In this document: piece by piece, positions 1 to 64,000 of the stretch | How positions within the stretch are numbered: the stretch's first letter is position 1 | Layout: every line of letters starts with the position of its first letter | From: Chitinophagales bacterium | GTDB taxonomy: Bacteria; Bacteroidota; Bacteroidia; Chitinophagales; LD1 | Assembly: GCA_046329515.1 (NCBI GenBank) | Contig: JAXLUM010000005.1 | Span: 217,787 to 281,786, forward strand | Length of the DNA: 64,000 bases | Direction: 5' to 3' | The notes under the pieces: model-generated | The model's input: only the letters and a program-made list of their open reading frames with translations | What the model was told of the DNA's origin: nothing | Databases searched by the model: none | Made by a program: the position numbers and the translations under genes

Positions 1-3000
1 GATATAAGTTGGGCTTAAAGTATTGGCATTGGTTAAGGAACCTGAACCATTGTGTGTCCAGCTTACAGCTGTGTAATTACTTGCTGTAGCGCCTGTAACC
101 GTATTTAATAAACCGTTACAACCGCTAATATCCGGGCCTGCGTCAGCAGTAGCCTGCGGTAAAACAGTAATTGTAACAGTACCTGATAGGTCACCGGGCT
201 GAGCCGCGCAATAAGAATCGCTCAAATCAGCAATAGTATAGGTAGCATCAGATGTAGGTGCAACGTTAACCGGTATAGGATTGCTGTTGCCAACAAAGGT
301 TGTTCCGTCAGAAAGTGTTCCGCTCCATGGGCCCGTGCCCGTTACAAATACCGCAATGTTTACTGATTGCCCGTTACAAATAGTGGTTGAACCCACCAAA
401 TTGCCTGTAGGCCTTCCCTTAATAGTTAGGGTAAACACTGTTTGGTCAGAACATGCCGGGCTGGTAGCCGTTTCCTTTCGCACATAATAAGTGTGTACCC
501 CTGGTGTATTAATGCTTATGATTGTTGAAGGTAAAGCAGGCCCGCCACTGGTGTTAGACCATACATACGTTCCTGTAGTGGCATTGGCATCAGCAGGGTT
601 AAAATCTGTAAGGTCAATAGTACTGTTATCCTGGCATAAGGCCTGTGCATCCGTTGCAGGAAGATCAGGAGTAGGATATACCGTTAAAGTAACCTCACTT
701 TCATCACTACAAACCGGTGTAGTTGAAGTTTCCTTACGCACATAATAAGTAAATGTGCCCGGTGTGGTTAAGGAAAGAACCGTAGAGCCCAATGCCGCAC
801 CACCCTGTGTAAGAGACCAAATGTATGTACCCGTTGTGCTGTTGGCATCTGTTGGGTTAATAGAAGTTAGGTTAAACGAGGGGTTATAACATGTTGCATA
901 ATCAACTGTAGCCGGCAAATCAGGCACCTGGTTTACTACTACCGATGTATACACCGGTATACTCCATCCATAACAATCATCTTTAACACGTAATCTAACC
1001 TGGTAAGTACCCGGCACAGTAATATTCAGCACACCCGGGTTTTGATCCGTAATTTGTGAACCGCTAAGCAGGTTAGCGCCAGGTACTGCTGCAGAGTTAG
1101 GAGATGTTATTTTTTGAACAGCCCAATCGTAACAAGAACCCGCAGCGCTGGTTCCTAAGTTAATAGATGAACCAACGCAAATAGGGCTAATAGGATTTAT
1201 GGTAGGTAACGACCTTGTAGCCGATACATTAACGCCCTTCTTAAAAGTAACTGCACCATAGGTAAGGTCTAAACCGTAAATAGCCGGTTTTGAACCGCTG
1301 GCAGCAGGCAATGCGCCTGAACCGGGTAGAGAAGGGAAATAAATTTTTGCAGTTGACGAGGTGGCGGAATATGAACTTACCGAAGCGCTTACATCATTAA
1401 CGTAAGATGCCCCCGTAGGTAAAGTCCAGTTACCGGCACCACCTGCTTTTGTAATTGTTATTTCTGAATTAGTAGCGCCTACATAGGCACTTACTGTAGC
1501 AACCGGTGTAATTGGTATGGTTACGCTTGGGCTGGTAACTGTACCTGTGCCGGTTGCCATTTGGGCTGAAACCCCTGCTGAACCGTTTGCACCTGTACCA
1601 CCCTGGCCGCCGGTTCCACCGGTTCCGCCATTGCCGCCACAACGTGAGCCTACTATACAAGAGTTACAAGCGCCACTTCCGCCTCCGCTACCGCCTAAAC
1701 CTGCGCTTCCTGGCGCCCCGCTACCACCTGCACCTGCAGCCCCTGGGCTTAAATTACAGTTCGAAATAGTTCCAGCAGTTCCATTTACATAAATACCAAA
1801 TGAGGCACCGCCGCCATAACCGCCCGTGCCGCCTGAGCCGCCCTGGCCACCGGCGCCGCCTGCTGCACCATTCTGTGCACCGCATAAACCACCAACACAG
1901 GCACCAAATACACAGGCGCCAACACAACCCACATTATTACCGCTGCCGCCGCCGCCGCCTTGGCCGCCGCCGCCATTAATGCCTGTACCACCCTGGCCGC
2001 CCGGCACAAAGTAATTACTATATGTACCTGCACTGCCTGTTGCTAAACTATTTGAACCGCCAAAACCGCCTGCTCCAACTCCCCCGTTGTTACCACTATT
2101 GCCAGCGCTTAAAGCGCCACCTCCACCAACACCTGCTGCTCCATTCGCATTTTGGTTACTTCCCGTTCCTGTACCGCCGGCACCATTGCCTTTAGCACCC
2201 GCCGTACCGGCGCCTGAAGTTCCGCCGCTGCAACTTGCGCGGCCATTACCGCCGCCGCCGCCTGCACCGCCTGAAAAGCCACCTCCAACAGCAGGGGTTA
2301 CTCCGTTAGTGCCTGCTGTTGCAGCAGGGGTTATTATTTTGCAACGGGTAATTTCATAACCGCTGCAGTTGTCAATATGCACACCGTAAAAAGATTGCCC
2401 CCTGTTATTGGTTTGGCCGGTGCCTGATGGAGAAATTACGTTTATTGTAAGATCCTGTAAGCGCCAGTTATTTACACTGGCTGCGGCCATACCACGGTAA
2501 ACACCAATTTGTGTTGCACCAACAGTTGGCGTTTCTAAAGATGGAGTTATATCTAACTGTGAAGTAAGGCTTATATTCTTTTGCCATGTTGCATCACATC
2601 CGCTACCGGCAGATTCATATCCGCCATCAAAAAATGTATTGGCCGGTATATCTATTCTACCGCTTACGGTATACGTACCGCTAAGCATGCGTATTTCATT
2701 CAACTGGCCGTATGTGCCCAGGTTAATTAATCCTATTGCCGAAGAAAGACTTGTAGGGCTCGCGCTTGTGAAACCATCACCGGTTCCTGTTGGCGATACA
2801 TAAATAATGTTTGAACAACTAGCAGGTCCGCTGGAAGTTGTAAAGTTGAACACCGGACATGAAAGGGCATCACCCTGTGCGTTGGTAGGGACTACTTTCC
2901 AATAGTAGGTAGTGCCCGAACTTAAGGTGCCTGCACTATAGGTTAATACATTACCAAGGTTAGTTCCGTTTTCAATGTTGGTGGGTGGGTTATTGGTTCC

Positions 3001-3876
3001 AAAATATAATTTGTATGAAGTTGGTGTTCCCGGAGGGTTAGCAGGTGCAGCCCATTGTAAGGAAGTACCCACAGTGCTTATGCCGCCAGCACCATCAGCA
3101 GGAAAAGAGGGCGTAACGCAACCCGGATAATAAGTATTAAATGTGCGCACAGCGCAACCGTTTTGGTCGCCGCTGCCGTAGTTCCATGGGGCAATACGCC
3201 AGTAGTATACCTGGTTTGGAGCCAGGCCGCCGGTAGCATATGAAGTTGCCAAACCCTGGTTGGCACCGTTAACTACGTTTGTAGGCGGGTTGTTGGTTCC
3301 GAAATAAAGTTTGTACCCATGCACTGTGCCGCCGGCTGAGTTCCACTGCAGTGTAGTACCTACAGAAGATACCGTTTGCGTGTTACCAGGGAAAACATAA
3401 CTACCACAAACCGGTAGTGGCGGGTGCACCACCTTACATACAACAGTACTGTTGGTTGAGTTGGTTTGGCAATAGAAGTAGAATAAACCTAAAAGGTTGG
3501 TAACCTCGTGCAGGTAAACACGAACCTGTCCGTTAAAGGTTGAGGTCCATACTATGCGCGATTGTAAACCGCAGGCATCATCACTATAAGCCAGTACAGT
3601 ACCGCCACCGGCATCAGTAAGGGTAAGTTCTGAATCATAACCGGCATTGCCACCGTCAGTGCCGCAGGTGCTCCATGTGTAAGTAGAGCCTAACACCACA
3701 TTCCAAACTACATATTCGCCGCTCCAGCTTATAGTTGTTGCACTGGTCCATGCACCGTTTGCAGGGGGGGTGTAAGAACCTGCAGGATATTGATTGCCAT
3801 TCGTGCATTGGCCTTTTAAATTGTCATATGCAAATAAAAATACAAATGACAGAATCAGGGGTACGAGTTTCCTCAT
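1..3876 (-). CDS. Very large secreted multi-domain protein, 3'-partial: signal peptide, two FN3-like repeats, beta-helix-like region with Gly/Cys-rich insert, tandem Ig/PKD-like repeats
   Basis: ATG at 3876 (MRKLVPLILSFVFLFAYDNLKGQC...). The same frame was spot-checked at 3841, 3001, 1501 and 1-60 (...WTHNGSGSLTNANTLSPTYI) and is consistent. Presumably absent from the ORF track because the stop lies outside the window. Duplicated LQW...YKLYFGTNNPPTN...YYW units. Confidence 0.88.
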   Translation of the reverse strand, partial: MRKLVPLILSFVFLFAYDNLKGQCTNGNQYPAGSYTPPANGAWTSATTISWSGEYVVWNVVLGSTYTWSTCGTDGGNAGYDSELTLTDAGGGTVLAYSDDACGLQSRIVWTSTFNGQVRVYLHEVTNLLGLFYFYCQTNSTNSTVVCKVVHPPLPVCGSYVFPGNTQTVSSVGTTLQWNSAGGTVHGYKLYFGTNNPPTNVVNGANQGLATSYATGGLAPNQVYYWRIAPWNYGSGDQNGCAVRTFNTYYPGCVTPSFPADGAGGISTVGTSLQWAAPANPPGTPTSYKLYFGTNNPPTNIENGTNLGNVLTYSAGTLSSGTTYYWKVVPTNAQGDALSCPVFNFTTSSGPASCSNIIYVSPTGTGDGFTSASPTSLSSAIGLINLGTYGQLNEIRMLSGTYTVSGRIDIPANTFFDGGYESAGSGCDATWQKNISLTSQLDITPSLETPTVGATQIGVYRGMAAASVNNWRLQDLTINVISPSGTGQTNNRGQSFYGVHIDNCSGYEITRCKIITPAATAGTNGVTPAVGGGFSGGAGGGGGNGRASCSGGTSGAGTAGAKGNGAGGTGTGSNQNANGAAGVGGGGALSAGNSGNNGGVGAGGFGGSNSLATGSAGTYSNYFVPGGQGGTGINGGGGQGGGGGSGNNVGCVGACVFGACVGGLCGAQNGAAGGAGGQGGSGGTGGYGGGASFGIYVNGTAGTISNCNLSPGAAGAGGSGAPGSAGLGGSGGGSGACNSCIVGSRCGGNGGTGGTGGQGGTGANGSAGVSAQMATGTGTVTSPSVTIPITPVATVSAYVGATNSEITITKAGGAGNWTLPTGASYVNDVSASVSSYSATSSTAKIYFPSLPGSGALPAASGSKPAIYGLDLTYGAVTFKKGVNVSATRSLPTINPISPICVGSSINLGTSAAGSCYDWAVQKITSPNSAAVPGANLLSGSQITDQNPGVLNITVPGTYQVRLRVKDDCYGWSIPVYTSVVVNQVPDLPATVDYATCYNPSFNLTSINPTDANSTTGTYIWSLTQGGAALGSTVLSLTTPGTFTYYVRKETSTTPVCSDESEVTLTVYPTPDLPATDAQALCQDNSTIDLTDFNPADANATTGTYVWSNTSGGPALPSTIISINTPGVHTYYVRKETATSPACSDQTVFTLTIKGRPTGNLVGSTTICNGQSVNIAVFVTGTGPWSGTLSDGTTFVGNSNPIPVNVAPTSDATYTIADLSDSYCAAQPGDLSGTVTITVLPQATADAGPDISGCNGLLNTVTGATASNYTAVSWTHNGSGSLTNANTLSPTYI

Positions 3877-3987
3877 AGCAAATGGTTTATTTTTAGCGTA
3901 ATTTAAGGGGTTTTGTGGTATGTTGTCAAGTTTATATGCACATTTTGCGCATATATGTAAGAGCCATCCTAAAGCCCAAAGGTTGTA

Positions 3988-5538
3988 TTATCTCCTTTTG
4001 CCACCTAAGCCCAGCACACCAAGTATGCCACGGGTAACTTCCTTCAATATCATTTTGCCTGCCGAACTTTTAGCAAAATCGCCTACCATATCCGCCCCCT
4101 TTTCAAAGGCCGTAGGTTCGGGTTTAGCTTGTTTCGCAGTGGTTTGCTTTGGCAATTCAAAATTCGTAACACTTTGGTTTTGTGCCTGTTGCAGCTTACC
4201 AGTCAAAATTTCAAAAGCGCTGTCGCGGTCAATTACTTCATTGTATTTCTTTACCAAAAAAGACTTGCTATTTATTTCATCTATCTCCTGCGGGCTTAGC
4301 ACATCCATGCGCGATTGAGGGGCCTGCATAAGTGTAACAGCTAAAGGGGTGGGGCTACCTTTTTCATCTAAAACCGTAACCAAGGCCTCGCCCATACCCA
4401 ATGCAGTAATTATGTTTTCTGTATCATAAAAGTCTGATAAAGGGTAATTCTCGGCTGTTAGTTTAATCTGCTTACGGTCTTTGGCGGTAAAGGCACGCAA
4501 AGCATGTTGTATTTTCATACCCAACTGGCCTAATACACTATCGGGCACATCCATTGGGTTTTGCGTAATAAAGAAAATGCCTACGCCTTTACTGCGTATC
4601 AATTTTACAATGGTTTCTATCTGGTCTAACAAAGCTTTGCTGGCTTCTTCAAAAACCAAGTGGGCCTCATCAATAAAAATTACCAGCTTGGGCCGGTCAG
4701 CATCTCCCTCTTCAGGAAAGGTGGAATATATTTCTGCCAGCAGGCAAAGCATAAAGGTGCTGAATAGCTTTGGCCTGTCCTGCACATCCGTTAAGCGAAG
4801 AATAGAAATAATGCCTTTACCGTTTTCATCAAAGCGGCATAAGTCATCTACTTCAAAACTCTTTTCGCCAAAGAACATTTCAGCGCCCTGGCCTTCTAGC
4901 TCAATTACCTTGCGCAATATGGTGGCCGTAGTAGCCGTGCTTACCTTACCATAGGTTTGCTCAATATCTGCCTTGCCTTCATTGGTAATGTAGTTCATTA
5001 CCTTTTTAAAATCCTTAAGGTCGAGCAGAGGCAGTTTTTTGTCGTCGCAGTATTTAAAAATAATAGCTACCACACCTTGCTGTGTGTCGTTCAGGTCAAG
5101 TATTTTGGAGAACAACACCGGGCCGAATTCGGATACGGTAGCTCGCAAACGCGCCCCCTTTTCATTACTAAGGCTTAAAAACTCTACCGGGTTTTGTTTG
5201 GGCGTCCACCCAATACCTATGCGCCCCTGGCGTTCTTCAATTTTGGGGTTTGTAGTTCCGGGCTTCGCAATACCGCTTAAGTCCCCTTTAATATCCATCA
5301 ATAAACAGCTAACCCCTTTATCAGAAAGTTGCTCTGCAATTAACTGTAGTGATTTTGTTTTACCTGTACCCGTGGCACCTGCAATTAAACCGTGGCGGTT
5401 AAAGGTCTTCAATGGCGCTTTAACCGGCGCATCTGCTAAAGTTTGCCCATCAAGCATGGGTGCGCCTAATACTATAAAATCACCTTTAGGATTGTATCCG
5501 TTCTGTATCGTTTCTTTAAACTTCTGTTGGTCTGCCAT
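3988..5538 (-). CDS. DUF853 / HerA-like P-loop ATPase (YjgR family)
   Basis: RHGLIAGATGTGKTKSLQ Walker A, FIDEAHLVF Walker B, LIRSKGVGIFFITQNP, QHALRAFT. Start placed at MADQQ (5538). Confidence 0.9.
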   Translation of the reverse strand: MADQQKFKETIQNGYNPKGDFIVLGAPMLDGQTLADAPVKAPLKTFNRHGLIAGATGTGKTKSLQLIAEQLSDKGVSCLLMDIKGDLSGIAKPGTTNPKIEERQGRIGIGWTPKQNPVEFLSLSNEKGARLRATVSEFGPVLFSKILDLNDTQQGVVAIIFKYCDDKKLPLLDLKDFKKVMNYITNEGKADIEQTYGKVSTATTATILRKVIELEGQGAEMFFGEKSFEVDDLCRFDENGKGIISILRLTDVQDRPKLFSTFMLCLLAEIYSTFPEEGDADRPKLVIFIDEAHLVFEEASKALLDQIETIVKLIRSKGVGIFFITQNPMDVPDSVLGQLGMKIQHALRAFTAKDRKQIKLTAENYPLSDFYDTENIITALGMGEALVTVLDEKGSPTPLAVTLMQAPQSRMDVLSPQEIDEINSKSFLVKKYNEVIDRDSAFEILTGKLQQAQNQSVTNFELPKQTTAKQAKPEPTAFEKGADMVGDFAKSSAGKMILKEVTRGILGVLGLGGKRR

Positions 5539-5639
5539 ACTGCACAAATTTCAAAATCGAAAATATGAAACACCGCTTCAATTGCCACATTTTCTACTAA
5601 CATCCGCTCCGCTACAAATTGTTTTCTTTGCGCCCTGTT

Positions 5640-6821
5640 ATGAGCAAGTTTCCATCTATAATATTGCATAAGCATAAGGCAGAAGCCGTTAAGCGTTTTC
5701 ACCCCTGGATTTTTTCCGGAGCCATTAAAAAAGCTGACAAAGGATTACAAGCCGGCGATGTGGTAGAAGTATTTACAGAAGATGGCACCTACCTTGCCAC
5801 AGGCCATTACGGCACCGGTAGCATTGCCGTGCGCGTATTCAGCTTTAAACAAACCAACGACTTAAAGGCGCTATGGCGCGAACGTTTCCGTTCAGCTTAC
5901 AAAGTGCGCGAAGCCATTGGCTTAACCGATAGCGGCAACACCAACACCTACCGCTTAATTTTTGCGGAAGGCGATGGCATGCCCGGTTTAATTGCGGATT
6001 ACTACAACGGCACTATAGTATTACAATGCCATACAGCAGGTATGTATAAGGAGCGCATGAACTTTGTGGAAGCGCTGAAAGAAATTTACGGCAGCCGCTT
6101 AAAAGCAGTGTACGATAAAAGCAAAGCTGCCTTACACGATGCCGTGGATGCCAAAGACGGGTATCTGTTAGGCGAAGGCACCAACGAAGCCGTTAGCGAA
6201 TACGGCCACCTGTTTAAGGTAGATTTTGTGCAGGGCCAAAAAACCGGCTTTTTTGTTGACCAACGCGAGAACAGAAAGCTTCTTTCCCATTATACTGCCG
6301 GCAAAAAAATATTGAACACCTTTTGCTACTCAGGCGGCTTTAGCATTTACGCTTTAAAAGCGGGCGCTGAATTAGTGCACTCGGTTGACAGTAGCGCGAA
6401 GGCTATGGAATGGACAGACGAAAATGTGCGCCTGAATTTTGGTGAGGAGAAACGCCATACTTCTTTTACTGCCGATGTGTTTGACTTTTTTAAAGACAGT
6501 AAAGAAAATTATGATGTAATTGTGCTGGACCCACCGGCATTTGCCAAAGGCATGGGTGCCAAACACGCTGCCATAAAAGCATACACCCGTTTAAATGCTG
6601 CGGCCTTTAAAAAGATAAAGAGCGGCGGCATTGTTTTCACCTTCAGTTGCAGCCAGGTAATATCTCCTGATCTATTTAAAGGCGCTGTTACTGCCGCTGC
6701 TATTGAAAGCGGCCGCAACATTCGCATACTGCAACACCTAACCCAACCGGCTGACCACCCCGTAAGCATCTACCACCCCGAAGGTTTATACCTGAAAGGT
6801 TTGGTGGTGTATGTGGAGTAA
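5640..6821 (+). CDS. rlmI: 23S rRNA m5C1962 methyltransferase (RlmI family)
   Basis: PUA-like RFHPWIFSG N-terminus, AEGDGMPGLIADYY, GQKTGFFVDQRENR, LNTFCYSGGFS, LDPPAFAK, TFSCS, YLKG. Start placed at MSKFP. Confidence 0.88.
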   Translation: MSKFPSIILHKHKAEAVKRFHPWIFSGAIKKADKGLQAGDVVEVFTEDGTYLATGHYGTGSIAVRVFSFKQTNDLKALWRERFRSAYKVREAIGLTDSGNTNTYRLIFAEGDGMPGLIADYYNGTIVLQCHTAGMYKERMNFVEALKEIYGSRLKAVYDKSKAALHDAVDAKDGYLLGEGTNEAVSEYGHLFKVDFVQGQKTGFFVDQRENRKLLSHYTAGKKILNTFCYSGGFSIYALKAGAELVHSVDSSAKAMEWTDENVRLNFGEEKRHTSFTADVFDFFKDSKENYDVIVLDPPAFAKGMGAKHAAIKAYTRLNAAAFKKIKSGGIVFTFSCSQVISPDLFKGAVTAAAIESGRNIRILQHLTQPADHPVSIYHPEGLYLKGLVVYVE

Positions 6822-6829
6822 GCTTCTTT

Positions 6830-7232
6830 GTCATGTCAAGCGCAGCGAGACATCTTGATTTTATCATGGCATCTATAAGCGGCAGTCCTCAGTTCAGGCT
6901 CCTCCCAAAAAGGGTGGAATGCAACCTACTTATGCATGAAAATATTCATCGGATGACTCAAAGTCATCCGATGAGTTAAAATTGTCCTGTTGAGCGCAGC
7001 GAGACATCTTGATTTTAGTCTTGTCCTTACAACCTGTTAAGATCCCTCCCTCACCTGCGGCGGGTCGGGATGACACCCTTCGACATTCCGAAGCCTCGGA
7101 ATCAGGGTGACATTACGTTGTCTTGTCGTCCGACTAAGCGCTTGTCAGTCTGAGCTTGTCGAAGACTAGACAAGCTGGGGCCAATGCTATTTCACCCTTC
7201 GACATCCCGAAGCCTCGGGATCAGGGTCACAG
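6830..7232. repeat. Intergenic cluster of REP-like palindromic repeats
   Basis: GTC(A/C)TGT..AGCGCAGCGAGACATCTTGATTTTA at 6830 and 6984. Perfect 12-bp hairpin TCATCGGATGAC-tcaaa-GTCATCCGATGA at 6946-6974. CACCCTTCGACAT(T/C)CCGAAGCCTCGG(A/G)ATCAGGGT.ACA twice (~7074, ~7194). GTCAGTCTGAGCTTGTCGAAGACT at ~7145. Confidence 0.85.
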
Positions 7233-7238
7233 TTACCC

Positions 7239-9464
7239 CTACCCTACCAACTCCAAATCAATACGGCGAAGGATAATATCAGCCGATAACACACGCACGC
7301 GTACTTTATCCCCAAGTTGGAATTTGCGTTTGCTGCGCGCGCCAACCAGGCGCACCATATTCTCTTCGTAAATAAAATCTTCATCGCCCAGCATTTCTGT
7401 ACTTATCATGCCCTCGCATTTGTTGTCTATCATTTCAACAAACACGCCGCGGGCAATTACTCCGCTTATCAGGCCGTCAAACTCCTCGCCTATTTTATCC
7501 TGCAAAAATTCAATCTGCTTGTACTTAGTGGCTTCACGTTCGGCATCCATGGCCTTGCGCTCCATTAGCGATGAGTTCTTGCAGTATTTCTCCAGTTCAT
7601 CTTTATCAACCACCGCATCGCTATGCGTTAGCAGCTTATGAATTAAACGATGCACCATTACATCAGGGTAACGGCGTATGGGTGAGGTAAAGTGCGTGTA
7701 ATGCTCCATAGCCAAACCGTAGTGCCCTATATTCTCCGTAGTATACTCCGCTTTAGCCATAGTGCGTATAGCCATAGTTTCTACCACGTTTTGCTCAGGC
7801 CGGCCTTCCACTTTCTTTAAAAGGTTATTAAGCGTTTCAGACACCTGTTTTGGTTCTTCAAACTTCAACACATAACCAAAGCGCGATACTACTGCAGCAA
7901 ACAACTCCAACTTAGCAGGGTCCGGTGTATCATGCACACGGTAAACAAAAGGTTTGGCCTGTTTGCCGTTATGCAGGCGGCTGCCGTATTTAGCTACCGT
8001 TTCATTAGCCAACAACATAAAGTCCTCTACCAACAGGTGGGCATCCTTACGTATCTTCAACACAATGCCCAATGGCTTGCCGTTTTCATCCAGTTTAAAG
8101 CGAACCTCTGCCTTTTCAAAAGCAATCGCTCCTTTCTTAAATCGCTTCTCGCGTATCTTCTTCGAAATAGCCAACAGCGTTTTTAATTCTTCAACATAAT
8201 CGCCTTGCCCTGTTTCCAGAACTTCCTGCACTTCTTCATACGTAAAGCGGCGGTTGCTGTGTATTACGGTTTTACCTATTGAAACATGCTTTACATTGAA
8301 CTTATCATCCATTTCAAAAATGGTGCTGAAGGTCAGTTTGTCTTCATTGGGCCGCAGCGAGCATAACACATTGCTCAACTTTTCCGGCAACATAGGGCAA
8401 ACCCTATCAGGCAGGTAAACGGAAGTGGCCCGCCGCTCTGCTTCCTTATCCAGTTCGCTGCCTTCCGGTATATAATGCGATACATCCGCAATGTGCACAC
8501 CTACCTCAAGGTTTCCGTTATCCAGCTTTCGAATAGAGATGGCATCATCAAAATCCTTGGCATCAACAGGGTCAATTGTAAAGGTCAACACATCTCTGTA
8601 ATCAAGGCGCTTGCTTATTTCCTCGCGGCTTATTTTTTCGCTAACGCGCGCCAACTCCTGGTAACAGGCCTTTGGGAAATCAATGCTAAAGCCGTTCTCC
8701 ATTAATATGCGCTTCATGTCCAGGTCGCTGCTGTAGCTGCCGTCAAGCACTTCCAACACCTCACCCACAGGGTTCTTGGTGCCACTATTCCAATTGGTAA
8801 CACGCACAATAACGCGGTCATGGTGTTTAGCGCCATTCAGTGCATCCAACGGAACAAACACATCGCTCTTTAAGCGGTTTTCATCCGCAATAAAAAAGGC
8901 GAAGCGTTCCAACACATCCACTCTGCCTAAAAAGGTATCCCGGCTGTGTTTGGTTATCTCTAATATCTCACCTTCAGGTCGGCGTCCACCACCGGTTATA
9001 CGCAGTTTTACTTCATCGCCCTGTTGAGCGTTCTTTACGTACTTCTTCGGCACATATACATCCTTCTCTAAACCTTCAACAGTTATAAAGGCATCGCCAC
9101 TACGTGCAATATCTACCGTGCCATAAAAGTAACGGCTGTTCTTGCCATCCCCTTTATGGGCCTTAGGCATATTCAGTAACTTAATGGTGCCCTTTTGTTC
9201 AATACGCAAAACCCCTTCGTGGTCTAATTCATTAAGGGCAACTATTATTTCTTCCTGTGTTAGTTTGCGCAGCAGCTTAGGGAACAGCTTTTTCAAATCA
9301 GCATCCTTTCCCATTGCTTTTATTACGCTCAATACAATATCTGCATTTCCATTGTTAGAGGACTTTTTCTTTTTCTTATCCCCTTTATGGTCTTTCTTTT
9401 TTTCAAAAGACTTATCCTCTTTCTTTTTACGCGGTATAAAGTCTTTCTTTTTCTTTTTCGACAT
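7239..9464 (-). CDS. rnr: Ribonuclease R
   Basis: Cold-shock domains, RNB motif TIDPVDAKDFDDAIS, HFTSPIRRYPD, C-terminal S1 domain, Lys-rich N-terminus. Confidence 0.95.
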   Translation of the reverse strand: MSKKKKKDFIPRKKKEDKSFEKKKDHKGDKKKKKSSNNGNADIVLSVIKAMGKDADLKKLFPKLLRKLTQEEIIVALNELDHEGVLRIEQKGTIKLLNMPKAHKGDGKNSRYFYGTVDIARSGDAFITVEGLEKDVYVPKKYVKNAQQGDEVKLRITGGGRRPEGEILEITKHSRDTFLGRVDVLERFAFFIADENRLKSDVFVPLDALNGAKHHDRVIVRVTNWNSGTKNPVGEVLEVLDGSYSSDLDMKRILMENGFSIDFPKACYQELARVSEKISREEISKRLDYRDVLTFTIDPVDAKDFDDAISIRKLDNGNLEVGVHIADVSHYIPEGSELDKEAERRATSVYLPDRVCPMLPEKLSNVLCSLRPNEDKLTFSTIFEMDDKFNVKHVSIGKTVIHSNRRFTYEEVQEVLETGQGDYVEELKTLLAISKKIREKRFKKGAIAFEKAEVRFKLDENGKPLGIVLKIRKDAHLLVEDFMLLANETVAKYGSRLHNGKQAKPFVYRVHDTPDPAKLELFAAVVSRFGYVLKFEEPKQVSETLNNLLKKVEGRPEQNVVETMAIRTMAKAEYTTENIGHYGLAMEHYTHFTSPIRRYPDVMVHRLIHKLLTHSDAVVDKDELEKYCKNSSLMERKAMDAEREATKYKQIEFLQDKIGEEFDGLISGVIARGVFVEMIDNKCEGMISTEMLGDEDFIYEENMVRLVGARSKRKFQLGDKVRVRVLSADIILRRIDLELVG

Positions 9465-9582
9465 AATCTAAATTTCTTTTAGCCATTAAGAGCAAAGCAT
9501 TATTTGCTAAACCCCATGGCAATAGTTATTCCTGCATTAGGCAGGTTTAAAATACAATTAATACAAACGAAGGGAGGGAATA

Positions 9583-10365
9583 TTATTCCACAATAAAGAA
9601 AGGGTTAAGCAAACTCTCTTTATTGTAAACTAAGGGCTTACCGCCCGTTATTTCATAAACGCCTTTACCGGCATATAAAACCACGGCATGGGCAGCAGCG
9701 CTGTCCCACTCCATCGTAGGGCCAAATCGCGGATAAACATCCGCCTTGCCTTCGGCCACCAGGCAAAATTTTAAAGAACTACCGGAGGATAAAAAGTCAA
9801 CCTCTTTCCCCTCCTGTTTTAAGCGATCAACAAACTGCAGGGTTTCATCCGTTAAATGCGAGCGGCTGGCTACCACCATTACCTTCTGCAGCTTTGTATA
9901 ATGCGCTGTTGCTTTTATAGCAACGTATCTATCCTCTTCCTGCTTAAATGCGCCAACACCTTCAGCCCCGAAAAACAATTGATTTAAAGCAGGGGCATAC
10001 ACCACGCCCAGTTTAGCAACGCCATCTTCTATTAACGCAATGTTTACCGTAAACTCCCCGTTGCGCTTAATAAACTCCTTAGTGCCATCCAAGGGGTCAA
10101 TCAACCAAAAGCGCTTCCAGGTTTTACGCTCTTCATAAGGCAGAGCCTTCACTTCTTCACTTATGTAGGGTATAGCAGGATACAATTGGTGCAGGCCCTG
10201 CAGTATTACCTCGTTCGATTTCCGGTCAGCTTCTGTAAGTGGCGATTTATCATCTTTTACTTCCACGGCAAAATCGCGGCTGTAAACTTCCATAATAGCA
10301 TCACCGGCTTTCTTTGCTATTGCAACTACGGCCTCTATATCAATATCCCGGTAAACAAACTTCAT
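9583..10365 (-). CDS. cysQ: 3'(2'),5'-bisphosphate nucleotidase
   Basis: KDDKSPLTEAD, WLIDPLDGTKEFIKRNGEFTVNIALI, GSSLKFCLVAEG, TMEWDSAAAHA. Confidence 0.93.
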   Translation of the reverse strand: MKFVYRDIDIEAVVAIAKKAGDAIMEVYSRDFAVEVKDDKSPLTEADRKSNEVILQGLHQLYPAIPYISEEVKALPYEERKTWKRFWLIDPLDGTKEFIKRNGEFTVNIALIEDGVAKLGVVYAPALNQLFFGAEGVGAFKQEEDRYVAIKATAHYTKLQKVMVVASRSHLTDETLQFVDRLKQEGKEVDFLSSGSSLKFCLVAEGKADVYPRFGPTMEWDSAAAHAVVLYAGKGVYEITGGKPLVYNKESLLNPFFIVE

Positions 10366-10366
10366 A

Positions 10367-11218
10367 CTATCCTAACAGTTTCATACAGCCTTGCAGGCTT
10401 TCTCTCCAATACGGTATATGTATACCAAACGTCTCCTTTATCTTTTTCTTATTCAACACACTGTATTTTGGGCGAACAGCAGGTGTGGGATATTGGTAAG
10501 TTTCAATGGGGTTTATTTTTGTTTTCAATCCTGCTATGTCGCGTATAGCAACAGCAAAATCAAACCAGCTACACACGCCTTCATTGCTATAATTGTAAAC
10601 ACCGGGCTGCCACTTATCGCCTTGTATTATTTGCAGAATAACAGAAGCTAAATCGCGGGCGTAGGTAGGCGTGCCCACCTGGTCAAATATTATATTCAAT
10701 GATTCCCGCTCTTTGCACAAGCGCAAAATGGTTTTCACAAAGTTATTACCGAAGGAAGAATACACCCAGCTGGTGCGGAGGATAACAGCCTCCGCATTAT
10801 TAGCCAACAATTGCTTTTCTCCTTCCAATTTACTTGCCCCATAAACAGAAAGCGGATTAGGTGAATCGTCTTCCACTAACGGGCGCGCCAAGGTACCATC
10901 GAAAATAAAATCGGTGCTAACGTGCACCATTTTGCAATTGTATTTTTTGCAGGCCTTTGCTAATATTCCTACAGCTTCACCATTTATTTTATAGGCCAGG
11001 TCTTTTTCGCTTTCGGCCTTATCAACTGCTGTATAAGCAGCACAGTTAATTAAAACCTCAAAGCCTGATGAAACCGCCTTGTCAACCGCAGCGGCATCGG
11101 TAATATCCAAATCCTGATAATCGTAAAAAGTAAAGGAGTGTGATTCCAATAACGAGGACAGGAAATTAATTTCAGAGCCTAACTGACCGTGGGCACCGGT
11201 AACTAAAACTTTTTTCAT
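10367..11218 (-). CDS. rfbD: dTDP-4-dehydrorhamnose reductase
   Basis: VTGAHGQLG, NCAAYTAVDKAE, HVSTDFIFDG, YGASKLEGE, DQVGTPT. Confidence 0.95.
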   Translation of the reverse strand: MKKVLVTGAHGQLGSEINFLSSLLESHSFTFYDYQDLDITDAAAVDKAVSSGFEVLINCAAYTAVDKAESEKDLAYKINGEAVGILAKACKKYNCKMVHVSTDFIFDGTLARPLVEDDSPNPLSVYGASKLEGEKQLLANNAEAVILRTSWVYSSFGNNFVKTILRLCKERESLNIIFDQVGTPTYARDLASVILQIIQGDKWQPGVYNYSNEGVCSWFDFAVAIRDIAGLKTKINPIETYQYPTPAVRPKYSVLNKKKIKETFGIHIPYWRESLQGCMKLLG

Positions 11219-11775
11219 GGTTTAAATTCAAAATTATTGGCACAAGCTTTAAAGCCCGGCAACACTTTATCTTTATCGCTAACCAGGGCTTCTTCGGGCT
11301 TTATAATCCAGTCTATATTCAAATCGGCATCATTAAAAATTATGCCTCCTTCACTTTCCTTGCTGTAAAAGTTATCGCACTTATATTGAAAAATGCAGGT
11401 ATCGCTTAACACTGCAAAGCCGTGGGCAAACCCACGCGGTATATATAACTGCTTCTTGTTTTCGGCACTCAACCTAACCGCATAACTTTTACCAAAGGTG
11501 GGCGAGCCCTTGCGTATATCAACTGCCACATCCAACACTTCACCTTCTACTACACGCACTAACTTGGCCTGCGCCATTGGGTTAAGCTGGTAATGCAAGC
11601 CGCGCAACACACCATATGATGACCTTGATTCATTGTCCTGAACAAATTCATTTGTAATGCCCGCTTCGGCAAAAGTGTTTTTATTAAAACTTTCAAAAAA
11701 GTAGCCTCGCGCATCAGCAAACACACGTGGTTCAAACACTTTAAGGCCGGCTATTCCGGTTTCAATAAAAGGCAT
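11215..11775 (-). CDS. rfbC: dTDP-4-dehydrorhamnose 3,5-epimerase
   Basis: FADARGYFFESF, VQDNESRS, LRGLHYQ, GFAHGF, YKCDNFY. Confidence 0.95.
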   Translation of the reverse strand: MPFIETGIAGLKVFEPRVFADARGYFFESFNKNTFAEAGITNEFVQDNESRSSYGVLRGLHYQLNPMAQAKLVRVVEGEVLDVAVDIRKGSPTFGKSYAVRLSAENKKQLYIPRGFAHGFAVLSDTCIFQYKCDNFYSKESEGGIIFNDADLNIDWIIKPEEALVSDKDKVLPGFKACANNFEFKP

Positions 11776-11819
11776 GGTAAAATCAAATCTGGGTTAAACA
11801 ATTCTGAGGGTAATAATAA

Positions 11820-12581
11820 CTAAACTAAGGTTTTGTTTAAAAGCTTAGGGTCGGTGAGCAGTTTTTCAAGGTGTTTCAGCTTCAGGCATTCCCTAAGGCT
11901 GTCAAATTGCGTTACCTTATGCAAGTCGCTGCCGGCAAAGTTAACCATTTTTTCGTCAATCAATCTTTCGGCTACCTGTTTGGCCGGTTTTCCATACTTG
12001 CCGCTCAATGAACCTATATTAATCTGGAAGTAGACATTTCTATCTTTAAAAGAGTGGTAGGTCTTGAAATCGTTCTCATGATAATAAGGGTAGCGTTCAG
12101 GGTGGGCCAGCACCACGCGGTATTCCGCTAATTGCAGTTTATAGATTATATCCAGCACTACATTCTGCTTCTGTAAATACGAAAACTCAATCAACACATA
12201 GTTTCTGCCAAAGGTCAGCAGGTCGCGCTTTTCAATTTTCTCAAACATCGAGTTATCTGCATAGTATTCTGCAATGGCATCAAACTCTATATCTATACCC
12301 TGTTTGGCTATCTGTTCACGAACGGCATCGCGGCCTTTTAATATCTTCTCTGTAGAGTTATTATAACCGTCGGCCACAACATGCGGTGAGGTATAAATTT
12401 TTTTAAACCCCAGGGCTTTAAACTGCCGCAACATCTCCAGCGTAGTTTCCATATCGGGGCTACCATCATCAATTGCCGGTATAAGGTGCGAATGAATATC
12501 CGCAGCCATCAGGCTATAATCTTCCAGGGCGGAATTCTCTTCCTTCTTTCCACCAAATAGCTGCAGTAGTTTATTAAACAC
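11820..12581 (-). CDS. CpsB/CapC-family PHP tyrosine-protein phosphatase
   Basis: DIHSHLIPAIDDGS, TSPH, LAHPERYPY, GSDLH. GTG start. Confidence 0.88.
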   Translation of the reverse strand: MFNKLLQLFGGKKEENSALEDYSLMAADIHSHLIPAIDDGSPDMETTLEMLRQFKALGFKKIYTSPHVVADGYNNSTEKILKGRDAVREQIAKQGIDIEFDAIAEYYADNSMFEKIEKRDLLTFGRNYVLIEFSYLQKQNVVLDIIYKLQLAEYRVVLAHPERYPYYHENDFKTYHSFKDRNVYFQINIGSLSGKYGKPAKQVAERLIDEKMVNFAGSDLHKVTQFDSLRECLKLKHLEKLLTDPKLLNKTLV

Positions 12582-12635
12582 AAGTTGAATTTAAGGCTAA
12601 GATAGCCTCATTTTGCCCGTTGCCAAGTAAAGGCG

Positions 12636-13628
12636 CTAATTGCTGTATATACCCTTGAAATAATCAACGGTAATAGCCAAGCCTTTAGCAAAGTTAAATT
12701 CAGGCTTATAACCCAGCACGGTTTGTGCTTTTGAAATATCAGCTAAGGAGTTGCGAATATCCCCCGCACGCGTTGCGCGGTAAGTAGCCTTATGGTCGCT
12801 GCCCAGTAATTTCTGAATATCGGTATACAAGCGGTTAACTGAGAAATTCTCACCCACAGCTATATTAAATACCTGCCCGCTGGCTTCTTTATTATCCGTA
12901 AGCATAGCACGCACATTGGCCTGCACTGCATTTTCTACAAAAGTAAAATCGCGGGTTTGTTCACCATCTCCGTCAATAAACACTTCCCCGCGCTCCATTA
13001 TTTTAGAAACAAACAAGGGAATTACCGCCGCATACATACCGTTAGGGTCCTGCTTGGGGCCAAATATGTTGAAGTAGCGCATGCCGATAATGTTCATACC
13101 GTAAACGGTTTGAAACACTGAGGCGTACAACTCATTGGTGTATTTGCTTACTGCATAGGGCGAAAGCTGACGACCAATGCGCGCCTCTACTTTAGGCAAA
13201 GAGGCTTCATCACCATAAACCGAAGAAGATGATGCATAGACGAAATTCTTAACCTTTGCTTCATTAGCTGCGCTAAGCATGTTTACAAAACCGCCAACGT
13301 TAACATCGTTAGTATTCCACGGCTCTTTAATAGAACGCGGCACAGAACCTAAAGCCGCCTGGTGCGACACAAAATCAATCCCTTCGCAGGCTTTGCGGCA
13401 ATCAGCCAGGTTACGGATATCGCCATTCAAAAATTCAAAAGCAGCATTGCCTTTAAATTCATCAAGGTTTTGCGCCCTACCTGTAGCCAGGTTATCAAAT
13501 ACGCGCACCTTCTTTGCCCCGTATTTCAATAAATACTCCACAATGTTAGAACCGATAAAGCCTGCGCCACCGGTAACCAAAAAACTGTATTGTGAAAGAT
13601 CTTTATCGTGATATTTAATATCAAACAT
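12636..13628 (-). CDS. NAD-dependent epimerase (WbpP-like UDP-GlcNAc 4-epimerase)
   Basis: TGGAGFIGS, HQAALGSVPRS, SPYAVSK, RYFNIFGP. Start MFDIK overlaps the rfbB stop (TAATG). Confidence 0.88.
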   Translation of the reverse strand: MFDIKYHDKDLSQYSFLVTGGAGFIGSNIVEYLLKYGAKKVRVFDNLATGRAQNLDEFKGNAAFEFLNGDIRNLADCRKACEGIDFVSHQAALGSVPRSIKEPWNTNDVNVGGFVNMLSAANEAKVKNFVYASSSSVYGDEASLPKVEARIGRQLSPYAVSKYTNELYASVFQTVYGMNIIGMRYFNIFGPKQDPNGMYAAVIPLFVSKIMERGEVFIDGDGEQTRDFTFVENAVQANVRAMLTDNKEASGQVFNIAVGENFSVNRLYTDIQKLLGSDHKATYRATRAGDIRNSLADISKAQTVLGYKPEFNFAKGLAITVDYFKGIYSN

Positions 13629-14695
13629 TAGCGCGCACTGTATTGTTGTTCGTAATAGTTTTTGTAAGCACCGCTGGTTACATGGTTCAGCCATTCTTCA
13701 TTTGCCAAATACCAGTCAACGGTTTTTTCAAGGCCTTCTTCAAAAGTAACCGAAGGCTTCCAGCCCAGCTTTTCATTAAGCTTGGTGGCATCAATAGCAT
13801 AACGGCGGTCGTGGCCGGGGCGGTCCTTTACATAGGTTATCAACTTTTCTGATGTACCTTCTTCCCTACCCAGTTTTTTATCCATCACCTTACACATCAG
13901 CTTTATCAGCTCAATGTTTTGCCATTCATTCCAACCACCTATGTTGTAAGTTTCACCAAGTTCGCCTTTATGCAAAATAGTATCAATTGCACGCGCATGG
14001 TCAACTACCCACAACCAATCGCGGGTGTATTTACCATCGCCATAAACCGGTAGCGGCTTGTTGTTGCGTATGTTGTTGATAAAAAGTGGCAACAACTTTT
14101 CAGGAAACTGGTGTGAGCCATAGTTGTTACTGCAATTTGATATTACTACAGGCAGGTTGTAGGTATTAAAGTAAGCACGCACAAAATGATCGCTGCTTGC
14201 TTTAGAGGCACTGTAAGGAGACTGTGGGTCATAAGGGGTAGTTTCTAAAAAGAACCCTTCATCACCCAAAGAGCCATATACTTCATCAGTTGAAACATGG
14301 TAGAAAATGCGGTCCTTACGCAAAGGCTTGTCCTTAGTGCACTCCCATACCTTTTTGGCAGCGTTAAGCAGATTAACAGTGCCTATTACGTTAGTAGTAA
14401 CAAACTCTAATGGATTAGAGATGGAACGGTCCACATGACTTTCAGCAGCTAAATGCACTACTGCTAAAAACTTATGCTCTTCAAACAGATTGTTGATGAA
14501 GGCTTGATCGGTAATATCGCCTTTTACAAACTTGTAGTTGGGTTTACCTTCAACATCTTTCAGGTTTTCCAGGTTACCGGCATAAGTCAGCTTATCCAGG
14601 TTATATACTTCATAATCGGGATAGTTATTTACAAACAGCCGCACTACATGCGAACCGATAAAACCTGCACCACCTGTTACTAATATCTTTTTCAT
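13628..14695 (-). CDS. rfbB: dTDP-glucose 4,6-dehydratase
   Basis: DKLTYAGN, HLAAESHVDRSI, HVSTDEVYG, SPYSASKA, DRPGHDRRYAID. Confidence 0.96.
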   Translation of the reverse strand: MKKILVTGGAGFIGSHVVRLFVNNYPDYEVYNLDKLTYAGNLENLKDVEGKPNYKFVKGDITDQAFINNLFEEHKFLAVVHLAAESHVDRSISNPLEFVTTNVIGTVNLLNAAKKVWECTKDKPLRKDRIFYHVSTDEVYGSLGDEGFFLETTPYDPQSPYSASKASSDHFVRAYFNTYNLPVVISNCSNNYGSHQFPEKLLPLFINNIRNNKPLPVYGDGKYTRDWLWVVDHARAIDTILHKGELGETYNIGGWNEWQNIELIKLMCKVMDKKLGREEGTSEKLITYVKDRPGHDRRYAIDATKLNEKLGWKPSVTFEEGLEKTVDWYLANEEWLNHVTSGAYKNYYEQQYSAR

Positions 14696-14703
14696 GCTTC
14701 AAT

Positions 14704-15993
14704 TTACAGACTCCAATACGAGAAAGCCTTTATTTTATTTCGTAAATCACCTTTAACGTCAACTATAATACCATCCTTTTTCAATATTTTTTGGAAGAAG
14801 GCATCATCCAATGTGCTGAATTGGTCGTGGTTTACAGCCACAATTACCGCATCATAATCTTTACCGTACTCCTTATTCAGGTGTATACCGTATTCCTCAT
14901 GAAATTCTTCGGCATCAGCGTAAGGGTCGGTAACTTCTGTTTTTACTGAGTATCTCTTCAATTCCTGAATTACATCTACCACTTTGCTGTTACGTATATC
15001 GCTTACGTTCTCTTTAAAGGTAGCACCCATTACTAAAATACGGGTAGCATCAATTTGCTTGTGCAACTTAATCAACTCCTGTACCAGCTTACGGGCCACA
15101 TGCGCACCCATATCATCATTAATGCGGCGGCCCGCTAAAATTACTTCAGGGTTGTAACCTAATTCCAATGATTTGTAAGTAAGGTAGTATGGGTCCACAC
15201 CAATACAGTGGCCGCCCACTAAACCCGGGAAGAACTTCAGGAAGTTCCATTTGGTGCCGGCAGCTTCCAATACTTCATAAGTGTTTATACCCATTAAGTC
15301 GAAAATGCGGCTTAACTCGTTCATCAACGCAATGTTCAAGTCGCGCTGGGTATTTTCAATAATCTTGGCAGCTTCAGCTACTTTAATTGAAGATGCACGG
15401 TGCGTACCGGCAGTAACTATTATTTCATAAGTGCGCGCAATAACATCCAACGATTCTGCATCGCAACCTGAAACTACCTTCTTGATTTTAGTAATCGTAT
15501 GTTCCTTATCGCCGGGGTTAATACGCTCAGGGCTGTAACCCAATTTAAAGTCAACACCCATTTTAAGGCCGCTTAACTGCTCCATTACGGGTAGACAATC
15601 TTCCTCAGTACAACCGGGGTAAACAGTAGATTCAAACACTACATAATCACCCTTCTTCAACACTTTACCAATTGTAGTAGAAGCGCTTACTACCGGTTTT
15701 AAATCGGGCACATTGTGCTTATCTACCGGCGTTGGAACCGCCACTATAAAGAAGTTTGCATCCTTTAAGTCATCAATGTTTGCCGTGAAGTGTATATCTG
15801 TTCCTTCAAAGTCTTTCGCTTCCAATTCATTGCTCGGGTCAATGTTATTGCGCATCATATCAACCCTTTTTTGGTTGATATCAAAACCTATTACAGAAAT
15901 TTTACGGGCAAATTCTAACGCAATAGGCAGCCCCACGTAACCCAAACCTATTACTGCTAATTTCTTCTTCTTGCTTAATAATTCTTCAACCAT
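14704..15993 (-). CDS. Nucleotide-sugar dehydrogenase (UDP-GlcNAc/GalNAc 6-dehydrogenase, WbpA/TviB-like)
   Basis: GLGYVGLP, ESTVYPG, YSPERINPG, ENTQRDLNIA, GLVGGHCIGVDPYYL. Confidence 0.9.
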   Translation of the reverse strand: MVEELLSKKKKLAVIGLGYVGLPIALEFARKISVIGFDINQKRVDMMRNNIDPSNELEAKDFEGTDIHFTANIDDLKDANFFIVAVPTPVDKHNVPDLKPVVSASTTIGKVLKKGDYVVFESTVYPGCTEEDCLPVMEQLSGLKMGVDFKLGYSPERINPGDKEHTITKIKKVVSGCDAESLDVIARTYEIIVTAGTHRASSIKVAEAAKIIENTQRDLNIALMNELSRIFDLMGINTYEVLEAAGTKWNFLKFFPGLVGGHCIGVDPYYLTYKSLELGYNPEVILAGRRINDDMGAHVARKLVQELIKLHKQIDATRILVMGATFKENVSDIRNSKVVDVIQELKRYSVKTEVTDPYADAEEFHEEYGIHLNKEYGKDYDAVIVAVNHDQFSTLDDAFFQKILKKDGIIVDVKGDLRNKIKAFSYWSL

Positions 15994-15994
15994 A

Positions 15995-16576
15995 TTATTT
16001 AACTTTTGAAACCTTACCGTCTTTTAATTGATATTTTTCTTTACTCTCAGGGCACTCAGCCATGCCTTCTTTATCAAAGCTTAACCTGTGTCCGTATTCA
16101 CTCATCCAACCCAATTGCTTAGCCGGGTTACCTACTAATAATGCATAAGCAGGAACGTTTTTAGTAACCACTGCCCCGGCGCCAATAAAGGCAAACTCGC
16201 CAATATCATGCCCGCAAACTATAGTAGCATTAGCACCAATGGAAGCGCCGCGCTTTACTGTAGTTTTTGAATACTGCCCCCTACGGTTTACTGCACTGCG
16301 CGGATTAGTTACATTGGTAAATACCATTGAAGGCCCCAGGAACACATCATCCTCGCAAACCACGCCTGTGTATATAGATACGTTGTTCTGTATCTTAACA
16401 TTATTACCCAATACCACATCAGGGCTAACCACTACGTTTTGACCAATGTTACAGTTTTCGCCAATAGTGCAATTGGGCATTACATGGCTGAAGTGCCAAA
16501 TTTTAGTGCCCTTACCAATTTTGCAGCCTTCATCTACATAGGCGCTTTCATGCACGAAATACTCTTTGTTTTCCAT
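15995..16576 (-). CDS. Hexapeptide-repeat N-acetyltransferase (WbpD/WlbB-like)
   Basis: IWHFSHV, IGQNV, KIQNNVSIY, GPSMVFTNVTNPRS, GNPAKQLGW. Confidence 0.88.
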   Translation of the reverse strand: MENKEYFVHESAYVDEGCKIGKGTKIWHFSHVMPNCTIGENCNIGQNVVVSPDVVLGNNVKIQNNVSIYTGVVCEDDVFLGPSMVFTNVTNPRSAVNRRGQYSKTTVKRGASIGANATIVCGHDIGEFAFIGAGAVVTKNVPAYALLVGNPAKQLGWMSEYGHRLSFDKEGMAECPESKEKYQLKDGKVSKVK

Positions 16577-17544
16577 TACGCAAACCTATGTTTAGATTGA
16601 TATAATTCTTCTTTCGATAAACCTTTAAAGTAATCGTACGTAATCTTCAACCCTTCGGCGCGGTTAACCTTCGGCTCCCAGCCTAAAATGGCTTTGGCAC
16701 GTGTAATATCCGGTTGACGTTGCTTAGGGTCATCTACCGGCAATGGCTTATAGATAACTTTTTGCGTGGTGCCTGTAAGTTTTATTATTTCTTCTGCAAA
16801 CTGGCTGATGGTAATTTCCGATGGGTTACCCACGTTAACCGGCTGATGATAGTCAGATAACAATAAGCGGTAAATACCTTCTACCAAATCATCTACATAG
16901 CAGAAAGAGCGCGTTTGGCTGCCATCACCAAAAACGGTAAGGTCTTCGCCGCGCAGGGCCTGGCCTATAAAGGCAGGCAACACACGCCCATCATTCAAAC
17001 GCATGCGCGGGCCATATGTATTAAATATTCTTACAATTTTTGTATCAACACCGTGAAAGGTGTGGTAAGCCATGGTTATCGCTTCCTGAAAGCGTTTGGC
17101 TTCATCATAAACGCCGCGGGGGCCAACAGGGTTTACATTTCCCCAGTAATCTTCATTTTGTGGGTGCACCTGCGGGTCACCGTAAACCTCGCTGGTAGAG
17201 GCCACCAGTATGCAGGCTTTTTTTGCCTTGGCCAAACCCAGCAAATTGTGCGTGCCTAAAGAACCTACCTTAAGTGTTTGTATAGGTATTTTTAAATAAT
17301 CAATAGGCGATGCCGGCGAGGCGAAGTGCAATATGTAATCAAGATGGCCGGGCACATGCACAAACTTGGAAACATCATGATGGTAAAACTCGAAATGTTC
17401 CAGTTTAAACAGATGCTCAATATTCTTAAGGTCGCCGGTAATAAGGTTATCCATACCAATTACATGGTATCCTTCCTTTATGAACCGGTCACAAAGGTGA
17501 GAACCTAAAAAGCCCGCAGCGCCTGTTATTAATACTCGTTTCAT
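16576..17544 (-). CDS. UDP-glucuronic acid decarboxylase (UDP-xylose synthase family)
   Basis: [55 protein letters not shown]. Confidence 0.93.
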
Positions 17545-18851
17545 TTTGCTGTTTCTCTGCCAATGCTATAATACGTAAAGCCAAGCTTTTTCAAATGCTC
17601 AACACTATAAAGGTTTCTGCCGTCAAAAATCAATTTATTCTTAAGGCTGGCGGCTATTCGGTCAAAATCGGGCGAGCGGAACTCATTCCACTCCGTTACA
17701 ATTACCAGGAAATCGGCACCGCTTAGTGCATCATATTCATCAGTTGCAAAGTATACCTTCTCCCCAAACTGCTTCTGCACATTCTTCATAGCTTCTGGGT
17801 CGTAAGCACGTACTTTGGCCCCTGCGGCCAATAACTGCTCAATAATGTATAAAGCAGGCGCCTCGCGTATATCGTCGGTATTAGGCTTAAAAGCCAGGCC
17901 CCATAGGGCTATTGTTTTGCCTTTTAGCTCGCCTTTAAAGTGGTCTGAAATCTTATTAAAGAAGTTTTCGCGCTGCAATTTGTTTACGCGCATTACTGAA
18001 TCAAGTATAGTAAAGTCATACTTGTTCTGTTGTGATGTATGGTAAAGCGCCTGCACATCCTTAGGGAAACAACTGCCGCCATAACCAACGCCGGCAAAAA
18101 GAAAGCGTTTTCCAATTCGGGTATCGGTTCCTATGCCTTTGCGCACATTATCTACATCTGCACCAACCAATTCGCACAGGTTAGCTATTTCGTTCATAAA
18201 CGAAATTTTAGTGGCCAAAAAGGCATTAGCCGCATACTTGGTCAATTCCGAGCTGCGCTCATCCATAAAAATGATAGGATTGCCCTGGCGCACAAAAGGC
18301 TCATACAACTCTTCCATTATTTGCGCCGCTTCTTCCGAACGGGTTCCCACCACCACTCTTTCAGGCTTCATAAAATCTTCTACAGCCACACCCTCTTTCA
18401 AAAACTCAGGGTTAGATACCACATCAAATTTTACTTTGGCATTTTTTGAAACCACGTCACGTACCTTATCGGCCGTACCAACCGGTACCGTGCTTTTATT
18501 TACAATAACCGCATAGCGGTCAAGTAACTTCCCTAAATCATCTGCCACCTGCAGCACATACTTTAAATCTGCGCTGCCATCTTCGCCCGGGGGCGTTGGC
18601 AAGGCAAGAAAAATCACCTTCGCCTCTTTTATTCCCTCTGCCAATGAAGTAGTAAACTTTAAACGGCCCTGCTTCAGGTTGCGTTCAAACAACACATCAA
18701 GGTCAGGTTCATATATAGGCATTACGCCGTTTTTCAACTGCTCTACCTTATTGGCATCTATATCAATACAGGTAACTACATTACCCGTTTCGGCAAAGCA
18801 GGTTCCTGTAACCAGGCCCACGTATCCGGTACCTACAACGGCAATTTTCAT
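17541..18851 (-). CDS. ugd: UDP-glucose 6-dehydrogenase
   Basis: [54 protein letters not shown]. Confidence 0.94.
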
Positions 18852-19984
18852 TTCACTAATTCTTTAAAACTATCGGCAATAAATTTCAGTTCCTGCTCGT
18901 GGAACTCAGTGTGTATAGGTAGTGATAATACGCTTTTACAAAGTTGCTCCGTTACCGGAAACATACCTTCCTTATAGCGCTCATCGGTATATGCCTTTTG
19001 CATATGCAAAGGAATAGGATAATACACCATAGAAGGAATTCCCTTTTCGGCCAACTGCTTTCTTACCTCGTCGCGGTCCACATTTTTCAGTTTCATAGTA
19101 TACTGGTGGAACACATGCGTGCTTGGTTTGTAACGAACCGGCGTTTGCACATTGGTTAAACCGGCAAAAGCGGCATCATAGTAATCGGCCACTTTGCGGC
19201 GGCGTTCGGCATAGTCGTCAAGGTATTTCAGCTTCACATCTAATATAGCTGCCTGTATGCTGTCTAAACGGCTGTTTACGCCTATTTCATCGTGCTGGTA
19301 TAAAACGCTTTGGCCGTGGTTAGCTATCATACGTATGCGCTTGGCCAGGGCCTCATCATTAGTATATAACGCGCCACCATCGCCATAGCAACCCAAATTT
19401 TTGCTGGGGAAGAACGAAGTGCTGCCTATAGTGCCAATAGTACCCGCCTTAACGGTTGTTCCGTTTTTATAGGTAAAATCAGCCCCTATGGCCTGGGCGT
19501 TATCTTCAATTACATGCAGGTTGTGCCTGTTGGCTATATCCATTATGGCCTCCATATCGGCACATTGGCCGAACAAATGCACCGGCACAATAGCCTTGGT
19601 GCGGGGCGTAATGGCTTTTTCAATAGCGGCAGGGTCAATGGTAAAGGTATCGGGGTTAACGTCAACCAATACAGGCTTTAATTTTAGCAGGGCAATAACT
19701 TCGGCAGTAGCTACATAAGTAAAGGAAGCTGTAATTACTTCATCACCCGGCTGGTAACCCAACGCCATCATCGCAATTTGCAGTGCATCCGTTCCGTTAG
19801 CGCAGCTTATAACCTGCTTGCAACCAAGGTAGGCAGCAAGGTGGTCTTCAAATGCTTTAACCTGTGGGCCCTTAATAAACTGGGTAGCATTAATTACATC
19901 GGCAATTGCCTTATCTATTTCCGGCTTAATACGTTGGTATTGGGCCGAAAGGTCGACCATTTTTATTTCGGGCACGGTTATCAT
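18848..19984 (-). CDS. DegT/DnrJ/EryC1/StrS aminotransferase (WbpE-like)
   Basis: CANGTDAL, PVHLFGQ, EDNAQAIG, SFFPSKNLGCYGDGG, NSRLDSIQA. Confidence 0.92.
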   Translation of the reverse strand: MITVPEIKMVDLSAQYQRIKPEIDKAIADVINATQFIKGPQVKAFEDHLAAYLGCKQVISCANGTDALQIAMMALGYQPGDEVITASFTYVATAEVIALLKLKPVLVDVNPDTFTIDPAAIEKAITPRTKAIVPVHLFGQCADMEAIMDIANRHNLHVIEDNAQAIGADFTYKNGTTVKAGTIGTIGSTSFFPSKNLGCYGDGGALYTNDEALAKRIRMIANHGQSVLYQHDEIGVNSRLDSIQAAILDVKLKYLDDYAERRRKVADYYDAAFAGLTNVQTPVRYKPSTHVFHQYTMKLKNVDRDEVRKQLAEKGIPSMVYYPIPLHMQKAYTDERYKEGMFPVTEQLCKSVLSLPIHTEFHEQELKFIADSFKELVK

Positions 19985-20005
19985 TTTTTGGGCGAGCGAA
20001 TGTAA

Positions 20006-20013
20006 TAATTTTG
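20006..20013 (+). promoter_or_regulatory. Bacteroidota -7 promoter box (TAATTTTG)
   Basis: Exact TAnnTTTG in the divergent gap. A variant TACATTCG lies on the minus strand at 19997-20004, facing the sugar operon. No well-spaced -33 TTTG was found. Confidence 0.45.
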
Positions 20014-20082
20014 CGTTGTTGCAGTTATGGAAGCCTAAGCTTAATAATATGCTATTCTAAACGTAAATTGCGGCGCAAATCA

Positions 20083-20877
20083 ATGAAATTGAACTTTATA
20101 AACAAATCATCATATCTTTTTCTTTTAGTGCTTCTCAGCCTCACGGTTTTCGGGCAGGAGCAGGAATTACCCAAAACCAGGCCGCAAAGCAAGTTTGAAC
20201 CTAACGATGCGCTGATAATTGCCCCCTCCTACACGGCACAGTTTCCTTTTGGTAACATGGCCGACCGCTTTGGCTTTAATAACCAGGTTAGCCTTAACCT
20301 TATGTACAAAATGAAGAAGAACTGGCTGGTGGGTATAGAAGGTGGATTTATGTTTGGCGACCAGCTTAGAGAGAACTACATAATTGACAAAATAACTACC
20401 TCTACCGGGCACCTTATAGGCACTAATAACGACCTCATACGTGTTCGCCCCCAAATGCAGGGTTTTACCATTAAGGCAGAATTTGGCAAAATCATTCCGT
20501 TTTCACCTCAGTACCCTGATGCGGGCCTACTGTTTATTACCGGCTTTGGTATGCTGCAACACAAAATTTGGCTTAACGTGCGCGAAACCAGCGTACCCCA
20601 ATTAAGCAAAATCTACCGCAAAGGGTACGACCGTATGTGCAACGGCCCGGTTATATCGCAGTTTGTGGGGGGCACCTTTATGGCGCGCCGTAAGTACTAC
20701 AGCTTTTACGCCGGTTTACAGTTTGATGTAGCCTTTACCAAGGACCGCCGCAACTTTGATTTTTACGAACAGCGTAAACTAACTGAAAACCGCGTTGATA
20801 TGTTCCTGGGCTTAAAAGTGGGTTGGATACTACCCATTTTCTTACAAGCTAACGAGAAGGAGTATTATTACTACTAA
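20083..20877 (+). CDS. Secreted hypothetical protein, probable outer-membrane beta-barrel
   Basis: Signal peptide (MKLNF...TVFG-Q), alternating amphipathic strands, Tyr-rich C-terminus (EYYYY). Start moved from the ORF-track 20011 to 20083. Confidence 0.7.
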   Translation: MKLNFINKSSYLFLLVLLSLTVFGQEQELPKTRPQSKFEPNDALIIAPSYTAQFPFGNMADRFGFNNQVSLNLMYKMKKNWLVGIEGGFMFGDQLRENYIIDKITTSTGHLIGTNNDLIRVRPQMQGFTIKAEFGKIIPFSPQYPDAGLLFITGFGMLQHKIWLNVRETSVPQLSKIYRKGYDRMCNGPVISQFVGGTFMARRKYYSFYAGLQFDVAFTKDRRNFDFYEQRKLTENRVDMFLGLKVGWILPIFLQANEKEYYYY

Positions 20878-20902
20878 GCACTTACTAAACCAAAACCTTG
20901 CC

Positions 20903-22138
20903 TTGAGCGCACTGGCCTACAATATCGGTATACAACTATACGGGCTTGGCATTTATATAGCATCCTTATTTAATAAGAAAGCAGCGCTGTGGATAGAAGG
21001 ACGCAAAGACTGGAAGACAAAGCTACAACCTAAATCAGCTACAACGCAAAAAACAGCCTGGTTCCATTGCGCCAGCCTGGGTGAGTTTGAACAGGCGCGG
21101 CCATTAATAGAAAAGCTTAAACAGGAGAGACCCGATTATAGGATTGTGCTTAGCTTCTTCTCCCCTTCCGGTTACGAGGTGAGGAAAAATTATAGCGGTG
21201 CAGATGTGGTAACTTATTTACCGCTGGATACACCGCAAAACGCAAAGCAGTTTATTGCGCTCATTCAACCTAATGTGGCCTTCTTTGTAAAGTATGAGTT
21301 TTGGTATAATTACCTGAGCGAGTTAAAAAACAAAGGCATTCCAACTATTCTGTTCTCTGCCATTTTCAGAAAAGAGCAGGTTTTCTTTGCATGGTACGGC
21401 GGCTTGTTCAGGCAGATGCTGAAAATGTTCACCTCTATTTTCGTTCAAACAGAAACTTCTCAAAAACTATTAGCCGGTATTGGCATTAAGAGCGTAGTAG
21501 CTAACGATACGCGTTTCGACCGCGTTTACCAGATAGCGCAAAACCGCCAGCAACTACCCTTGATTGAAAAATTTAAAGGCACCGCTCCTTTACTTATTGC
21601 CGGTAGCACCTGGCCTAAAGACGAAGAACTATTGTTGCAACTAATTGCACAAGGCATACTTAAAGGCTATAAATACATTATTGCCCCACACGATATTGAT
21701 AGCGAAAGAATAGATAAGCTAACTGCGCAATTAGGTTCAAAGGTGGTAAAGCTTTCGCAGCTAAATGATGGTAATGCCGCAAACGCCGAAGTAATAGTGG
21801 TAGATAGCATAGGGCAGTTGACATTTATTTATGCCTACGGCACAATTGCTTACGTAGGCGGTGGCTTTAACGCAAGCGTGCATAATGTATTAGAACCTGC
21901 CGTATATGGTATGCCGGTAATCTTTGGCCCTAATCACCAAAAATCTGCTGAGGCCTTACAGTTAATTGCAAGGGGTGCAGGCTTTTGCATTACTGATGCT
22001 GCGTCGTTAAATAGTATTGTAGCAAGTCTGCTGCAAAACAATAAACTGCCAACAAGCGCAAATGCCGCTAAACAATACGTTGCAGAAAATCCAGGAGGAA
22101 CCGCTGTTATATGGAATGTGGTTAACACGCTGCTTTAA
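20903..22138 (+). CDS. waaA: 3-deoxy-D-manno-octulosonic acid (Kdo) transferase
   Basis: WFHCASLGEFEQ, KYEFW, DTRFDRV, AGSTW, HNVLEPA, FGPN. Confidence 0.93.
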   Translation: MSALAYNIGIQLYGLGIYIASLFNKKAALWIEGRKDWKTKLQPKSATTQKTAWFHCASLGEFEQARPLIEKLKQERPDYRIVLSFFSPSGYEVRKNYSGADVVTYLPLDTPQNAKQFIALIQPNVAFFVKYEFWYNYLSELKNKGIPTILFSAIFRKEQVFFAWYGGLFRQMLKMFTSIFVQTETSQKLLAGIGIKSVVANDTRFDRVYQIAQNRQQLPLIEKFKGTAPLLIAGSTWPKDEELLLQLIAQGILKGYKYIIAPHDIDSERIDKLTAQLGSKVVKLSQLNDGNAANAEVIVVDSIGQLTFIYAYGTIAYVGGGFNASVHNVLEPAVYGMPVIFGPNHQKSAEALQLIARGAGFCITDAASLNSIVASLLQNNKLPTSANAAKQYVAENPGGTAVIWNVVNTLL

Positions 22139-22141
22139 AAT

Positions 22142-22168
22142 AAAAAAGCCCCCGATTGCTCAGGGGCT
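22142..22168. terminator. Intrinsic terminator between convergent waaA and floA
   Basis: A6 followed by AGCCCC...GGGGCT stem. The U-tract is on the minus strand. Confidence 0.65.
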
Positions 22169-22192
22169 CTATTCATAAAAACTTCATTCAGT

Positions 22193-23161
22193 TTACTTCT
22201 TTTCGCCGGGGCCTTTGGCAATGTTATCGCGCATGCTGGTGTCGGCCTGTATGTTTTGCATTTTGTAGTAATCCATTACACCTAAGTTGCCGTGTTTAAA
22301 TGCATCGGCCATAGCAATAGGTATCTGTGCTTCGGCCTCAATAACCTTGGCGCGGGCTTCCTGTGCTTTGGCTTTCATTTCCTGCTCAAGGGCTATAGCC
22401 ATTGCGCGGCGTTCCTCGGCCTTAGCCTGTGCAATATTCTTATCGGCATTGGCCTGGTCCATTTGCAGGGCAGCGCCAATGTTTTTACCAATGTCAATGT
22501 CGGCAATATCAATAGAAAGAATTTCGAAAGCCGTTCCTGCATCAAGGCCCTTGGCCAACACCACTTTTGAAATGCTGTCAGGGTTTTCCATTACGTGCTT
22601 ATGGCTTTCTGATGAACCTATACAGGTTACAATCCCTTCACCAACACGGGCAAGTACGGTTTCCTCACCGGCACCACCCACTAACTGCTTAATGTTAGCG
22701 CGCACAGTTACACGGGCTTTGGTTATTAGCTGAATACCATCCTTAGCAACTGCTGTTACCGGTGGTGATTCAATAATACGTGGTTGCACACTCATTTGCA
22801 CGGCTTCAAATACGTTACGGCCGGCAAGGTCAATAGCAGTAGCGGCGCGAAAATCCAGTTCAATGTTTGCTTTATCGGCACTAATAAGCGCACGCACCAC
22901 ACGGTCAACATTACCGCCTGCCAAATAGTGGGCTTCAAGCATATCGCGCTCCACAGGTATACCTGCCTTATGACCCATTACCATTGCATTTACTATGGTA
23001 GTAGGCGGCACACGGCGGAAGCGCATAAACAATAACTGAACAAGGCTGATGTTTACGTTGGCAAACTTTGCCGATAACCACAGCGGTATTGGCAACAGCC
23101 AAAAGAGAATTAAAACGGCAAAGACTATAACGCCTGCCAATACTAAAACGGGTGCGTCCAT
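22193..23161 (-). CDS. floA: Flotillin-like protein FloA (YqfA)
   Basis: [69 protein letters not shown]. Confidence 0.93.
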
Positions 23162-23165
23162 TATA

Positions 23166-23636
23166 TCAGGTTTTTATGGGTTGAACTAAAATTTTATTAC
23201 CGGTAATTTTAATAATTTCTATTGCGGTATCACGCTTAACATAATCGCCGGTTGAATATACATCCAGTTTATTGTTTCCAAACACCGCCTTACCGTTAGG
23301 CCGCAACTCTGTAATGGTGGTTCCTGTGTCACCAACATTTAAAAACGATACTTCGGCATCATTTACCCTGCTATCAATGGTTCCCTTCATAGCCAGCTTA
23401 TTGGTTTGTATAACTCTAAAGCCAAGGGCTATGCTTACAAACACCGCAGTAAGCGAAATAATCATAGTTATGTTACCGGCCTTTTGCCCGTAATAGCTAT
23501 ACATAAGCAGCACACCTGCCACTACAGCCACCCCACCTGCTATACCAAACAGTGTAGTTCCGGGTATAAAGAATATCTCCAGAAAAATAAGCAGGAGGCC
23601 AACAAGTATAATTGCCAGGATAACCCAAAGCGCCAT
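23166..23636 (-). CDS. Short NfeD-family membrane protein
   Basis: LEIFFIPG plus three TM segments. C-terminal OB fold ([13 protein letters not shown]). Directly upstream of floA. Confidence 0.85.
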
Positions 23637-23680
23637 AGGGCTAATATAAGAAGTTAGGAATACGTATTGCGAAAGATATC

Positions 23681-24091
23681 TTAATCATCTTCTTCCATTT
23701 CCCCATCCTTGGCTTTAATTAGGTGCAGCAGGGTTTTGTTGCCCTTTACATCACTGGCAAGGTCCAAATGCAGACTATCTAAATGCTGTATGGTAAAAAC
23801 TGATTCTTCCTTATCGGGGTTGGTTATTGATTTTAGCTTCAGGGTTTTATCGCTAAGGCTGAATTTGCCCTTCTCTTTCATACCCGCAGCCATTATCATA
23901 TAGCCTCCTTCCTCGTTAAACTCCCACAACCATTGGCCGGCAGCATTACCATCCATTTTAGTGTTGTTCAGTTCAATGGCATCAACGCGCCAAATTCCCC
24001 TTAGCTGTTCCTTGGTTTTATTGGTGCATTGGGCTAACAACAGTATTAAGCCTGCACACAGTAAAAGGTATATTCTCTTTTTAACGTTCAT
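23681..24091 (-). CDS. Lipocalin-like lipoprotein
   Basis: Lipobox-like LLAQC, LRGIWRV, WEFNEEG...GKF. Start placed at MNVKK. Confidence 0.7.
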   Translation of the reverse strand: MNVKKRIYLLLCAGLILLLAQCTNKTKEQLRGIWRVDAIELNNTKMDGNAAGQWLWEFNEEGGYMIMAAGMKEKGKFSLSDKTLKLKSITNPDKEESVFTIQHLDSLHLDLASDVKGNKTLLHLIKAKDGEMEEDD

Positions 24092-24101
24092 GTTTTTCTG
24101 T

Positions 24102-24515
24102 TTATTTTCTAACCAATACAAAGGTTACTTCCTGCCCGTTTTCATCTACCCTAAAGGCGAACTTCTCGTTATCCAGCTCTTCTACCTGGAATGTCTTAGG
24201 CTGGTTATCGGGGCCGGTAGAAGTCATTGCGGTAGAATTCCAGTTTAATTTCCACTTTCCCTCAGCAGGGCTATTATTCAGTGTGGCAGTATAAGTTCCG
24301 TCTGCACGGTAGGTAATACTGTACGAGCTTTTCATCATGTTCACCCAGTTATCGGTAACGGGCTTCATTTCAGGCGTTACAGCCTCCTTATATTTAAGGT
24401 CTTCAATGCGCCAGGTGCCTACCACCAGCTTTGATTTATCGGTGCAGCTTGTAATAGTGCTTAAAGCGAAAAACAGAATTACAAGGGAAAATAACGAGGA
24501 CTTGCTTATGTTCAT
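24102..24515 (-). CDS. Lipocalin-like lipoprotein
   Basis: Lipobox TITSC, LVVGTWRI, YRADGTY...EGKW. Confidence 0.72.
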   Translation of the reverse strand: MNISKSSLFSLVILFFALSTITSCTDKSKLVVGTWRIEDLKYKEAVTPEMKPVTDNWVNMMKSSYSITYRADGTYTATLNNSPAEGKWKLNWNSTAMTSTGPDNQPKTFQVEELDNEKFAFRVDENGQEVTFVLVRK

Positions 24516-24569
24516 ACGGTTAAATTAGCGTGCTAAAATAGCGGTGGACGTTTCAATTACAAATCATTC

Positions 24570-25040
24570 ATGAAAATCAGCTTCTTACAACTGGGCAAAA
24601 CCGTTTCGCCGGATATTAAAAACATATGTGCCGATTATGCCAAACGCATTAACCGTTATATAAAATACGAGGATATTGTAATTGAAAACGGCGGCATTAA
24701 AAGCACTGATATTGAAAAAGTAAAGGAACAGGAAGGCCAGCTATTACTAAAGCGCATTAACCCCGGCGACTACCTTTTTCTGCTGGATGAACGCGGAAAG
24801 GAAATGGATTCGGTTCAGTTTGCCGGTGTATTGAATAACCTTATGAATCAATCGCACAAAAACATTTGTTTTGCCATTGGCGGGGCATACGGTTTTTCAA
24901 AAGATGTTTACAGCAGGGCCAATGCCAAACTCAGCTTAAGTAAAATGACCTTTTCGCACCAGATTATACGCGCCATTTTTGCAGAGCAGCTTTACCGTGC
25001 CTTTACTATTTTAAACAACGAACCTTATCATCATTCATGA
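24570..25040 (+). CDS. rlmH: 23S rRNA pseudouridine-1915 N3-methyltransferase
   Basis: LLDERGK, FAIGGAYGF, SLSKMTFSHQIIR, EQLYRA, EPYHH. Confidence 0.95.
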   Translation: MKISFLQLGKTVSPDIKNICADYAKRINRYIKYEDIVIENGGIKSTDIEKVKEQEGQLLLKRINPGDYLFLLDERGKEMDSVQFAGVLNNLMNQSHKNICFAIGGAYGFSKDVYSRANAKLSLSKMTFSHQIIRAIFAEQLYRAFTILNNEPYHHS

Positions 25041-25681
25041 GTATTACACTGATAATTGTGGTGGTTACATGCGCTTTTTCGTTTTACGCGCTTAGTAACC
25101 TGCACGTTTTTGAGGAACTAAAATTCAATCCTTACCTGGTATGGCATCAAAAGAAGATTCATCGCCTGGTAAGCATGGTTTTTCTGCATGCCGATTTTGT
25201 TCACCTGTCGTTTAATATGCTTGCCCTGTATTCCTTTGGCGAAGTGGTGGAACGCGATTTCCATTGGCTGAACCCTTCCACTGAAAACATGCAGATATTC
25301 GGCAACAACGGAGGTGTAATGTTTGTGCTGTTTTATTTCAGTGCCGCCATTTTTGCCAATTTGTGGAACCTGTTTAAACATAAAGATGATTACAGCTTTT
25401 CCAGCGTGGGGGCTTCAGGAGCTACCAGTGCGGTAATGTTTGCGTTTATCATTTTTCACCCTACGGCCTACGGCTTCAGCTTCTTTTTTATTCCGCTGGG
25501 TAAAACACCGGCCTGGGTAGTGGGGCTATTGTATTTGGGTATTTCAACCGTTATGTCTCGCAGGGGTGGCGACCGTATAGACCATGTGGCGCACTTTTGG
25601 GGTGCAATATATGGATTACTATTCCCCTTAATCGGCAATTACTTATTAGTTGAGCGCTTTATATACCTTGTAAAACCATGA
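25037..25681 (+). CDS. Rhomboid intramembrane serine protease
   Basis: FLHAD..HL.FNM, GASG catalytic Ser, IDHVAHFWG catalytic His. Confidence 0.92.
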   Translation: MSITLIIVVVTCAFSFYALSNLHVFEELKFNPYLVWHQKKIHRLVSMVFLHADFVHLSFNMLALYSFGEVVERDFHWLNPSTENMQIFGNNGGVMFVLFYFSAAIFANLWNLFKHKDDYSFSSVGASGATSAVMFAFIIFHPTAYGFSFFFIPLGKTPAWVVGLLYLGISTVMSRRGGDRIDHVAHFWGAIYGLLFPLIGNYLLVERFIYLVKP

Positions 25682-26691
25682 TAGTTGATTTAAGAAGCGA
25701 TACGCTTACCAAACCTTCGGCAGCCATGCTTAATGCAATGGTAACTGCCGAATTAGGCGATGATGTTTTTGCTGAAGACCCAACGGTAAAAAAGCTGGAG
25801 GAGAAAGTAGCTGCGCTGTTTGGCTTTGAGGCGGCATTGTTTTGCCCAAGCGGCACCATGACCAACCAAATTGCCATTAAGGCGCATACACAGCCTTTGG
25901 ATGAAGTTATATGCGATAAAATTTCGCACATCTATAATTACGAAACCGGGGGATGGGCATTTCATTCGGGTGTATCTGTGCGCTTAACCGATGGCAACCG
26001 TGGCCGTATGACTGTGCCCCAAATAGCTGAACTTATTCTACCTGATTACGACTGGTACCCTAACACGCGCATGGTGGCTATTGAAAATACCGTAAACAAA
26101 GGCGGTGGTAGTGTATATACCCTTGATGAGATGAAGGCGATAAGCGACTTTTGCAGAAGCAAGAGCCTAATCATTCATTTAGATGGCGCGCGCCTATTTA
26201 ATGCGCTGGAGTTTTTAGGTAAAAAACCAGCAGACCTGCATGGTATTTTCGATAGTGTTTCGGTTTGCATAAGCAAAGGGCTTGGCGCACCGGCAGGTAG
26301 CGTATTAGCCGGCAGCAAAGAGTTAATTAAGAATAGCCGGAAAATAAGAAAGGTGATGGGTGGCGGTATGCGACAAAGCGGCATACTTGCTGCGGCATGC
26401 ATTTATGCTTTAGATAATAATGTTGAGCGCCTTGCAGAAGACCACAAAAAAGCACGAATGCTGGCTGAAACGCTGGAACAGTGCGATTGGGTAAAAAGCG
26501 TTTTACCTGCTGAAACCAATATTGTAATTTTTGAAGTAGCAGACGCTGCTAAAACTTCAGAACAGTTAGCGGCTATAGGTATTCGCACTTCTCCCTTCTC
26601 TCCTACGCTGGTGCGCATGGTTACGCACCTGGATATAACAGACGAAATGCTAAGCTATACGCTGGAAAACTTACAGAAACTAAAGGCGTAA
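25678..26691 (+). CDS. ltaE: Low-specificity L-threonine aldolase
   Basis: DLRSDTLT, GDDVFAEDP, SGTMTNQ, HLDGARLFNA, SKGLGAPAGS, GGGMRQSG. Confidence 0.93.
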   Translation: MIVDLRSDTLTKPSAAMLNAMVTAELGDDVFAEDPTVKKLEEKVAALFGFEAALFCPSGTMTNQIAIKAHTQPLDEVICDKISHIYNYETGGWAFHSGVSVRLTDGNRGRMTVPQIAELILPDYDWYPNTRMVAIENTVNKGGGSVYTLDEMKAISDFCRSKSLIIHLDGARLFNALEFLGKKPADLHGIFDSVSVCISKGLGAPAGSVLAGSKELIKNSRKIRKVMGGGMRQSGILAAACIYALDNNVERLAEDHKKARMLAETLEQCDWVKSVLPAETNIVIFEVADAAKTSEQLAAIGIRTSPFSPTLVRMVTHLDITDEMLSYTLENLQKLKA

Positions 26692-26692
26692 A

Positions 26693-27346
26693 CTACTGGG
26701 CCTTTTTGTAGTCGGCAGGCACAGTAAATTCCGCATCGGCTATTTCAGTTTGCTTAACGCTTACTAAATCGTAGCTGGCTATTACTTTGCCTTGCAGGTT
26801 TTTGGTAATTGATTTAACCGGAAAGCCTTTTATTTTTTCGGCGCTTAAGCCAAGTATATCATAGTTGCTGCGGAAGAAAGGGAAATACTGGTAGAAAGGA
26901 TATTTCACATCCACCGTAACCCACATTTCTGTTTCAGTTAAAGTAGTGCTTACTACCATCTTCTCACACTTTACACCTCCAAACTGCATGGTTTCGCCGG
27001 TGCGTGTAACCTTAACACCACTCACATCCATATCCTTAGGCGGCTGTATTTTATTAGTAGGCATGGCAAAATAGGTTTTAGCCTGTCCGCCGCTTGGTGT
27101 GCCTTCATTAAACATTAAAAGCTGGTTGCCTTTGCGGTCAGCTATAAAATCTGACACCGTATTTACCTTACCATCGCTGAATGTCATCTGCATTTTGCAG
27201 GCATCATCAGTAATGTACCAGGTTACGCTTATAGTTGAACCAATGGCGTTATCGCTGGTATATTTTTGTTCTACCACAAGCCCTTTTGCTGCATAAGTAA
27301 ATTGCAGAACAGCTAATAAGGCCGTTAGAATAGTTAGTTTCTTCAT
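26693..27346 (-). CDS. Secreted DUF4412-type protein
   Basis: Signal peptide. C-terminal TGET..FGGVKCEK...EMWVT...GFPVK...FTVPADYKK pattern. Confidence 0.7.
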   Translation of the reverse strand: MKKLTILTALLAVLQFTYAAKGLVVEQKYTSDNAIGSTISVTWYITDDACKMQMTFSDGKVNTVSDFIADRKGNQLLMFNEGTPSGGQAKTYFAMPTNKIQPPKDMDVSGVKVTRTGETMQFGGVKCEKMVVSTTLTETEMWVTVDVKYPFYQYFPFFRSNYDILGLSAEKIKGFPVKSITKNLQGKVIASYDLVSVKQTEIADAEFTVPADYKKAQ

Positions 27347-27374
27347 ACTACGTTTATTTCTGTTGCTTGTTTAA

Positions 27375-28835
27375 TTAGTTACCTACCACACCCTTAACCT
27401 GTGCCGAGTTATAAGTGCCGTCATTAACACCGGTTAGCGGATTACCATTGCGCTTAATGGCATTACCCGCAGGGCCGCTTTGCGGACCATAGAATGGCAG
27501 GAAGCCGCCCGGAATTGGAATAGGAATACAGATTTGACCGATGATTGGAATGCTTACACAAACTTCAATATCTACATCAATGTAGCCCTGCTGGCCCTGT
27601 TGGCCGAAAGGACCGCCATCGCCACCATAAGCTGATGGAGTGATATTTATAGTAGCAACGCTAATAGGAATGCTGATTGGATAATTAGCTGTTGCACCAT
27701 CACCGGGAACTGAACCCACACAGCATGTTGCCGCTGTACCGCTTTGGAATACGCCTATGTTTATACCACCCGGGTTGGTTACGCCACCGGCGCCAGATTC
27801 AGAACCACCGCCACCGCACATACCAAAGCCAATTACAATTTGGCCGATAATTGGAATGCTTGGCGTGCCTAATGCAAAGCCTACTGAACCACCACCGCTA
27901 CCACCGCCATAAATGGCGCCGTTGTTCTGCAGTATAGTGCGTGTAGTTAAATTCATAGCCATACCACCATCCTCCCCGGGGTTACCACCGGCTACTAAAA
28001 GGCTGCCATTAAATACAAATGAACCGCCATCGCCACCGTGACCAAGTATATCGCCGTTGTTTACAATACATACCAGCGAGCTGGCAGCAAGGCCACCTGT
28101 GGTATAAGCCGGTATAGTGTTATCTGTTGCTTTAAGTTCCACTGCATTGTTGATGTTAAGCAGCACATACTGTGGTGAGCCTGTAGGCAGGTTGTTTATT
28201 GCCTGTAAGTTGTAATCAAGTTGGTCAGTAGGTATGGTAAATATTTGCGGAGCTTTAACTGTTACGGTATACGTTAAAAAGTGTATCTCATCGCCGCAAA
28301 AGGCCTGTATAATTATTGGATAAACACCACCCACGGGTGCACACAAATCAGCTTTTACTACAATTTGTACAGTGCCGGCAGAATCAATAGTAGGGTTACC
28401 ATTAAATGAAGCGGTTACGCCTTGTGGCAGTGAGCCAAGGAATATCAATGATATATCCTGATTGCCGTGGGTTTGGTGAACCGTGATAGTAGAGCTTACT
28501 GAATCAGAAAAAATGCGGTCAAGCGTATCCGTAGCGTCGTCAATAGTCATGGTAAATGCACACTCGTAGCAATTCTTCTCATAGGTTTTCAACCAGCACT
28601 CGCCATTCCAATACTCAATTAAGCTATCGGTAGTATTAAAAATGGTAAGGCCTTTCAGCGGGTTATTAATAGCATCGCGCTGAGAAAGCGTTAAACGCGG
28701 AAGGCCGAGTCCACGGTCCGTACTTTCCAATTGAAGCACCGCACTGCTGTCCGGTATAAGAATGTTAATACCCACCTGGGCGCGTAATTCACCCAAGCTT
28801 GCAAACACCAGTAGTAAAAAGAGAATTTTCTTCAT
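27375..28835 (-). CDS. Secreted adhesin-like protein: Bacteroidota QVGIN...PDSSA N-domain, Ig-like spacer, gp38-like polyglycine C-domain
   Basis: Signal peptide, then QVGINILIPDSSAVLQLESTDRGLGLPRLT. C-terminal half NNGDILGHGGDGG...GEDGGMAM...QNNGAIYGGGSGGG...GGGG...GGDGGPFG...GPAGNAI. Start placed at MKKIL (28835). Confidence 0.75.
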   Translation of the reverse strand: MKKILFLLLVFASLGELRAQVGINILIPDSSAVLQLESTDRGLGLPRLTLSQRDAINNPLKGLTIFNTTDSLIEYWNGECWLKTYEKNCYECAFTMTIDDATDTLDRIFSDSVSSTITVHQTHGNQDISLIFLGSLPQGVTASFNGNPTIDSAGTVQIVVKADLCAPVGGVYPIIIQAFCGDEIHFLTYTVTVKAPQIFTIPTDQLDYNLQAINNLPTGSPQYVLLNINNAVELKATDNTIPAYTTGGLAASSLVCIVNNGDILGHGGDGGSFVFNGSLLVAGGNPGEDGGMAMNLTTRTILQNNGAIYGGGSGGGSVGFALGTPSIPIIGQIVIGFGMCGGGGSESGAGGVTNPGGINIGVFQSGTAATCCVGSVPGDGATANYPISIPISVATINITPSAYGGDGGPFGQQGQQGYIDVDIEVCVSIPIIGQICIPIPIPGGFLPFYGPQSGPAGNAIKRNGNPLTGVNDGTYNSAQVKGVVGN

Positions 28836-28953
28836 GTAGCAATTATTGCGATGCCAAAAATAGTACTTATTCCCTCTTGTAAAAGGGTAATACACCTTTC
28901 TTAATAATAAAGAAGTAAAAGCGGGCACCGCCGCGAAATTTGCGCTTTAACAA

Positions 28954-29335
28954 CTAGGCCACCGTAGCCAGCCACCAGGTGTTTCCAAAGGGGTCTAATA
29001 TGCCGGCAGCCCTATCCGCATAGCTGGTTTTAACGGGTTCCATAGCGCTTTTGCATCCTCTTTCCATAGCTAGCTTATAGGTAGCATCGGTATCGGGCAA
29101 ATAAATGAACAAACCGGCATTTTGAACCGGGTAAAGCTCTACCGTATCAGCAAACATTATAACCGAGCCTCCAATATCAACCTGGGCATGTTGTATTCTG
29201 CCGGGTTCATCAGGCCGCTCCATTACGTGCAATTCTTTGGCGCCGAACAGTTCTTTCATAAAGCTCATGGAAGTCCCCGGCGTTATCTACAATGGCGTAA
29301 GGCATTGGCGGTATTTTGGTTAGCGGTATTTTCAT
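28954..29335 (-). pseudogene. VOC/glyoxalase (PhnB-like) protein, frameshifted near 29270
   Basis: ATG at 29335 reads MKIP...MPYAIVDNAGDF. An extra base then joins it to MSFMKELFGA...HAQVDIGGSVIMF...DPFGNTWW. Probably a sequencing error. Confidence 0.7.
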
Positions 29336-29384
29336 AACAAGTATTTATAAGGTAGAAACGCCGGCAGTTACTCAGTATCCTGCG

Positions 29385-30752
29385 TTAGCGCGCTTTTTAA
29401 ATAAACGGCCATTTTTTCCACAGCCAAGCTTAAACGGCATCGGCTTTGGCGTATTTATTTACTGGCAAGTTTTTTCAATGGCTGCCGTTTTTCGGTCGAA
29501 GTTCATCAGCAGTTTGGCAAAAACGTGAAAAGTTAAGGTAGTTGCGCTCAAAGGTTCTGACACATTTTTACGTCTTTGCATGAAAACCTGAAATCAAAAG
29601 CATTCATAAAGCGCTTCTTCGTCTGTTTCAAACACTTTATCATTAACGAACGGGCATCAAGCCCATAGAACAAATCATAGCTGCACCTTCTTTGCAGCAT
29701 TATGCCCTTATCATATTTCTGCGTATGAAAGGTAGTTGGCCATGTTGTAGTTAAAGGCATTATCGCGAACGGCCTTGTTCAGCGGCAGCGGTATTCTGTA
29801 ATAAAGTCGTTAGCTCCAATCACTGACGAGGCGCGCCGTGGTAACAATGTTCTTTATAGTTCTGCTGGTTTATCTCGCCGTTCACCAGCAAAATACCTTT
29901 CTCCAACCTTGTCGTAAAGTTCAAACAGCTCATTAAAGAAACTGCCATCGCTGCGATTAACTCTGCTTATGCAAAAGGCTACAAGTGAAAAGAAATTCGC
30001 CATGTTGCTGTAGTCCACATCATAGCTGCAAGTTCATCGCTATCCATTACGATGGCAAAGCCAGCTTTACATTAAATGGCAATTGGCGTATACCGTTAAG
30101 TAAGCCTTAACCAACACATTTTCTTTTATACCCTTAGCGCCTACCATCTTCAATAACTCTGCCTGGTTAAAGCTTTTCATTTTCAAACCCAAACACATTG
30201 TTATCGTTGGTAAGCTGGCAGAGTTGGCGCAGTCATTGCATAAAACATCATGTTCTCCTGCTGTTTGCGGTGCTCCGTAATAAAACGGCTATACGTTTTC
30301 CGCGAGCCTGGAATGCAATTCTTCTAACAATTCATTGCGTAATACCTTCCAGAAAGAGGTCCGGACGCATAATTTCTTTGCTCTTTTGTTTTAACTGGCT
30401 TCCAGTGAAGCCTTGTTGAGGGCTGCATCCTTTCTGAAAAGAAGTCATTAATGTTGCGGCACAAAGCCCCGCTTGCTTTAAGGTTCTCTCCGCATATATA
30501 AACTGCTCTACTGCACTTATTAATCCGACACCAGGTAACGGAACTTTTTTCATTGTAAGGCGACTTGCCAAAAGCTGCCTCCTGCGGTTTCTCTCTTATT
30601 CTGCTATCTTTACCCAATGCCAGTACTGTGCAGCAACTCTGCTGTTTCTGCTGCTGAAGAAGGCGAGGAAAGTAACGGCCCAGGTCCCGCTTCTGCTTCC
30701 GCTACACACTGTATATTTCTTCCAGCCTTCGGCTTATGGTTTTACCTGTCAT
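29385..30752 (-). pseudogene. About 450-aa all-helical hypothetical protein with multiple frameshifts
   Basis: Fragments across frames: MTGKTISRRLEE, NEKKFRYLVSDL-ISAVEQFI, AELLKMVGAKG, FFNELFELYDK, NAFNYNMANY, YDLFYGLDARSLMIKC, RNYLNFSRF. Coordinates approximate. Confidence 0.6.
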
Positions 30753-30814
30753 TAACTTTTAAAATTATCCGAAATATACCAAAAAATGTATTATTTTTTA
30801 CTATATCAATAAAA

Positions 30815-30822
30815 TATTTTTG
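30815..30822 (+). promoter_or_regulatory. Bacteroidota -7 box (TATTTTTG)
   Basis: TAnnTTTG about 22 nt upstream of the ATG at 30845, in the divergent gap. Confidence 0.4.
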
Positions 30823-30844
30823 TATCAAGCCAAAAATAGTGGCT

Positions 30845-32165
30845 ATGAAAGCTAAAGAGATATGTATTGTTTGTGGCTCATGGTTATTCGTTGCCTCTGC
30901 GTGCCGTGCAATGCCCAGCCCAATGCAGAACGACCTTTTTCAGGCGCACTAACCGGCAGTTGCAGCCAGTATATGGATGTGCTTGCTAATGATGGATTAG
31001 ATAGCAGGCTGGCGCTGCCATCATAGTTATACCATCGTGGCAAATTTGCAGCTAACAGTTATTTCAACCATCACGCCCAAGGGCTTACCGGAACTGATGC
31101 GACTATGCCATGTTAATAAAGGCGATTAATGATACTGCAACGCCAGCATCAACTGTTTCATTAACAACTATATCTTCACAGCGCGATGCCGAACAAAACG
31201 GATTAGTTCGTGTGACGTTGACATACTGGCTCTTGGCCTTGCTTATAACCTAACCGGCCCATCCTGCCTTCCTGTTACCGTAAATGCACTGGCATGGCAA
31301 CCTCTTCTTATTTAAACAGTAACCCCGGCGCTGCTGATTGTAACGGAGATGGTATAGGCAAATGATGGTGACGCTGACAGCAATACCCGCTACGGACAAT
31401 TCGTTCCCTTCTCTACCTATTATGAAGTGATACCAGCAGATGTTATAATGGCTACCGCTTTTGCTGAAATACCCAACGGCGATTCAGTTGCTGACGGAGA
31501 CACTGGATATGCTGTAAATAAAACTAGGTAACGATTTGAGTGTGCAGGAAGCCTAAGCGGCGCAGCCTTAGCTTACGATTCGATAATGGTTTTATTGACG
31601 GAAGCGCCTTGCAAAGGCTACAACTTCTGGTTTTTGCAAAAATGATGCTCCCCTTTCTAATAAAAAAACCAATCAGGCCTATGGGTCAATTGATGTGGTG
31701 ATGAAAGAAACCAATCATCAACTGCAAGTGTAAAGGAGTTGTTACGCACGCATTCTACGATGATAATATTGACGGTAGCTGTGTTGACTGGGCTGGCACG
31801 ATTTAAATTTTCAATTATGAAAAACGGCAAGGAAAGCGAGTTTAACGGTGACAAGATGTTTGCATACAAGGCACCTCCACCGTGCATGTGTTTAAATGGT
31901 TGATGATAAACGAAAGTCTGGCAATTGCAATCGTTGCCGCTTACCCCAACCCAACCAACGGCCAGCTAATCATTGAGGCCGCTAAACTGGAAGGACTAAC
32001 TATTTACGATTTAAGCGGAAGGCAGCTGTTTACTTCAGCCTTTGCCTGAGTAACAGCTATGAAAAGAACGCATATTCTTGGGCTGGCAGCCGGGACTTAC
32101 CTGTTACAGCTTAAAGCTGACACTACCATTATTACCGCAAGAAACTTATTGTTCAACCCAAACCC
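30845..32165 (+). pseudogene. T9SS type-A cargo protein, frameshifted
   Basis: Signal-peptide-like start. MDVLANDGL Ig-like fragment. C-terminal AYPNPTNGQLIIE...IYDLSGRQL...LAAGTYLLQL CTD. Confidence 0.6.
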
Positions 32166-32265
32166 CCAGCACAAAGAAAGATTGTAAAAAAGAGCCGGCA
32201 CAAGCTCAAGGAGCCGCACCGGCGTACAAAAGGCGAAACCAAATTTAACAAACTAAATCAATAAC

Positions 32266-34574
32266 ATGGAAACCTTTTAGAATCATACTTATGGTAGCCT
32301 TTATGGCCATTATAAGCTTTGCGCGGCCTCAAACCAGTTCTACCGTCAGTACAGGCGGGGCAAGTGCGCATTGGTAGATTCCACTAATAATTACCCCATT
32401 GATAGCTTTACCGTATTGGTACCGCCAACAAACGGCACCATCAGTTATTCGCCTGCATATGGCTCGTACGTTTATTGCCCTAACAACGGCTTTATAGGCG
32501 CTGATTTTGCCCAGGCTTACATATGCTTTAACACGGGCTTTTTGGTAAAAACCGGTGATATTTAATATTACCTTTTTGGTTGATAGCAGCAACCCCTTGC
32601 ACCTTAACCGCTTACGTTGTGCAGGATTCAGCAGCAGTTCGCCCGGGCGGTAATCGCTTCATTGCAATTACCGTGGTGGTGTTCCGCCTTTTACTTATTT
32701 ATGGTCTGATGGCTCTACTTCAGATATTTACTGCGAACCCAGCCTTAATGCCGGCGGTTGCGTAACCGTAACCGATAATGCAGGTTGCTTTTTCAGCGCT
32801 TGCAGTGGCAATAACGGCTGCCAGTTAGTGTTAAACGTAGCCCATAAATACCTGTGGCTTCGCGGGCCGGTATAATAGCCGTGCTTCCGGTGACAGCCCC
32901 TTACCCTATTACTGGAATACAGGCGTTAACACTGGGGAAATACCGGTAACGTACAACAGGAACCATGTATTGCCTGTAATTGACGCTTAATGCGCCGTGC
33001 AGGGTAGCTGCTACCAGGTAATGCTAAGCAGGCAACTGTTCTTTCTACGGTTACAGCGCCAACCCACGGTGGTGGAACTGATGTAGATTTCACAGCTACT
33101 ACGATTCAAGCTATACTGCCAGTTCCATTACATGGGATTTTTGGCGATAACACTACCGGTACCGCTAACCCAACACACGCTTATGCAAACTGTGGTGTAT
33201 ACAACGTAACACTTATTTATATAGCAACGGCGATTCATGCTCCTACACCAACCAGGTGTACGCGCAATGCGACTTCACCACGTTATCCGTTGTGCCGCTA
33301 AATACCTTACTACTATGGGGATAAACAGCAATTTCCACTTTATGATTACTCCGCCTACAACCCAATTACATGGATACGGGATTTTGGTGACGGGTACAAC
33401 ATCAACTTCTACAGACCCTATGCACAGTTATGGCACACAGGGCACATGGAACGTTTGCTTAACTATTACTGATGGCAGCGGATGTTCATCAAGCTACTGC
33501 GAGCAGGTAAGTAATGTGCTCTGCACAGACCTACTGCTTTTTTATACCACCAAACAACAGTTACACCGGGCTTCTTTCCGTTGTGGACTTACTTAACTGC
33601 TTTTCGGCAACAGCGGCAACATAATGATGGATGGCACTATGACCTACCACTATCCTGATGGCGCTACCTTCAATTATTCTTCACCTCCGGCTATCAAGGC
33701 ACGACAACTACATTCTTACTTTCACCTTCACCAATCTGCTGCTTTACCTGCAGATGTGTATGCTGACCTTACAGCAGGTGCTGGTACGCAATTAGGGCTC
33801 AATAGCTAACGATACGCTTTAGCCTCATCAGCTGGGCGTAGACATTAACCTGGCGGATAAATATGGCTGTTGTAAGCGATTCAGTGGTTGGTTCATGGGA
33901 CTTAACGATAAAGCCGTATCACCTAAAGGTGAATCTGCTTTAGGTATTATTCCGGTTAGCACACAGGAGTTTACCGTATCCGTTTCCAAAACACTGGTAA
34001 CGCCTGCGCAAAACGTAATGATACGCGACGAGATTAACAGCAATATTGACCTTACTACTGTAAAAGTTACAGGGTACCGACCATCAGCAATGTAGCTGAA
34101 ATTATCCTGCACGAATTAGTGGTAACTTTGCCAACATAATGCTGCCTGATGTAGCGGGTTCACAAATTACGAAGGCAGCTAGGCTATATTGATGTATTGC
34201 TGGGTTGAAGCCAGGCTTACCTTATGGCACCGCAAATATTCAACACGGCCAACATTTACTGATTTTACGTTCTTGTTGTATTACTAACACTGGTAGTAAT
34301 ACATTGGGTGGACCAACAGTAACAACAAATTGCAACAACTTCCGTGTTTACCCTGTTGCCTAACCCTGCGCAAGCGCAACTTTACATACGTGGTGAGTTT
34401 GACAAAAATTCGACCTACGAAGTAATGGATGCGCTTGGCCAAACAGCGTAGTTGCCAATGGCGAACATGGTATAAGCAACCGTGTTGACGCATCAACTTT
34501 TAGCACGGTATTACCTGGCAAAAGCAAGAGGAGATGGCGAGCGGCGTTCCTAACGCCTTGTTATTGCAAAATAA
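32266..34574 (+). pseudogene. T9SS type-A cargo protein with SprB-like, two PKD and DUF11-like domains, frameshifted
   Basis: Fragments: PPFTYLWSDGST, WDFGDNTTGTANPTHAYANCGVYNVTL, DFGDGTTSTSTDPMHSYGTQGTWNVCLTITD, NDKAVSPKG, RFQNTGNAPAQNVMIRD, LPNPAQAQL CTD, TAA at 34572-34574. Confidence 0.7.
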
Positions 34575-34676
34575 TTTCTTCTCAGTCTGTGCTGTCACCC
34601 GTGTGTGCCTTTTTTATTGCTTGGCTATATTTGCGTCAATCGAATGACACCAACAACAACATTAGCTCCTTATGGT

Positions 34677-35305
34677 TTAGTTTGACGTGTTTTCTATACC
34701 TCTTGCGCCGCACTAAAGCTGGTAGTGATTAAAATGTAACATCAATATTTTTTGTTGTTGCGAGATAATCAGTTATTATATTTAAGTAAATAAATAAAGT
34801 ATTAGCCACCTCAGGCGTGTCATCGATATTCATTTCACCTGGGTGCATGGCATTGTTTCTGTCGCAATTTAATAATATCTACTGCTTGTTGTATTTTTTC
34901 GGTACATTCTTTACTAAGGCACCTTATCATTGTATTTAATATCCTTTTTTCTAGAGACTTCGCAGTTTTTGTAGTGCCAATCAAGTAATTGCAAGCCAGA
35001 ACTTCTAGAGATGCTGGTTATAATTACTGGCTTCCATATAATCCTTTCTTTGTATTTTCAGCATACTTGCTCACTATACCTCCTGAATATGTAAGTAATT
35101 AAGCATCCGAATTCAAACAGCTATGAAAAACATCAAGACACTGAAAAACTATATGGAGATAAGGAAATCCTTTCTAATTAATGGTTTCATCTGTTTGTTT
35201 TCCTGAAAATGTGAACAATCCATAATTCCATGTCTGTCTTTTAAATATGTTAAACAATATGACAGTTGAAGGCGTCATTCAACTGAGGTAAGGGCAGCAT
35301 TGCAT
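34677..35305 (-). pseudogene. DUF4145-domain protein, frameshifted
   Basis: Fragments: PQLNDAFNC, KKDYMEASN, IQQAVDII, NNAMHPGEMNIDDTPEVANTLFIYLNIITDYL, SLPA. AT-rich. Confidence 0.65.
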
Positions 35306-35539
35306 AATTAACTTATAATAGCTAATTGCACTTACAATAGACAATAGAAAGCATACACCTAACTTGCCTGTTTGCTAGATCTGATTTTTGAGTATCACGC
35401 ATTGCTTGAAGTTTGTGGGCAAGCTTATGCCATTATTTTGTGGGCATGTAACATTTGGCTGCAGTGTTATCAGCAAAGAGATTGTGTTAAGTGATTGACT
35501 AAGCATTTCTAAAAGAGAAAATCATTTATCTTGCAATCA

Positions 35540-38500
35540 GGTAACAGTAGCTGAAGGCCCTTAACTATCACATTTTAATCAACCAGATTATAAAATGATT
35601 TTGGATAAACTGACATGCTGGCTAAAGAGCTTTGTTATCATTCTGTGCAGGTAATCACATGAAGCTACAGTGGCAGTATCATCCAGGAAAGTACAACTGT
35701 TATTATCAGTATAACTATAGTTGCTATGACTGTCAACTGGCTAAGCTGGTAAAACGAACTGGGTAACAATTAGTAGGCCGCTATATGGCTCACTGGCAGT
35801 ACACTGGTTATTACTACTCTATTGCGTATGGTTGCACTACTTACCGGAAAAAGTAAAAGCTTAATGGGGAGAAGCATTTACCGTAATCGTTAAGGCCAGC
35901 ATTGAACTATCATAGCCATTAACTGCACCAACGCGATTGCAATTGTTGGCAGAAGTTGTTGAAGGCCATTACATGACCATCAATGGTAGTAGCGCCTCGA
36001 CCAGCTTGTTGGGCAAGTCCAGTTGTAAGAAGTAGCATTAGCAATATAAGAACCATATACACTAATTAGAAGAACTTTTCGCAACGGTTGTTACTGCTTT
36101 ATAGCTGGTGTTAGCTAAAAGTACTTGGAATGGTAACACTAAATTGATGCAGATTGAAGCGGAACCCATATTGTTAATGGTACCAACGATAATAACTCTT
36201 CCGCTTCAACTGGTTGCATCTTGGTAATAGAAGGATCAGGATGATGAGCCTGACCAGCTGAAGGAATGTTCAGCCATAAGCGCCATAGCCTGCGACAATT
36301 AACACGAATCGTTTGACTGCTGCCACTGTAACATTGTTGTTGCCACTAATAGTGCTCCGAAAAATGGTATTTCGTAACGGATGATGGCAAGGTTTTCAGT
36401 TGTGAGTCGCAATCCGTTGCGCAATAATTACCTGTAGTATGCCGCTAACAGCACGGTACGATTAATTGCGACAGGTGCTGGCATCTGTCCATTGCGATGG
36501 TAAGGTCCAGGTAATAGTTGTTCGTTACCAGTTAATGGCGATATTGTTCATTGTTTCCAAGCAAACGGTAGTGTTACCCAGAATACTCCGTAGGCACGTT
36601 TGGCCAATTGACTTCATCGACACAGTGAAAGCAGGGAAGTTGCATCGTTATCAGTAAATCGTTAACTGGCGTAACTCGTTATGAAGCATCTGCGTGGCTG
36701 TCGGTAAAACATCGCGGGAATGTTGCCGGAAGTTTGCCCCAGGATATTTCATCGAAAATCTTGCGGTAAAGTCCAGGTAATAGCTTCTGCAGGGGCGCCG
36801 TTTACAGCACTAACAGACAGAATCGCCCGGTTGGATTGCGCAAACGACTGTTGCGCCGTTTATGGAGCCTTGCCGCGCCTAAATAACAATCAATAAGCCA
36901 TCGATTTTAACGGTAGAATATGCGTTTGGTAATCCCAACTGGCTGACGGTGAACCATAATTCAATCGAATCGATGCATTTGCCAAAGCTTCATAGTGATA
37001 CAGCAATTCGGGTCGCTTTGCAATAGCGGCAACTTTGCCGGTAAACTTAATCGACAGGGCGACCCTGGTGGAAAACTCGACAGGCCATCGAGGCGCTTAC
37101 GCCCACATCAGGACGGCTACCTGCGGAGCGAATTGTTGAGGCGTCGCAGCAGGAAAGTGGCATTGTTTACCGTTAAGGTGGCCGTTGCTGAAACAGATCG
37201 CCAGCAGCCAACCGTCATCGAGCGCCCTGCGGCTGGCGGGCGATTCATACCGATCAAGCCATACCGCGATGGTTATGCCGCCAGCTGGCGTAGCGCCCTG
37301 AGTAACCCGAATATTGCTGCGACAGTGAAGCTTACCGCCGCCATTAGCGCTGACCTTGCCGACAGGGCGGCTGGCCTGCCTGAAGTAAAGGCGGCGTCTG
37401 GAGATCGCCGGCGGCAACGGTTATTGGCGGACGGTTTGTTGGCTGGCGCAGTGCAGGCCGGAGGATACATGCCGAACCCCGTAGCCTGAACAGCGATTAT
37501 GACATTCAGCTACACTTTCAAATTGATGCTTGCACTGTGTCAGGAACTGCAGTTGGTCTATGTAAACAGGAATGTTAGAGATAAATAGGGGTGAGAAGCC
37601 GATGAGATCATGGTTACGACGATGTTAATAATAGTATTGGCTTATTCGAACTTCAACTTAATATGCCGTTAATGACGGTAAGCCCATCAATTCCGTTTAT
37701 TTTTACGGAGTCGGCATTTTAGATGGAGCCATTCAGACCACATAAAAATCATGTTTTATCACGAAGTGATTTGCCGAACAGAATCCTGGAAAGACGGTTC
37801 GATAACCGACCGCGCTGTTGCTTCTGGCATAGTTTTTCCAGAAGATGTAAGAAGCAACCCGAAGGTTATTGAATCCAGCCCCGTTTTGCCAATTTAAACA
37901 ACTGGGTAGCAGTCAAATTCGCCGAAATAAAATTGATGTTGGATCCACCTGCAGCGCAACCTGAAGGTGACCTAACTCATTTGTTGTCTCCGTGCCTGAT
38001 GGGAAAAAATGAAATTTAGCATTGGTAGTAGCGGGCCTAATAGCCATATGGTGTTGCCCGTTGTTGCTCCTTATACGTCATCATTATTGCAGGGCTTTAG
38101 CATAAAAGCAATTGATGGTTGAAATGAATTAAACCCGGCACAGTAATTGCGTATCTCAAGCAGCTTACGCCTGAAATACTCAGCGCCTACGCACTATCAT
38201 TCAGGAAGACGAGAAGTTGTCGCGTGAAAATAGGAATAAAATCGGCGTGCTAAGATCCGGTGTTTCAGGTACCAAAGCAAGCGTATATTGTAAGGCCCTG
38301 AATTAAACAAAGATGCAGGGGCGAAGGAGCACGCAGGCAGAATAGACTGGATATTGCGTAGCGTTTCATACGCACCGGCAAAATAAATAACGTCCTTTTA
38401 CGCGGTAATAATTTGCTGTGTTGCCACTATAGCACCTGTATTGTGCGCATAGGTAGTAGCGCTTCCGGTGTAGATGTTGGTCCATGTGCTGCCGTCAGGG

Positions 38501-38681
38501 CTGTTTTCAACTATAGCGGCAGTAGTAGCCCAGCTTAAGCTTATATAATGTGCAGCACCGTTTGTGCACCAATTGCCGTTAACCGGCTTCGGCATTGTGG
38601 TGGTTGTGCATATACCCCAAGGGTAATGAATAGAAACAATAAAGCAGCCAGTGGCTTTAGGTAGGGGTAAAACTTTAACAT
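35540..38681 (-). pseudogene. Large secreted FN3/Ig/PKD-repeat protein, heavily corrupted; 3' end uncertain
   Basis: MLKFYPYLKPLAALLFLFITLGVYAQ signal peptide. ISLSWAT..ENSPDGSTWTNIYTGSATTYAH FN3-like unit. Later fragments SATATLTVN, NYYLD, IANATSYNWT. Confidence 0.45.
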
Positions 38682-38744
38682 GCGTCCTTTTTGTGTTAGC
38701 GGCTGCAAGTATACCAACAAAAAGTTTTACGGAATGGCCTTTAA

Positions 38745-39822
38745 CTACCTGAAGGTATAGGTCTTTTTATTGCACCAAATTTTGGTTTCATATTGCTGCA
38801 GGCTGTAGGTAACCGCATCGTTATACACGTTATATTTTTTACCCAGCGGTATCTGCTCACTTACCTGCACCTGCTCACCGTAATAGAAGGCTTTTCAGGC
38901 GGCCGTCAAGGTCCTGCAACAATAATGTCATTATCTACTTTCGCATAGCGGTATGTAGCGTTCCAACCAATACTTTACCGTTATACCACCAGAAGTTATT
39001 GCCACGGTCAGTATACACAATCAGGTTTTCAACGGTTAGGTTAACCAAGCGTCTTCCATCGTTCTCCTGCCCTGGTAATGCACTATCAACTGTTTTAACT
39101 GCGACATATAAACGCCAAACCGCTCGCCCGTCCACCATCTTACCTGCACACCTGCATCGGTTTCAGTAATTTCGCCAAACTCGTGTTTACTTTATAGTTA
39201 TTGGCATAGTCGGTATACATTATAAATCGCGGTTCACCAAAAATTCATGGGCTCAAAGGTTTCCAGCGTTTGATTCCGTCTACGAAACACTTTAAACGTT
39301 CCACATCTATATAGGCAAAAATGTTATCGCCCATTTTACCAACAAGCGTTTAATTTCGGTGCGCTCCAACAATTGGGTTTTACCATCATAAAATATATTC
39401 AACTCGCCCAGCGCATTGGTCCATGCAATAAGGCTATCGGAATAATAAAGCGAATCTTCCCCCGGCCGCCAGAAGGCTTCCAGTTGTTTAAACTCATTGC
39501 CGTACAAAACCTTTATCTGGTTAAAGTTTTGATATAGCATCCAGTTATCAGTCATGTAATAATTAGGCTCGGTATCGGCTATAGTATATTGCTTGCCTTT
39601 GTAATACACTTTAAGGCGGTTGTTTTGCCCAACGTAAGCAAATATGTTATTACGGCCCACCTTAAAGTTACGCAGGGGTAAATTTTCAAGGTAATTGCTT
39701 TGGCCGGCATCAAACACATAAACAAAATTGTTTATATCCATAAAAGGGGCCATGCATTGCCCGTAACCCAGGTAGGTTATAAGGCTAAACAATACGATAC
39801 TGAAGTATTTCACAAAGGGCAA
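38745..39822 (-). pseudogene. Secreted beta-repeat hypothetical protein, frameshifted after about 39345
   Basis: Intact N-half (ORF 39307-39822). Downstream fragments GDNIFAYI, IVYTDRGNNFWWYNGK, VYNDAVTYSLQQYETKIWCNKKTYTFR-stop. Confidence 0.6.
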
Positions 39823-39911
39823 GTTGCAGTTAAAGTTTCAAATTTCTATCCAAACCCCTAAACGGAATTATTCAACGGGCTTTACTTAACAATTATTATC
39901 CGGCATAAATG

Positions 39912-39933
39912 AAAAAGGCACCTTGCGGTGCCT
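39912..39933 (-). terminator. Intrinsic terminator of the 39941-40705 gene
   Basis: AGGCACC-ttgc-GGTGCCT stem with an A-run on the plus strand. Confidence 0.75.
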
Positions 39934-39940
39934 GTATAGT

Positions 39941-40705
39941 TTAGTGCGGAGTGCTGTATTGGTTTTTCATTTGCTCAATCCATTTTTGACGCTCCTCCGG
40001 TGTCATCTGCTGTATCTTGCTGTAATCTATACCCATACCTGCGCCGGGCATTGCAGGGCCTTCGCTCTTTTTATACCCGCTTAAGCTAAACATGGTTGAA
40101 GGGTTATTTCTCTTCTCGGCAGTTATAAGGTCAATCTGCACCATTTGGCCGTGGTCCTCTGTTTTAATTCTTACAGGGAAACCTACCGCACCTTTTGCTT
40201 CCAGCGCGCTATATAGATTGCTTTTGCCGGTGTACTGCGATTTTACTTTGGAGAACTCAGCATAGTTGGCCATTTCAGTAGTAGTCCACCAATCCATATC
40301 GTGCTTGCTGCCTTTCTGCTTAATTTTTACGTGGGTGCAGTTGTAGCCGTTCACTTTCTCCTTGCCTATTACAGTAACTTCGTATTCGCTTTTGTCACCA
40401 TCGCGGTATTCTTCTTTATTGCTTACATCCATTTCGCTGTAGGTCTTCTCCTTTTCGTTCAGCATGTAAATTTTAGAAGGCTCGCTTTTAAGACTAAGTA
40501 TTGCCATAGCGCCGAAACCCGCCGGCACTTTTGCCGAGCTCATTTGCATTTCGCTGCGGCTGTTGCCATCCTGGCTGTAAATCTTCATGGTGCCCATTTC
40601 GCCATCGTTGCCGCTCATCTTCATTTCCATGTAGTAGCCCTGGGCAAAAACACCTAAGCCAAACATCATCAAAATTGATAATGCCGTTATTTTATACTTT
40701 TTCAT
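39941..40705 (-). CDS. Secreted DUF4412-type protein
   Basis: Signal peptide, IYMLNEKEKTYSEM, IGKEKVNGYNCTHV...WWTT...GFPVRI...MFSLSGYKK. Start placed at MKKYK. Confidence 0.78.
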   Translation of the reverse strand: MKKYKITALSILMMFGLGVFAQGYYMEMKMSGNDGEMGTMKIYSQDGNSRSEMQMSSAKVPAGFGAMAILSLKSEPSKIYMLNEKEKTYSEMDVSNKEEYRDGDKSEYEVTVIGKEKVNGYNCTHVKIKQKGSKHDMDWWTTTEMANYAEFSKVKSQYTGKSNLYSALEAKGAVGFPVRIKTEDHGQMVQIDLITAEKRNNPSTMFSLSGYKKSEGPAMPGAGMGIDYSKIQQMTPEERQKWIEQMKNQYSTPH

Positions 40706-40792
40706 GTGGTTTATTTTAATGTGAAGATAGAAACCACAACAATACCAATCAATGATATTATTCAACCTGTTAAACCATTAAAATAAGGTAAA

Positions 40793-41413
40793 CTACTTGT
40801 GGCTAACTACCTGGCGTTGCAGGTTTTCAAAGGTAGTCATGGGGTTTTCTACGCTTTGGGTATTGGTCATCCAGTCGGGTATGCTGCCGCCGGGGTTTGA
40901 GGAGTATTCATTGGTAACTTCGGTGCCGCCTGCCTTGGGAACAAACTTCCAAACGGCCACCATTTGCTCAATGCGCACTACACCTTCCTGTTCTTTCAGG
41001 TACCTAGGTTCTGAAGTTTCCGTCATAACTATAGTGCCGTTGGCATCACGCTCTACCTTTATGCGCAACACACAGTCGCGGTCAGCTACCGGCCAAGGGG
41101 CATTAAATACCATGTGGGCTATAAATTCATTGGCATTAAGGCGGGCCACTATTTTGGCGCTTTTGCAACGCGGAACCCAGTTAGGGTAATTATCGAAATC
41201 AGTTAACAGCGCAAGCATGTTCTCGGGGCTGTTTGATACCAGCATTACCGCTTTGGCATCGCGCAGTTTGCCCCACTTGCTCTTTTTGGTAAAAATTTTA
41301 ATGCCTTTTTTCTCCTGTTCGTACACCCACTCATTAACCTGTTGGGCGCTTCTCCAAGAGCCTAGCGTAAATAACGCAAGCATCAAAATCAATAATTTAC
41401 CGCTGTGTTTCAT
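40793..41413 (-). CDS. START/SRPBCC lipid-binding domain protein
   Basis: W.YEQEKKGIKIF, DFDNYPNWVPRC, APWPVADRD, NPGGSIPDW. TAGATTTG promoter box on the minus strand at 41424-41431. Confidence 0.88.
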   Translation of the reverse strand: MKHSGKLLILMLALFTLGSWRSAQQVNEWVYEQEKKGIKIFTKKSKWGKLRDAKAVMLVSNSPENMLALLTDFDNYPNWVPRCKSAKIVARLNANEFIAHMVFNAPWPVADRDCVLRIKVERDANGTIVMTETSEPRYLKEQEGVVRIEQMVAVWKFVPKAGGTEVTNEYSSNPGGSIPDWMTNTQSVENPMTTFENLQRQVVSHK

Positions 41414-41577
41414 TATAATTATGCAAATCTATTCAAATAACAGCGGTTTCGGAAAATTGTTGTGCGAATATTCCGCATTTTTTTTGAACAGGTATGTGGG
41501 GAATAGGACTGCCTCAAACTCTGAGGGTTTAAGCGGGCTGCATGTTAAATAGAATGGGGGGGTAATTGGGGAGAGAA

Positions 41578-41693
41578 AACCACCCCGAACCATCCTCCGC
41601 AAGCGGAGTCTGTTTCTGCCCCTCCTTATCAAGGAGGGGAATTTGAAGTTGCACTGCTAACCGAGTGAGATTCTGACTTTCGTCAGAAAGACG
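41578..41693. repeat. REP-like palindromes
   Basis: AACCACCCCG...CCCCTCCTTATCAAGGAGGGG hairpin, then TTCTGAC-tttc-GTCAGAA hairpin. Confidence 0.75.
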
Positions 41694-41706
41694 TGGAAGA
41701 AGATTA

Positions 41707-41869
41707 TACCTCCTCCGTCAATCCCGATAGCTATCGGGATTTCCTCGTCCTCCTCCCGACGCTTCGGGACAGGAGGACAATTTAATACAACTACGTACTT
41801 AATCTTAGAAGTTAGGATACTGTCCCCCTAACAGGGGGACGAGGGCGAGTTTACGGCCCGGAGGGGGTA
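41707..41869. mobile_element. MITE-like composite palindrome, copy 1
   Basis: Ends TACCTCCTCCG / CGGAGGGGGTA. Internal ATCCCGATAGCTATCGGGAT and GTCCCCCT-aac-AGGGGGAC hairpins. Confidence 0.7.
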
Positions 41870-41887
41870 GTAAAAGTTTGGAGGGTT

Positions 41888-43213
41888 TTACCTGCCAATA
41901 CCCTTTATCTGGCGGCCGGCGCTGCTTAGTTTCTGCATGCTCTTCATCATCTTCTTCATCTCCTCAAACTGCTTCAAAAACTGGTTAACCTCCTGTATGG
42001 TATTGCCGCTGCCTTTGGCCAAACGCTGCTTGCGCTTACCGTCCAGGGTATCAGGGTTGCTGCGCTCATGCGGGGTCATAGAAAGAATGATGGCCTCTAC
42101 CTTTTTAAAGCTATCGTCGTTAATATCAATATCCTTAACGGCCTTGCCTATGCCGGGTATCATGCCTAACAGGTCCTTAACGTTACCCATTTTTTTAATT
42201 TGGGCTAACTGCGCCAGGAAGTCGTTAAAGTCAAACTGCTCCTTACGGATTTTTGCTTCCAGTTCGCGGGCCTTCTTCTCGTCGTAGTGCTGCTGGGCTT
42301 TCTCCACAAAGGAAACGATATCGCCCATGCCTAAAATACGGCTGGCCATACGGTCCGGGTGGAAAACATCCAGCGTATCTACCTTCTCCCCTGTTGATAC
42401 AAACTTTATAGGCTTGCCAACGGTGTAAGAAATAGTTAAAGCCGCACCACCACGGGTATCGCCATCTAACTTGGTTAACACCACGCCGTCAAAGTTCAGG
42501 CGGTCGTTAAAGGCCTTGGCCGTGTTTACAGCATCCTGACCGGTCATGGAGTCCACAACAAACAAAATCTCGTCAGGGTTAGTCTTTGCCTTTACTGCCG
42601 CAATTTCATTCATCATCTCCTCATCAACTGCCAAACGGCCGGCGGTATCTATTATCACCAGGTCTAAACCCTGGGCTTTAGCATGCGCTAAACCGTTAAG
42701 GGCAATTTCTACCGGGTTCTTATTCTCTTTTTCGTGGTAAACGGGTACGTTAATCTTCTCCCCCAACACAATCAACTGGTCAATAGCCGCAGGGCGGTAA
42801 ACGTCGCCGGCCACCATTAGGGGGCGCTTGTATTTTTGCGTTTTAAGAAAGTGAGCCAGCTTATGCGTAAAGGTGGTTTTACCGCTACCTTGTAAGCCCG
42901 CAATTAGTATTACAGCAGGGTTGCCTTTAATGTTAAAGTCTGCCGCTTTACCACCCATTAATTTGGTTAGCTCATCGTAAACTATCTTGGTCATTAACTG
43001 GCCGGGCGATACCGCCGTTAACACGTTCTGCCCTAGGGCTTCATCCTTAACTTTATCTGTAAACTCCTTGGCAATCTTATAGTTCACGTCGGCCTCCACC
43101 AATGCCTTACGGATTTCTTTAACCGTTTCAGCAATGTTCAGCTCCGTTAATTTGCCTTGGCCTGTAAGCGATTTAAACGCACCTTCTAACCGTTCCGATA
43201 AACTTTCAAACAT
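41888..43213 (-). CDS. ffh: Signal recognition particle protein Ffh
   Basis: GLQGSGKTT, DVYRPAA, DTAGR, TKLDGDTRGGAALT, RMASRILGMGD, M domain. TACATTTG box on the minus strand at 43241-43248. Confidence 0.98.
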   Translation of the reverse strand: MFESLSERLEGAFKSLTGQGKLTELNIAETVKEIRKALVEADVNYKIAKEFTDKVKDEALGQNVLTAVSPGQLMTKIVYDELTKLMGGKAADFNIKGNPAVILIAGLQGSGKTTFTHKLAHFLKTQKYKRPLMVAGDVYRPAAIDQLIVLGEKINVPVYHEKENKNPVEIALNGLAHAKAQGLDLVIIDTAGRLAVDEEMMNEIAAVKAKTNPDEILFVVDSMTGQDAVNTAKAFNDRLNFDGVVLTKLDGDTRGGAALTISYTVGKPIKFVSTGEKVDTLDVFHPDRMASRILGMGDIVSFVEKAQQHYDEKKARELEAKIRKEQFDFNDFLAQLAQIKKMGNVKDLLGMIPGIGKAVKDIDINDDSFKKVEAIILSMTPHERSNPDTLDGKRKQRLAKGSGNTIQEVNQFLKQFEEMKKMMKSMQKLSSAGRQIKGIGR

Positions 43214-43351
43214 ACTTTGTCGCTCCTTTTATTGGGGCTGCAAATGTAAAAGATTTGGTGGATTGTGCTGCGGCCCCGAGCGAGTGTTAACCGCCATACC
43301 TTTAACCCCTCTCGCATACTTTGCTTATACTTGAAAGCAAATTGAAATGCT

Positions 43352-43729
43352 ATGCGTTATGTACTGCTGCCCGTGCTTGTTATGACCCTGCTGTTAACCG
43401 CCTGCAACGGCAACAAGGAAAGAGTTTACAAATACATTGAAGTAACCGAAATGGAGAGCCCGCTTGGCGGGGTAGAAACCGATTATAAACCCGAACAGGA
43501 AATAAAGGCCGAAAGCGACAGCGCTGCCTACTTACAGGGCTTTCAGAAGTTTTGCCTTGCTGTGCGTGTGTATGGCGAAATACAAACCAAGACGGGGGCA
43601 GCCGTAGCTAAACCATCACGCTTTAAGTTAATGGACGATAAAGGCACCGACCTTGTACCCACCCTAAGCTTTGCGGGTAAAGATGAACGCGAAAAGGAAA
43701 TTATAGACCTTGTGTTTAAGAAGAAGTAG
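43352..43729 (+). CDS. Hypothetical lipoprotein
   Basis: Lipobox LLLTAC. No recognisable domain. Confidence 0.7.
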   Translation: MRYVLLPVLVMTLLLTACNGNKERVYKYIEVTEMESPLGGVETDYKPEQEIKAESDSAAYLQGFQKFCLAVRVYGEIQTKTGAAVAKPSRFKLMDDKGTDLVPTLSFAGKDEREKEIIDLVFKKK

Positions 43730-43732
43730 AAG

Positions 43733-44671
43733 CTAGTGCATAAGCGTAATGCGCCTGCACCCTAAGGAACGCCCATCACTTTCTGTAAGATTGAGCAAGT
43801 AACTTCCATTGGTTAAGAAGCTCAGATCTACAGTTATAGTTGATTTACTACCGCTTTCAGTTTGCTCTTTTATCAGCCTTCCTACCATATCATAGACCCA
43901 TACATGCATAGTACCTGGTGATGCGTAATCATTCAGATTGACATTGATATACTGCGAGGCAGGTTGCGGATATACAGAAAACTGCGGCTCTGCAAGGGGT
44001 GATTCAATACCGGATATAACATAATAATACCCGGCTGAATCCAACCAATGAATAGTATCGCTGCTATATTTTACTAATTCCACCCAACACCCGCCGCCAT
44101 GCCCAAAAGAGCCCGGCCCCGGCCAAAACTCCACAGCCGACATTCCCGTCTTTTTGTAACCAACACCTTCAACCACCTCCGCATAGTAACCGCTTTCGAA
44201 AAAACCGAATGAGTACAAACATAGCTGCCGATTATAATACCAGGTGCCGGAGGAGTTTAAATGACAATCCGGCTCTCCTAAGCCATCCGAAAAAGTGCTT
44301 ACGTCACATCCCCCATTGTATATAGAACTACCACCATAAAGTTTTGGGTTTTTCACCCCTCTAAATACGCAGAATGGTGAATCAACATTGTTAACTACAA
44401 AAGCCGAAGTATCGCCTGCCGGCAAAAATTTGATATTGTATAAAATGGAATCTCCTGAATCTGTTCTTGAAAGTATGGTATACTCTACTTTACCGGCCAT
44501 ATAAAATTGTGCCGGAAAATTTTGAGGGTCGTCAAAGTTTATGCGGTAGGCCAACGTATCGCCTACCTTTAAATTAAAGTAGTCGCCAATAGTTAAGGTA
44601 TCAACCTGTGCGCTTGCTGTGTAAGAAGCAAACAAAGAGAGGCATAGAAGTATGCGCCACATAGGTTTCAT
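43733..44671 (-). CDS. T9SS type-A cargo protein with an unknown passenger domain
   Basis: Signal peptide ending ASA-Q. CTD FSVYPQPASQYINV...VYDMVGRL...VDLSFLTNGSYLLNL. Confidence 0.82.
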   Translation of the reverse strand: MKPMWRILLCLSLFASYTASAQVDTLTIGDYFNLKVGDTLAYRINFDDPQNFPAQFYMAGKVEYTILSRTDSGDSILYNIKFLPAGDTSAFVVNNVDSPFCVFRGVKNPKLYGGSSIYNGGCDVSTFSDGLGEPDCHLNSSGTWYYNRQLCLYSFGFFESGYYAEVVEGVGYKKTGMSAVEFWPGPGSFGHGGGCWVELVKYSSDTIHWLDSAGYYYVISGIESPLAEPQFSVYPQPASQYINVNLNDYASPGTMHVWVYDMVGRLIKEQTESGSKSTITVDLSFLTNGSYLLNLTESDGRSLGCRRITLMH

Positions 44672-44744
44672 GCTTAAAAATAAGATAATATCAACTACTT
44701 GTCACCTTGAACTTGAAGAATGGTTTCATTAGCGCTTCTTCCTG

Positions 44745-44786
44745 TTCACCCTTCAACATCCCGAAACTTCGGGATCAGGATGACAG
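44745..44786. repeat. REP-like unit related to the 7074 and 7194 copies
   Basis: TTCACCCTTCAACATCCCGAAACTTCGGGATCAGGATGACA. Confidence 0.75.
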
Positions 44787-44822
44787 AGTAAAACTCCTTG
44801 TGAGTTTGAGCCCATCAAAGAA

Positions 44823-44975
44823 TACCCCCTCCGTCGACAGTTCCACTCCGTTACGCTGTCTCCTCGTCCCCCTGCCAGGTGGACAGCTTAATACAACAGC
44901 GCTACTCCATATTAATGTCCCCCTAACAGGGGGACGAGGAAATCCCGATAGCCATCGCGATTGACGGAGGGGGTA
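44823..44975. mobile_element. MITE-like composite palindrome, copy 2
   Basis: Perfect 13-bp TIR TACCCCCTCCGTC / GACGGAGGGGGTA. Shares GTCCCCCTAACAGGGGGACGAGG with copy 1. Confidence 0.72.
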
Positions 44976-45075
44976 TAGGCTCAAAGCCCCAAAAACAAAA
45001 AACGCCCAACGATTTGCTCGAAGGGCGCTTGTATATTCTGAAATCTGAATTCTGATTTCTTACTTCTATTATCTA

Positions 45076-46524
45076 CTAGTAATAAGTTAAGCGGCGAACA
45101 TCAGCTAAGTGTTTGGCTAAGCGTATAACCTGGCAGGTGTAACCGTATTCGTTATCGTACCAGGCATAAACCACTACGCGCTTACCGTCTTCGCTTACAA
45201 TAGTTGCCTTGCTGTCAATTTCGCAGGCGTGGCTGTTGCCAATTACATCACTGCTTACCAGCTCATCGCTAATAGAGTAATCAATTTGCTCTACCAACTT
45301 GCCGAACAATGAAGCATTGCGCAACAGGTTGTTTACTTCTTCAACCGTAGTTTGCTTTTTAACCATAAGGCTAAGTATAGCTAAGCTTACGTTAGGCACC
45401 GGCACGCGCACCGCATTGCTGGTTAGTTTACCTTTCATGTGCGGAAACACCTTGGTAACGGCTTTGCCTGCACCTGTTTCGGTAATAACCATGTTTATCG
45501 GGGCTCCGCGTCCGCGGCGAGATTTCTTGTGGTAGTTATCCAACAGGTTTTGGTCGTTAGTGTAAGCATGCACGGTTTCAATGTGGCCCTGGTCAATACC
45601 CAGGTTGCTTTCAATAACATCAATAACCGGCACAATAGCATTGGTAGTGCAACTGGCTGCGGTAAATATTTTGCCGTTGCCGCCGGTGTATTGGTCGTGG
45701 TTAACACCGTAAACAATGTTTGGTATATCGCCTTTGCCGGGGGCAGTAAGTATAACCATGCCTGCGCCTTTGGCCTTCAGGTGTTCGCCAAGGGCCTTCT
45801 CATCGCGCCATACGCCGGTGTTATCAATAATAATGGCGTTATCAATGCCGTAATCGTTATAGTTAATTTCTGCCGGGCTTGATGCTGAAATCATCTTCAC
45901 CGTGTGGCCGTTAATGTTAATGGCGCTGCCATCAGCATCCGGTTCTACCACACCGCCAAACTTGCCGTGTACGCTATCCTTACGCAACAGGCTGGCACGC
46001 TTAACCAGGTCATCAGCCGCACGCTCGCGGGTAACAATACCCTTTAAGCGCAGTTGGTGGCCGCTACCGGCATGGTCCATAAGCACACGCGCAGCCAAAC
46101 GGCCAATACGGCCAAAGCCGTAAAGCACCACATCGCGCGGTACAATCTTCTTACTGTTGGCGGTAGTAAAGTCTTTCAGTTTATCTTTTACAAACTCCTC
46201 TACACTGCCGTATTTAGCGCCTTCGTTATTCCACTCGCTGCTAAGGCGGCCAAGGTCTATTTTGCTGGGGGCAATATCGCTTTTGGCTATAGCCTGCACC
46301 AGGCTAAGGCTGGTTTCAGGCGATAAGTTAATGCCGGCAAACTTGCTAAGGTAGTTGTGGTCGTGTATAATTTCGCTCAGCTTCTTATCGTAAATTTTAC
46401 GGCGGAAAAGCACCACTTCAATGTCCTTTTCCAACTGTAATTTGCTTACCAAATTCTGCAGCTCAAGGGTGGTTTTTTCGCTGTTTACCCACTGGCTAAG
46501 TTCTTTCTCGTAGTTAATTGGCAT
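45076..46524 (-). CDS. gap: Type I glyceraldehyde-3-phosphate dehydrogenase, long form
   Basis: YGFGRIGR, AASCTTNA, HAYTNDQ, VRVPVPNVS, WYDNEYGY. About 130-aa N-terminal extension. Confidence 0.95.
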   Translation of the reverse strand: MPINYEKELSQWVNSEKTTLELQNLVSKLQLEKDIEVVLFRRKIYDKKLSEIIHDHNYLSKFAGINLSPETSLSLVQAIAKSDIAPSKIDLGRLSSEWNNEGAKYGSVEEFVKDKLKDFTTANSKKIVPRDVVLYGFGRIGRLAARVLMDHAGSGHQLRLKGIVTRERAADDLVKRASLLRKDSVHGKFGGVVEPDADGSAININGHTVKMISASSPAEINYNDYGIDNAIIIDNTGVWRDEKALGEHLKAKGAGMVILTAPGKGDIPNIVYGVNHDQYTGGNGKIFTAASCTTNAIVPVIDVIESNLGIDQGHIETVHAYTNDQNLLDNYHKKSRRGRGAPINMVITETGAGKAVTKVFPHMKGKLTSNAVRVPVPNVSLAILSLMVKKQTTVEEVNNLLRNASLFGKLVEQIDYSISDELVSSDVIGNSHACEIDSKATIVSEDGKRVVVYAWYDNEYGYTCQVIRLAKHLADVRRLTYY

Positions 46525-46763
46525 ATCTAGTAATTAAGAGGTGTAATTAAAATTTTATGAGTGTAACTACCCTTTAAAAGGCGGTGCGAATATGCTAAGT
46601 TTTTGCAAAAACGGGGTTATGATTATAAACAAGTAACAACCACTATAACCACATAGGCACAAAGGCATTAAGCGGTTGAGTTATTTCCCCCTGCTTGGTT
46701 CCCAGACCCCTTCGGGAGCAGAAGAATTTAATACAGCCTAAAATGAGGGAATGTTTTATGAAC

Positions 46764-46925
46764 TACCCCCCTCCGCCAAACTTCGTAAGGCTCGTCCCCC
46801 TGTCCCGAAGCTTCGGGAGGGGGACAATAACTTAACTAAAATCCTCTCCCGCCCACCAATTGCTTACGCCCCCTCTCCTTATTAAGGAGAGGGGAGATAA
46901 TCGCTTTGCTATTATGGGGTGAGGT
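46764..46925. repeat. Composite palindromic repeat; direct repeat on the left of the ars genes
   Basis: Colinear with 48727-48886 in the same orientation. Confidence 0.8.
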
Positions 46926-46980
46926 AAACCATAAAGAAACAACGTAACAACGTGCAGTTGTTGACGGAAGAGGGATTAGA

Positions 46981-47019
46981 GATTCCGTGTCTCCCGATAG
47001 CTATCGGGACGGAATGACG
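46981..47019. repeat. REP-like hairpin with nested palindrome
   Basis: GATTCCGT-gtc-TCCCGATAGCTATCGGGA-CGGAATGACG. Confidence 0.7.
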
Positions 47020-47039
47020 GGAAGAGTGTGGTATAAACT

Positions 47040-47435
47040 TTATATCCCCATTCCGCGCAGCAGTTCCACCACCTTGCTTTCAATAAGGTTGCGCACCCTG
47101 TTAAACTCTGCGGGTTCCATGTTTCGCGGGTCGGGTATGCTCCAATCCTGGCGGTTAAAGGCTTTAACGTAGGGGCATTCATCGCCACAACCCATAGTTA
47201 CAACATAATCGTATTCTATATCGGGTATCTCTGTTAAGGCCTTTGAGGTATGTTGGCTTAAATCGTAACCCAGCTCCTGCATAGCGGCAATGGCCCTTGG
47301 GTTAATTTTACCAGAGGGCCTTGAGCCTGCGCTATAAGCCTCCACCGCATTGCCGCCGTGCATTAGTGCAAAGGCCTGCGCCATTTGGCTGCGGTTGCTG
47401 TTTTCTATACAAACAAAAATTAATTTCTTTTTCAT
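47040..47435 (-). CDS. arsC: Arsenate reductase (thioredoxin-dependent, LMW-PTP fold)
   Basis: FVCIENSNRSQMA, SAGSRP, MGCGDECP, DWSIPDP. ATGA overlap with the arsM stop. Confidence 0.85.
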   Translation of the reverse strand: MKKKLIFVCIENSNRSQMAQAFALMHGGNAVEAYSAGSRPSGKINPRAIAAMQELGYDLSQHTSKALTEIPDIEYDYVVTMGCGDECPYVKAFNRQDWSIPDPRNMEPAEFNRVRNLIESKVVELLRGMGI

Positions 47436-48271
47436 GAACAGCAGTTTGGGCCGCAACAACTGCCCGAGGCCTTTTCGGCATACACCGTGATACTGTATAT
47501 GCCAATGTTGCCTGCTTTAAACTCAGCTATTTCGGTATCGCTAAGGTGGTTCTTTAAAATATCATCGGGTATAACAATGGGTTTATTTTTCTGCACCTGT
47601 ATGTTTTTAAAACCGGCAGCGCTTATCATGCCCAGGTATTCCTCTTTTTGCACCGCTCCCGATACACAACCCGCATACAGCTCGGCATTTTTGCGAAGGT
47701 TTTCCGTTAAGTTGCCTACCAGCACTACATCGCTAATGCTAAAGTGGCCGCCGGGTTTTAGCACGCGGTTAATTTCATTAAACACAGCCGGTTTGTTAGG
47801 CACCAAGTTAAGCACGCAGTTGCTTATAACCACATCGGCTATGTTAGCGGTTAGGGGCATGTTCTCAATATCACCCTGCCTGAACTCCACATTCTGAAAG
47901 CCCAGTTTTTCGGCATTGGTTTTAGCTTTGGCTACCATGGCGGGTGTAAAGTCAATACCAATTACGCGGCCATCCTCGCCGGCTTCAGCACGGGCCACAA
48001 AGCAATCGTTACCGGCACCGCTGCCAAGGTCAACCACTACATCGCCCTTTTTAATTTTGGCAAACTGCGTAGGCAGGCCACAACCAAGGCCAAGGTCGGC
48101 ATCGGCCGTATAGCCCTGCAGGCCGCTGTAGTCGTCCGTCATAATGTTATACACTTCGGTTGAGCAACCACCGGCGCCGCAGCATGAGCTTTGGTTGGTT
48201 TCCTTATCCTGTAAAGCAATTTCGCTGTATTTGTCTTTAACAGCCTGTTTAATTTGTTCTTCTGTTTGCAT
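47432..48271 (-). CDS. arsM: Arsenite S-adenosylmethionine methyltransferase
   Basis: SCCG, LGLGCGLP, DLGSGAGND, SNCVLNLVP, GCVSGA, C-terminal SCCGPNCCS. Start placed at MQTEE. Confidence 0.93.
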   Translation of the reverse strand: MQTEEQIKQAVKDKYSEIALQDKETNQSSCCGAGGCSTEVYNIMTDDYSGLQGYTADADLGLGCGLPTQFAKIKKGDVVVDLGSGAGNDCFVARAEAGEDGRVIGIDFTPAMVAKAKTNAEKLGFQNVEFRQGDIENMPLTANIADVVISNCVLNLVPNKPAVFNEINRVLKPGGHFSISDVVLVGNLTENLRKNAELYAGCVSGAVQKEEYLGMISAAGFKNIQVQKNKPIVIPDDILKNHLSDTEIAEFKAGNIGIYSITVYAEKASGSCCGPNCCS

Positions 48272-48285
48272 GTGTTTATGTTTTA

Positions 48286-48301
48286 ATCGTAATATTTCGA
48301 T
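48286..48301. promoter_or_regulatory. Putative ArsR operator 2 (upstream of arsM)
   Basis: Near-palindrome ATCGTAATATTTCGAT, a close match to operator 1. Confidence 0.7.
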
Positions 48302-48319
48302 AGATATAAGCAAAAAAAA

Positions 48320-48649
48320 TCAGCAGCAGGAATTGCCGTTAAAGTAACTGCCAAACAACTCGGCTATATATGATTTAGCCAGGCTCCACTCCTTTTCATC
48401 AATACAATAGCAAACCTTAACACCGTCAATATCGCCTTTAATTAAACCCGCTTCCTTCAGTTCTTTCAGGTGTTGCGATATAGTGCTTTGCGAAAGGGGC
48501 AGCTCATCAACAATATCGCCACAAATGCAGGCCTGCTTTTTAATAAGCAGTTGCAGTATGGCTACCCTTGCCGGGTGCGACAGCGCCTTGGCATACCGCG
48601 CTATACGGTTGTGCTTTACTGAAAACTCTTCTGACTTGCTTGCGCCCAT
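48320..48649 (-). CDS. arsR: ArsR/SmtB transcriptional repressor
   Basis: KALSHPARVAIL, ACICGDIV, LSQSTISQHLKELK, VCYC, terminal SCC. Confidence 0.92.
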   Translation of the reverse strand: MGASKSEEFSVKHNRIARYAKALSHPARVAILQLLIKKQACICGDIVDELPLSQSTISQHLKELKEAGLIKGDIDGVKVCYCIDEKEWSLAKSYIAELFGSYFNGNSCC

Positions 48650-48652
48650 TCA

Positions 48653-48668
48653 ATCGCAATATTACGAT
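48653..48668. promoter_or_regulatory. Putative ArsR operator 1 (upstream of arsR)
   Basis: Near-palindrome ATCGCAATATTACGAT, 3 nt from the arsR ATG. Confidence 0.72.
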
Positions 48669-48726
48669 GTATTTTTAAACCGCCAAACTTTTTTGGGGAG
48701 TTTTTTTGGGGGAGGCTTGTATTAAT

Positions 48727-48886
48727 TACCCCCTCCGGGTTCGCAGGCTCACCCTCGTCCCCCTGTCCCGAAGGTTCGGGAGGGGGACAATAGCTTAGCT
48801 AAATCCTCTCCCGCTCTGCAACGGCTTACGCCCCACTGCTTATCAAGGAGAGGGGAGATAATCGCAAGGCAATTATGGGGTGAGGT
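48727..48886. repeat. Composite palindromic repeat; direct repeat on the right of the ars genes
   Basis: Colinear with 46764-46925. Confidence 0.8.
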
Positions 48887-48904
48887 ATAAGCCTATAAAT
48901 ACAA

Positions 48905-48923
48905 ACGCCCCGTAAAGGGGCGT
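48905..48923 (-). terminator. Probable terminator of the TonB-dependent receptor gene
   Basis: ACGCCCC-gtaaa-GGGGCGT. Confidence 0.6.
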
Positions 48924-48953
48924 CTGCAATTGTGGTTTTGGTGGTTAGTATTA

Positions 48954-51900
48954 TTAGAAGGTTACCTGTGCCCTTGCATAGAACTGGGTACCCATTATAG
49001 CAGTGCCCGGGAAACTCTGCCACTGGTAATTGGTAACGTTGTTTACGTTTATTGAAAGCAGTAAACCTTTGTAGAAGCTCGGGCGGTAGCTAACGCGTGC
49101 ATCTAACAGGTAAGCAGGCTTAACTGTGCCGCTGTAAATAGAAGAAGCTGCATCGTAACCCATAGCATAACGGAAGGTTAAACCGTAACCAAAGCCGGGC
49201 TTTTTAAGGGTATGATCAAAGGTAACTGATGCCTTAAGCTTAGGAGCGTTAAGCGGAACATTCTCGCCGGTGCTAAGTTTCAGTTGGTCCTTATTTACCC
49301 AGCTTAAGCTGCCGCCTGCGTTAATGCTGTGCTTATCGGTTTCAACAATATTGTATTGGAAACCGAAGTCGATACCAAATACATCTAAACGGCCAAGGTT
49401 TTTGTAGGTAAGTATATAATCACTATTTACCAATGCAGAGTCGTTTGGTGTAATAGTGCCCATAGGGAACTGGTAGGTTAACACCACAAACTCATCCCAA
49501 ACGGTGCCGGGTATTGAAGGCACAATGCTTGCATTTTGCAGACTGGCTGCACCGTCTAATAAAGGCACTAAGGTGTTGTTAAGCGCACCACCGTTGGCAA
49601 AAAGGTTTTTGTAAAGGCGTCCGCTGGTGTCAATACCTGCTATGGTGCCCGGTGCGTTACGGTCGCCGGCATAACCGCCAAGGTAGCTGTTATGATCAAG
49701 CATTACAGCACCCGAAGCAGAGCTTAAGGCACTAACGTAATCGCTCATGCGGCTCCAGTAACCATCAACCTGTATTGAAAGTTTGTTGAACAATAAACCC
49801 TTGTAACCTAACTCTACCGTTTGGGTAAAGGAGTTATTTATTTTGCGCAGGTTCTTAAAGTTGGCTACGTTTTGTATGCTGCCTGCAAGGTCCTTGGTTT
49901 GGGCAAGGTTGGCATAGTCTACCGAAAGTTGGTTAGCGCTTGCTACCGTGCCGCCGTTGCCGCTAACGCCGTTAAATATGGCATTAACCACGCTTTGTGC
50001 CGCAGCCATGTTATTTAAACTGGCATTAAAGGTATTCACCAGGTATCCTTTTAACGAATCGAACATTTGGGCGTTGTAGCTCTTATCGCCATAGTTAACC
50101 CAGGTACCGTTGCCGCCCCATGGCGCTGTTTTAAACTGCACTACGCTATTACCGCCGCCATCTTTACCATAGTTGTATTCCCAACCATAAGGGTTACCAA
50201 TACCGCGTACGTTAATGCCGTTAGGTATAAGGCCGTTGCTAAGGTCTAAGAACTGGTTAAGCGTGTTAGGCGCATCGAAGGCGCGATTGTAGGTAAGACG
50301 AATGTTGTGGCCCACAGCAGGTTTAAACACCACCGCCGCCCGCGGGCTAAACGATACGTTTTTAATAATGCTGTTGTAGTCAATACGCAAAGCTGCTACC
50401 AACTTCAGCCATTTTAAAGGGTCGCTTTCGGCCTGCAGGTAACCACCTGCCTGCACTACATTATCTCTTTCTTCAAAACGGCCGTTAATGGTTCCGTTAG
50501 TGTTAGGGCGGGTAAGCAATACATCAACCCCGTAAATTAAACCTAACTGCTCCAACGGCTGCACGCTGTGCTGTACCTGAAACACATGCAGTTTACTTTT
50601 ATCAATTAAGCGCTGCACCTGGTAAGGCGTTGGCGGGCTGGTTGAAGAATACGAATTGCGTGATGATGCACTTAACTGCGGTATAAGGAAGGTGTTACCG
50701 GCGTTGCTGCTGTTAAGGAAATACTGTATGTAAAGGTTCTTCCACTTAAAGCGGGCCTGTATATACCAATACATCCACATACCTTTTGAACCGCCTGCTG
50801 CCGCAGCGCCAAGGCCTGTTAACTCAATGTTGCGGGCGCCGGCAATACCACCGTTAATAGTAATGGTTATATCTTCAATAGGTTTAATATCAATACGGCC
50901 ATCAGCAGTGAACTTGCGTATTTCGTAATCCTTTTTAAAGCGCTTTATATCAAGGTTGGTAAGGGTATCTACATGGCCAAGGCTATCGGTAACGTATGAA
51001 AAGCCAAGTGTATCGGGCCTGAAAATTTTACCGTTTACCACCGAGCCAAACAAAAGGCTATCGCCATTGTAAGGTTCACGTGCATCTACCACCGGGTAAT
51101 CGCGGCCCTGAAAGTAGCTGCCTGAAATTTTGTAACCGAACTTACCATCCCACAACTTGCCGCTGTGGCGTATTTCGGGGTTAATAATGTTACCGCTTAG
51201 CTTGTGGCCTTCCGTAGCCTGGTAGCTTTTATCCAGCACGGTAAAGCCGCTGGTCATGGCAATAGTAGTTTCAAACTTTTCCTTTTGCTCTAATGGGTTT
51301 TTAGTAATTATATGTATAACGCCCGATGAAGCATTGGGGCCATACAGTGCAGAAGCTGGGCCACGCACCACTTCAATACGCTCATAATCTAAATTGCTGG
51401 TAGGCATTAGCTGGTACGCATTAACGCGTAATGAAGGCACTGAGCCAATACGATTATCAACCACGTTTAAAACGGTGCCGCTAAAGATATTATTGAAACC
51501 GCGTACCACCACGTTGCTTGATACCAGGCCTGTGCGCATAACGTCAACACCGGGGCTTGTTTTCAATTGGTCAACCGGGGTCGTTACCACGTTTTTCTCC
51601 AGCTTATCAGCGCCAATTACTGATACTGAGGCAGGGGCATCCAGCAACTTCTCTTTCTTTTTAGAAGCAGATATTACCACCTGGTTAAGGCCAACCTCAG
51701 CAGGGGCCATATCAATATTTACTACCTGGTTACCAAGAGCAGCGTTAATGGTAATCTCCTTGTTATCGTAGCCCACAAAGCTTATCACCAGTGTTTTGGC
51801 CTCTTTGGGCACTTCAATGGTGTAATTACCGGCATCGTCAGTAGTAGTGCCGGTGTTGCTGCCTTTAACCATAACGGTGGCGCCGGGCAGGGGTTGCTTG

Positions 51901-52001
51901 CGCTCGTCTTGCACGTTGCCGCTAATGCGTATTTTATCCTGCGCAAACAGGGCGGCGGTAATAAAAAGTAAAATGGCGCTTAGTAGAAGTCTTTGCTTCA
52001 T
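48954..52001 (-). CDS. TonB-dependent receptor (no adjacent SusD)
   Basis: Signal peptide, N-terminal carboxypeptidase-regulatory-like domain, plug RIEVVRGPASALYG...GVIHIITK, C-terminal barrel strand ending AQVTF. Confidence 0.92.
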   Translation of the reverse strand: MKQRLLLSAILLFITAALFAQDKIRISGNVQDERKQPLPGATVMVKGSNTGTTTDDAGNYTIEVPKEAKTLVISFVGYDNKEITINAALGNQVVNIDMAPAEVGLNQVVISASKKKEKLLDAPASVSVIGADKLEKNVVTTPVDQLKTSPGVDVMRTGLVSSNVVVRGFNNIFSGTVLNVVDNRIGSVPSLRVNAYQLMPTSNLDYERIEVVRGPASALYGPNASSGVIHIITKNPLEQKEKFETTIAMTSGFTVLDKSYQATEGHKLSGNIINPEIRHSGKLWDGKFGYKISGSYFQGRDYPVVDAREPYNGDSLLFGSVVNGKIFRPDTLGFSYVTDSLGHVDTLTNLDIKRFKKDYEIRKFTADGRIDIKPIEDITITINGGIAGARNIELTGLGAAAAGGSKGMWMYWYIQARFKWKNLYIQYFLNSSNAGNTFLIPQLSASSRNSYSSTSPPTPYQVQRLIDKSKLHVFQVQHSVQPLEQLGLIYGVDVLLTRPNTNGTINGRFEERDNVVQAGGYLQAESDPLKWLKLVAALRIDYNSIIKNVSFSPRAAVVFKPAVGHNIRLTYNRAFDAPNTLNQFLDLSNGLIPNGINVRGIGNPYGWEYNYGKDGGGNSVVQFKTAPWGGNGTWVNYGDKSYNAQMFDSLKGYLVNTFNASLNNMAAAQSVVNAIFNGVSGNGGTVASANQLSVDYANLAQTKDLAGSIQNVANFKNLRKINNSFTQTVELGYKGLLFNKLSIQVDGYWSRMSDYVSALSSASGAVMLDHNSYLGGYAGDRNAPGTIAGIDTSGRLYKNLFANGGALNNTLVPLLDGAASLQNASIVPSIPGTVWDEFVVLTYQFPMGTITPNDSALVNSDYILTYKNLGRLDVFGIDFGFQYNIVETDKHSINAGGSLSWVNKDQLKLSTGENVPLNAPKLKASVTFDHTLKKPGFGYGLTFRYAMGYDAASSIYSGTVKPAYLLDARVSYRPSFYKGLLLSINVNNVTNYQWQSFPGTAIMGTQFYARAQVTF

Positions 52002-52412
52002 ATCAGGGTTTTAGGTAAGTAAGTTGGTTTAGTAACTTGTATACTTCAAATGCCAATATAGAAATTTTACAAGGTCTATGAAATTGGGGGCAGGTACAGT
52101 GTGGATAATGCTGCCGCCATAAAAAAAGTTTCCTCCCCATTTAAGGGGAGGGCCTAAACCCATAAAAGCTTAGTTACAAAGCCCTTTTTTGAGAGTGAAA
52201 GTTGACAAAACTGCTTATTACCATTATATTCACCCTAGTTGTATGGACTGTGCGGTTTAGATGTTGTAACGCTTTTTTGATTCATCTAAATTATTTTTTT
52301 TAGTAAACGAAATATCGGAGCCCCACCACTTTCTCCCCCCGGAGTGTTTCGGCTTTTGGTATATAAAGGACAAACTAAATTTTCTTTATCGAACCAAAAT
52401 CTACCCAAGCAC

Positions 52413-53282
52413 ATGCGTCAATTAAAAATTTCGAAGAGCATCACTAACCGTGAGAGCGCTTCGCTGGAAAAGTATCTCCAGGAAATTGGAAAAGTTGATT
52501 TAATAACCGCTGAAGAGGAAGTACTGCTGGCCCGCAAAATAAGGCAAGGCAATACCGAAGCCCTCGAAAAACTAACCAAAGCCAACCTGCGCTTTGTGGT
52601 TTCAGTAGCCAAGCAATACCAAAACCAGGGCCTTAGCCTGCCCGACCTTATTAACGAAGGCAACCTGGGCCTTATTAAGGCGGCTGAGCGTTTTGATGAA
52701 ACCCGCGGTTTTAAATTTATATCGTACGCTGTGTGGTGGATTCGCCAAAGCATACTACAGGCATTAGCAGAACAAAGCCGTATAGTGCGCCTGCCATTAA
52801 ACAAGGTAGGAAGCCTTAATAAAATAAACCGCGCCTTTGCGCAGTTGGAACAGGAGTTTGAACGCGAGCCAAGCGCCGATGAACTTTCAGCCCTGTTGAA
52901 CCTTGACCTTGATGAGGTAAAAACAACTATGGGCGTTGCCGGCAGGCACGTATCTGTTGATGCGCCTTTTAGCGTTGGTGAGGAGAACAGCCTGTTAGAT
53001 GTGCTGGTTAACCCCGACGCTGAGCTGGCAGATAAGAATGTTTCGTATTGCGAATCATTGAAAATGGAAATTGAGCGCAGCCTTGCTACGCTTACCGACC
53101 GCCAGGCAGAAGTTGTTAGAATGTATTTTGGTATAGGTGTTGAAAGCGCCTATAGCCTTGAAGATATTGGCTGCAAGTTTGACCTTACCCGCGAACGTGT
53201 ACGCCAAATAAAGGATAAAGCATTGCTACGCTTAAAAACTACCAGCCGCAGCCGTATGCTGCGCGAGTATTTAGGCGTATAG
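52413..53282 (+). CDS. Sigma-70 factor, Bacteroidota RpoD/SigA type
   Basis: [57 protein letters not shown]. Cannot tell the primary sigma from a paralog. Confidence 0.92.
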
Positions 53283-53311
53283 CATTCTACCCAGCGATTT
53301 ATTCTACCAAA

Positions 53312-53339
53312 GGGCTCGCCGTGCGAGCTCTTTTTTTTT
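53312..53339 (+). terminator. Intrinsic terminator after the sigma gene
   Basis: GGGCTCGC-cgt-GCGAGCTC followed by a T-run. Confidence 0.85.
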
Positions 53340-53377
53340 GTGCTCATGTCATTCCGCGCTTGGCGCGAAGTTCAAAT

Positions 53378-53528
53378 TACCTCCTCCGTCAATCCCGATT
53401 ACTATCGGGATTTCCTCGTCCTCCTGTCCCGAAGTATCGGGAGGAGGACAGTTTAAATACAAACCCTGCCACTAAAGTTTGTCCCCCTAGCAGGGGGACG
53501 AGCCTTACGAAGTTTGGCGGAGGGGGTA
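53378..53528. mobile_element. MITE-like composite palindrome, copy 3, inside a larger REP cluster (53348-53630)
   Basis: Left arm nearly identical to 41707 ff. Ends TACCTCCTCCG / CGGAGGGGGTA. Further hairpins at about 53540-53580 and 53610. Confidence 0.75.
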
Positions 53529-53731
53529 GTAGTTAAACGAGATGCTGAATCAATTCCGAAGTTTCGGAACAGCATGACGTCAGAGAAACTTCCGCCATTC
53601 CCTGCTTGTGCCGAAGGTTCGGGACGGACCTCAGTTGCGCTGAATTATTAACATGCGAAAAGAATGTAACAGCATTTTACTTAGAAGTAAATTTGAACGC
53701 ATAATAAAAAAGGATAATTTAGTTCTCAGTT

Positions 53732-55726
53732 ATGATAATTGAAGCTACCTTAGAAGATGTTGCCAATCAAGTAAGAAGACAAATTGAAAATGGCTGTAGT
53801 ACCGCTGTATTAATAGGTTCAGGCTGCTCCGCGTCAGCAGGAATTCCCACTTCTGATGGTATCGTGCAGGATATTGAAAATGATCCTGGGCTAAAGCGGT
53901 TTATAGAAAAATGCGATGTAAAGGACCTTCCTAATTACATGAGAAAACTTTCTCTTCACGATCGCAAGCTTTTAATGGAGAGATATATAAATCGTTCGAA
54001 GTTAAATTTAGCCCACATTTTTCTTGCATCATTAGTGCGCAATGGCTTTGTTGACTGTGTTTTGACAACCAATTTTGACAATCTGGCATTGAAAGCGCTT
54101 ACCACGTTAAACCAATTTCCTGCAGTTTATGATTTGGCTGCAACATCAGGGTATTTGAGCGGTTCTTTAACTTTTCCAGCAATAATTTATTTGCACGGAC
54201 AGCATACTGGTTGGAGATTAATGCTGACTGATCCTCAAATGCAATCATTAAAAGAAGCAATAACTAAAGCTTTAACTAAAATTTTAGAGAAACACACATT
54301 AATAATTGTTGGTTATAGCGGTAAGGATCCGGTGCTTGATGCCCTTGCAAGTATACCGGAGTTCGGCCATAAAGCTTATTGGGTCAATTATAAAGAAAGA
54401 CTTGAAGAACATGTTGAAAAAGCTTTGTTTAATGATTTCTCTGAAACGGTGGAAGTACTGTTTAACTATGATGCAGATAAATTTTTTGTAGAGCTCCACA
54501 GAAATTTGGAAGCAAAAGTCCCACTACTATTTACAGAACCTCTAGAGCACTTAAAAGAAACTTACGAGTTAGTGTCTAAGGCTCTAAAGTTAGGCGATGA
54601 GGAAATGGATTTAATGGGTGGAGCTAAAGAAACAATAGAACGAGCAAGAAACTTTCTCGAAGAAGAAAAATCTGCTCAATCTTTTCAGAGGGGCAACCCA
54701 ACACCTGAAGATTTAAAAGCAGCGGCCTTAGAGGCACTTTTGTCATGGAAAACACATAATCCGGATGATTTGTTTGATGCCATTAAAAAGAACGGCGATC
54801 AGACAGTGAAAGAACAACTGGCAATTGCTTTTGCTCAAAGAGCATTTGATAATACTGGAAAGATATCAATACAAGACGTTCTTAGGGATTATGATAAGGC
54901 AATTGAGTTAGCTCCAAACTATTCATTGGCTTATTTCAACAGAGGAATTATTTATTCCAATATAAAAATGCCGGAAATTGCGCTACAAGATTATAACCGG
55001 GCAATAGAACTGGGATTTACTTTGCCGGATGTTTATAATAACCGAGGAAGCGCACATTTTGAACTTGATGATTTTGAGAATGCAATGAAAGATTATCTAG
55101 AAGCTATAAGGCTCAAATCAGACTTCGCCTCTCCATATTACAATATAGCTAATATATATAAAACGCGTAAAGAGGATGAGGTTGCCTTAGAGTATTATAA
55201 CAAAGCATTGGAAGTTAATCCTGATTATTTCTTAGCATATATAGGTAGAGGGAAATACTATTTCGATAGCCAAAGGTTCGAAAAAGCGCTTCAAGATTTT
55301 ACAACTGCGATAAAATTAAAGCCTGCTAATGCGGAATATCATACTTTAAGAGGTTCAACTTACGTTGAACTTGGAAAGTATGACTTAGCCCTCAGGGAGT
55401 TCGATTATGCAATTAAGATTGATCCCCATTTTGTATTAGCTTTTAATAATCGCTCAAATTTGTTGCGTTTACAGAAACGGTGGGATGACGCCCTTTCCGA
55501 CATTAAATTTGCTCTTAACTTAGATCCCGAGTACTCTTATGCTTATGCTACGTTAGCAGAAATATATGCAATGCAAGGGAACAGTCAAGAATTCTACAAA
55601 AATATCCAAATAGCTTTGGAAAAAGGTTGTCCTGTATGGAATCTTCTGGAGGATGAAGCTTATACTAATTACAAAAACGAGTCAGAGTTTAAGGCTCTAC
55701 TGGAAAAATATAAGTCCAAGGAATAA
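53732..55726 (+). CDS. SIR2-like (SIR2_2) NADase domain fused to about 8 TPR repeats
   Basis: AVLIGSGCSASAGIPT, VLTTNFDNL, IIYLHGQ, IIVGYSGKD. Then 34-aa TPRs (AYFNRG...DYNRAIEL etc.) and a terminal helical cap. AT-richer than its neighbours. Confidence 0.9.
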   Translation: MIIEATLEDVANQVRRQIENGCSTAVLIGSGCSASAGIPTSDGIVQDIENDPGLKRFIEKCDVKDLPNYMRKLSLHDRKLLMERYINRSKLNLAHIFLASLVRNGFVDCVLTTNFDNLALKALTTLNQFPAVYDLAATSGYLSGSLTFPAIIYLHGQHTGWRLMLTDPQMQSLKEAITKALTKILEKHTLIIVGYSGKDPVLDALASIPEFGHKAYWVNYKERLEEHVEKALFNDFSETVEVLFNYDADKFFVELHRNLEAKVPLLFTEPLEHLKETYELVSKALKLGDEEMDLMGGAKETIERARNFLEEEKSAQSFQRGNPTPEDLKAAALEALLSWKTHNPDDLFDAIKKNGDQTVKEQLAIAFAQRAFDNTGKISIQDVLRDYDKAIELAPNYSLAYFNRGIIYSNIKMPEIALQDYNRAIELGFTLPDVYNNRGSAHFELDDFENAMKDYLEAIRLKSDFASPYYNIANIYKTRKEDEVALEYYNKALEVNPDYFLAYIGRGKYYFDSQRFEKALQDFTTAIKLKPANAEYHTLRGSTYVELGKYDLALREFDYAIKIDPHFVLAFNNRSNLLRLQKRWDDALSDIKFALNLDPEYSYAYATLAEIYAMQGNSQEFYKNIQIALEKGCPVWNLLEDEAYTNYKNESEFKALLEKYKSKE

Positions 55727-55805
55727 GTCTATACCGCCACAAATAAAAAAAGTGGAATACTGTAACTAAGGTTCCAATGTTCCACTTTATATAGTATATG
55801 AAGTA

Positions 55806-56750
55806 CTAATGCAATTCCTTTTCGCTTAACCAGCGTTCAGCTTCGAGGGCGGCCATGCAGCCGGTGCCGGCAGCAGTAACGGCCTGGCGGTAAACCCTGT
55901 CCTGTAAATCGCCGCTGGCAAATACACCTTCCACTTTTGTTTTGGTGCTGCCCGGTACGGTGACTACATAACCCTGTTCGTCGGTATCAATAAAATCCTT
56001 AAACACCATTGAGTTTGGCTGGTGGCCTATGGCTACAAAAAAGCCGTAGATAGGAACAACTGAGGTTTCACCTGTTTGGCTGTTCTTTATACGCACTCCT
56101 TCTACCCCATCGGCGCCCAGCACTTCTTCGGGTTGGGTGTTCCAATACACTTTTATGTTAGGGGTGTTCAGCACACGTTCCTGCATAATTTTAGAAGCAC
56201 GCATTTCGCCACGGCGTATAAGCATGTGCACCGTAGTGCATATTTTAGAAAGGTAAACCGCTTCTTCGCAAGCCGTATCGCCGGCGCCTACAATAGCTAC
56301 TTCTTTATTCTTGTAGAAGAAACCATCGCACACAGCACAGGCGCTAACACCACCCACTTTCAGGCGGTCTTCACCGGGTATGCCTAACCATTTGGCTTCG
56401 GCACCGGTAGCTAATATTACGGCATCGGCTTCAATCAGCTTCTCATCGTCAATCCATACCTTTTTGGGTTGAACCGAGAAATCAACCTTTGTAGCTCTTC
56501 CAAAACGGATATCGGTACCAAAGCGCTCAGCCTGCTTCTTAAAATCTTCCATCATTTCAGGGCCCAAAATGCCCTGTGGGTAGCCAGGGTAGTTCTCTAC
56601 CTCCGTAGTGTTTACCAACTGGCCGCCTTGCAGCGGGCCTGTATACATCATGGGCTTTAGGTTAGCACGTGCCGCATATATAGCAGCTGTGTAGCCCGCA
56701 GGGCCCGAACCAATAATCAAAACCTTAACTCTTTCAGCAATCGTACTCAT
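55806..56750 (-). CDS. trxB: Thioredoxin reductase
   Basis: GSGPAGYTAA, GGQL, CAVCDG, FVAIGHQPN, YRQAVTAAGTGC. Confidence 0.97.
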   Translation of the reverse strand: MSTIAERVKVLIIGSGPAGYTAAIYAARANLKPMMYTGPLQGGQLVNTTEVENYPGYPQGILGPEMMEDFKKQAERFGTDIRFGRATKVDFSVQPKKVWIDDEKLIEADAVILATGAEAKWLGIPGEDRLKVGGVSACAVCDGFFYKNKEVAIVGAGDTACEEAVYLSKICTTVHMLIRRGEMRASKIMQERVLNTPNIKVYWNTQPEEVLGADGVEGVRIKNSQTGETSVVPIYGFFVAIGHQPNSMVFKDFIDTDEQGYVVTVPGSTKTKVEGVFASGDLQDRVYRQAVTAAGTGCMAALEAERWLSEKELH

Positions 56751-56859
56751 ATTTAAAATCTTAGGGCAGCGAAATTATAAATGGCCGTCAATTAGACGGC
56801 TGAGAGAAATCAACATTACAAAATGCTAACAATTAAGGGCTAACAAAAGTTCAGCCCGC

Positions 56860-57867
56860 TTATTTGGGGATAATAATAGTGCCGTAACTACTGGCGTAGC
56901 CCGCCCATATACCCAAGCCGTTGCTGATGTTGCTCTTAATTTTTACAGGAGAAGAAAAGGGGCTATCGCCACCATCATTCTCCAGTGTATAGAAGAAGTC
57001 GTACGTCTTGTTATCAATATTGCCCCACTTAACGGTAACGGTATCGCCCTTCCAAAAGTAGCTATCGGTATTAATGTTGAAGTCAGCTCCTTTGCGCTGG
57101 CCGCGTTCCACCGGTAAACCAATGCTAAGGCCAACAAACAGCTTATCGTCGTACACTGAGCCGCCAATCGGGGTATAGAAAGGTTCATTGTTGCGCTTGG
57201 TCCAGTAGCGCACAAAGTTGCCGAAGGTATCGGGCACGCTGAAGTAGGCATACACCGCCACCATAGAATCAGCATACTGCGGGTTAGGGTGCGGCCTAGT
57301 AGTAAGCGAATCAATACCTATAACGGTTGTAATACTGGTGGAAGCGGTTACATGTATACTATCCTGCCCGTCGTTTAAAGGCGGCGACATAACATCGAGA
57401 TTATACGTTGTGCGTTCCTTACCCATAAAGCTGCAACTACCGGTGGTAAAGTAAGTGGCAATATCAGGCACGGTGTACACGCAAACGTTGGGTATCTGGG
57501 CGCTATCAATAGAGGTAAAGCCAAAAGCATTCAGTACTATCTCCTGCTGTTCAGGCGGCAGGTTAAGGTTTTGCAGGCATAGTTCCACCAATTCTGTTTG
57601 GGTGCCGTCGCTGGCGCTAACGTGCACGGTTGCGCCATGTACAAAGTAGCTGCCTATGTCGTTAATATTCACATTATCAAAAAACTTACTGCTTTTGGTA
57701 AGTATAACTACAGGGGGCACATCGTTTTCAATGGTTCCTTCTACCACTACCTGGCGTGCGCTATCGGGTATATTAATATCAATAACCTTGGTGCAGCTTG
57801 TAATAGTAGCCGTGGCTAACAGCAGCAGTAGTACCGGTATATTTCTGTATTTGCTCAGCACGTTCAT
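56860..57867 (-). CDS. DUF4249-family lipoprotein
   Basis: Lipobox ITSCTKVIDINIP, VVEGTI, C-terminal SNISNGLGIWAGY. Directly downstream of a TBDR. Confidence 0.85.
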   Translation of the reverse strand: MNVLSKYRNIPVLLLLLATATITSCTKVIDINIPDSARQVVVEGTIENDVPPVVILTKSSKFFDNVNINDIGSYFVHGATVHVSASDGTQTELVELCLQNLNLPPEQQEIVLNAFGFTSIDSAQIPNVCVYTVPDIATYFTTGSCSFMGKERTTYNLDVMSPPLNDGQDSIHVTASTSITTVIGIDSLTTRPHPNPQYADSMVAVYAYFSVPDTFGNFVRYWTKRNNEPFYTPIGGSVYDDKLFVGLSIGLPVERGQRKGADFNINTDSYFWKGDTVTVKWGNIDNKTYDFFYTLENDGGDSPFSSPVKIKSNISNGLGIWAGYASSYGTIIIPK

Positions 57868-57868
57868 A

Positions 57869-60253
57869 TTAAAATTTAAAATTCCAGGTTACAGAAGGTA
57901 ATATAGGGAACAGTGAGGCCTGCTTGGCTTTAAACTGGAAACCGCCATTGTTGCTTTCACCGGGGTCGCCCTTAGGGTCAATGTAAATAAAGTAAGGGTT
58001 CATGCGGTTGTACGCGTTGTAAATAGAAACAGAGATATCAGAATAGAAATCAACCTTGCGTTTCTTCTTAGGTATAATAACGTAAATGAAGCCGAGGTCT
58101 AAACGGTGGTATGGCGGCAGGCGGTACCAGTTTCTATCGCCATATACAAAGTGCGGTTGCCCTTCGTTAAGGAAGAAGGCCACAGGCAATGTAGTACGCT
58201 GGCCGGTTGCAAACACAAAGGTGGCCGATACCTTCCAGTGTTTATTAATCTCAAACATGTTCACGATGCTTAAATCGTGGCGGCGGTCGTATTTAGCCAA
58301 AAATGCTTTGCCATTATTAATATCAGGAAACTGTCTCCAGGTCCATGCAAGGGTGTAGCCTATCCAACCTGTCCAGCGGCCCTTGGCCTTCTTTACAAAG
58401 AACTCAGCGCCATAGGTCCAACCCTTACCATAGGTAAACAGGTCTTCAACATCCACCGTAATATTGCCTACAGCGCTTTCGCCGTATTCAATCTGGTTCC
58501 AAAGGTGTTTATAGTAGACCTCAACACTGGTTTCAATCATGTCATCCTTAAAGTTGCGGAAGTAACCCACTGAAGCCTGCAGACCTATTTGCGGTTTAAC
58601 GGCTTTGGTGCTTGGCACCCATAAGTCAACAGGTAGTGTAGTAGTGCTGCTGCTTACCAAGTGTATGTATTGCTGATTAAGCGTTACCCCTGCTTTAATG
58701 GAAGATGTTTTATCTACCTTAAAGCGCATAGCAAGGCGTGGTTCAAGCCCCCAGTACGTAGCAATATGCTGGCCCACTTTATAATTAAGGGTATCAATAG
58801 CGCGGCCATCCTGAAATACAATTTTGTTGAAGGGGCCCATGAAGTTGAACATAGAGCCACGCAGGCCAATGTTTATTTTCAGCCAATTGGTGGCTTCAAA
58901 ATCATCAAGGAAGTAAATAGCAGTTTCATGCGCATACTTCTTGGCCTGGTTAGTGGTTTTAAAGTCAACATCACCTGCTTTGCCGCTGGCTTGGTAAGGC
59001 GTAAATATGTGGAAGTTATACTGCCAGCCGAACTTCATGCGGTGGCCTAACAAAGGCGAGTAATCAAAATCCATTTTGCCGGTAAACTCTCTAACGCTTG
59101 AGTTCAAACCGAACTTTATATCCATAAAATCGGCATTGGCCTTAAAGCCAAAGTCGTTATAAATAAACATGGTGTTAAGGAACAGCTTATCGTTAAACAG
59201 GTGGTTCCAACGCATGGTGGCTGTTGCATTGCCCCAGGGGAAGTCTAACTTAAAGTTGCCACCGGGATCCTGAAACTTAAACACATCTCTACCGAAGTAG
59301 CCGCTTAAATACAGGCGGTCTTTATCATTAATGCGGTAGTTAATTTTCGCATTTATATCGTAGAAGTAATAGGAGTTGCCTGCAAACTGGCCATCGCCTA
59401 ATTTAGGTAAAATAGGTTTCAGCAAAAGGTCGATGTAGGTTCTGCGGGCGCTGATAATAAAGGAGCATTTATCCTTTTTAATGGGGCCCTGCACGGTAAG
59501 GCGGCTGGAGATTAAGCCAATGCCACCCTCCACATTCCATTTCTTCATGTTGCCCTCTTTCATCTGCACATCAACTACCGATGAAATCCTTCCGCCATAA
59601 TCAGCAGGCATACCGCCTTTAATAACGGTGGTGTTCTTTACGGCATCACTATTAAACACACTAAAGAAGCCAAACAGGTGGCCTGTGTTATACACCACGG
59701 CATCATCCAACAATACCAGGTTTTGGTCGGGTCCACCACCGCGCACATAAAAGCCGCTGTTACCCTCACCGGCGCCTTGTATGCCTGGTAGTAATTGTAT
59801 TGTTTTTAAAATATCCACTTCGCCAAAAAGCGCAGGCAGGGCCTTGGCCTGTTCCACCTGCAACTCCTGTTTGCCCATGTCCGTACTTTCCACGTTTTGG
59901 TCCTTACGGTCGGCAGTTACAACTACTTCTTTGGTTTCAACCGAGGTAGTGGCAAGGTCAATATTCAGGCGTATGTCTTTATTCAGTTCTACCTTCTCCT
60001 CCTTTGTGCCTAAGCCAACGTAGCTATAGCGTACGGTGTAATTACCCTGCGGCAGCGTTATAGAGTAAAAGCCGTAATCATTACTGGTAGTGCCGCGCCC
60101 TAATTCAACAATGTAAACAGCTGCGGCAAGCAGGCTTTCGCCGTTGGCTGCTTCTTTTACATAACCGCTAATAGTGTATTTGGGCTGTTGCGCCTGGCTA
60201 AAGGAATAGCTACATAGAAATAACAACAAAACGGCACTAAAAAATCTCTTCAT
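57869..60253 (-). CDS. TonB-dependent receptor
   Basis: GEVDILKTIQLLPG, VRGGGPDQNLVLLD, NTGHLFGFFSVFN, RLPPYHRLD, terminal WNFKF. Start placed at MKRFF. TATTTTTG box on the minus strand at 60284-60291. Confidence 0.93.
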   Translation of the reverse strand: MKRFFSAVLLLFLCSYSFSQAQQPKYTISGYVKEAANGESLLAAAVYIVELGRGTTSNDYGFYSITLPQGNYTVRYSYVGLGTKEEKVELNKDIRLNIDLATTSVETKEVVVTADRKDQNVESTDMGKQELQVEQAKALPALFGEVDILKTIQLLPGIQGAGEGNSGFYVRGGGPDQNLVLLDDAVVYNTGHLFGFFSVFNSDAVKNTTVIKGGMPADYGGRISSVVDVQMKEGNMKKWNVEGGIGLISSRLTVQGPIKKDKCSFIISARRTYIDLLLKPILPKLGDGQFAGNSYYFYDINAKINYRINDKDRLYLSGYFGRDVFKFQDPGGNFKLDFPWGNATATMRWNHLFNDKLFLNTMFIYNDFGFKANADFMDIKFGLNSSVREFTGKMDFDYSPLLGHRMKFGWQYNFHIFTPYQASGKAGDVDFKTTNQAKKYAHETAIYFLDDFEATNWLKINIGLRGSMFNFMGPFNKIVFQDGRAIDTLNYKVGQHIATYWGLEPRLAMRFKVDKTSSIKAGVTLNQQYIHLVSSSTTTLPVDLWVPSTKAVKPQIGLQASVGYFRNFKDDMIETSVEVYYKHLWNQIEYGESAVGNITVDVEDLFTYGKGWTYGAEFFVKKAKGRWTGWIGYTLAWTWRQFPDINNGKAFLAKYDRRHDLSIVNMFEINKHWKVSATFVFATGQRTTLPVAFFLNEGQPHFVYGDRNWYRLPPYHRLDLGFIYVIIPKKKRKVDFYSDISVSIYNAYNRMNPYFIYIDPKGDPGESNNGGFQFKAKQASLFPILPSVTWNFKF

Positions 60254-60521
60254 TGGCTGGCTGAGCTTACAAGTAACGGGCGGCAAAAATAGTAACTTAC
60301 AAAAGCAGGCAGGGCATTTTGTAATATAAATTATTACGCTTTATGCTATTCTACCAACGGTAGGTAAAAGCAGTAAAGTGAGGCGGTAAAACATGATTTA
60401 AAATTGGTGCATTATTTTTTTGTTAAACCCCAAAAACATATGTGTCAGGAATTTGTTAAATCAAGATATTCAGTAACTTCGGGAACTTTTCTAATTAAAA
60501 AACAACTTCACACCCCAAAAA

Positions 60522-62213
60522 ATGAACAAACTCTACACCTTCATTCTTATGGTTTTTGCTGCAACCATCGCAAATGCGCAAACTCCTTTTGAACGTGTTT
60601 ACACCATTTTAAATACCAAATGTCAAAACAGCAACTGCCATAGCTCAACGGCTACTGATGGTTCGCAGGCTTTGTTATTTACCGGTACACAAAGTGATGT
60701 TTACAATGCTATTTACGAGGTAACCCCGGGCAACGTAAACTCAGTAAACAAACATGAGAAGCTGGTTAAAGCCGGCCACCCTTACATGAGTTTTCTGTTG
60801 CGTAAAATGGCAGGCTCAGGCTTTGATACTGACTTAAGCCTTGATGCCGGCGAAGGTGATTTAATGAAGGACATAAACAACACTGCGCTAACCAATAAAG
60901 AAATTGAGTTCGTTCGCCAGTGGATAATGTATTCAGCCAAACAAACATATGGCACTAATGACCCTAAGCCCGATTGGCAAACCGTAAGTGATTATTACGA
61001 TGCGCCAAACCTTCCTTTTTTACCTAAACCTGCAAAACCAGCAGCAGGCACAGGTTTACAGTTCCGTATGGGCCCTGTGTTTGTGCCGGTAACCGGTGCA
61101 AGCGAGCAGGAATGGTGCTTACAGCAGGAAGTAAACTTCCCTTACCTGCCACAGGTAGAACGTATTGAGGGTTTCATGAACCAGCAATCGCACCACTTTC
61201 TATTATTTAAGTTTGATGATTCAACCTCTGCCGCTGACCGTGGCTTTGGTATGTATAAAATAAGCCTTACCAGCGGCACTACTTCTTTTGACGGCAGCAA
61301 ACAGTTAACCAGCGCCTGGCAGGATGATGCTGAATTTTCATTGCCTACAGGCACAGCGCTTTTTTGGGGTCAAAAAACATATCTTGATATGAACTACCAT
61401 ATTAAGAACTACGCTGCTACTGATGTTTTACCATGCGATTTCTACTATAACATTTACTTTCAGCCGCGTAACCCTAACACTATTGAAATGAAAGCAAACC
61501 TGGTAAACAATGCCACTTTGCTTTTACCACAGGGTTCACAAAGCCGCGACTATGATGACCCGGCTAACAACGGCGCAAAAGAATGGCGTTATATCTGGAA
61601 TATGACGTCGCACACCCATAAGTACGGCAGCGATTACGACATTTACAGAAGAGATACCACAGGCGCTATTGCTGATAAGTTGTACGAAGGCTTTTGGGAT
61701 TACACCAATAACTTCGACAGAGGTTATTATGATTGGGAACATCCATCAACTGAATACTTCCCTACTTTCTTACCGGTTAAGTTTGGTAAGCACAACGGCC
61801 AAAAAGCAGGTTTAGTAGCCCGCACCACATGGGATGTGCAACAACCACTGGTAACTTTTGGTTTTACCACTAACGATGAAATGCAGTTGTTCTACTACTT
61901 CTACACCAACCAACTGCCTGATGGCCTTAATGCCATTAATGATGATAAAGGCAAGCAGATATTCTTCCAGGTTATGCCTAACCCTATGAACGGCAATGGC
62001 CGCCTGGTTTACCAATTAGATAATGCCGCCAAGGTACAGGCAAGCGTGGTTGATGTTACAGGTAAAACTGTTGCTGAATTAGCCGAAGAAAACCAAACTG
62101 AAGGCATGCACGAAATTACCATGGGTAACGAGCAGCTTTCAAAAGGTATTTACTTTGCCAAGCTTGTTATTAACGGCAGCGTTTACAGCAAAAAATTTAT
62201 TGTTACTGAATAA
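60522..62213 (+). CDS. T9SS-secreted cytochrome-c-like / copper type II (PHM-like) monooxygenase fusion
   Basis: Signal peptide; C34-x4-C39-H40; H224-H225, H293, H364-x-H366, M454; CTD FQVMPNPMNG...LSKGIYFAKL. Confidence 0.82.
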   Translation: MNKLYTFILMVFAATIANAQTPFERVYTILNTKCQNSNCHSSTATDGSQALLFTGTQSDVYNAIYEVTPGNVNSVNKHEKLVKAGHPYMSFLLRKMAGSGFDTDLSLDAGEGDLMKDINNTALTNKEIEFVRQWIMYSAKQTYGTNDPKPDWQTVSDYYDAPNLPFLPKPAKPAAGTGLQFRMGPVFVPVTGASEQEWCLQQEVNFPYLPQVERIEGFMNQQSHHFLLFKFDDSTSAADRGFGMYKISLTSGTTSFDGSKQLTSAWQDDAEFSLPTGTALFWGQKTYLDMNYHIKNYAATDVLPCDFYYNIYFQPRNPNTIEMKANLVNNATLLLPQGSQSRDYDDPANNGAKEWRYIWNMTSHTHKYGSDYDIYRRDTTGAIADKLYEGFWDYTNNFDRGYYDWEHPSTEYFPTFLPVKFGKHNGQKAGLVARTTWDVQQPLVTFGFTTNDEMQLFYYFYTNQLPDGLNAINDDKGKQIFFQVMPNPMNGNGRLVYQLDNAAKVQASVVDVTGKTVAELAEENQTEGMHEITMGNEQLSKGIYFAKLVINGSVYSKKFIVTE

Positions 62214-62236
62214 GCGTAACTACTTAAATAAAACAG

Positions 62237-62264
62237 AAACGCCCTGCAATTGCGGGGCGTTTTT
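62237..62264. terminator. Bidirectional terminator
   Basis: AAACGCCCTGCA-at-TGCGGGGCGTTT, with A and T runs on either side, between convergent genes. Confidence 0.8.
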
Positions 62265-62287
62265 AGTTTATGCTGTTTACGGAAGTA

Positions 62288-63148
62288 TTAATTTTTAAGC
62301 AGGCTTATCAGTGTTATCAGCTTATCGCGCAATTCCTTTCGGTTTACAATAAAATCAAGAAAGCCGTTCTCTAACTGAAACTCGGAGGTTTGAAAACCCT
62401 CAGGCAATTTCTTCTTAATGGTTTCCTCTATAACACGCGGGCCGGCAAAGCCAATTAAGGCGCCGGGCTCAGCAATATTAAAATCACCCAGCATAGCAAA
62501 GGAAGCTGTTACACCGCCGGTGGTAGGGTCAGTTAGTAAACTTATATAAGGCACACGCGCTTCGCTAAGCTGGTTTAACTTGGCTGAGGTTTTAGCCATT
62601 TGCATAAGCGAAAATGCGCTCTCCTGCATACGCGCCCCGCCCGATTTAGAAATAATAAGCAAAGGGGTTTTATTCTCAATACAGTAATCTATGCTGCGCG
62701 CAATCTTCTCACCCATTACTGAACCCATGGAGCCGCCTATATAGCGAAAGTCCATAGCAGCTACCAGTAGTTGTTCATCGCCTAAGGGGCCAACAGCTAC
62801 GCGCATGGCTTCGTTCATACCGGTTTTCTCCTCGGCATCCTTTATGCGCTTACCATACGACTTTGAATCAGTAAAATGTAAAAGGTCTACCGGCACAAGG
62901 TTGTCATACAACTCCTTGTATTCCCCTTCATTAAACAGTATCTGAAAATACTCTTCGGCATCAATCTTTTCGTGGTAGCCACATTCAGGGCAAACGCTAA
63001 GGTTTTCTTTAAGCTTATCTGCAAGAACAGTTGCTTTGCAATTGTTACACTTGTGCCATATCCCTTCAGGGGTTTCCTTCTTCTCTTCCGTAGAGGTTTG
63101 AACACCCTTACGAAACCTCTTCCACCATGGAACCTTCTCGTCCGTCAT
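62288..63148 (-). CDS. accD: Acetyl-CoA carboxylase carboxyltransferase beta subunit
   Basis: Zn ribbon KCNNC...CPEC, GGSMGSVMGEKI, SGGARMQE, DPTTGGVTASFAMLGD, GFAGPRVI. Confidence 0.97.
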   Translation of the reverse strand: MTDEKVPWWKRFRKGVQTSTEEKKETPEGIWHKCNNCKATVLADKLKENLSVCPECGYHEKIDAEEYFQILFNEGEYKELYDNLVPVDLLHFTDSKSYGKRIKDAEEKTGMNEAMRVAVGPLGDEQLLVAAMDFRYIGGSMGSVMGEKIARSIDYCIENKTPLLIISKSGGARMQESAFSLMQMAKTSAKLNQLSEARVPYISLLTDPTTGGVTASFAMLGDFNIAEPGALIGFAGPRVIEETIKKKLPEGFQTSEFQLENGFLDFIVNRKELRDKLITLISLLKN

Positions 63149-63223
63149 AACACAATGTTAGTGCTTAAAGCTGAAAACTTAAAGCTACCAATTTTAACAG
63201 GCTAACGCATAATGCCCTATACC

Positions 63224-64000
63224 TTAAAAAAGCTCGCAAACCACGCGGTTTATCTCCCACCAACTGTTGGAGTATTCCGTTTTATTAAGGTAAAACTCAA
63301 TAGCTACCGTTTCGCGGCGGCTTCGCTTGCCTTTTTCTCTTTGCGTTTTAAAAGTTACGTTACAGTTAACGTAGGCAGTGCCTGCTTCTTTATCTATTTC
63401 TACATTTATAAAATCGTAGTTAACCAGCACCATGCTAAAGTAACGGCTCTGAAAGTCCTTTACCTTTTCGCGCAACTCGTCAGGGTCGGTTGAAAGGCCA
63501 AGGCTATCCTTCATTTCCTCGCTAAAGTGGTCTTCAAAAAAGTTACTCTGCGTATCGAACAAGCTCATTAGGGCATAATGCGCTGCATTCTTAACATCGT
63601 AGTCCGCATTAGGGTGAAACTCTTCGTAAATAAACTGGTTTATCCAGCCTTTAATTTTTATATCCTCAATCTCCTGCTTAAAAAGTTCCTCTGTTATAAA
63701 GCGGTAAATTTCGCGGTCGGGCGTGGGGGCTAACACATCAAGGCCAACGCGGTGCTTAGCCATTATTTTCATCAGCCGGCGCAAATCGCACCGCACTTCT
63801 TTATCGCTTAGGTCGTTAACGTGGTTGTACTCCGGTTCGCCTATGTACTTATACACGCTTATTAACTTCGACTCATTGTGCTGTTTGTGGAAGTTCATAA
63901 TCTGTTTCAGGAACTGATTTTCCACATCTGGAGGAATATCCTCACTGCCTACAAAGTCTCCGCCAAACTCTGCCATCATTTTCAGCTTCAGAAAATCGTT
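63224..64000 (-). CDS. Hypothetical protein, probably 5'-partial
   Basis: The frame stays open from the ORF-track start at 63979 to the window edge (NDFLKLKMMAEFGG...). No recognised family. Confidence 0.75.
   Translation of the reverse strand, partial: NDFLKLKMMAEFGGDFVGSEDIPPDVENQFLKQIMNFHKQHNESKLISVYKYIGEPEYNHVNDLSDKEVRCDLRRLMKIMAKHRVGLDVLAPTPDREIYRFITEELFKQEIEDIKIKGWINQFIYEEFHPNADYDVKNAAHYALMSLFDTQSNFFEDHFSEEMKDSLGLSTDPDELREKVKDFQSRYFSMVLVNYDFINVEIDKEAGTAYVNCNVTFKTQREKGKRSRRETVAIEFYLNKTEYSNSWWEINRVVCELF

What the first reader, a model, noticed from the sequence alone, without database searches (positions are those of the whole stretch)
27375..28835. Cellular secreted protein ending in a phage gp38-like polyglycine adhesin
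Seen: signal peptide, the common Bacteroidota QVGIN..PD.SA.L...ST..G...PR N-domain, an Ig-like spacer, then ordered Gly motifs (NNGDILGHGGDGG; GEDGGMAM; NNGAIYGGGSGGG; GGGG; GAGG; GGDGGPFG..G..G; GPAGNAI). These are separated by hydrophobic inserts, two of which share SIPIIGQI (also duplicated in the DNA near 27540 and 27850). No T9SS CTD and no phage genes nearby. Established: T2/S16-type gp38 adhesins have this kind of motif series, forming a polyglycine-II sandwich with hypervariable receptor-binding loops. Inference: a domesticated tail-tip module used as a bacterial adhesin, for example for OMP or LPS recognition on other cells (prey or host attachment).
Basis: partly seen in the sequence, partly recalled or inferred. 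Interest (0 to 1): 0.68.

Follow-up and report, generated by a model that had tools for sequence, protein, structure and literature searches.

The report
Bacterial fibre-head protein with phage gp38 fold
A chromosomal, exported protein of Chitinophagales bacteria ends in a true relative of the glycine-rich gp38 receptor-binding tip of T-even-type phages. Here the tip loops are enlarged, greasy and strongly conserved, and the gene is almost always paired with a LolA-like partner gene, so it looks like a fixed-specificity binding device rather than a fast-evolving phage-style adhesin.

Summary
Window 27375-28835 (-) encodes a 486-aa protein: a Sec signal peptide, a conserved N-module, an Ig-like sandwich and a 290-aa Gly-rich C-domain.

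**Homology to gp38.** The C-domain is a genuine homologue of phage gp38.
- The top PDB fold match is S16 gp38 (6F45_D, E=6e-6).
- hhalign against S16 gp38 gives 95% probability and E=4e-8.
- All ten polyglycine-II helices have collinear counterparts.
- A profile of the domain finds gp38 genes in phage-type contigs, E about 1e-15 to 1e-17.

**Differences from phage gp38.**
- It lacks the gp37-docking domain.
- It is a single-copy gene whose identity tracks relatedness, found in about a quarter of genomes of its order.
- It is under strong purifying selection everywhere (dN/dS about 0.05), with no hypervariable loops.
- All five distal loops are expanded (99 aa against 22) into almost uncharged hydrophobic hairpins.

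**Context.**
- A DUF4412 gene with a predicted LolA/RseB-like fold follows it in 69 of 79 loci.
- The N-module heads collagen-like proteins elsewhere in the genome, which suggests a trimer.
- None of these proteins carries a T9SS tail.

**Verdict.** This is a new cellular variant of the gp38 kind. "Adhesin" is plausible but untested, and "domesticated from phage" and "prey recognition" are unproven.

The parts
28779..28835 (-). Sec/signal-peptidase-I signal peptide, residues 1-19 (MKKILFLLLVFASLGELRA|Q). There is no lipobox Cys, and the mature N-terminus is Gln.
   Evidence: Translation. The AF2 model has a helix at residues 2-14. Homologues start at the same Met and keep A/S-Q at the junction.
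28572..28778 (-). N-module, residues 20-88 (QVGINILIPDSSAVLQLES..GLGLPRLT..QRDAI..PL.GLTIFNT.DS..EYWNG.CW). It carries the precomputed label Pfam PF26696 PTL_trimer and is the most conserved part of the protein. It is probably a trimerisation or nucleation module.
   Evidence: Mean column entropy is 0.83 bit, the lowest of all segments, and dN/dS is 0.025. The module occurs in 11 ORFs of the genome, and in 8 of the 9 others scanned it is followed directly by Pfam Collagen repeats. Residues 17-38 have pLDDT below 50 in the monomer model despite being invariant. PHROG and cyanophage proteins also match it.
28251..28571 (-). Ig-like beta-sandwich spacer, residues 89-195, with invariant Cys89, Cys92 and Cys180 (plus Cys80 in the N-module).
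   Evidence: AF2 places strands within residues 93-193 at pLDDT 89-96. Foldseek matches Ig-like domains of GH123, sialidase, GAE and intimin at E 1e-4 to 1e-3. Invariant columns are listed.
27378..28250 (-). gp38-like domain, residues 196-486: a beta-helix core with two loop extensions that carry ten Gly-rich (polyglycine-II) segments. The stop codon is at 27375-27377.
   Evidence: Foldseek top PDB hit is 6f45_D, E=6.2e-6, TM 0.56 on the target. BFVD top hits are Gp38-domain and tail-fibre proteins, E 5e-11 to 5e-7. hhalign of A1 against S16 gp38 gives 95%, E=3.8e-8. phrog_11439 'tail fiber protein' matches at E=2e-11. An hmmsearch of 1.8 billion representatives reaches phage gp38 genes.
27456..28043 (-). 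Polyglycine sandwich plus distal cap, residues 265-460. The counterparts of the ten S16 PGII helices are at 266-272, 282-289, 310-317, 340-346, 347-353, 365-370, 376-381, 404-409, 411-416 and 452-460. The five expanded distal inserts are at 273-281, 318-339, 354-364, 382-403 and 417-451.
   Evidence: S16 helix coordinates come from PMC13243192 Table 1 and were mapped through and by inspection. Stretches without DSSP assignment and with pLDDT 90-97 coincide with the Gly segments, while the inserts are beta-hairpins at pLDDT 68-82. The inserts have GRAVY +1.02 and 1.9% charged residues across 52 homologues.
27532..27555 (-). 24-nt direct repeat, copy 1, encoding the second SIPIIGQI (residues 428-435).
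   Evidence: family D2
27838..27861 (-). 24-nt direct repeat, copy 2 (92% identical), encoding the first SIPIIGQI (residues 326-333).
   Evidence: family D2
26693..27346 (-). Partner gene: a 217-aa DUF4412 protein with an SPI signal peptide and a predicted LolA/RseB/MucB-type unclosed beta-barrel. It starts 28 nt after the target's stop codon on the same strand.
   Evidence: Pfam DUF4412, E=8e-16. AF2 pLDDT is 92.3. Foldseek matches the PNGase F-II N-domain, RseB, MucB, LolA3, ependymin and LolA at E 4e-6 to 1e-3. The gene lies immediately downstream and co-directional in 69 of 79 related loci.
28855..28862 (-). TATTTTTG, a match to the Bacteroidota sigma-A -7 element (TAnnTTTG) 20 nt upstream of the ATG. 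This is a candidate own promoter for the two-gene unit.
   Evidence: Sequence. The consensus is from my own knowledge of Bacteroidetes promoters, so this is an inference.
28920..28932 (-). Terminator-like hairpin after the upstream VOC gene, separating it from the target.

Best explanation
The gene encodes a Sec-exported, probably homotrimeric, stalk-less "fibre head".

**Architecture.** An N-terminal module elsewhere nucleates collagen-like triple helices. Here it is joined directly to an Ig-like domain and a gp38-type domain (beta-helix plus polyglycine-II sandwich).

**Proposed mechanism.** The rigid polyglycine lattice serves as a scaffold, as in phage gp38. In phages it presents five short, fast-evolving distal loops. 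In this protein the same five loops have grown into about 99 residues of conserved, almost uncharged hydrophobic beta-hairpins that form a fixed distal cap. I propose that this cap binds one conserved, probably hydrophobic or lipidic, envelope or surface ligand.

**Role of the partner.** I propose that the co-transcribed LolA-like DUF4412 protein acts in the periplasm on the same pathway, either as a carrier or chaperone for the greasy cap or by supplying its ligand.

**Shown here:**
- the domain architecture;
- homology to gp38;
- mapping of the inserts onto the distal loops;
- purifying selection in every segment;
- identity that tracks relatedness, consistent with vertical inheritance;
- the conserved gene pair.

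**Inferred:**
- the trimeric state;
- the cellular location;
- the nature of the ligand;
- the role of the partner.
For: **Homology**
- Foldseek top PDB hit is S16 gp38 6f45_D (E=6.2e-6, 308 columns).
- Viral fold hits are Gp38 and tail-fibre proteins.
- hhalign gives 95% and E=3.8e-8 with 34% identity over 134 columns.
- All ten S16 PGII helices have collinear counterparts.
- The C-domain profile hits a 295-aa and a 345-aa protein over the whole profile (E 5e-15 and 6e-17). Both are encoded in contigs with phage-typical genes and carry the Pfam GP38 label.

**Fixed rather than diversifying**
- Insert entropy is 1.4-1.9 bit, against 1.5 for the Ig domain.
- dN/dS is 0.054 for the inserts, and 0.008 for the window against L014.

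**Inheritance**
- A single-copy full-length orthologue is present in about 53 of 201 genomes of the order (56 have any match at E<=1e-20).
- Identity is 67-78% within the genus, 53-61% within the family and 40-52% within the order.

**Distal cap**
- The inserts fall only on the five distal loops, while the proximal turns stay short.
- The inserts have GRAVY +1.02 and 1.9% charged residues.

**Partner**
- DUF4412 lies adjacent in 69 of 79 loci, with a 28-nt gap and no terminator between the genes.
- Its predicted fold is LolA/RseB-like.
- A second DUF4412 gene in the window sits next to a START lipid-binding gene.

**Trimer**
- The N-module precedes collagen repeats in 8 of 9 other proteins scanned.
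- The precomputed Pfam name is PTL_trimer.
Against: - No experiment exists for any member of the family, and the library holds no paper that mentions DUF4412.
- The location is unknown. With only an SPI signal, no lipobox and no T9SS CTD, the default place in Bacteroidota is the periplasm, which fits a surface adhesin poorly.
- The hydrophobic hairpins are amphipathic in pattern. They may simply form the buried core of a beta-subdomain or a subunit interface rather than a ligand site.
- I could not read the model coordinates, so the PGII geometry and the packing of the cap rest on DSSP and pLDDT strings and on Foldseek alignment.
- The trimeric state is inferred by association only.
- dS is about 1.1, near saturation, so the dN/dS values are approximate.
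- Eight full-length loci lack the partner next door.
Confidence: 0.5

Rival explanations
1. One reading: a phage tail-tip adhesin captured by the cell and displayed on the surface to recognise OMPs or LPS of other bacteria, for prey or host attachment.
For: - The gp38 homology is solid.
- gp38-type domains are widespread in diverse phages.
- The family occurs in Saprospiraceae and Aureispira MAGs, a group that from my own knowledge includes contact-dependent predators.
- Longer family members place the same cassette at the end of long stalks.
- The paralogue carries it on a collagen stalk.
Against: - There is no loop hypervariability, and dN/dS is about 0.05. Recognition of varied foreign surfaces should drive diversification, as it does in phage gp38.
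- The gene is single-copy and its identity tracks relatedness.
- No surface-export signal is present, in a genome with at least 150 T9SS tails.
- The direction of transfer, phage to cell or cell to phage, was not tested.
- Most carriers are uncultured MAGs of unknown lifestyle.
Confidence: 0.2
2. A periplasmic or outer-membrane-anchoring role. The hydrophobic distal cap inserts into, or docks on, the inner face of the cell's own outer membrane, delivered by the LolA-like DUF4412 carrier. The protein would then be an envelope structural or anchoring element, or the base of a fibre, and not an outward-facing adhesin.
For: - The protein has only a Sec signal.
- The cap is about 99 residues with GRAVY +1.0 and 2% charged residues, conserved family-wide.
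- A dedicated partner with a LolA/RseB-like fold is present.
- The other DUF4412 gene sits next to a START lipid-binding gene.
- N-module proteins systematically lack T9SS tails.
Against: - The strands alternate hydrophobic with small or polar residues and are mostly short (6-12 residues), as expected for an ordinary beta-sandwich.
- No membrane prediction or coordinates are available.
- In phage relatives the same end is the outward receptor-binding end.
- Collagen-stalked relatives with the same N-module look like extracellular fibres.
Confidence: 0.2
3. A remnant of a prophage or tailocin tail fibre left in the chromosome.
For: PHROG 'tail fiber protein' match at E=2e-11, and gp38 homology.
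Against: - The flanking genes are housekeeping and none is a phage gene.
- The protein has a signal peptide.
- Orthologues are intact, with no internal stops, in every genome with a match.
- Synteny with DUF4412 is conserved across families.
- Purifying selection is strong.
Confidence: 0.02
4. A chance resemblance of a low-complexity Gly-rich region, or membership of the other polyglycine class (the TNF-like plus Gly_rich domain of cyanophage Pam3 gp24 or ALK) rather than gp38.
For: - HMMER with the older local Pfam GP38 model (PF05268.17) finds nothing.
- PDB sequence searches find nothing.
- Gly-rich sequences invite spurious matches.
Against: - The Gly columns are invariant.
- The match to all ten helices, the beta-helix strands and the C-terminal QVKG end is collinear.
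- The top structural hit is 6F45_D. No Pam3 or ALK entry appears in the top 50.
- No Pfam Gly_rich hit was found.
- Whole-profile HMMER hits to gp38 genes in phage-type contigs reach E about 1e-15 to 1e-17 in a library of 1.8 billion proteins.
Confidence: 0.03

Closest known systems
gp38 adhesin of Salmonella phage S16 and T2/T6/PP01-type Straboviridae (PDB 6F45 chain D; Pfam PF05268 GP38; Dunne et al. 2018, summarised in PMC6851490)
   Same: - Both have a central beta-helix with two loop extensions that carry ten Gly-rich segments in the same order.
- The key motifs match: I.GRGG.GG, GGNPG.D, NN.G.I.GGGGGGG, GGGG...GAGGV, G..AT..PG.G, Y.G.GG..G..G and G.AG.A.
- Fold and profile matches are significant.
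   Different: - The N-terminal three-Trp domain that docks gp38 on the gp37 trimer is absent. It is replaced by a signal peptide, an N-module and an Ig domain on the same chain.
- The five distal loops total 99 residues against 22. They are hydrophobic (GRAVY +1.0 against -0.56) and conserved rather than hypervariable.
- The gene is chromosomal, its identity tracks relatedness, and it is paired with a LolA-like gene rather than with gp37.
Phage tail-fibre proteins with a fused C-terminal gp38-like domain (phrog_11439; BFVD A0A1B2IGH1, E1AC26, A0A6J5L9H1)
   Same: The gp38-like domain is covalently attached at the C-terminus of a longer, presumably trimeric, fibre chain.
   Different: Those are virion proteins without signal peptides, encoded in phage genomes. 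The protein here is cellular and Sec-exported, and has no stalk.
Bacterial collagen-like surface proteins with a globular trimerisation or head domain (for example Streptococcus Scl1/Scl2, Bacillus BclA and Legionella Lcl, PMC11162425)
   Same: The N-module here is the one that precedes collagen triple-helix repeats in 8 other proteins of this genome. The paralogue L093:3090-6164 carries collagen repeats and then a gp38-like head.
   Different: The protein itself has no collagen repeats. Its N-module is unrelated in sequence to the V, BclA-C1q-like or Lcl domains, and no binding data exist.
Other polyglycine-II bundle proteins: snow-flea antifreeze protein, the ALK/LTK glycine-rich domain and cyanophage Pam3 gp24 (PMC13243192, PMC9608196)
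   Same: They use stacked Gly-rich left-handed helices as a rigid scaffold.
   Different: Their cores and topologies differ (TNF-like or a free bundle). None appears among the top fold hits, and there is no Pfam Gly_rich hit.
LolA/LolB, RseB/MucB and related unclosed beta-barrel lipid-binding proteins (for the partner gene)
   Same: The predicted fold of the DUF4412 partner matches them at E 4e-6 to 1e-3. It has a signal peptide and so faces the periplasm.
   Different: There is no detectable sequence similarity. DUF4412 is uncharacterised. The gene is linked to one specific client gene and not to the general Lol pathway.

Membership tests
gp38 adhesin (Pfam PF05268; S16/T2 type) | Ten Gly-rich motifs in a fixed order, forming a three-layer polyglycine-II sandwich | tested here: met
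   All ten S16 PGII helices have collinear counterparts. These segments have pLDDT 90-97 and no DSSP helix or strand assignment. The top PDB fold hit is 6F45_D. The phi/psi angles of the model could not be read.
gp38 adhesin (Pfam PF05268; S16/T2 type) | Central beta-helix from which the two Gly-rich extensions emerge | tested here: met
   The Foldseek alignment spans 308 columns, with TM 0.56 on the 248-residue target. hhalign covers gp38 residues 86-221, including the beta-helix strands. Short strands at 254-259, 262-264, 280-283, 299-304, 307-309, 458-461, 473-476 and 480-485 appear in the model.
gp38 adhesin (Pfam PF05268; S16/T2 type) | Significant sequence-profile match to the family | tested here: inconclusive
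   The local PF05268.17 model gives no hit even at E<=10. The precomputed PF05268.19 labels are unmarked, meaning E<=1e-5, on this protein's homologues. The reverse profile search reaches GP38-labelled genes in phage-type contigs at E about 1e-15 to 1e-17.
gp38 adhesin (Pfam PF05268; S16/T2 type) | N-terminal helical attachment domain with three conserved Trp that docks on the gp37 trimer tip | tested here: not met
   The alignment to S16 starts at gp38 residue 86. The region upstream in this protein is a signal peptide, an N-module and an Ig sandwich.
gp38 adhesin (Pfam PF05268; S16/T2 type) | Hypervariable distal loops (HVS) that set host range | tested here: not met
   Insert entropy is 1.4-1.9 bit, about the same as the Ig domain. 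dN/dS is 0.054. The inserts are five times longer than in S16 and are conserved.
gp38 adhesin (Pfam PF05268; S16/T2 type) | Encoded in a phage genome directly after the distal tail-fibre gene (gp37) | tested here: not met
   The context is chromosomal and housekeeping. The same context is kept across 79 loci on contigs of up to 4.4 Mb.
T9SS cargo protein | C-terminal sorting domain (Por_Secre_tail, type A or B CTD) | tested here: not met
   Pfam and NCBIfam give no hit at E<=1. The C-terminus is part of the gp38 fold and ends at QVKGxVG in all homologues. The genome has at least 150 CTDs elsewhere.
PTL_trimer (Pfam PF26696) N-module proteins | Match to the family model | not testable with these tools
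   PF26696 is absent from the local Pfam copy. Only the precomputed label is available. My own HMM of residues 20-88 finds 11 ORFs in the genome.
PTL_trimer (Pfam PF26696) N-module proteins | Forms a homotrimer | not testable with these tools
   The evidence is by association only: the module precedes collagen triple-helix repeats in 8 of 9 other proteins scanned. No multimer prediction tool was available.
DUF4412 (Pfam PF14371), for the partner gene | Match above the curated cut-off | tested here: met
   58.8 bits against a cut-off of 21.6.
LolA/LolB-RseB fold superfamily, for the partner gene | Unclosed antiparallel beta-barrel with a hydrophobic cavity | tested here: inconclusive
   The AF2 model has pLDDT 92.3. 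Foldseek matches RseB, MucB, LolA3, LolA and LprG at E 1e-5 to 6e-3 and TM 0.35-0.5. The cavity and lipid binding were not examined.

The most novel reading that the evidence does not exclude
The N-module proteins of Bacteroidota may form an unrecognised class of trimeric envelope fibres that bypass the T9SS. This covers the present protein, its collagen-stalked paralogue and the collagen-like proteins. In this family the gp38-derived head would have been turned around in function. Its five distal loops, enlarged into a conserved hydrophobic cap, would insert into or clamp onto a membrane or lipid. A dedicated LolA-like DUF4412 carrier would ferry that cap across the periplasm. The result would be functionally analogous to the anchor of trimeric autotransporter adhesins, but built on a polyglycine-II scaffold.
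Probability: 0.1. Interest if true: 0.75.

Novelty: new variant of a known kind. Interest (0 to 1): 0.52.

Why it matters
The polyglycine-II sandwich of gp38 has been studied as a phage host-range device. This finding shows a conserved cellular branch of the same domain.
- It has been kept under strong purifying selection in several families of Chitinophagales, including Saprospiraceae.
- It has a different N-terminal context, enlarged and fixed distal loops, and a dedicated LolA-like partner.

It offers three things:
1. A natural example of how the gp38 scaffold tolerates 20-35-residue loop insertions, which is useful for engineering receptor-binding proteins.
2. A first functional handle on DUF4412 and on the common Bacteroidota N-module that heads collagen-like proteins.
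3. An open question about how such proteins reach their site of action without a T9SS tail, in organisms that rely heavily on the T9SS.

No member of the family has been studied experimentally.

Tried and rejected
- **Direct Pfam and NCBIfam scans** of the protein gave nothing at E<=1. PF05268.17 against the whole genome also gave nothing. The local Pfam copy is older than the one behind the precomputed labels, and PF26696 is not in it.
- **PDB sequence searches**, with a single sequence and with a profile, gave only noise.
- **tblastn against the phage collection** found only the N-module. BLAST's low-complexity filter, which is on, may have masked the Gly-rich part.
- **Literature searches** for PTL_trimer, PF26696 and DUF4412 returned no papers. 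I could not establish what PTL stands for.
- **Prophage or tailocin remnant** was rejected on context and conservation.
- **The Pam3/ALK-type Gly_rich domain** was rejected on fold ranking.
- **The rRNA operon idea** for the ORF-poor stretch at 29.3-39.3 kb was rejected.
- **Model coordinates** are not exposed, so I could not measure PGII dihedrals, map the hydrophobic surface or check how the inserts pack.
- **Names for distant representatives** were mostly absent.
Full report
**1. What is there**

The minus-strand ORF 27375-28928 most plausibly starts at the ATG at 28835. That start gives a 486-aa protein (P0001) with a classical signal peptide (MKKILFLLLVFASLGELRA|QVG), and homologues start at the same Met. 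The duplicated SIPIIGQI corresponds to a 24-nt direct repeat at 27532-27555 and 27838-27861.

**2. Family and conservation**

A word-indexed search found at least 233 homologues, nearly all 475-505 aa and 42-82% identical. They come from Chitinophagales-type MAGs, on contigs of up to 1.2 Mb. All carry the precomputed labels PF26696 (PTL_trimer) and PF05268 (GP38). In a 52-sequence alignment the Gly positions are invariant.

In 201 genomes sampled from the same order, 56 have a match at E<=1e-20 and about 53 of these carry a single full-length copy.
- The carriers cluster in a few families.
- Identity falls with relatedness: 67-78% within the genus, 53-61% within the family and 40-52% within the order.
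- No copy has internal stops.

Named records include Chitinophagales, Saprospiraceae, Aureispira, Saprospira and Lishizhenia MAGs. This is the pattern of an old gene that has been inherited vertically.

**3. The C-terminal domain is a true gp38 homologue**

AlphaFold2 on the alignment gave a confident model (pLDDT 86.3, pTM 0.71). The evidence for homology is as follows.
- The best PDB fold match is chain D of 6F45, the S16 gp38 adhesin (E=6.2e-6, 308 aligned columns, TM 0.56 on the target).
- The best matches among predicted viral structures are Gp38-domain and tail-fibre proteins (E 5e-11 to 5e-7).
- PHROGs gives phrog_11439 'tail fiber protein' at E=2e-11.
- I fetched S16 gp38 from its genome. 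hhalign of the family alignment against it gives 95% probability, E=3.8e-8 and 34% identity over 134 columns. Residues 237-420 align to gp38 residues 86-221.

With the published PGII helix coordinates of S16 gp38 (PMC13243192, Table 1), each of the ten helices has a collinear counterpart:

| S16 gp38 | This protein |
|---|---|
| RGGTGGV | HGGDGGS |
| LGGNPGGD | AGGNPGED |
| GGGGGGGG | GGGSGGGS |
| AGGGGGR | CGGGGSE |
| LGAGGVS | SGAGGVT |
| NGDNAT | SGTAAT |
| APGRGY | VPGDGA |
| AGNGGD | GGDGGP |
| NPGSAS | GQQGQQ |
| MGGGAAGRA | QSGPAGNAI |

In the model these segments have pLDDT 90-97 and no DSSP helix or strand assignment. DSSP has no PGII class, so this is what PGII helices should look like.

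Finally, a profile of the C-terminal 272 residues (A3) was searched against 1.84 billion representatives.
- It gave 958 hits at E<=1e-3.
- Two of the hits, a 295-aa and a 345-aa protein, match over the whole profile (E 5e-15 and 6e-17).
- Both are labelled GP38. One is encoded in a contig with thymidylate synthase, DHFR and large unannotated genes, the other in a contig with Thy1, RNR, PhoH and MazG, gene sets typical of large phages.
- Even the C-terminal ...QVKG ending is shared.

**4. Differences from phage gp38**

[quoted passage not shown] Here the attachment domain is missing. The same chain instead carries a signal peptide, an N-module and an Ig-like sandwich.

b. *Expanded distal loops.* From the up-and-down topology of the helices, the five distal loops of S16 are 122-123, 159-165, 181-184, 199-204 and 219-221, 22 residues in all.
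- All five inserts of this protein (273-281, 318-339, 354-364, 382-403 and 417-451, 99 residues) fall on exactly these distal loops.
- The proximal turns stay short.
- In the model the inserts are beta-hairpins.

c. *No hypervariability.*
- Mean column entropy of the inserts is 1.4-1.9 bit, against 1.5 for the Ig domain.
- Nei-Gojobori dN/dS over 50 pairs of 80-98% identity is 0.054 for the inserts and 0.025-0.056 for all other segments.
- For the window against its closest relative the insert value is 0.008.
- dS is about 1.1, so these values are approximate, but the direction is clear.

d. *A greasy cap.* Across 52 homologues the inserts have GRAVY +1.02 ± 0.14 and only 1.9% charged residues. 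Other domains have 7-18% charged residues, and the S16 distal loops have GRAVY -0.56.

**5. The N-module**

Residues 20-88 are the most conserved part of the protein (entropy 0.83 bit, dN/dS 0.025). Even so, residues 17-38 have pLDDT below 50 in the monomer model. That combination is typical of a segment that folds only in an assembly.

An HMM of the module finds 11 ORFs in the genome, in most of them starting right after the signal peptide.
- In 8 of the 9 other proteins scanned, Pfam Collagen triple-helix repeats follow it directly.
- One paralogue (L093:3090-6164, 1025 aa) has this order: signal peptide, N-module, about 350 aa of GXY repeats, a second N-module, Ig domains and a compact gp38-like domain.
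- Longer family members (597-800 aa) also keep the N-module, Ig and gp38 cassette at the C-terminus.
- The module also matches PHROGs of unknown function and two cyanophage proteins.

Together with the Pfam name PTL_trimer, this suggests a trimerisation or nucleation module. The 486-aa protein would then be a stalk-less trimeric head. This is inference.

**6. The partner gene**

A 217-aa DUF4412 gene with its own signal peptide starts 28 nt downstream on the same strand.
- No terminator-like site lies between the two genes.
- A terminator-like hairpin and a TAnnTTTG-type element lie upstream of the target.
- In 79 related loci a DUF4412 gene is the immediate co-directional neighbour in 69. Two of the remaining ten are cut by contig ends. 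In the others examined the downstream genes are unrelated to DUF4412.
- The rhomboid and threonine aldolase genes are syntenic only in close relatives.
- The partner's AF2 model (pLDDT 92.3) matches the LolA/LolB, RseB/MucB, PNGase F-II N-domain and ependymin unclosed beta-barrel fold (E 4e-6 to 1e-3).
- A second DUF4412 gene in the window (39944-40765, minus strand) sits next to a START lipid-binding gene.
- The library holds no paper that mentions DUF4412.

**7. Context and export**

The flanking genes are housekeeping: WaaA, FloA/NfeD, RlmH, a rhomboid, threonine aldolase and a VOC protein. None is a phage gene.

The genome carries at least 150 Por_Secre_tail domains. Neither this protein nor any of the nine other N-module proteins scanned has one. 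There is also no lipobox. How the protein would reach the surface, if it does, is unknown.

**8. Interpretation**

*Shown:* this is a cellular, Sec-exported and strongly constrained gp38 homologue. Its enlarged, conserved, hydrophobic distal loops sit on the same scaffold positions that bind receptors in phages. It is genetically coupled to a LolA-like protein.

*Most likely (confidence about 0.5):* a fixed-specificity binding head, probably trimeric. Its distal cap would recognise one conserved, probably hydrophobic or lipidic, ligand of the envelope or a surface. The DUF4412 protein would act as its periplasmic carrier or chaperone, or as the supplier of the ligand.

*Rivals:*
The lack of diversification and of an export signal weakens it.
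- An inward or outer-membrane-anchoring envelope role (about 0.2).
- A prophage remnant or a low-complexity artefact. Both are effectively excluded.

The direction of transfer between phages and cells was not determined.

**9. Novelty**

Recent Pfam models already label the domain content. I found no paper on any member of the family, on DUF4412 or on the N-module. Relative to gp38 this is a new variant of a known kind. It has the same scaffold, with different attachment, loop architecture, evolutionary regime and genomic partner.

**10. Limits**

- I had no access to the model coordinates.
- No multimer prediction tool was available.
- Almost all carriers are uncultured MAGs.

Noticed in passing
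window 29300-39300: About 10 kb has almost no ORF of 120 aa or more; the only one is 36995-37489. There are no rRNA, tRNA or Rfam hits, no tandem repeats and no Ns. Relatives have intact genes here: a helical-repeat protein of at least 312 aa and a 776-aa PKD protein in L015. Their DNA matches the window only in fragments (29501-29977, 33877-33930), and one fragment (33225-33593) still hits PKD_4. The stretch looks like decayed genes or a locally poor consensus.
   Followed up: partly
G000:C2:191089-194166 (L093:3090-6164, + strand): A 1025-aa paralogue with this order: signal peptide, N-module, about 350 aa of collagen GXY repeats, a second N-module, Ig-like domains and a compact, Cys-containing gp38-like Gly-rich domain. 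It has the architecture of a phage tail fibre but is an exported chromosomal protein.
   Followed up: partly
own genome: C1:767892-771197, C3:442404-446255, C3:310784-312688, C3:307754-310399, C2:1141302-1146269, C2:1132616-1138738, C2:219067-220188, C1:1206689-1207192: A family of exported proteins in which the same N-module lies right after the signal peptide. In the seven of these eight ORFs that were scanned, collagen triple-helix repeats follow it directly and no Pfam T9SS tail was found, in a genome with at least 150 such tails. C2:1132616-1138738 (2040 aa) was not scanned. Their export route and C-terminal heads were not examined.
   Followed up: partly
window 39944-40765 (-) and 40796-41413 (-): A second, longer DUF4412 protein (274 aa, Pfam E=2e-39) lies directly beside a START/polyketide-cyclase-type lipid-binding protein. 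This hints that DUF4412 proteins handle hydrophobic ligands.
   Followed up: no
window 1-3876 (-): An exported protein of more than 1292 aa, running off the window, with about 250 aa of GGxGGxGG-type Gly/Cys-rich sequence. The pattern differs from the gp38 motif series. It was not tested for a polyglycine fold.
   Followed up: no
P0147 (849 aa), Candidatus Paceibacterota MAG, 292-kb contig: A CPR bacterium encodes a protein that matches the gp38-like profile at E=7.5e-42 in three stretches. Cellular gp38-type domains are therefore not confined to Bacteroidota.
   Followed up: no
L094:5143-6285 (Leptolyngbya phage Lbo-JY46, 'gp257'): In this cyanophage protein the N-module-like sequence lies at the C-terminal end of a 380-aa hypothetical protein. 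Its position is the opposite of that in the bacterial proteins.
   Followed up: no

What the first reader, a model, noticed from the sequence alone, without database searches (positions are those of the whole stretch)
60522..62213. Secreted heme-c / bicopper monooxygenase fusion: a possibly self-reducing extracellular PHM-type enzyme
Seen: after the signal peptide comes a domain with CQNSNCH (CX4CH), a candidate distal Met (GDLM115) and a closing helix LTNKEIEFVRQWIMYSA. Next are HH(224,225), H293, HTH(364,366) and EM454, then a type-A T9SS CTD. Established: rat PHM uses H107/H108/H172 (CuH) and H242/H244/M314 (CuM), the same order and similar spacing, and it needs external ascorbate. The N-domain pattern resembles planctomycete-type cytochrome c domains. 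Inference: the heme feeds electrons to the Cu sites, giving a self-contained oxidase exported beyond the outer membrane. It could hydroxylate or amidate peptides, amines or polymers, by analogy with the CDH-LPMO pairing but in one chain. Substrate unknown.
Basis: partly seen in the sequence, partly recalled or inferred. Interest (0 to 1): 0.8.

Follow-up and report, generated by a model that had tools for sequence, protein, structure and literature searches.

The report
Secreted cytochrome-c–fused PHM-type copper monooxygenase
This gene encodes an exported bacterial protein that joins a haem-c cytochrome domain to a two-copper oxygenase of the kind that makes amidated hormones and noradrenaline in animals; it belongs to a large family that nobody has studied, and its built-in cytochrome probably replaces vitamin C as the electron supply.

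Summary

- **Catalytic core:** the AlphaFold model of the core (about residues 175-466) matches rat PHM and human DBH, and nothing else comparably (Foldseek E 1e-12, 304/304 columns). A family profile finds PHM by sequence (E 2e-6). It aligns HH224/225, H293, H364/H366 and M454 with PHM H107/H108, H172, H242/H244 and M314.
- **Ligand conservation:** these residues are kept in 127-129 of 131 diverse family representatives.
- **N-domain:** it is a divergent class-I-type cytochrome c. C-Xn-CH is invariant with n = 2, 3 or 4 in the same column. The distal Met is usually kept, and is otherwise often Cys or a nearby His. The three members without CH also lack the Met. In 36 of 46 relatives the N-domain hits cytochrome-c Pfam models.
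- **Export and haem attachment:** the type A T9SS C-terminal domain scores above cut-off. The genome carries a cytochrome-c assembly (PF01578) gene, probably System II.

It is a haem-to-copper relay enzyme but not "self-reducing", because it has no reductase module. PHM's peptidylglycine-binding Arg240 and Asn316 are absent, so the substrate is unknown. Haem binding, inter-site distance and activity are untested. I rate it a new variant of a known kind.

The parts
60522..62213 (+). Whole gene: 563-aa secreted cytochrome c / PHM-like bicopper monooxygenase / T9SS CTD protein (stop codon 62211-62213)
   Evidence: single copy in the genome
60522..60578 (+). Sec signal peptide (residues 1-19, A-N-A | Q); the mature N-terminal Gln fits the Bacteroidota 'Q-rule' (own knowledge)
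   Evidence: read from the sequence; AQT conserved in relatives
60579..61016 (+). N-terminal all-helical domain (residues 20-165): divergent class-I-type mono-haem cytochrome c
   Evidence: AF2 pLDDT 91. In 36 of 46 relatives the N-domain hits Cytochrome_CBB3, and in 29 of 46 PSCyt1. The profile hits the hydrazine synthase alpha haem domain, FoxE and cytochrome c6. Foldseek found nothing significant.
60621..60641 (+). Putative haem c attachment motif C34-Q-N-S-N-C39-H40 (CX4CH)
   Evidence: Invariant. The same column holds CX2CH (43), CX3CH (27) and CX4CH (55) among 131 representatives.
60864..60866 (+). M115, candidate distal haem ligand (G-x-x-M, followed by the L-T/S-x-x-E-I-E-x-I-R-Q-W-I helix)
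   Evidence: Met in 110 of 131 representatives. Replacements are Cys in 5, often a nearby His, and other residues in the rest. It is lost together with the CH motif in 3 of 3 cases. It aligns with the Met region of cytochrome c6.
61044..61478 (+). PHM-like beta-sandwich domain 1 (about residues 175-319) carrying the CuH-type site H224, H225 (61191-61196) and H293 (61398-61400)
   Evidence: Foldseek hits PHM/DBH. The HMM alignment puts SHHF on PHM VHHM (H107/H108) and LNYH on LQVH (H172).
61479..61919 (+). PHM-like beta-sandwich domain 2 (about residues 320-466) carrying the CuM-type site H364, H366 (61611-61619) and M454 (61881-61883)
   Evidence: Distant relatives pass the Pfam Cu2_monoox_C cut-off.
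61920..61973 (+). Flexible linker to the CTD (residues 467-484; pLDDT below 50 for 468-478)
61974..62210 (+). Type A T9SS C-terminal sorting domain (residues 485-563)
   Evidence: PF18962 and TIGR04183 above cut-off. Twelve other ORFs in the genome carry a similar CTD.
62235..62264 (.). Strong hairpin plus T-run between this gene and the convergent accD: a likely bidirectional terminator, so the gene is probably monocistronic
   Evidence: 13-bp stem, 7 G-C pairs

Best explanation
The gene encodes a three-module exported enzyme. After Sec export, the cell's cytochrome-c assembly machinery (a PF01578 protein, probably System II) would attach one haem c to C34/C39 of the N-terminal cytochrome domain, with H40 and M115 as axial ligands (inferred). 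The central region is a PHM/DBH-type non-coupled binuclear copper monooxygenase with a CuH-type site (H224, H225, H293) and a CuM-type site (H364, H366, M454); the fold and ligand homology are shown. The folded holo-protein is then carried across the outer membrane by the type IX secretion system through its type A CTD. It would be released or tethered to the cell surface (inferred from what is known of T9SS). In catalysis the haem takes single electrons from an external donor and passes them to CuH. CuH reduces CuM, where O2 is activated to hydroxylate a C-H bond of a substrate (inferred by analogy with PHM/DBH). The fused cytochrome would thus take over the role of ascorbate. The substrate is unknown. 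It is probably not a glycine-extended peptide, because the PHM residues that hold the C-terminal carboxylate are missing.
For: - Fold: the top 25 Foldseek hits are all PHM or human DBH (E 1e-12, TM(target) 0.66, 304/304 columns) from a model with pLDDT 83.
- Sequence: family profile A2 hits PHM at E 2e-6 and aligns all six copper ligands and the DEM motif. Distant relatives exceed the Pfam Cu2_monoox_C cut-off.
- Ligand conservation: 127-129 of 131 representatives keep each ligand.
- Haem motif: C-Xn-CH is invariant, with n = 2, 3 or 4 in one column.
- Distal ligand: Met in 110 of 131 representatives, Cys in 5 and often a nearby His among the rest. All three members lacking CH also lack the Met (hypergeometric p about 0.004, my arithmetic).
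- Cytochrome homology: the seven Pfam families hit most often by relatives' N-domains are all c-type cytochromes (Cytochrome_CBB3 36 of 46, best 1.6e-5; PSCyt1 29 of 46, best 1.9e-6). The PDB profile hits are almost all c-type cytochromes, led by the hydrazine synthase alpha haem domain at E 9e-4.
- Haem attachment: the genome has a Cytochrom_C_asm (PF01578) ORF of 857 aa above cut-off.
- Export: the CTD is above cut-off.
- Domain packing: the stretch joining the cytochrome and copper domains is conserved (Y159, P173, G178) and modelled at pLDDT of about 90. This suggests fixed docking rather than a floppy tether.
Against: - The window's own protein hits no Pfam cytochrome or Cu2_monooxygen model, even at E <= 1. 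Homology is transitive, through relatives and profiles.
- The N-domain model has no significant structural match (best Foldseek E 1.6).
- CX4CH is a rare haem motif, and attachment by a Bacteroidota System II has not been shown.
- No model coordinates were available, so the haem-CuH distance and copper-site geometry were not measured.
- No electron donor is known on the outer surface of Bacteroidota.
- No conserved neighbouring gene points to a substrate or donor.
Confidence: 0.65

Rival explanations
1. The N-domain binds no haem. C34 and C39 form a disulfide, or together with H40 and M115 they bind Cu(I). The domain would then be a structural cap or a copper-loading (chaperone-like) module for the PHM-like core, which would take electrons from soluble reductants as PHM does from ascorbate.
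For: The window protein's N-domain has no Pfam hit (member 1) and no significant structural neighbour. Cys/Cys/His/Met is also a plausible Cu(I) ligand set (own knowledge). The spacing between the cysteines varies.
Against: The His directly after the second Cys is invariant. In 36 of 46 relatives the N-domain hits cytochrome-c models, and no copper-chaperone model appears. The PDB profile hits are c-type cytochromes and align both the CXXCH helix and the Met/C-terminal helix region. Met is replaced by Cys or His at the distal position, as happens at haem axial ligands. The genome has a cytochrome-c assembly gene.
Confidence: 0.12
2. The haem and copper sites are real, but the protein is not a substrate hydroxylase. 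It would act as an extracellular O2 reductase or H2O2 generator, or as an electron-transfer protein. It could, for example, feed peroxide to other secreted oxidative enzymes or dispose of electrons at the cell surface.
For: No substrate-binding residues of PHM are kept (R240 and N316 replaced). No partner or substrate-related neighbour is conserved. The extra modules in longer relatives are only Ig/PKD/fn3/SprB spacers, never substrate-binding modules.
Against: The complete CuM set including the Met is kept in 127 of 131 representatives. In PHM and DBH this set is tuned for substrate-coupled O2 activation (own knowledge; PMC9064607 abstract on tight coupling). Y458, the equivalent of PHM Y318, is invariant in the close clade.
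Confidence: 0.15
3. The protein is a non-enzymatic surface protein (an adhesin or binding protein) that merely retains a PHM-like scaffold.
For: A few family members have degenerate copper sites (P0184, P0208, P0232, P0267). Many relatives carry adhesin-like Ig/SprB repeats.
Against: The window protein and about 97% of representatives keep all six ligands plus the haem motif. Such conservation is not expected for a scaffold.
Confidence: 0.05

Closest known systems
Peptidylglycine alpha-hydroxylating monooxygenase (PHM; rat PHMcc, e.g. PDB 1PHM/1SDW/3MLL)
   Same: It has the same two-beta-sandwich fold (Foldseek E 1e-12). All six copper ligands are positionally homologous, and the DEM and EHP motifs are shared.
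   Different: Identity is only about 17%, and the window protein has no Pfam hit. PHM's disulfides are absent. R240 and N316, which grip the peptide carboxylate, are T362 and L456 here. It has an added N-terminal cytochrome c domain and a T9SS CTD. It is bacterial and extracellular, and the electron donor is presumably the haem rather than ascorbate.
Dopamine beta-hydroxylase / MOXD / tyramine beta-monooxygenase (PDB 4ZEL)
   Same: The catalytic core is shared (Foldseek E 1.7e-12). These enzymes also have an extra N-terminal domain ahead of the copper core.
   Different: The DBH N-domain is a beta-sandwich DOMON domain, not a helical c-type cytochrome. DBH also has a C-terminal dimerisation domain instead of a secretion CTD.
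Lipoprotein-type 'monooxygenase' / 'Copper type II ascorbate-dependent monooxygenase C-terminal domain-containing protein' of Cytophagales (Runella, Spirosoma, Larkinella, Fibrella and others)
   Same: The two-module architecture is the same (C-Xn-CH cytochrome domain plus HH...H...HxH...M core), at 22-25% identity overall (27-31% over the matched stretches).
   Different: These proteins are about 450 aa with a lipoprotein signal and no T9SS CTD, so they probably stay in the periplasm or at the outer membrane. They pass the Pfam PF03712 cut-off, whereas the window's clade does not. None has been characterised as far as my searches show.
Cytochrome-c-tethered copper nitrite reductases (three-domain NirK) and caa3 oxidase subunit II
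   Same: Conceptual precedent (own knowledge): a class I cytochrome c fused to a copper enzyme as a built-in electron entry point. 2YEV_B appears among the weak profile hits.
   Different: The copper domains are cupredoxins with different chemistry, and there is no homology to the PHM core.
Cellobiose dehydrogenase - LPMO system
   Same: A haem domain delivers single electrons to an extracellular copper oxygenase.
   Different: CDH has a flavin dehydrogenase that generates the electrons, and its cytochrome is b-type on a flexible linker. The window protein has no electron-generating module, and the linker between its cytochrome and copper domains looks ordered.

Membership tests
Copper type II ascorbate-dependent monooxygenases (PHM/DBH/TBM; Pfam PF01082 + PF03712) | Two-domain beta-sandwich catalytic core fold | tested here: met
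   The top 25 Foldseek hits are PHM/DBH, E 1e-12, covering 304/304 PHM columns. The model has pLDDT 83.
Copper type II ascorbate-dependent monooxygenases (PHM/DBH/TBM; Pfam PF01082 + PF03712) | CuH site: HH motif plus a distal His (PHM H107, H108, H172) | tested here: met
   The profile-to-PHM alignment pairs H224/H225 with H107/H108 and H293 with H172. These are kept in 128-129 of 131 representatives.
Copper type II ascorbate-dependent monooxygenases (PHM/DBH/TBM; Pfam PF01082 + PF03712) | CuM site: HxH plus a distal Met (PHM H242, H244, M314) | tested here: met
   H364/H366 pair with H242/H244 and M454 pairs with M314. These are kept in 127 of 131 representatives.
Copper type II ascorbate-dependent monooxygenases (PHM/DBH/TBM; Pfam PF01082 + PF03712) | Scores above the curated Pfam cut-offs | tested here: not met
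   The window protein has no PF01082 or PF03712 hit at E <= 1. PF03712 passes only in distant relatives (25-32 bits against 23). PF01082 was never hit.
Copper type II ascorbate-dependent monooxygenases (PHM/DBH/TBM; Pfam PF01082 + PF03712) | Ascorbate as electron donor; about 11 Å solvent-filled gap between the two coppers | not testable with these tools
PHM proper (peptidylglycine specificity) | Arg240 and Asn316 (with Tyr318) binding the glycine carboxylate and backbone | tested here: not met
   R240 corresponds to T362 (family S/T/Q) and N316 to L456 (family L/I/V). Y318 corresponds to Y458, conserved only in the close clade.
Class I c-type cytochromes (Cytochrome_CBB3 / PSCyt1 / Cytochrom_C) | CXXCH haem attachment motif at the end of the N-terminal helix | tested here: met
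   It is present as the CX4CH variant. The same alignment column holds the canonical CX2CH in 43 of 131 relatives and CX3CH in 27.
Class I c-type cytochromes (Cytochrome_CBB3 / PSCyt1 / Cytochrom_C) | Distal Met followed by a C-terminal helix that packs on the N-terminal helix | tested here: met
   M115 is Met in 110 of 131 representatives, with Cys or a nearby His among the alternatives. It aligns with the 'GNM...LSxEEIxxVxxYV' region of cytochrome c6.
Class I c-type cytochromes (Cytochrome_CBB3 / PSCyt1 / Cytochrom_C) | Significant match to curated cytochrome c models or structures | tested here: inconclusive
   The window's own N-domain has 0 Pfam hits. Of 46 relatives, 36 hit Cytochrome_CBB3 (best E 1.6e-5) and 29 hit PSCyt1 (best 1.9e-6). 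PDB profile hits reach E 9e-4. Foldseek found nothing significant.
Class I c-type cytochromes (Cytochrome_CBB3 / PSCyt1 / Cytochrom_C) | Covalently bound haem; a maturation system in the organism | tested here: inconclusive
   A PF01578 (CcsA/ResC-type) ORF of 857 aa scores above cut-off in the genome. Covalent haem itself cannot be tested in silico.
Type A T9SS cargo proteins | C-terminal sorting domain above cut-off plus an N-terminal Sec signal | tested here: met
   PF18962 scores 39 against 27 and TIGR04183 41.4 against 23. The signal peptide was read from the sequence.
Type A T9SS cargo proteins | T9SS machinery (GldK/L/M/N, SprA, PorU/V) in the same genome | not tested
Indirect evidence: 12 other ORFs in the genome carry a similar CTD.

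The most novel reading that the evidence does not exclude
This would be the first PHM/DBH-class copper monooxygenase that does not depend on ascorbate. A covalently fused c-type haem would be hard-wired to CuH, and the enzyme would work outside the cell on the Bacteroidota surface. It would be driven by an as-yet unknown extracellular or outer-membrane electron donor and would hydroxylate an environmental substrate (polymer, peptide or aromatic amine). The wider family (at least 207 clusters at 50% identity at E <= 1e-30 for this clade, plus more than 2000 lipoprotein-type relatives) would be a previously unrecognised bacterial branch of oxidative copper enzymology.
Probability: 0.45. Interest if true: 0.75.

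Novelty: new variant of a known kind. Interest (0 to 1): 0.62.

Why it matters
PHM and DBH are textbook non-coupled binuclear copper enzymes known essentially from animals. How electrons reach CuH and cross to CuM is still debated, and the enzymes need ascorbate. A natural bacterial version with a haem wired to the copper core would give a spectroscopic handle and a defined electron entry point for studying that transfer. It would show that this chemistry is widespread in environmental Bacteroidota. It could also yield ascorbate-independent hydroxylases or amidating enzymes for biocatalysis. Finally, it raises the question of what supplies electrons to redox enzymes displayed by the T9SS outside the outer membrane.

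Tried and rejected
- **Direct Pfam, NCBIfam and PDB sequence searches** with the window protein found only the CTD. The close-clade profile A1 against the PDB also found only CTDs. Homology to PHM appeared only with the wider profile A2 and by fold.
- **Foldseek on a separate, confident N-domain model** gave no significant hit. The close-clade N-domain profile A4 gave only a spurious Fpg hit.
- **Gene neighbourhood:** the TonB-dependent receptor, DUF4249, trxB and accD neighbours are shared only with the three closest relatives, so I rejected a functional link. Other relatives sit among unrelated housekeeping genes. The only recurrent neighbour is a LuxC-like gene (19 of 57 loci), and its meaning is unclear.
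- **Extra domains in longer relatives** are only Ig/PKD/fn3/SprB spacers, so they give no clue to the substrate.
- **Four literature searches** found no paper on a cytochrome-c-fused or T9SS-secreted PHM-like enzyme.
Full report
**1. The observation**

The frame 60522-62213 (+) is open from its first ATG and encodes 563 residues.
- C34-QNSN-C39-H40
- G112-D-L-M115
- the helix L123...A139
- H224/H225, H293, H364-T-H366 and E453-M454

The C-terminal 485-561 matches the T9SS sorting domain above the curated cut-offs (PF18962 39 bits against 27; TIGR04183, type A, 41.4 against 23). The N-terminus reads as a Sec signal peptide cleaved A-N-A|Q. Nothing else in the protein is recognised by Pfam or NCBIfam, or by a direct sequence search of the PDB.

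**2. A real, conserved family**

A word-indexed search found 246 relatives. Nearly all are about 560 aa, from Chitinophagales or other Bacteroidota MAGs, and are named only 'T9SS type A sorting domain-containing protein' or 'hypothetical'. An exhaustive HMMER search of 1.84 billion cluster representatives found 207 clusters at E <= 1e-30.

In 26 relatives down to 44% identity, C34, N36, C39, H40, H224, H225, H293, H364, H366, H407, E453 and M454 are invariant, and M115 is at least 90% conserved.

In 131 representatives at 30-45% identity the copper-ligand columns read as follows:

| Ligand | Conserved in |
|---|---|
| H224 | 129/131 |
| H225 | 129/131 |
| H293 | 128/131 |
| H364 | 127/131 |
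| H366 | 127/131 |
| M454 | 127/131 |

The gene is single-copy in its genome. It occurs in 18 of 401 sampled genomes of the phylum, and one genome has four paralogues. All 58 loci from GTDB species genomes are from MAGs.

**3. The central region is a PHM/DBH-type bicopper core**

- **Fold:** an AlphaFold2 model built on the family alignment (pLDDT 83.3, pTM 0.73) was searched against the PDB. The 25 best hits are all rat PHM or human DBH (best 3MLL, E 1e-12, TM normalised to PHM 0.66, all 304 PHM columns aligned). The next hits are at least five orders of magnitude weaker.
- **Sequence:** an HMM of a wider alignment (A2, which includes distant relatives) hits PHM chains at E 2e-6 over both PHM domains.
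- **Ligand mapping:** I counted along the printed alignment for 1SDW chain A, where chain index + 42 gives PHM numbering. Family SHHF lies on V-H107-H108-M. L-N-Y-H lies on L-Q-V-H172. S-H-T-H-K-x-G lies on V-H242-T-H244-H-L-G. D-E-M lies on D-E-M314. The E-H-P motif (H407 here) is also shared. All six ligands are therefore positionally homologous.
- **Pfam:** distant relatives pass the Pfam Cu2_monoox_C cut-off (25.3, 30.3, 31.8, 26.5 and 23.1 bits against 23). The window protein itself does not, so it fails the formal Pfam membership test while meeting the structural and ligand tests.
- **Substrate residues:** PHM's substrate-gripping R240 and N316 correspond to T362 and L456 (family-wide S/T/Q and L/I/V). 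Only Y318 (Y458 here) is kept, and only in the close clade. PHM-like substrate recognition is therefore not expected.

**4. The N-domain is a divergent c-type cytochrome (strong indirect evidence, no direct proof)**

- **Cysteines and motif spacing:** only two Cys are invariant in the protein, C34 and C39, and the second is always followed by His. Across the family the same alignment column carries CX2CH, CX3CH or CX4CH. Among 131 representatives the counts are 43, 27 and 55. One more is CX5CH, two are CX6CH, and three have no motif.
- **Distal ligand:** about 75 residues downstream, a Met in 'E-G-x-x-M-(P)' is present in 110 of 131 representatives. The replacements include Cys (5 cases, 'PCPQ') and several cases with a His one to three residues away. 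Met, Cys and His are the residues that ligate haem iron.
- **Co-loss:** the three members that lost the CH motif (P0145, P0164, P0170) all lost the Met too, while keeping all copper ligands. The chance of that is about 0.004 (C(21,3)/C(131,3), my arithmetic).
- **Pfam scan of N-domains:** I scanned 46 N-domains individually. The seven most frequently hit families are all c-type cytochromes: Cytochrome_CBB3 in 36 (best E 1.6e-5), PSCyt1 in 29 (1.9e-6), Cytochrom_C in 21, Haem_bd in 17, the CTI N-terminus in 9, PccH in 6 and Cytochrom_C550 in 6. The window's own N-domain hits none.
- **PDB profile search:** a profile of these domains retrieves almost only c-type cytochromes. The best are the C-terminal haem domain of hydrazine synthase alpha (E 9e-4, whole domain), FoxE (1.4e-3) and cytochrome c6 (6.7e-3). 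In cytochrome c6 both the CXXCH helix and the 'M...LSxEEIxxVxxYV' segment align.
- **Haem attachment machinery:** the genome encodes an 857-aa ORF matching Cytochrom_C_asm (CcsA/ResC type) above cut-off.
- **Against:** a confident separate model of the N-domain (pLDDT 91) has no significant structural neighbour (best E 1.6; cytochromes appear only among the weak hits). Apo-models of cytochromes c often lack the haem cavity (own knowledge), so I count this test as inconclusive rather than negative.

**5. Architecture and context**

- **Domain packing:** the segment joining the two redox modules is conserved (Y159, F166, P170, P173, G178) and modelled at pLDDT of about 90. The link to the CTD is disordered (468-478, pLDDT below 50). 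This suggests a fixed cytochrome-copper docking, unlike the mobile cytochrome of CDH (inference).
- **Longer relatives** insert only Ig/PKD/fn3/SprB spacers before the CTD, as is typical for surface-displayed T9SS cargo.
- **Transcription unit:** the gene is followed by a strong hairpin terminator (62235-62264). A 235-bp intergenic region precedes it, shared with a divergent TonB-dependent receptor gene.
- **Neighbours:** the receptor, DUF4249, trxB and accD are shared only with the three closest relatives. Elsewhere the gene sits among unrelated housekeeping genes. No partner gene identifies the donor or the substrate. In 19 of 57 loci a LuxC-like gene lies immediately upstream on the same strand.

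**6. The sister family**

Relatives at 22-25% identity overall (27-31% over the matched stretches; about 450 aa, lipoprotein signal, no CTD) have the same cytochrome-plus-PHM architecture. There are more than 2000 of them. They occur in cultured Cytophagales (Runella, Spirosoma, Larkinella, Fibrella and others) and are already labelled 'monooxygenase' or 'Copper type II ascorbate-dependent monooxygenase C-terminal domain-containing protein'. The copper half of the superfamily is thus visible to databases. The haem half is not annotated, and I found no publication on either form.

**7. Mechanism**

- **Shown:** the PHM fold, homologous copper ligands, cytochrome-c-like N-domain signatures, the export signals, and a cytochrome-c assembly gene in the genome.
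- **Inferred:** haem c is attached in the periplasm and copper is loaded there. The folded protein is exported by the T9SS. The haem accepts one electron at a time from an outside donor and reduces CuH. CuH reduces CuM, which activates O2 to hydroxylate a substrate C-H bond.

Closer analogies are cytochrome-c-tethered NirK, or the extra N-terminal (DOMON) domain that precedes the DBH core.

**8. Verdict**

This is a new variant of a known enzyme class: PHM/DBH-type chemistry with a fused c-type cytochrome, secreted by the T9SS, in an uncharacterised and sizeable bacterial family. Interest is moderately high. The main uncertainties are covalent haem binding, the donor and the substrate.

Two earlier first-reader notes of this scan on relatives in other genomes proposed the same PHM-like copper sites. 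They agree with this reading but are not independent evidence.

Noticed in passing
window 53732-55726 (+): A 664-aa protein combines an N-terminal SIR2_2 (SIR2-like) domain with a long TPR array. SIR2-like domains occur in anti-phage defence systems, so this could be a defence or signalling protein.
   Followed up: no
window 56860-60286 (-): A CarboxypepD_reg/Plug TonB-dependent receptor (805 aa) and a DUF4249 lipoprotein (335 aa) lie divergent from the studied gene. The adjacency is kept only in the three closest relatives, so it is probably not functionally linked.
   Followed up: yes
L034, L040, L042, L046, L048, L056-L060, L062, L066, L069-L072, L080, L082 (upstream of the match); also L002 6933-7970: In 19 of 57 relatives' loci, a gene of about 340 aa with a weak LuxC (acyl-CoA reductase-like) hit lies upstream on the same strand. 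It is directly adjacent (gaps of about 10-140 bp) in 18 of them, often with ddl further upstream. This could be a co-transcribed partner or just conserved local synteny.
   Followed up: partly
L038 (6001-7755 and 7950-9677), L069 (5992-7701 and 7874-9610), L083 (4096-5748 and 5977-7680); genome G167: Tandem duplicates of the gene occur in several MAGs, and one genome has four paralogues. This suggests diversification, perhaps of substrate specificity.
   Followed up: no
Family representatives P0124, P0138, P0191, P0246, P0264: The distal haem-ligand position is Cys in a 'PCPQ' motif instead of Met. This may be His/Cys-ligated haem, as in SoxA or TsdA-type cytochromes, which would imply a much lower potential or a different role.
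   Followed up: no
Family representatives P0145, P0164, P0170 versus P0184, P0208, P0232, P0267: Three members lost both the CH motif and the distal Met but keep all copper ligands. Four others keep the haem motif but have degenerate copper sites. These are natural 'half-enzymes' that could serve as controls.
   Followed up: partly
L085 6165-6941 and L086 6143-6916; L087 4184-6088: In Salmonirosea and Larkinella, a class I O-methyltransferase (Methyltransf_3) lies directly upstream of the lipoprotein-type relative on the same strand. In Runella, an MbnP / MbnH-like (CCP_MauG) pair lies about 1 kb upstream. These may hint at aromatic (catechol) chemistry or copper handling.
   Followed up: no
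window 63224-63979 (-): A 251-aa ORF has no Pfam match and is not shared with the relatives' loci examined.
   Followed up: no
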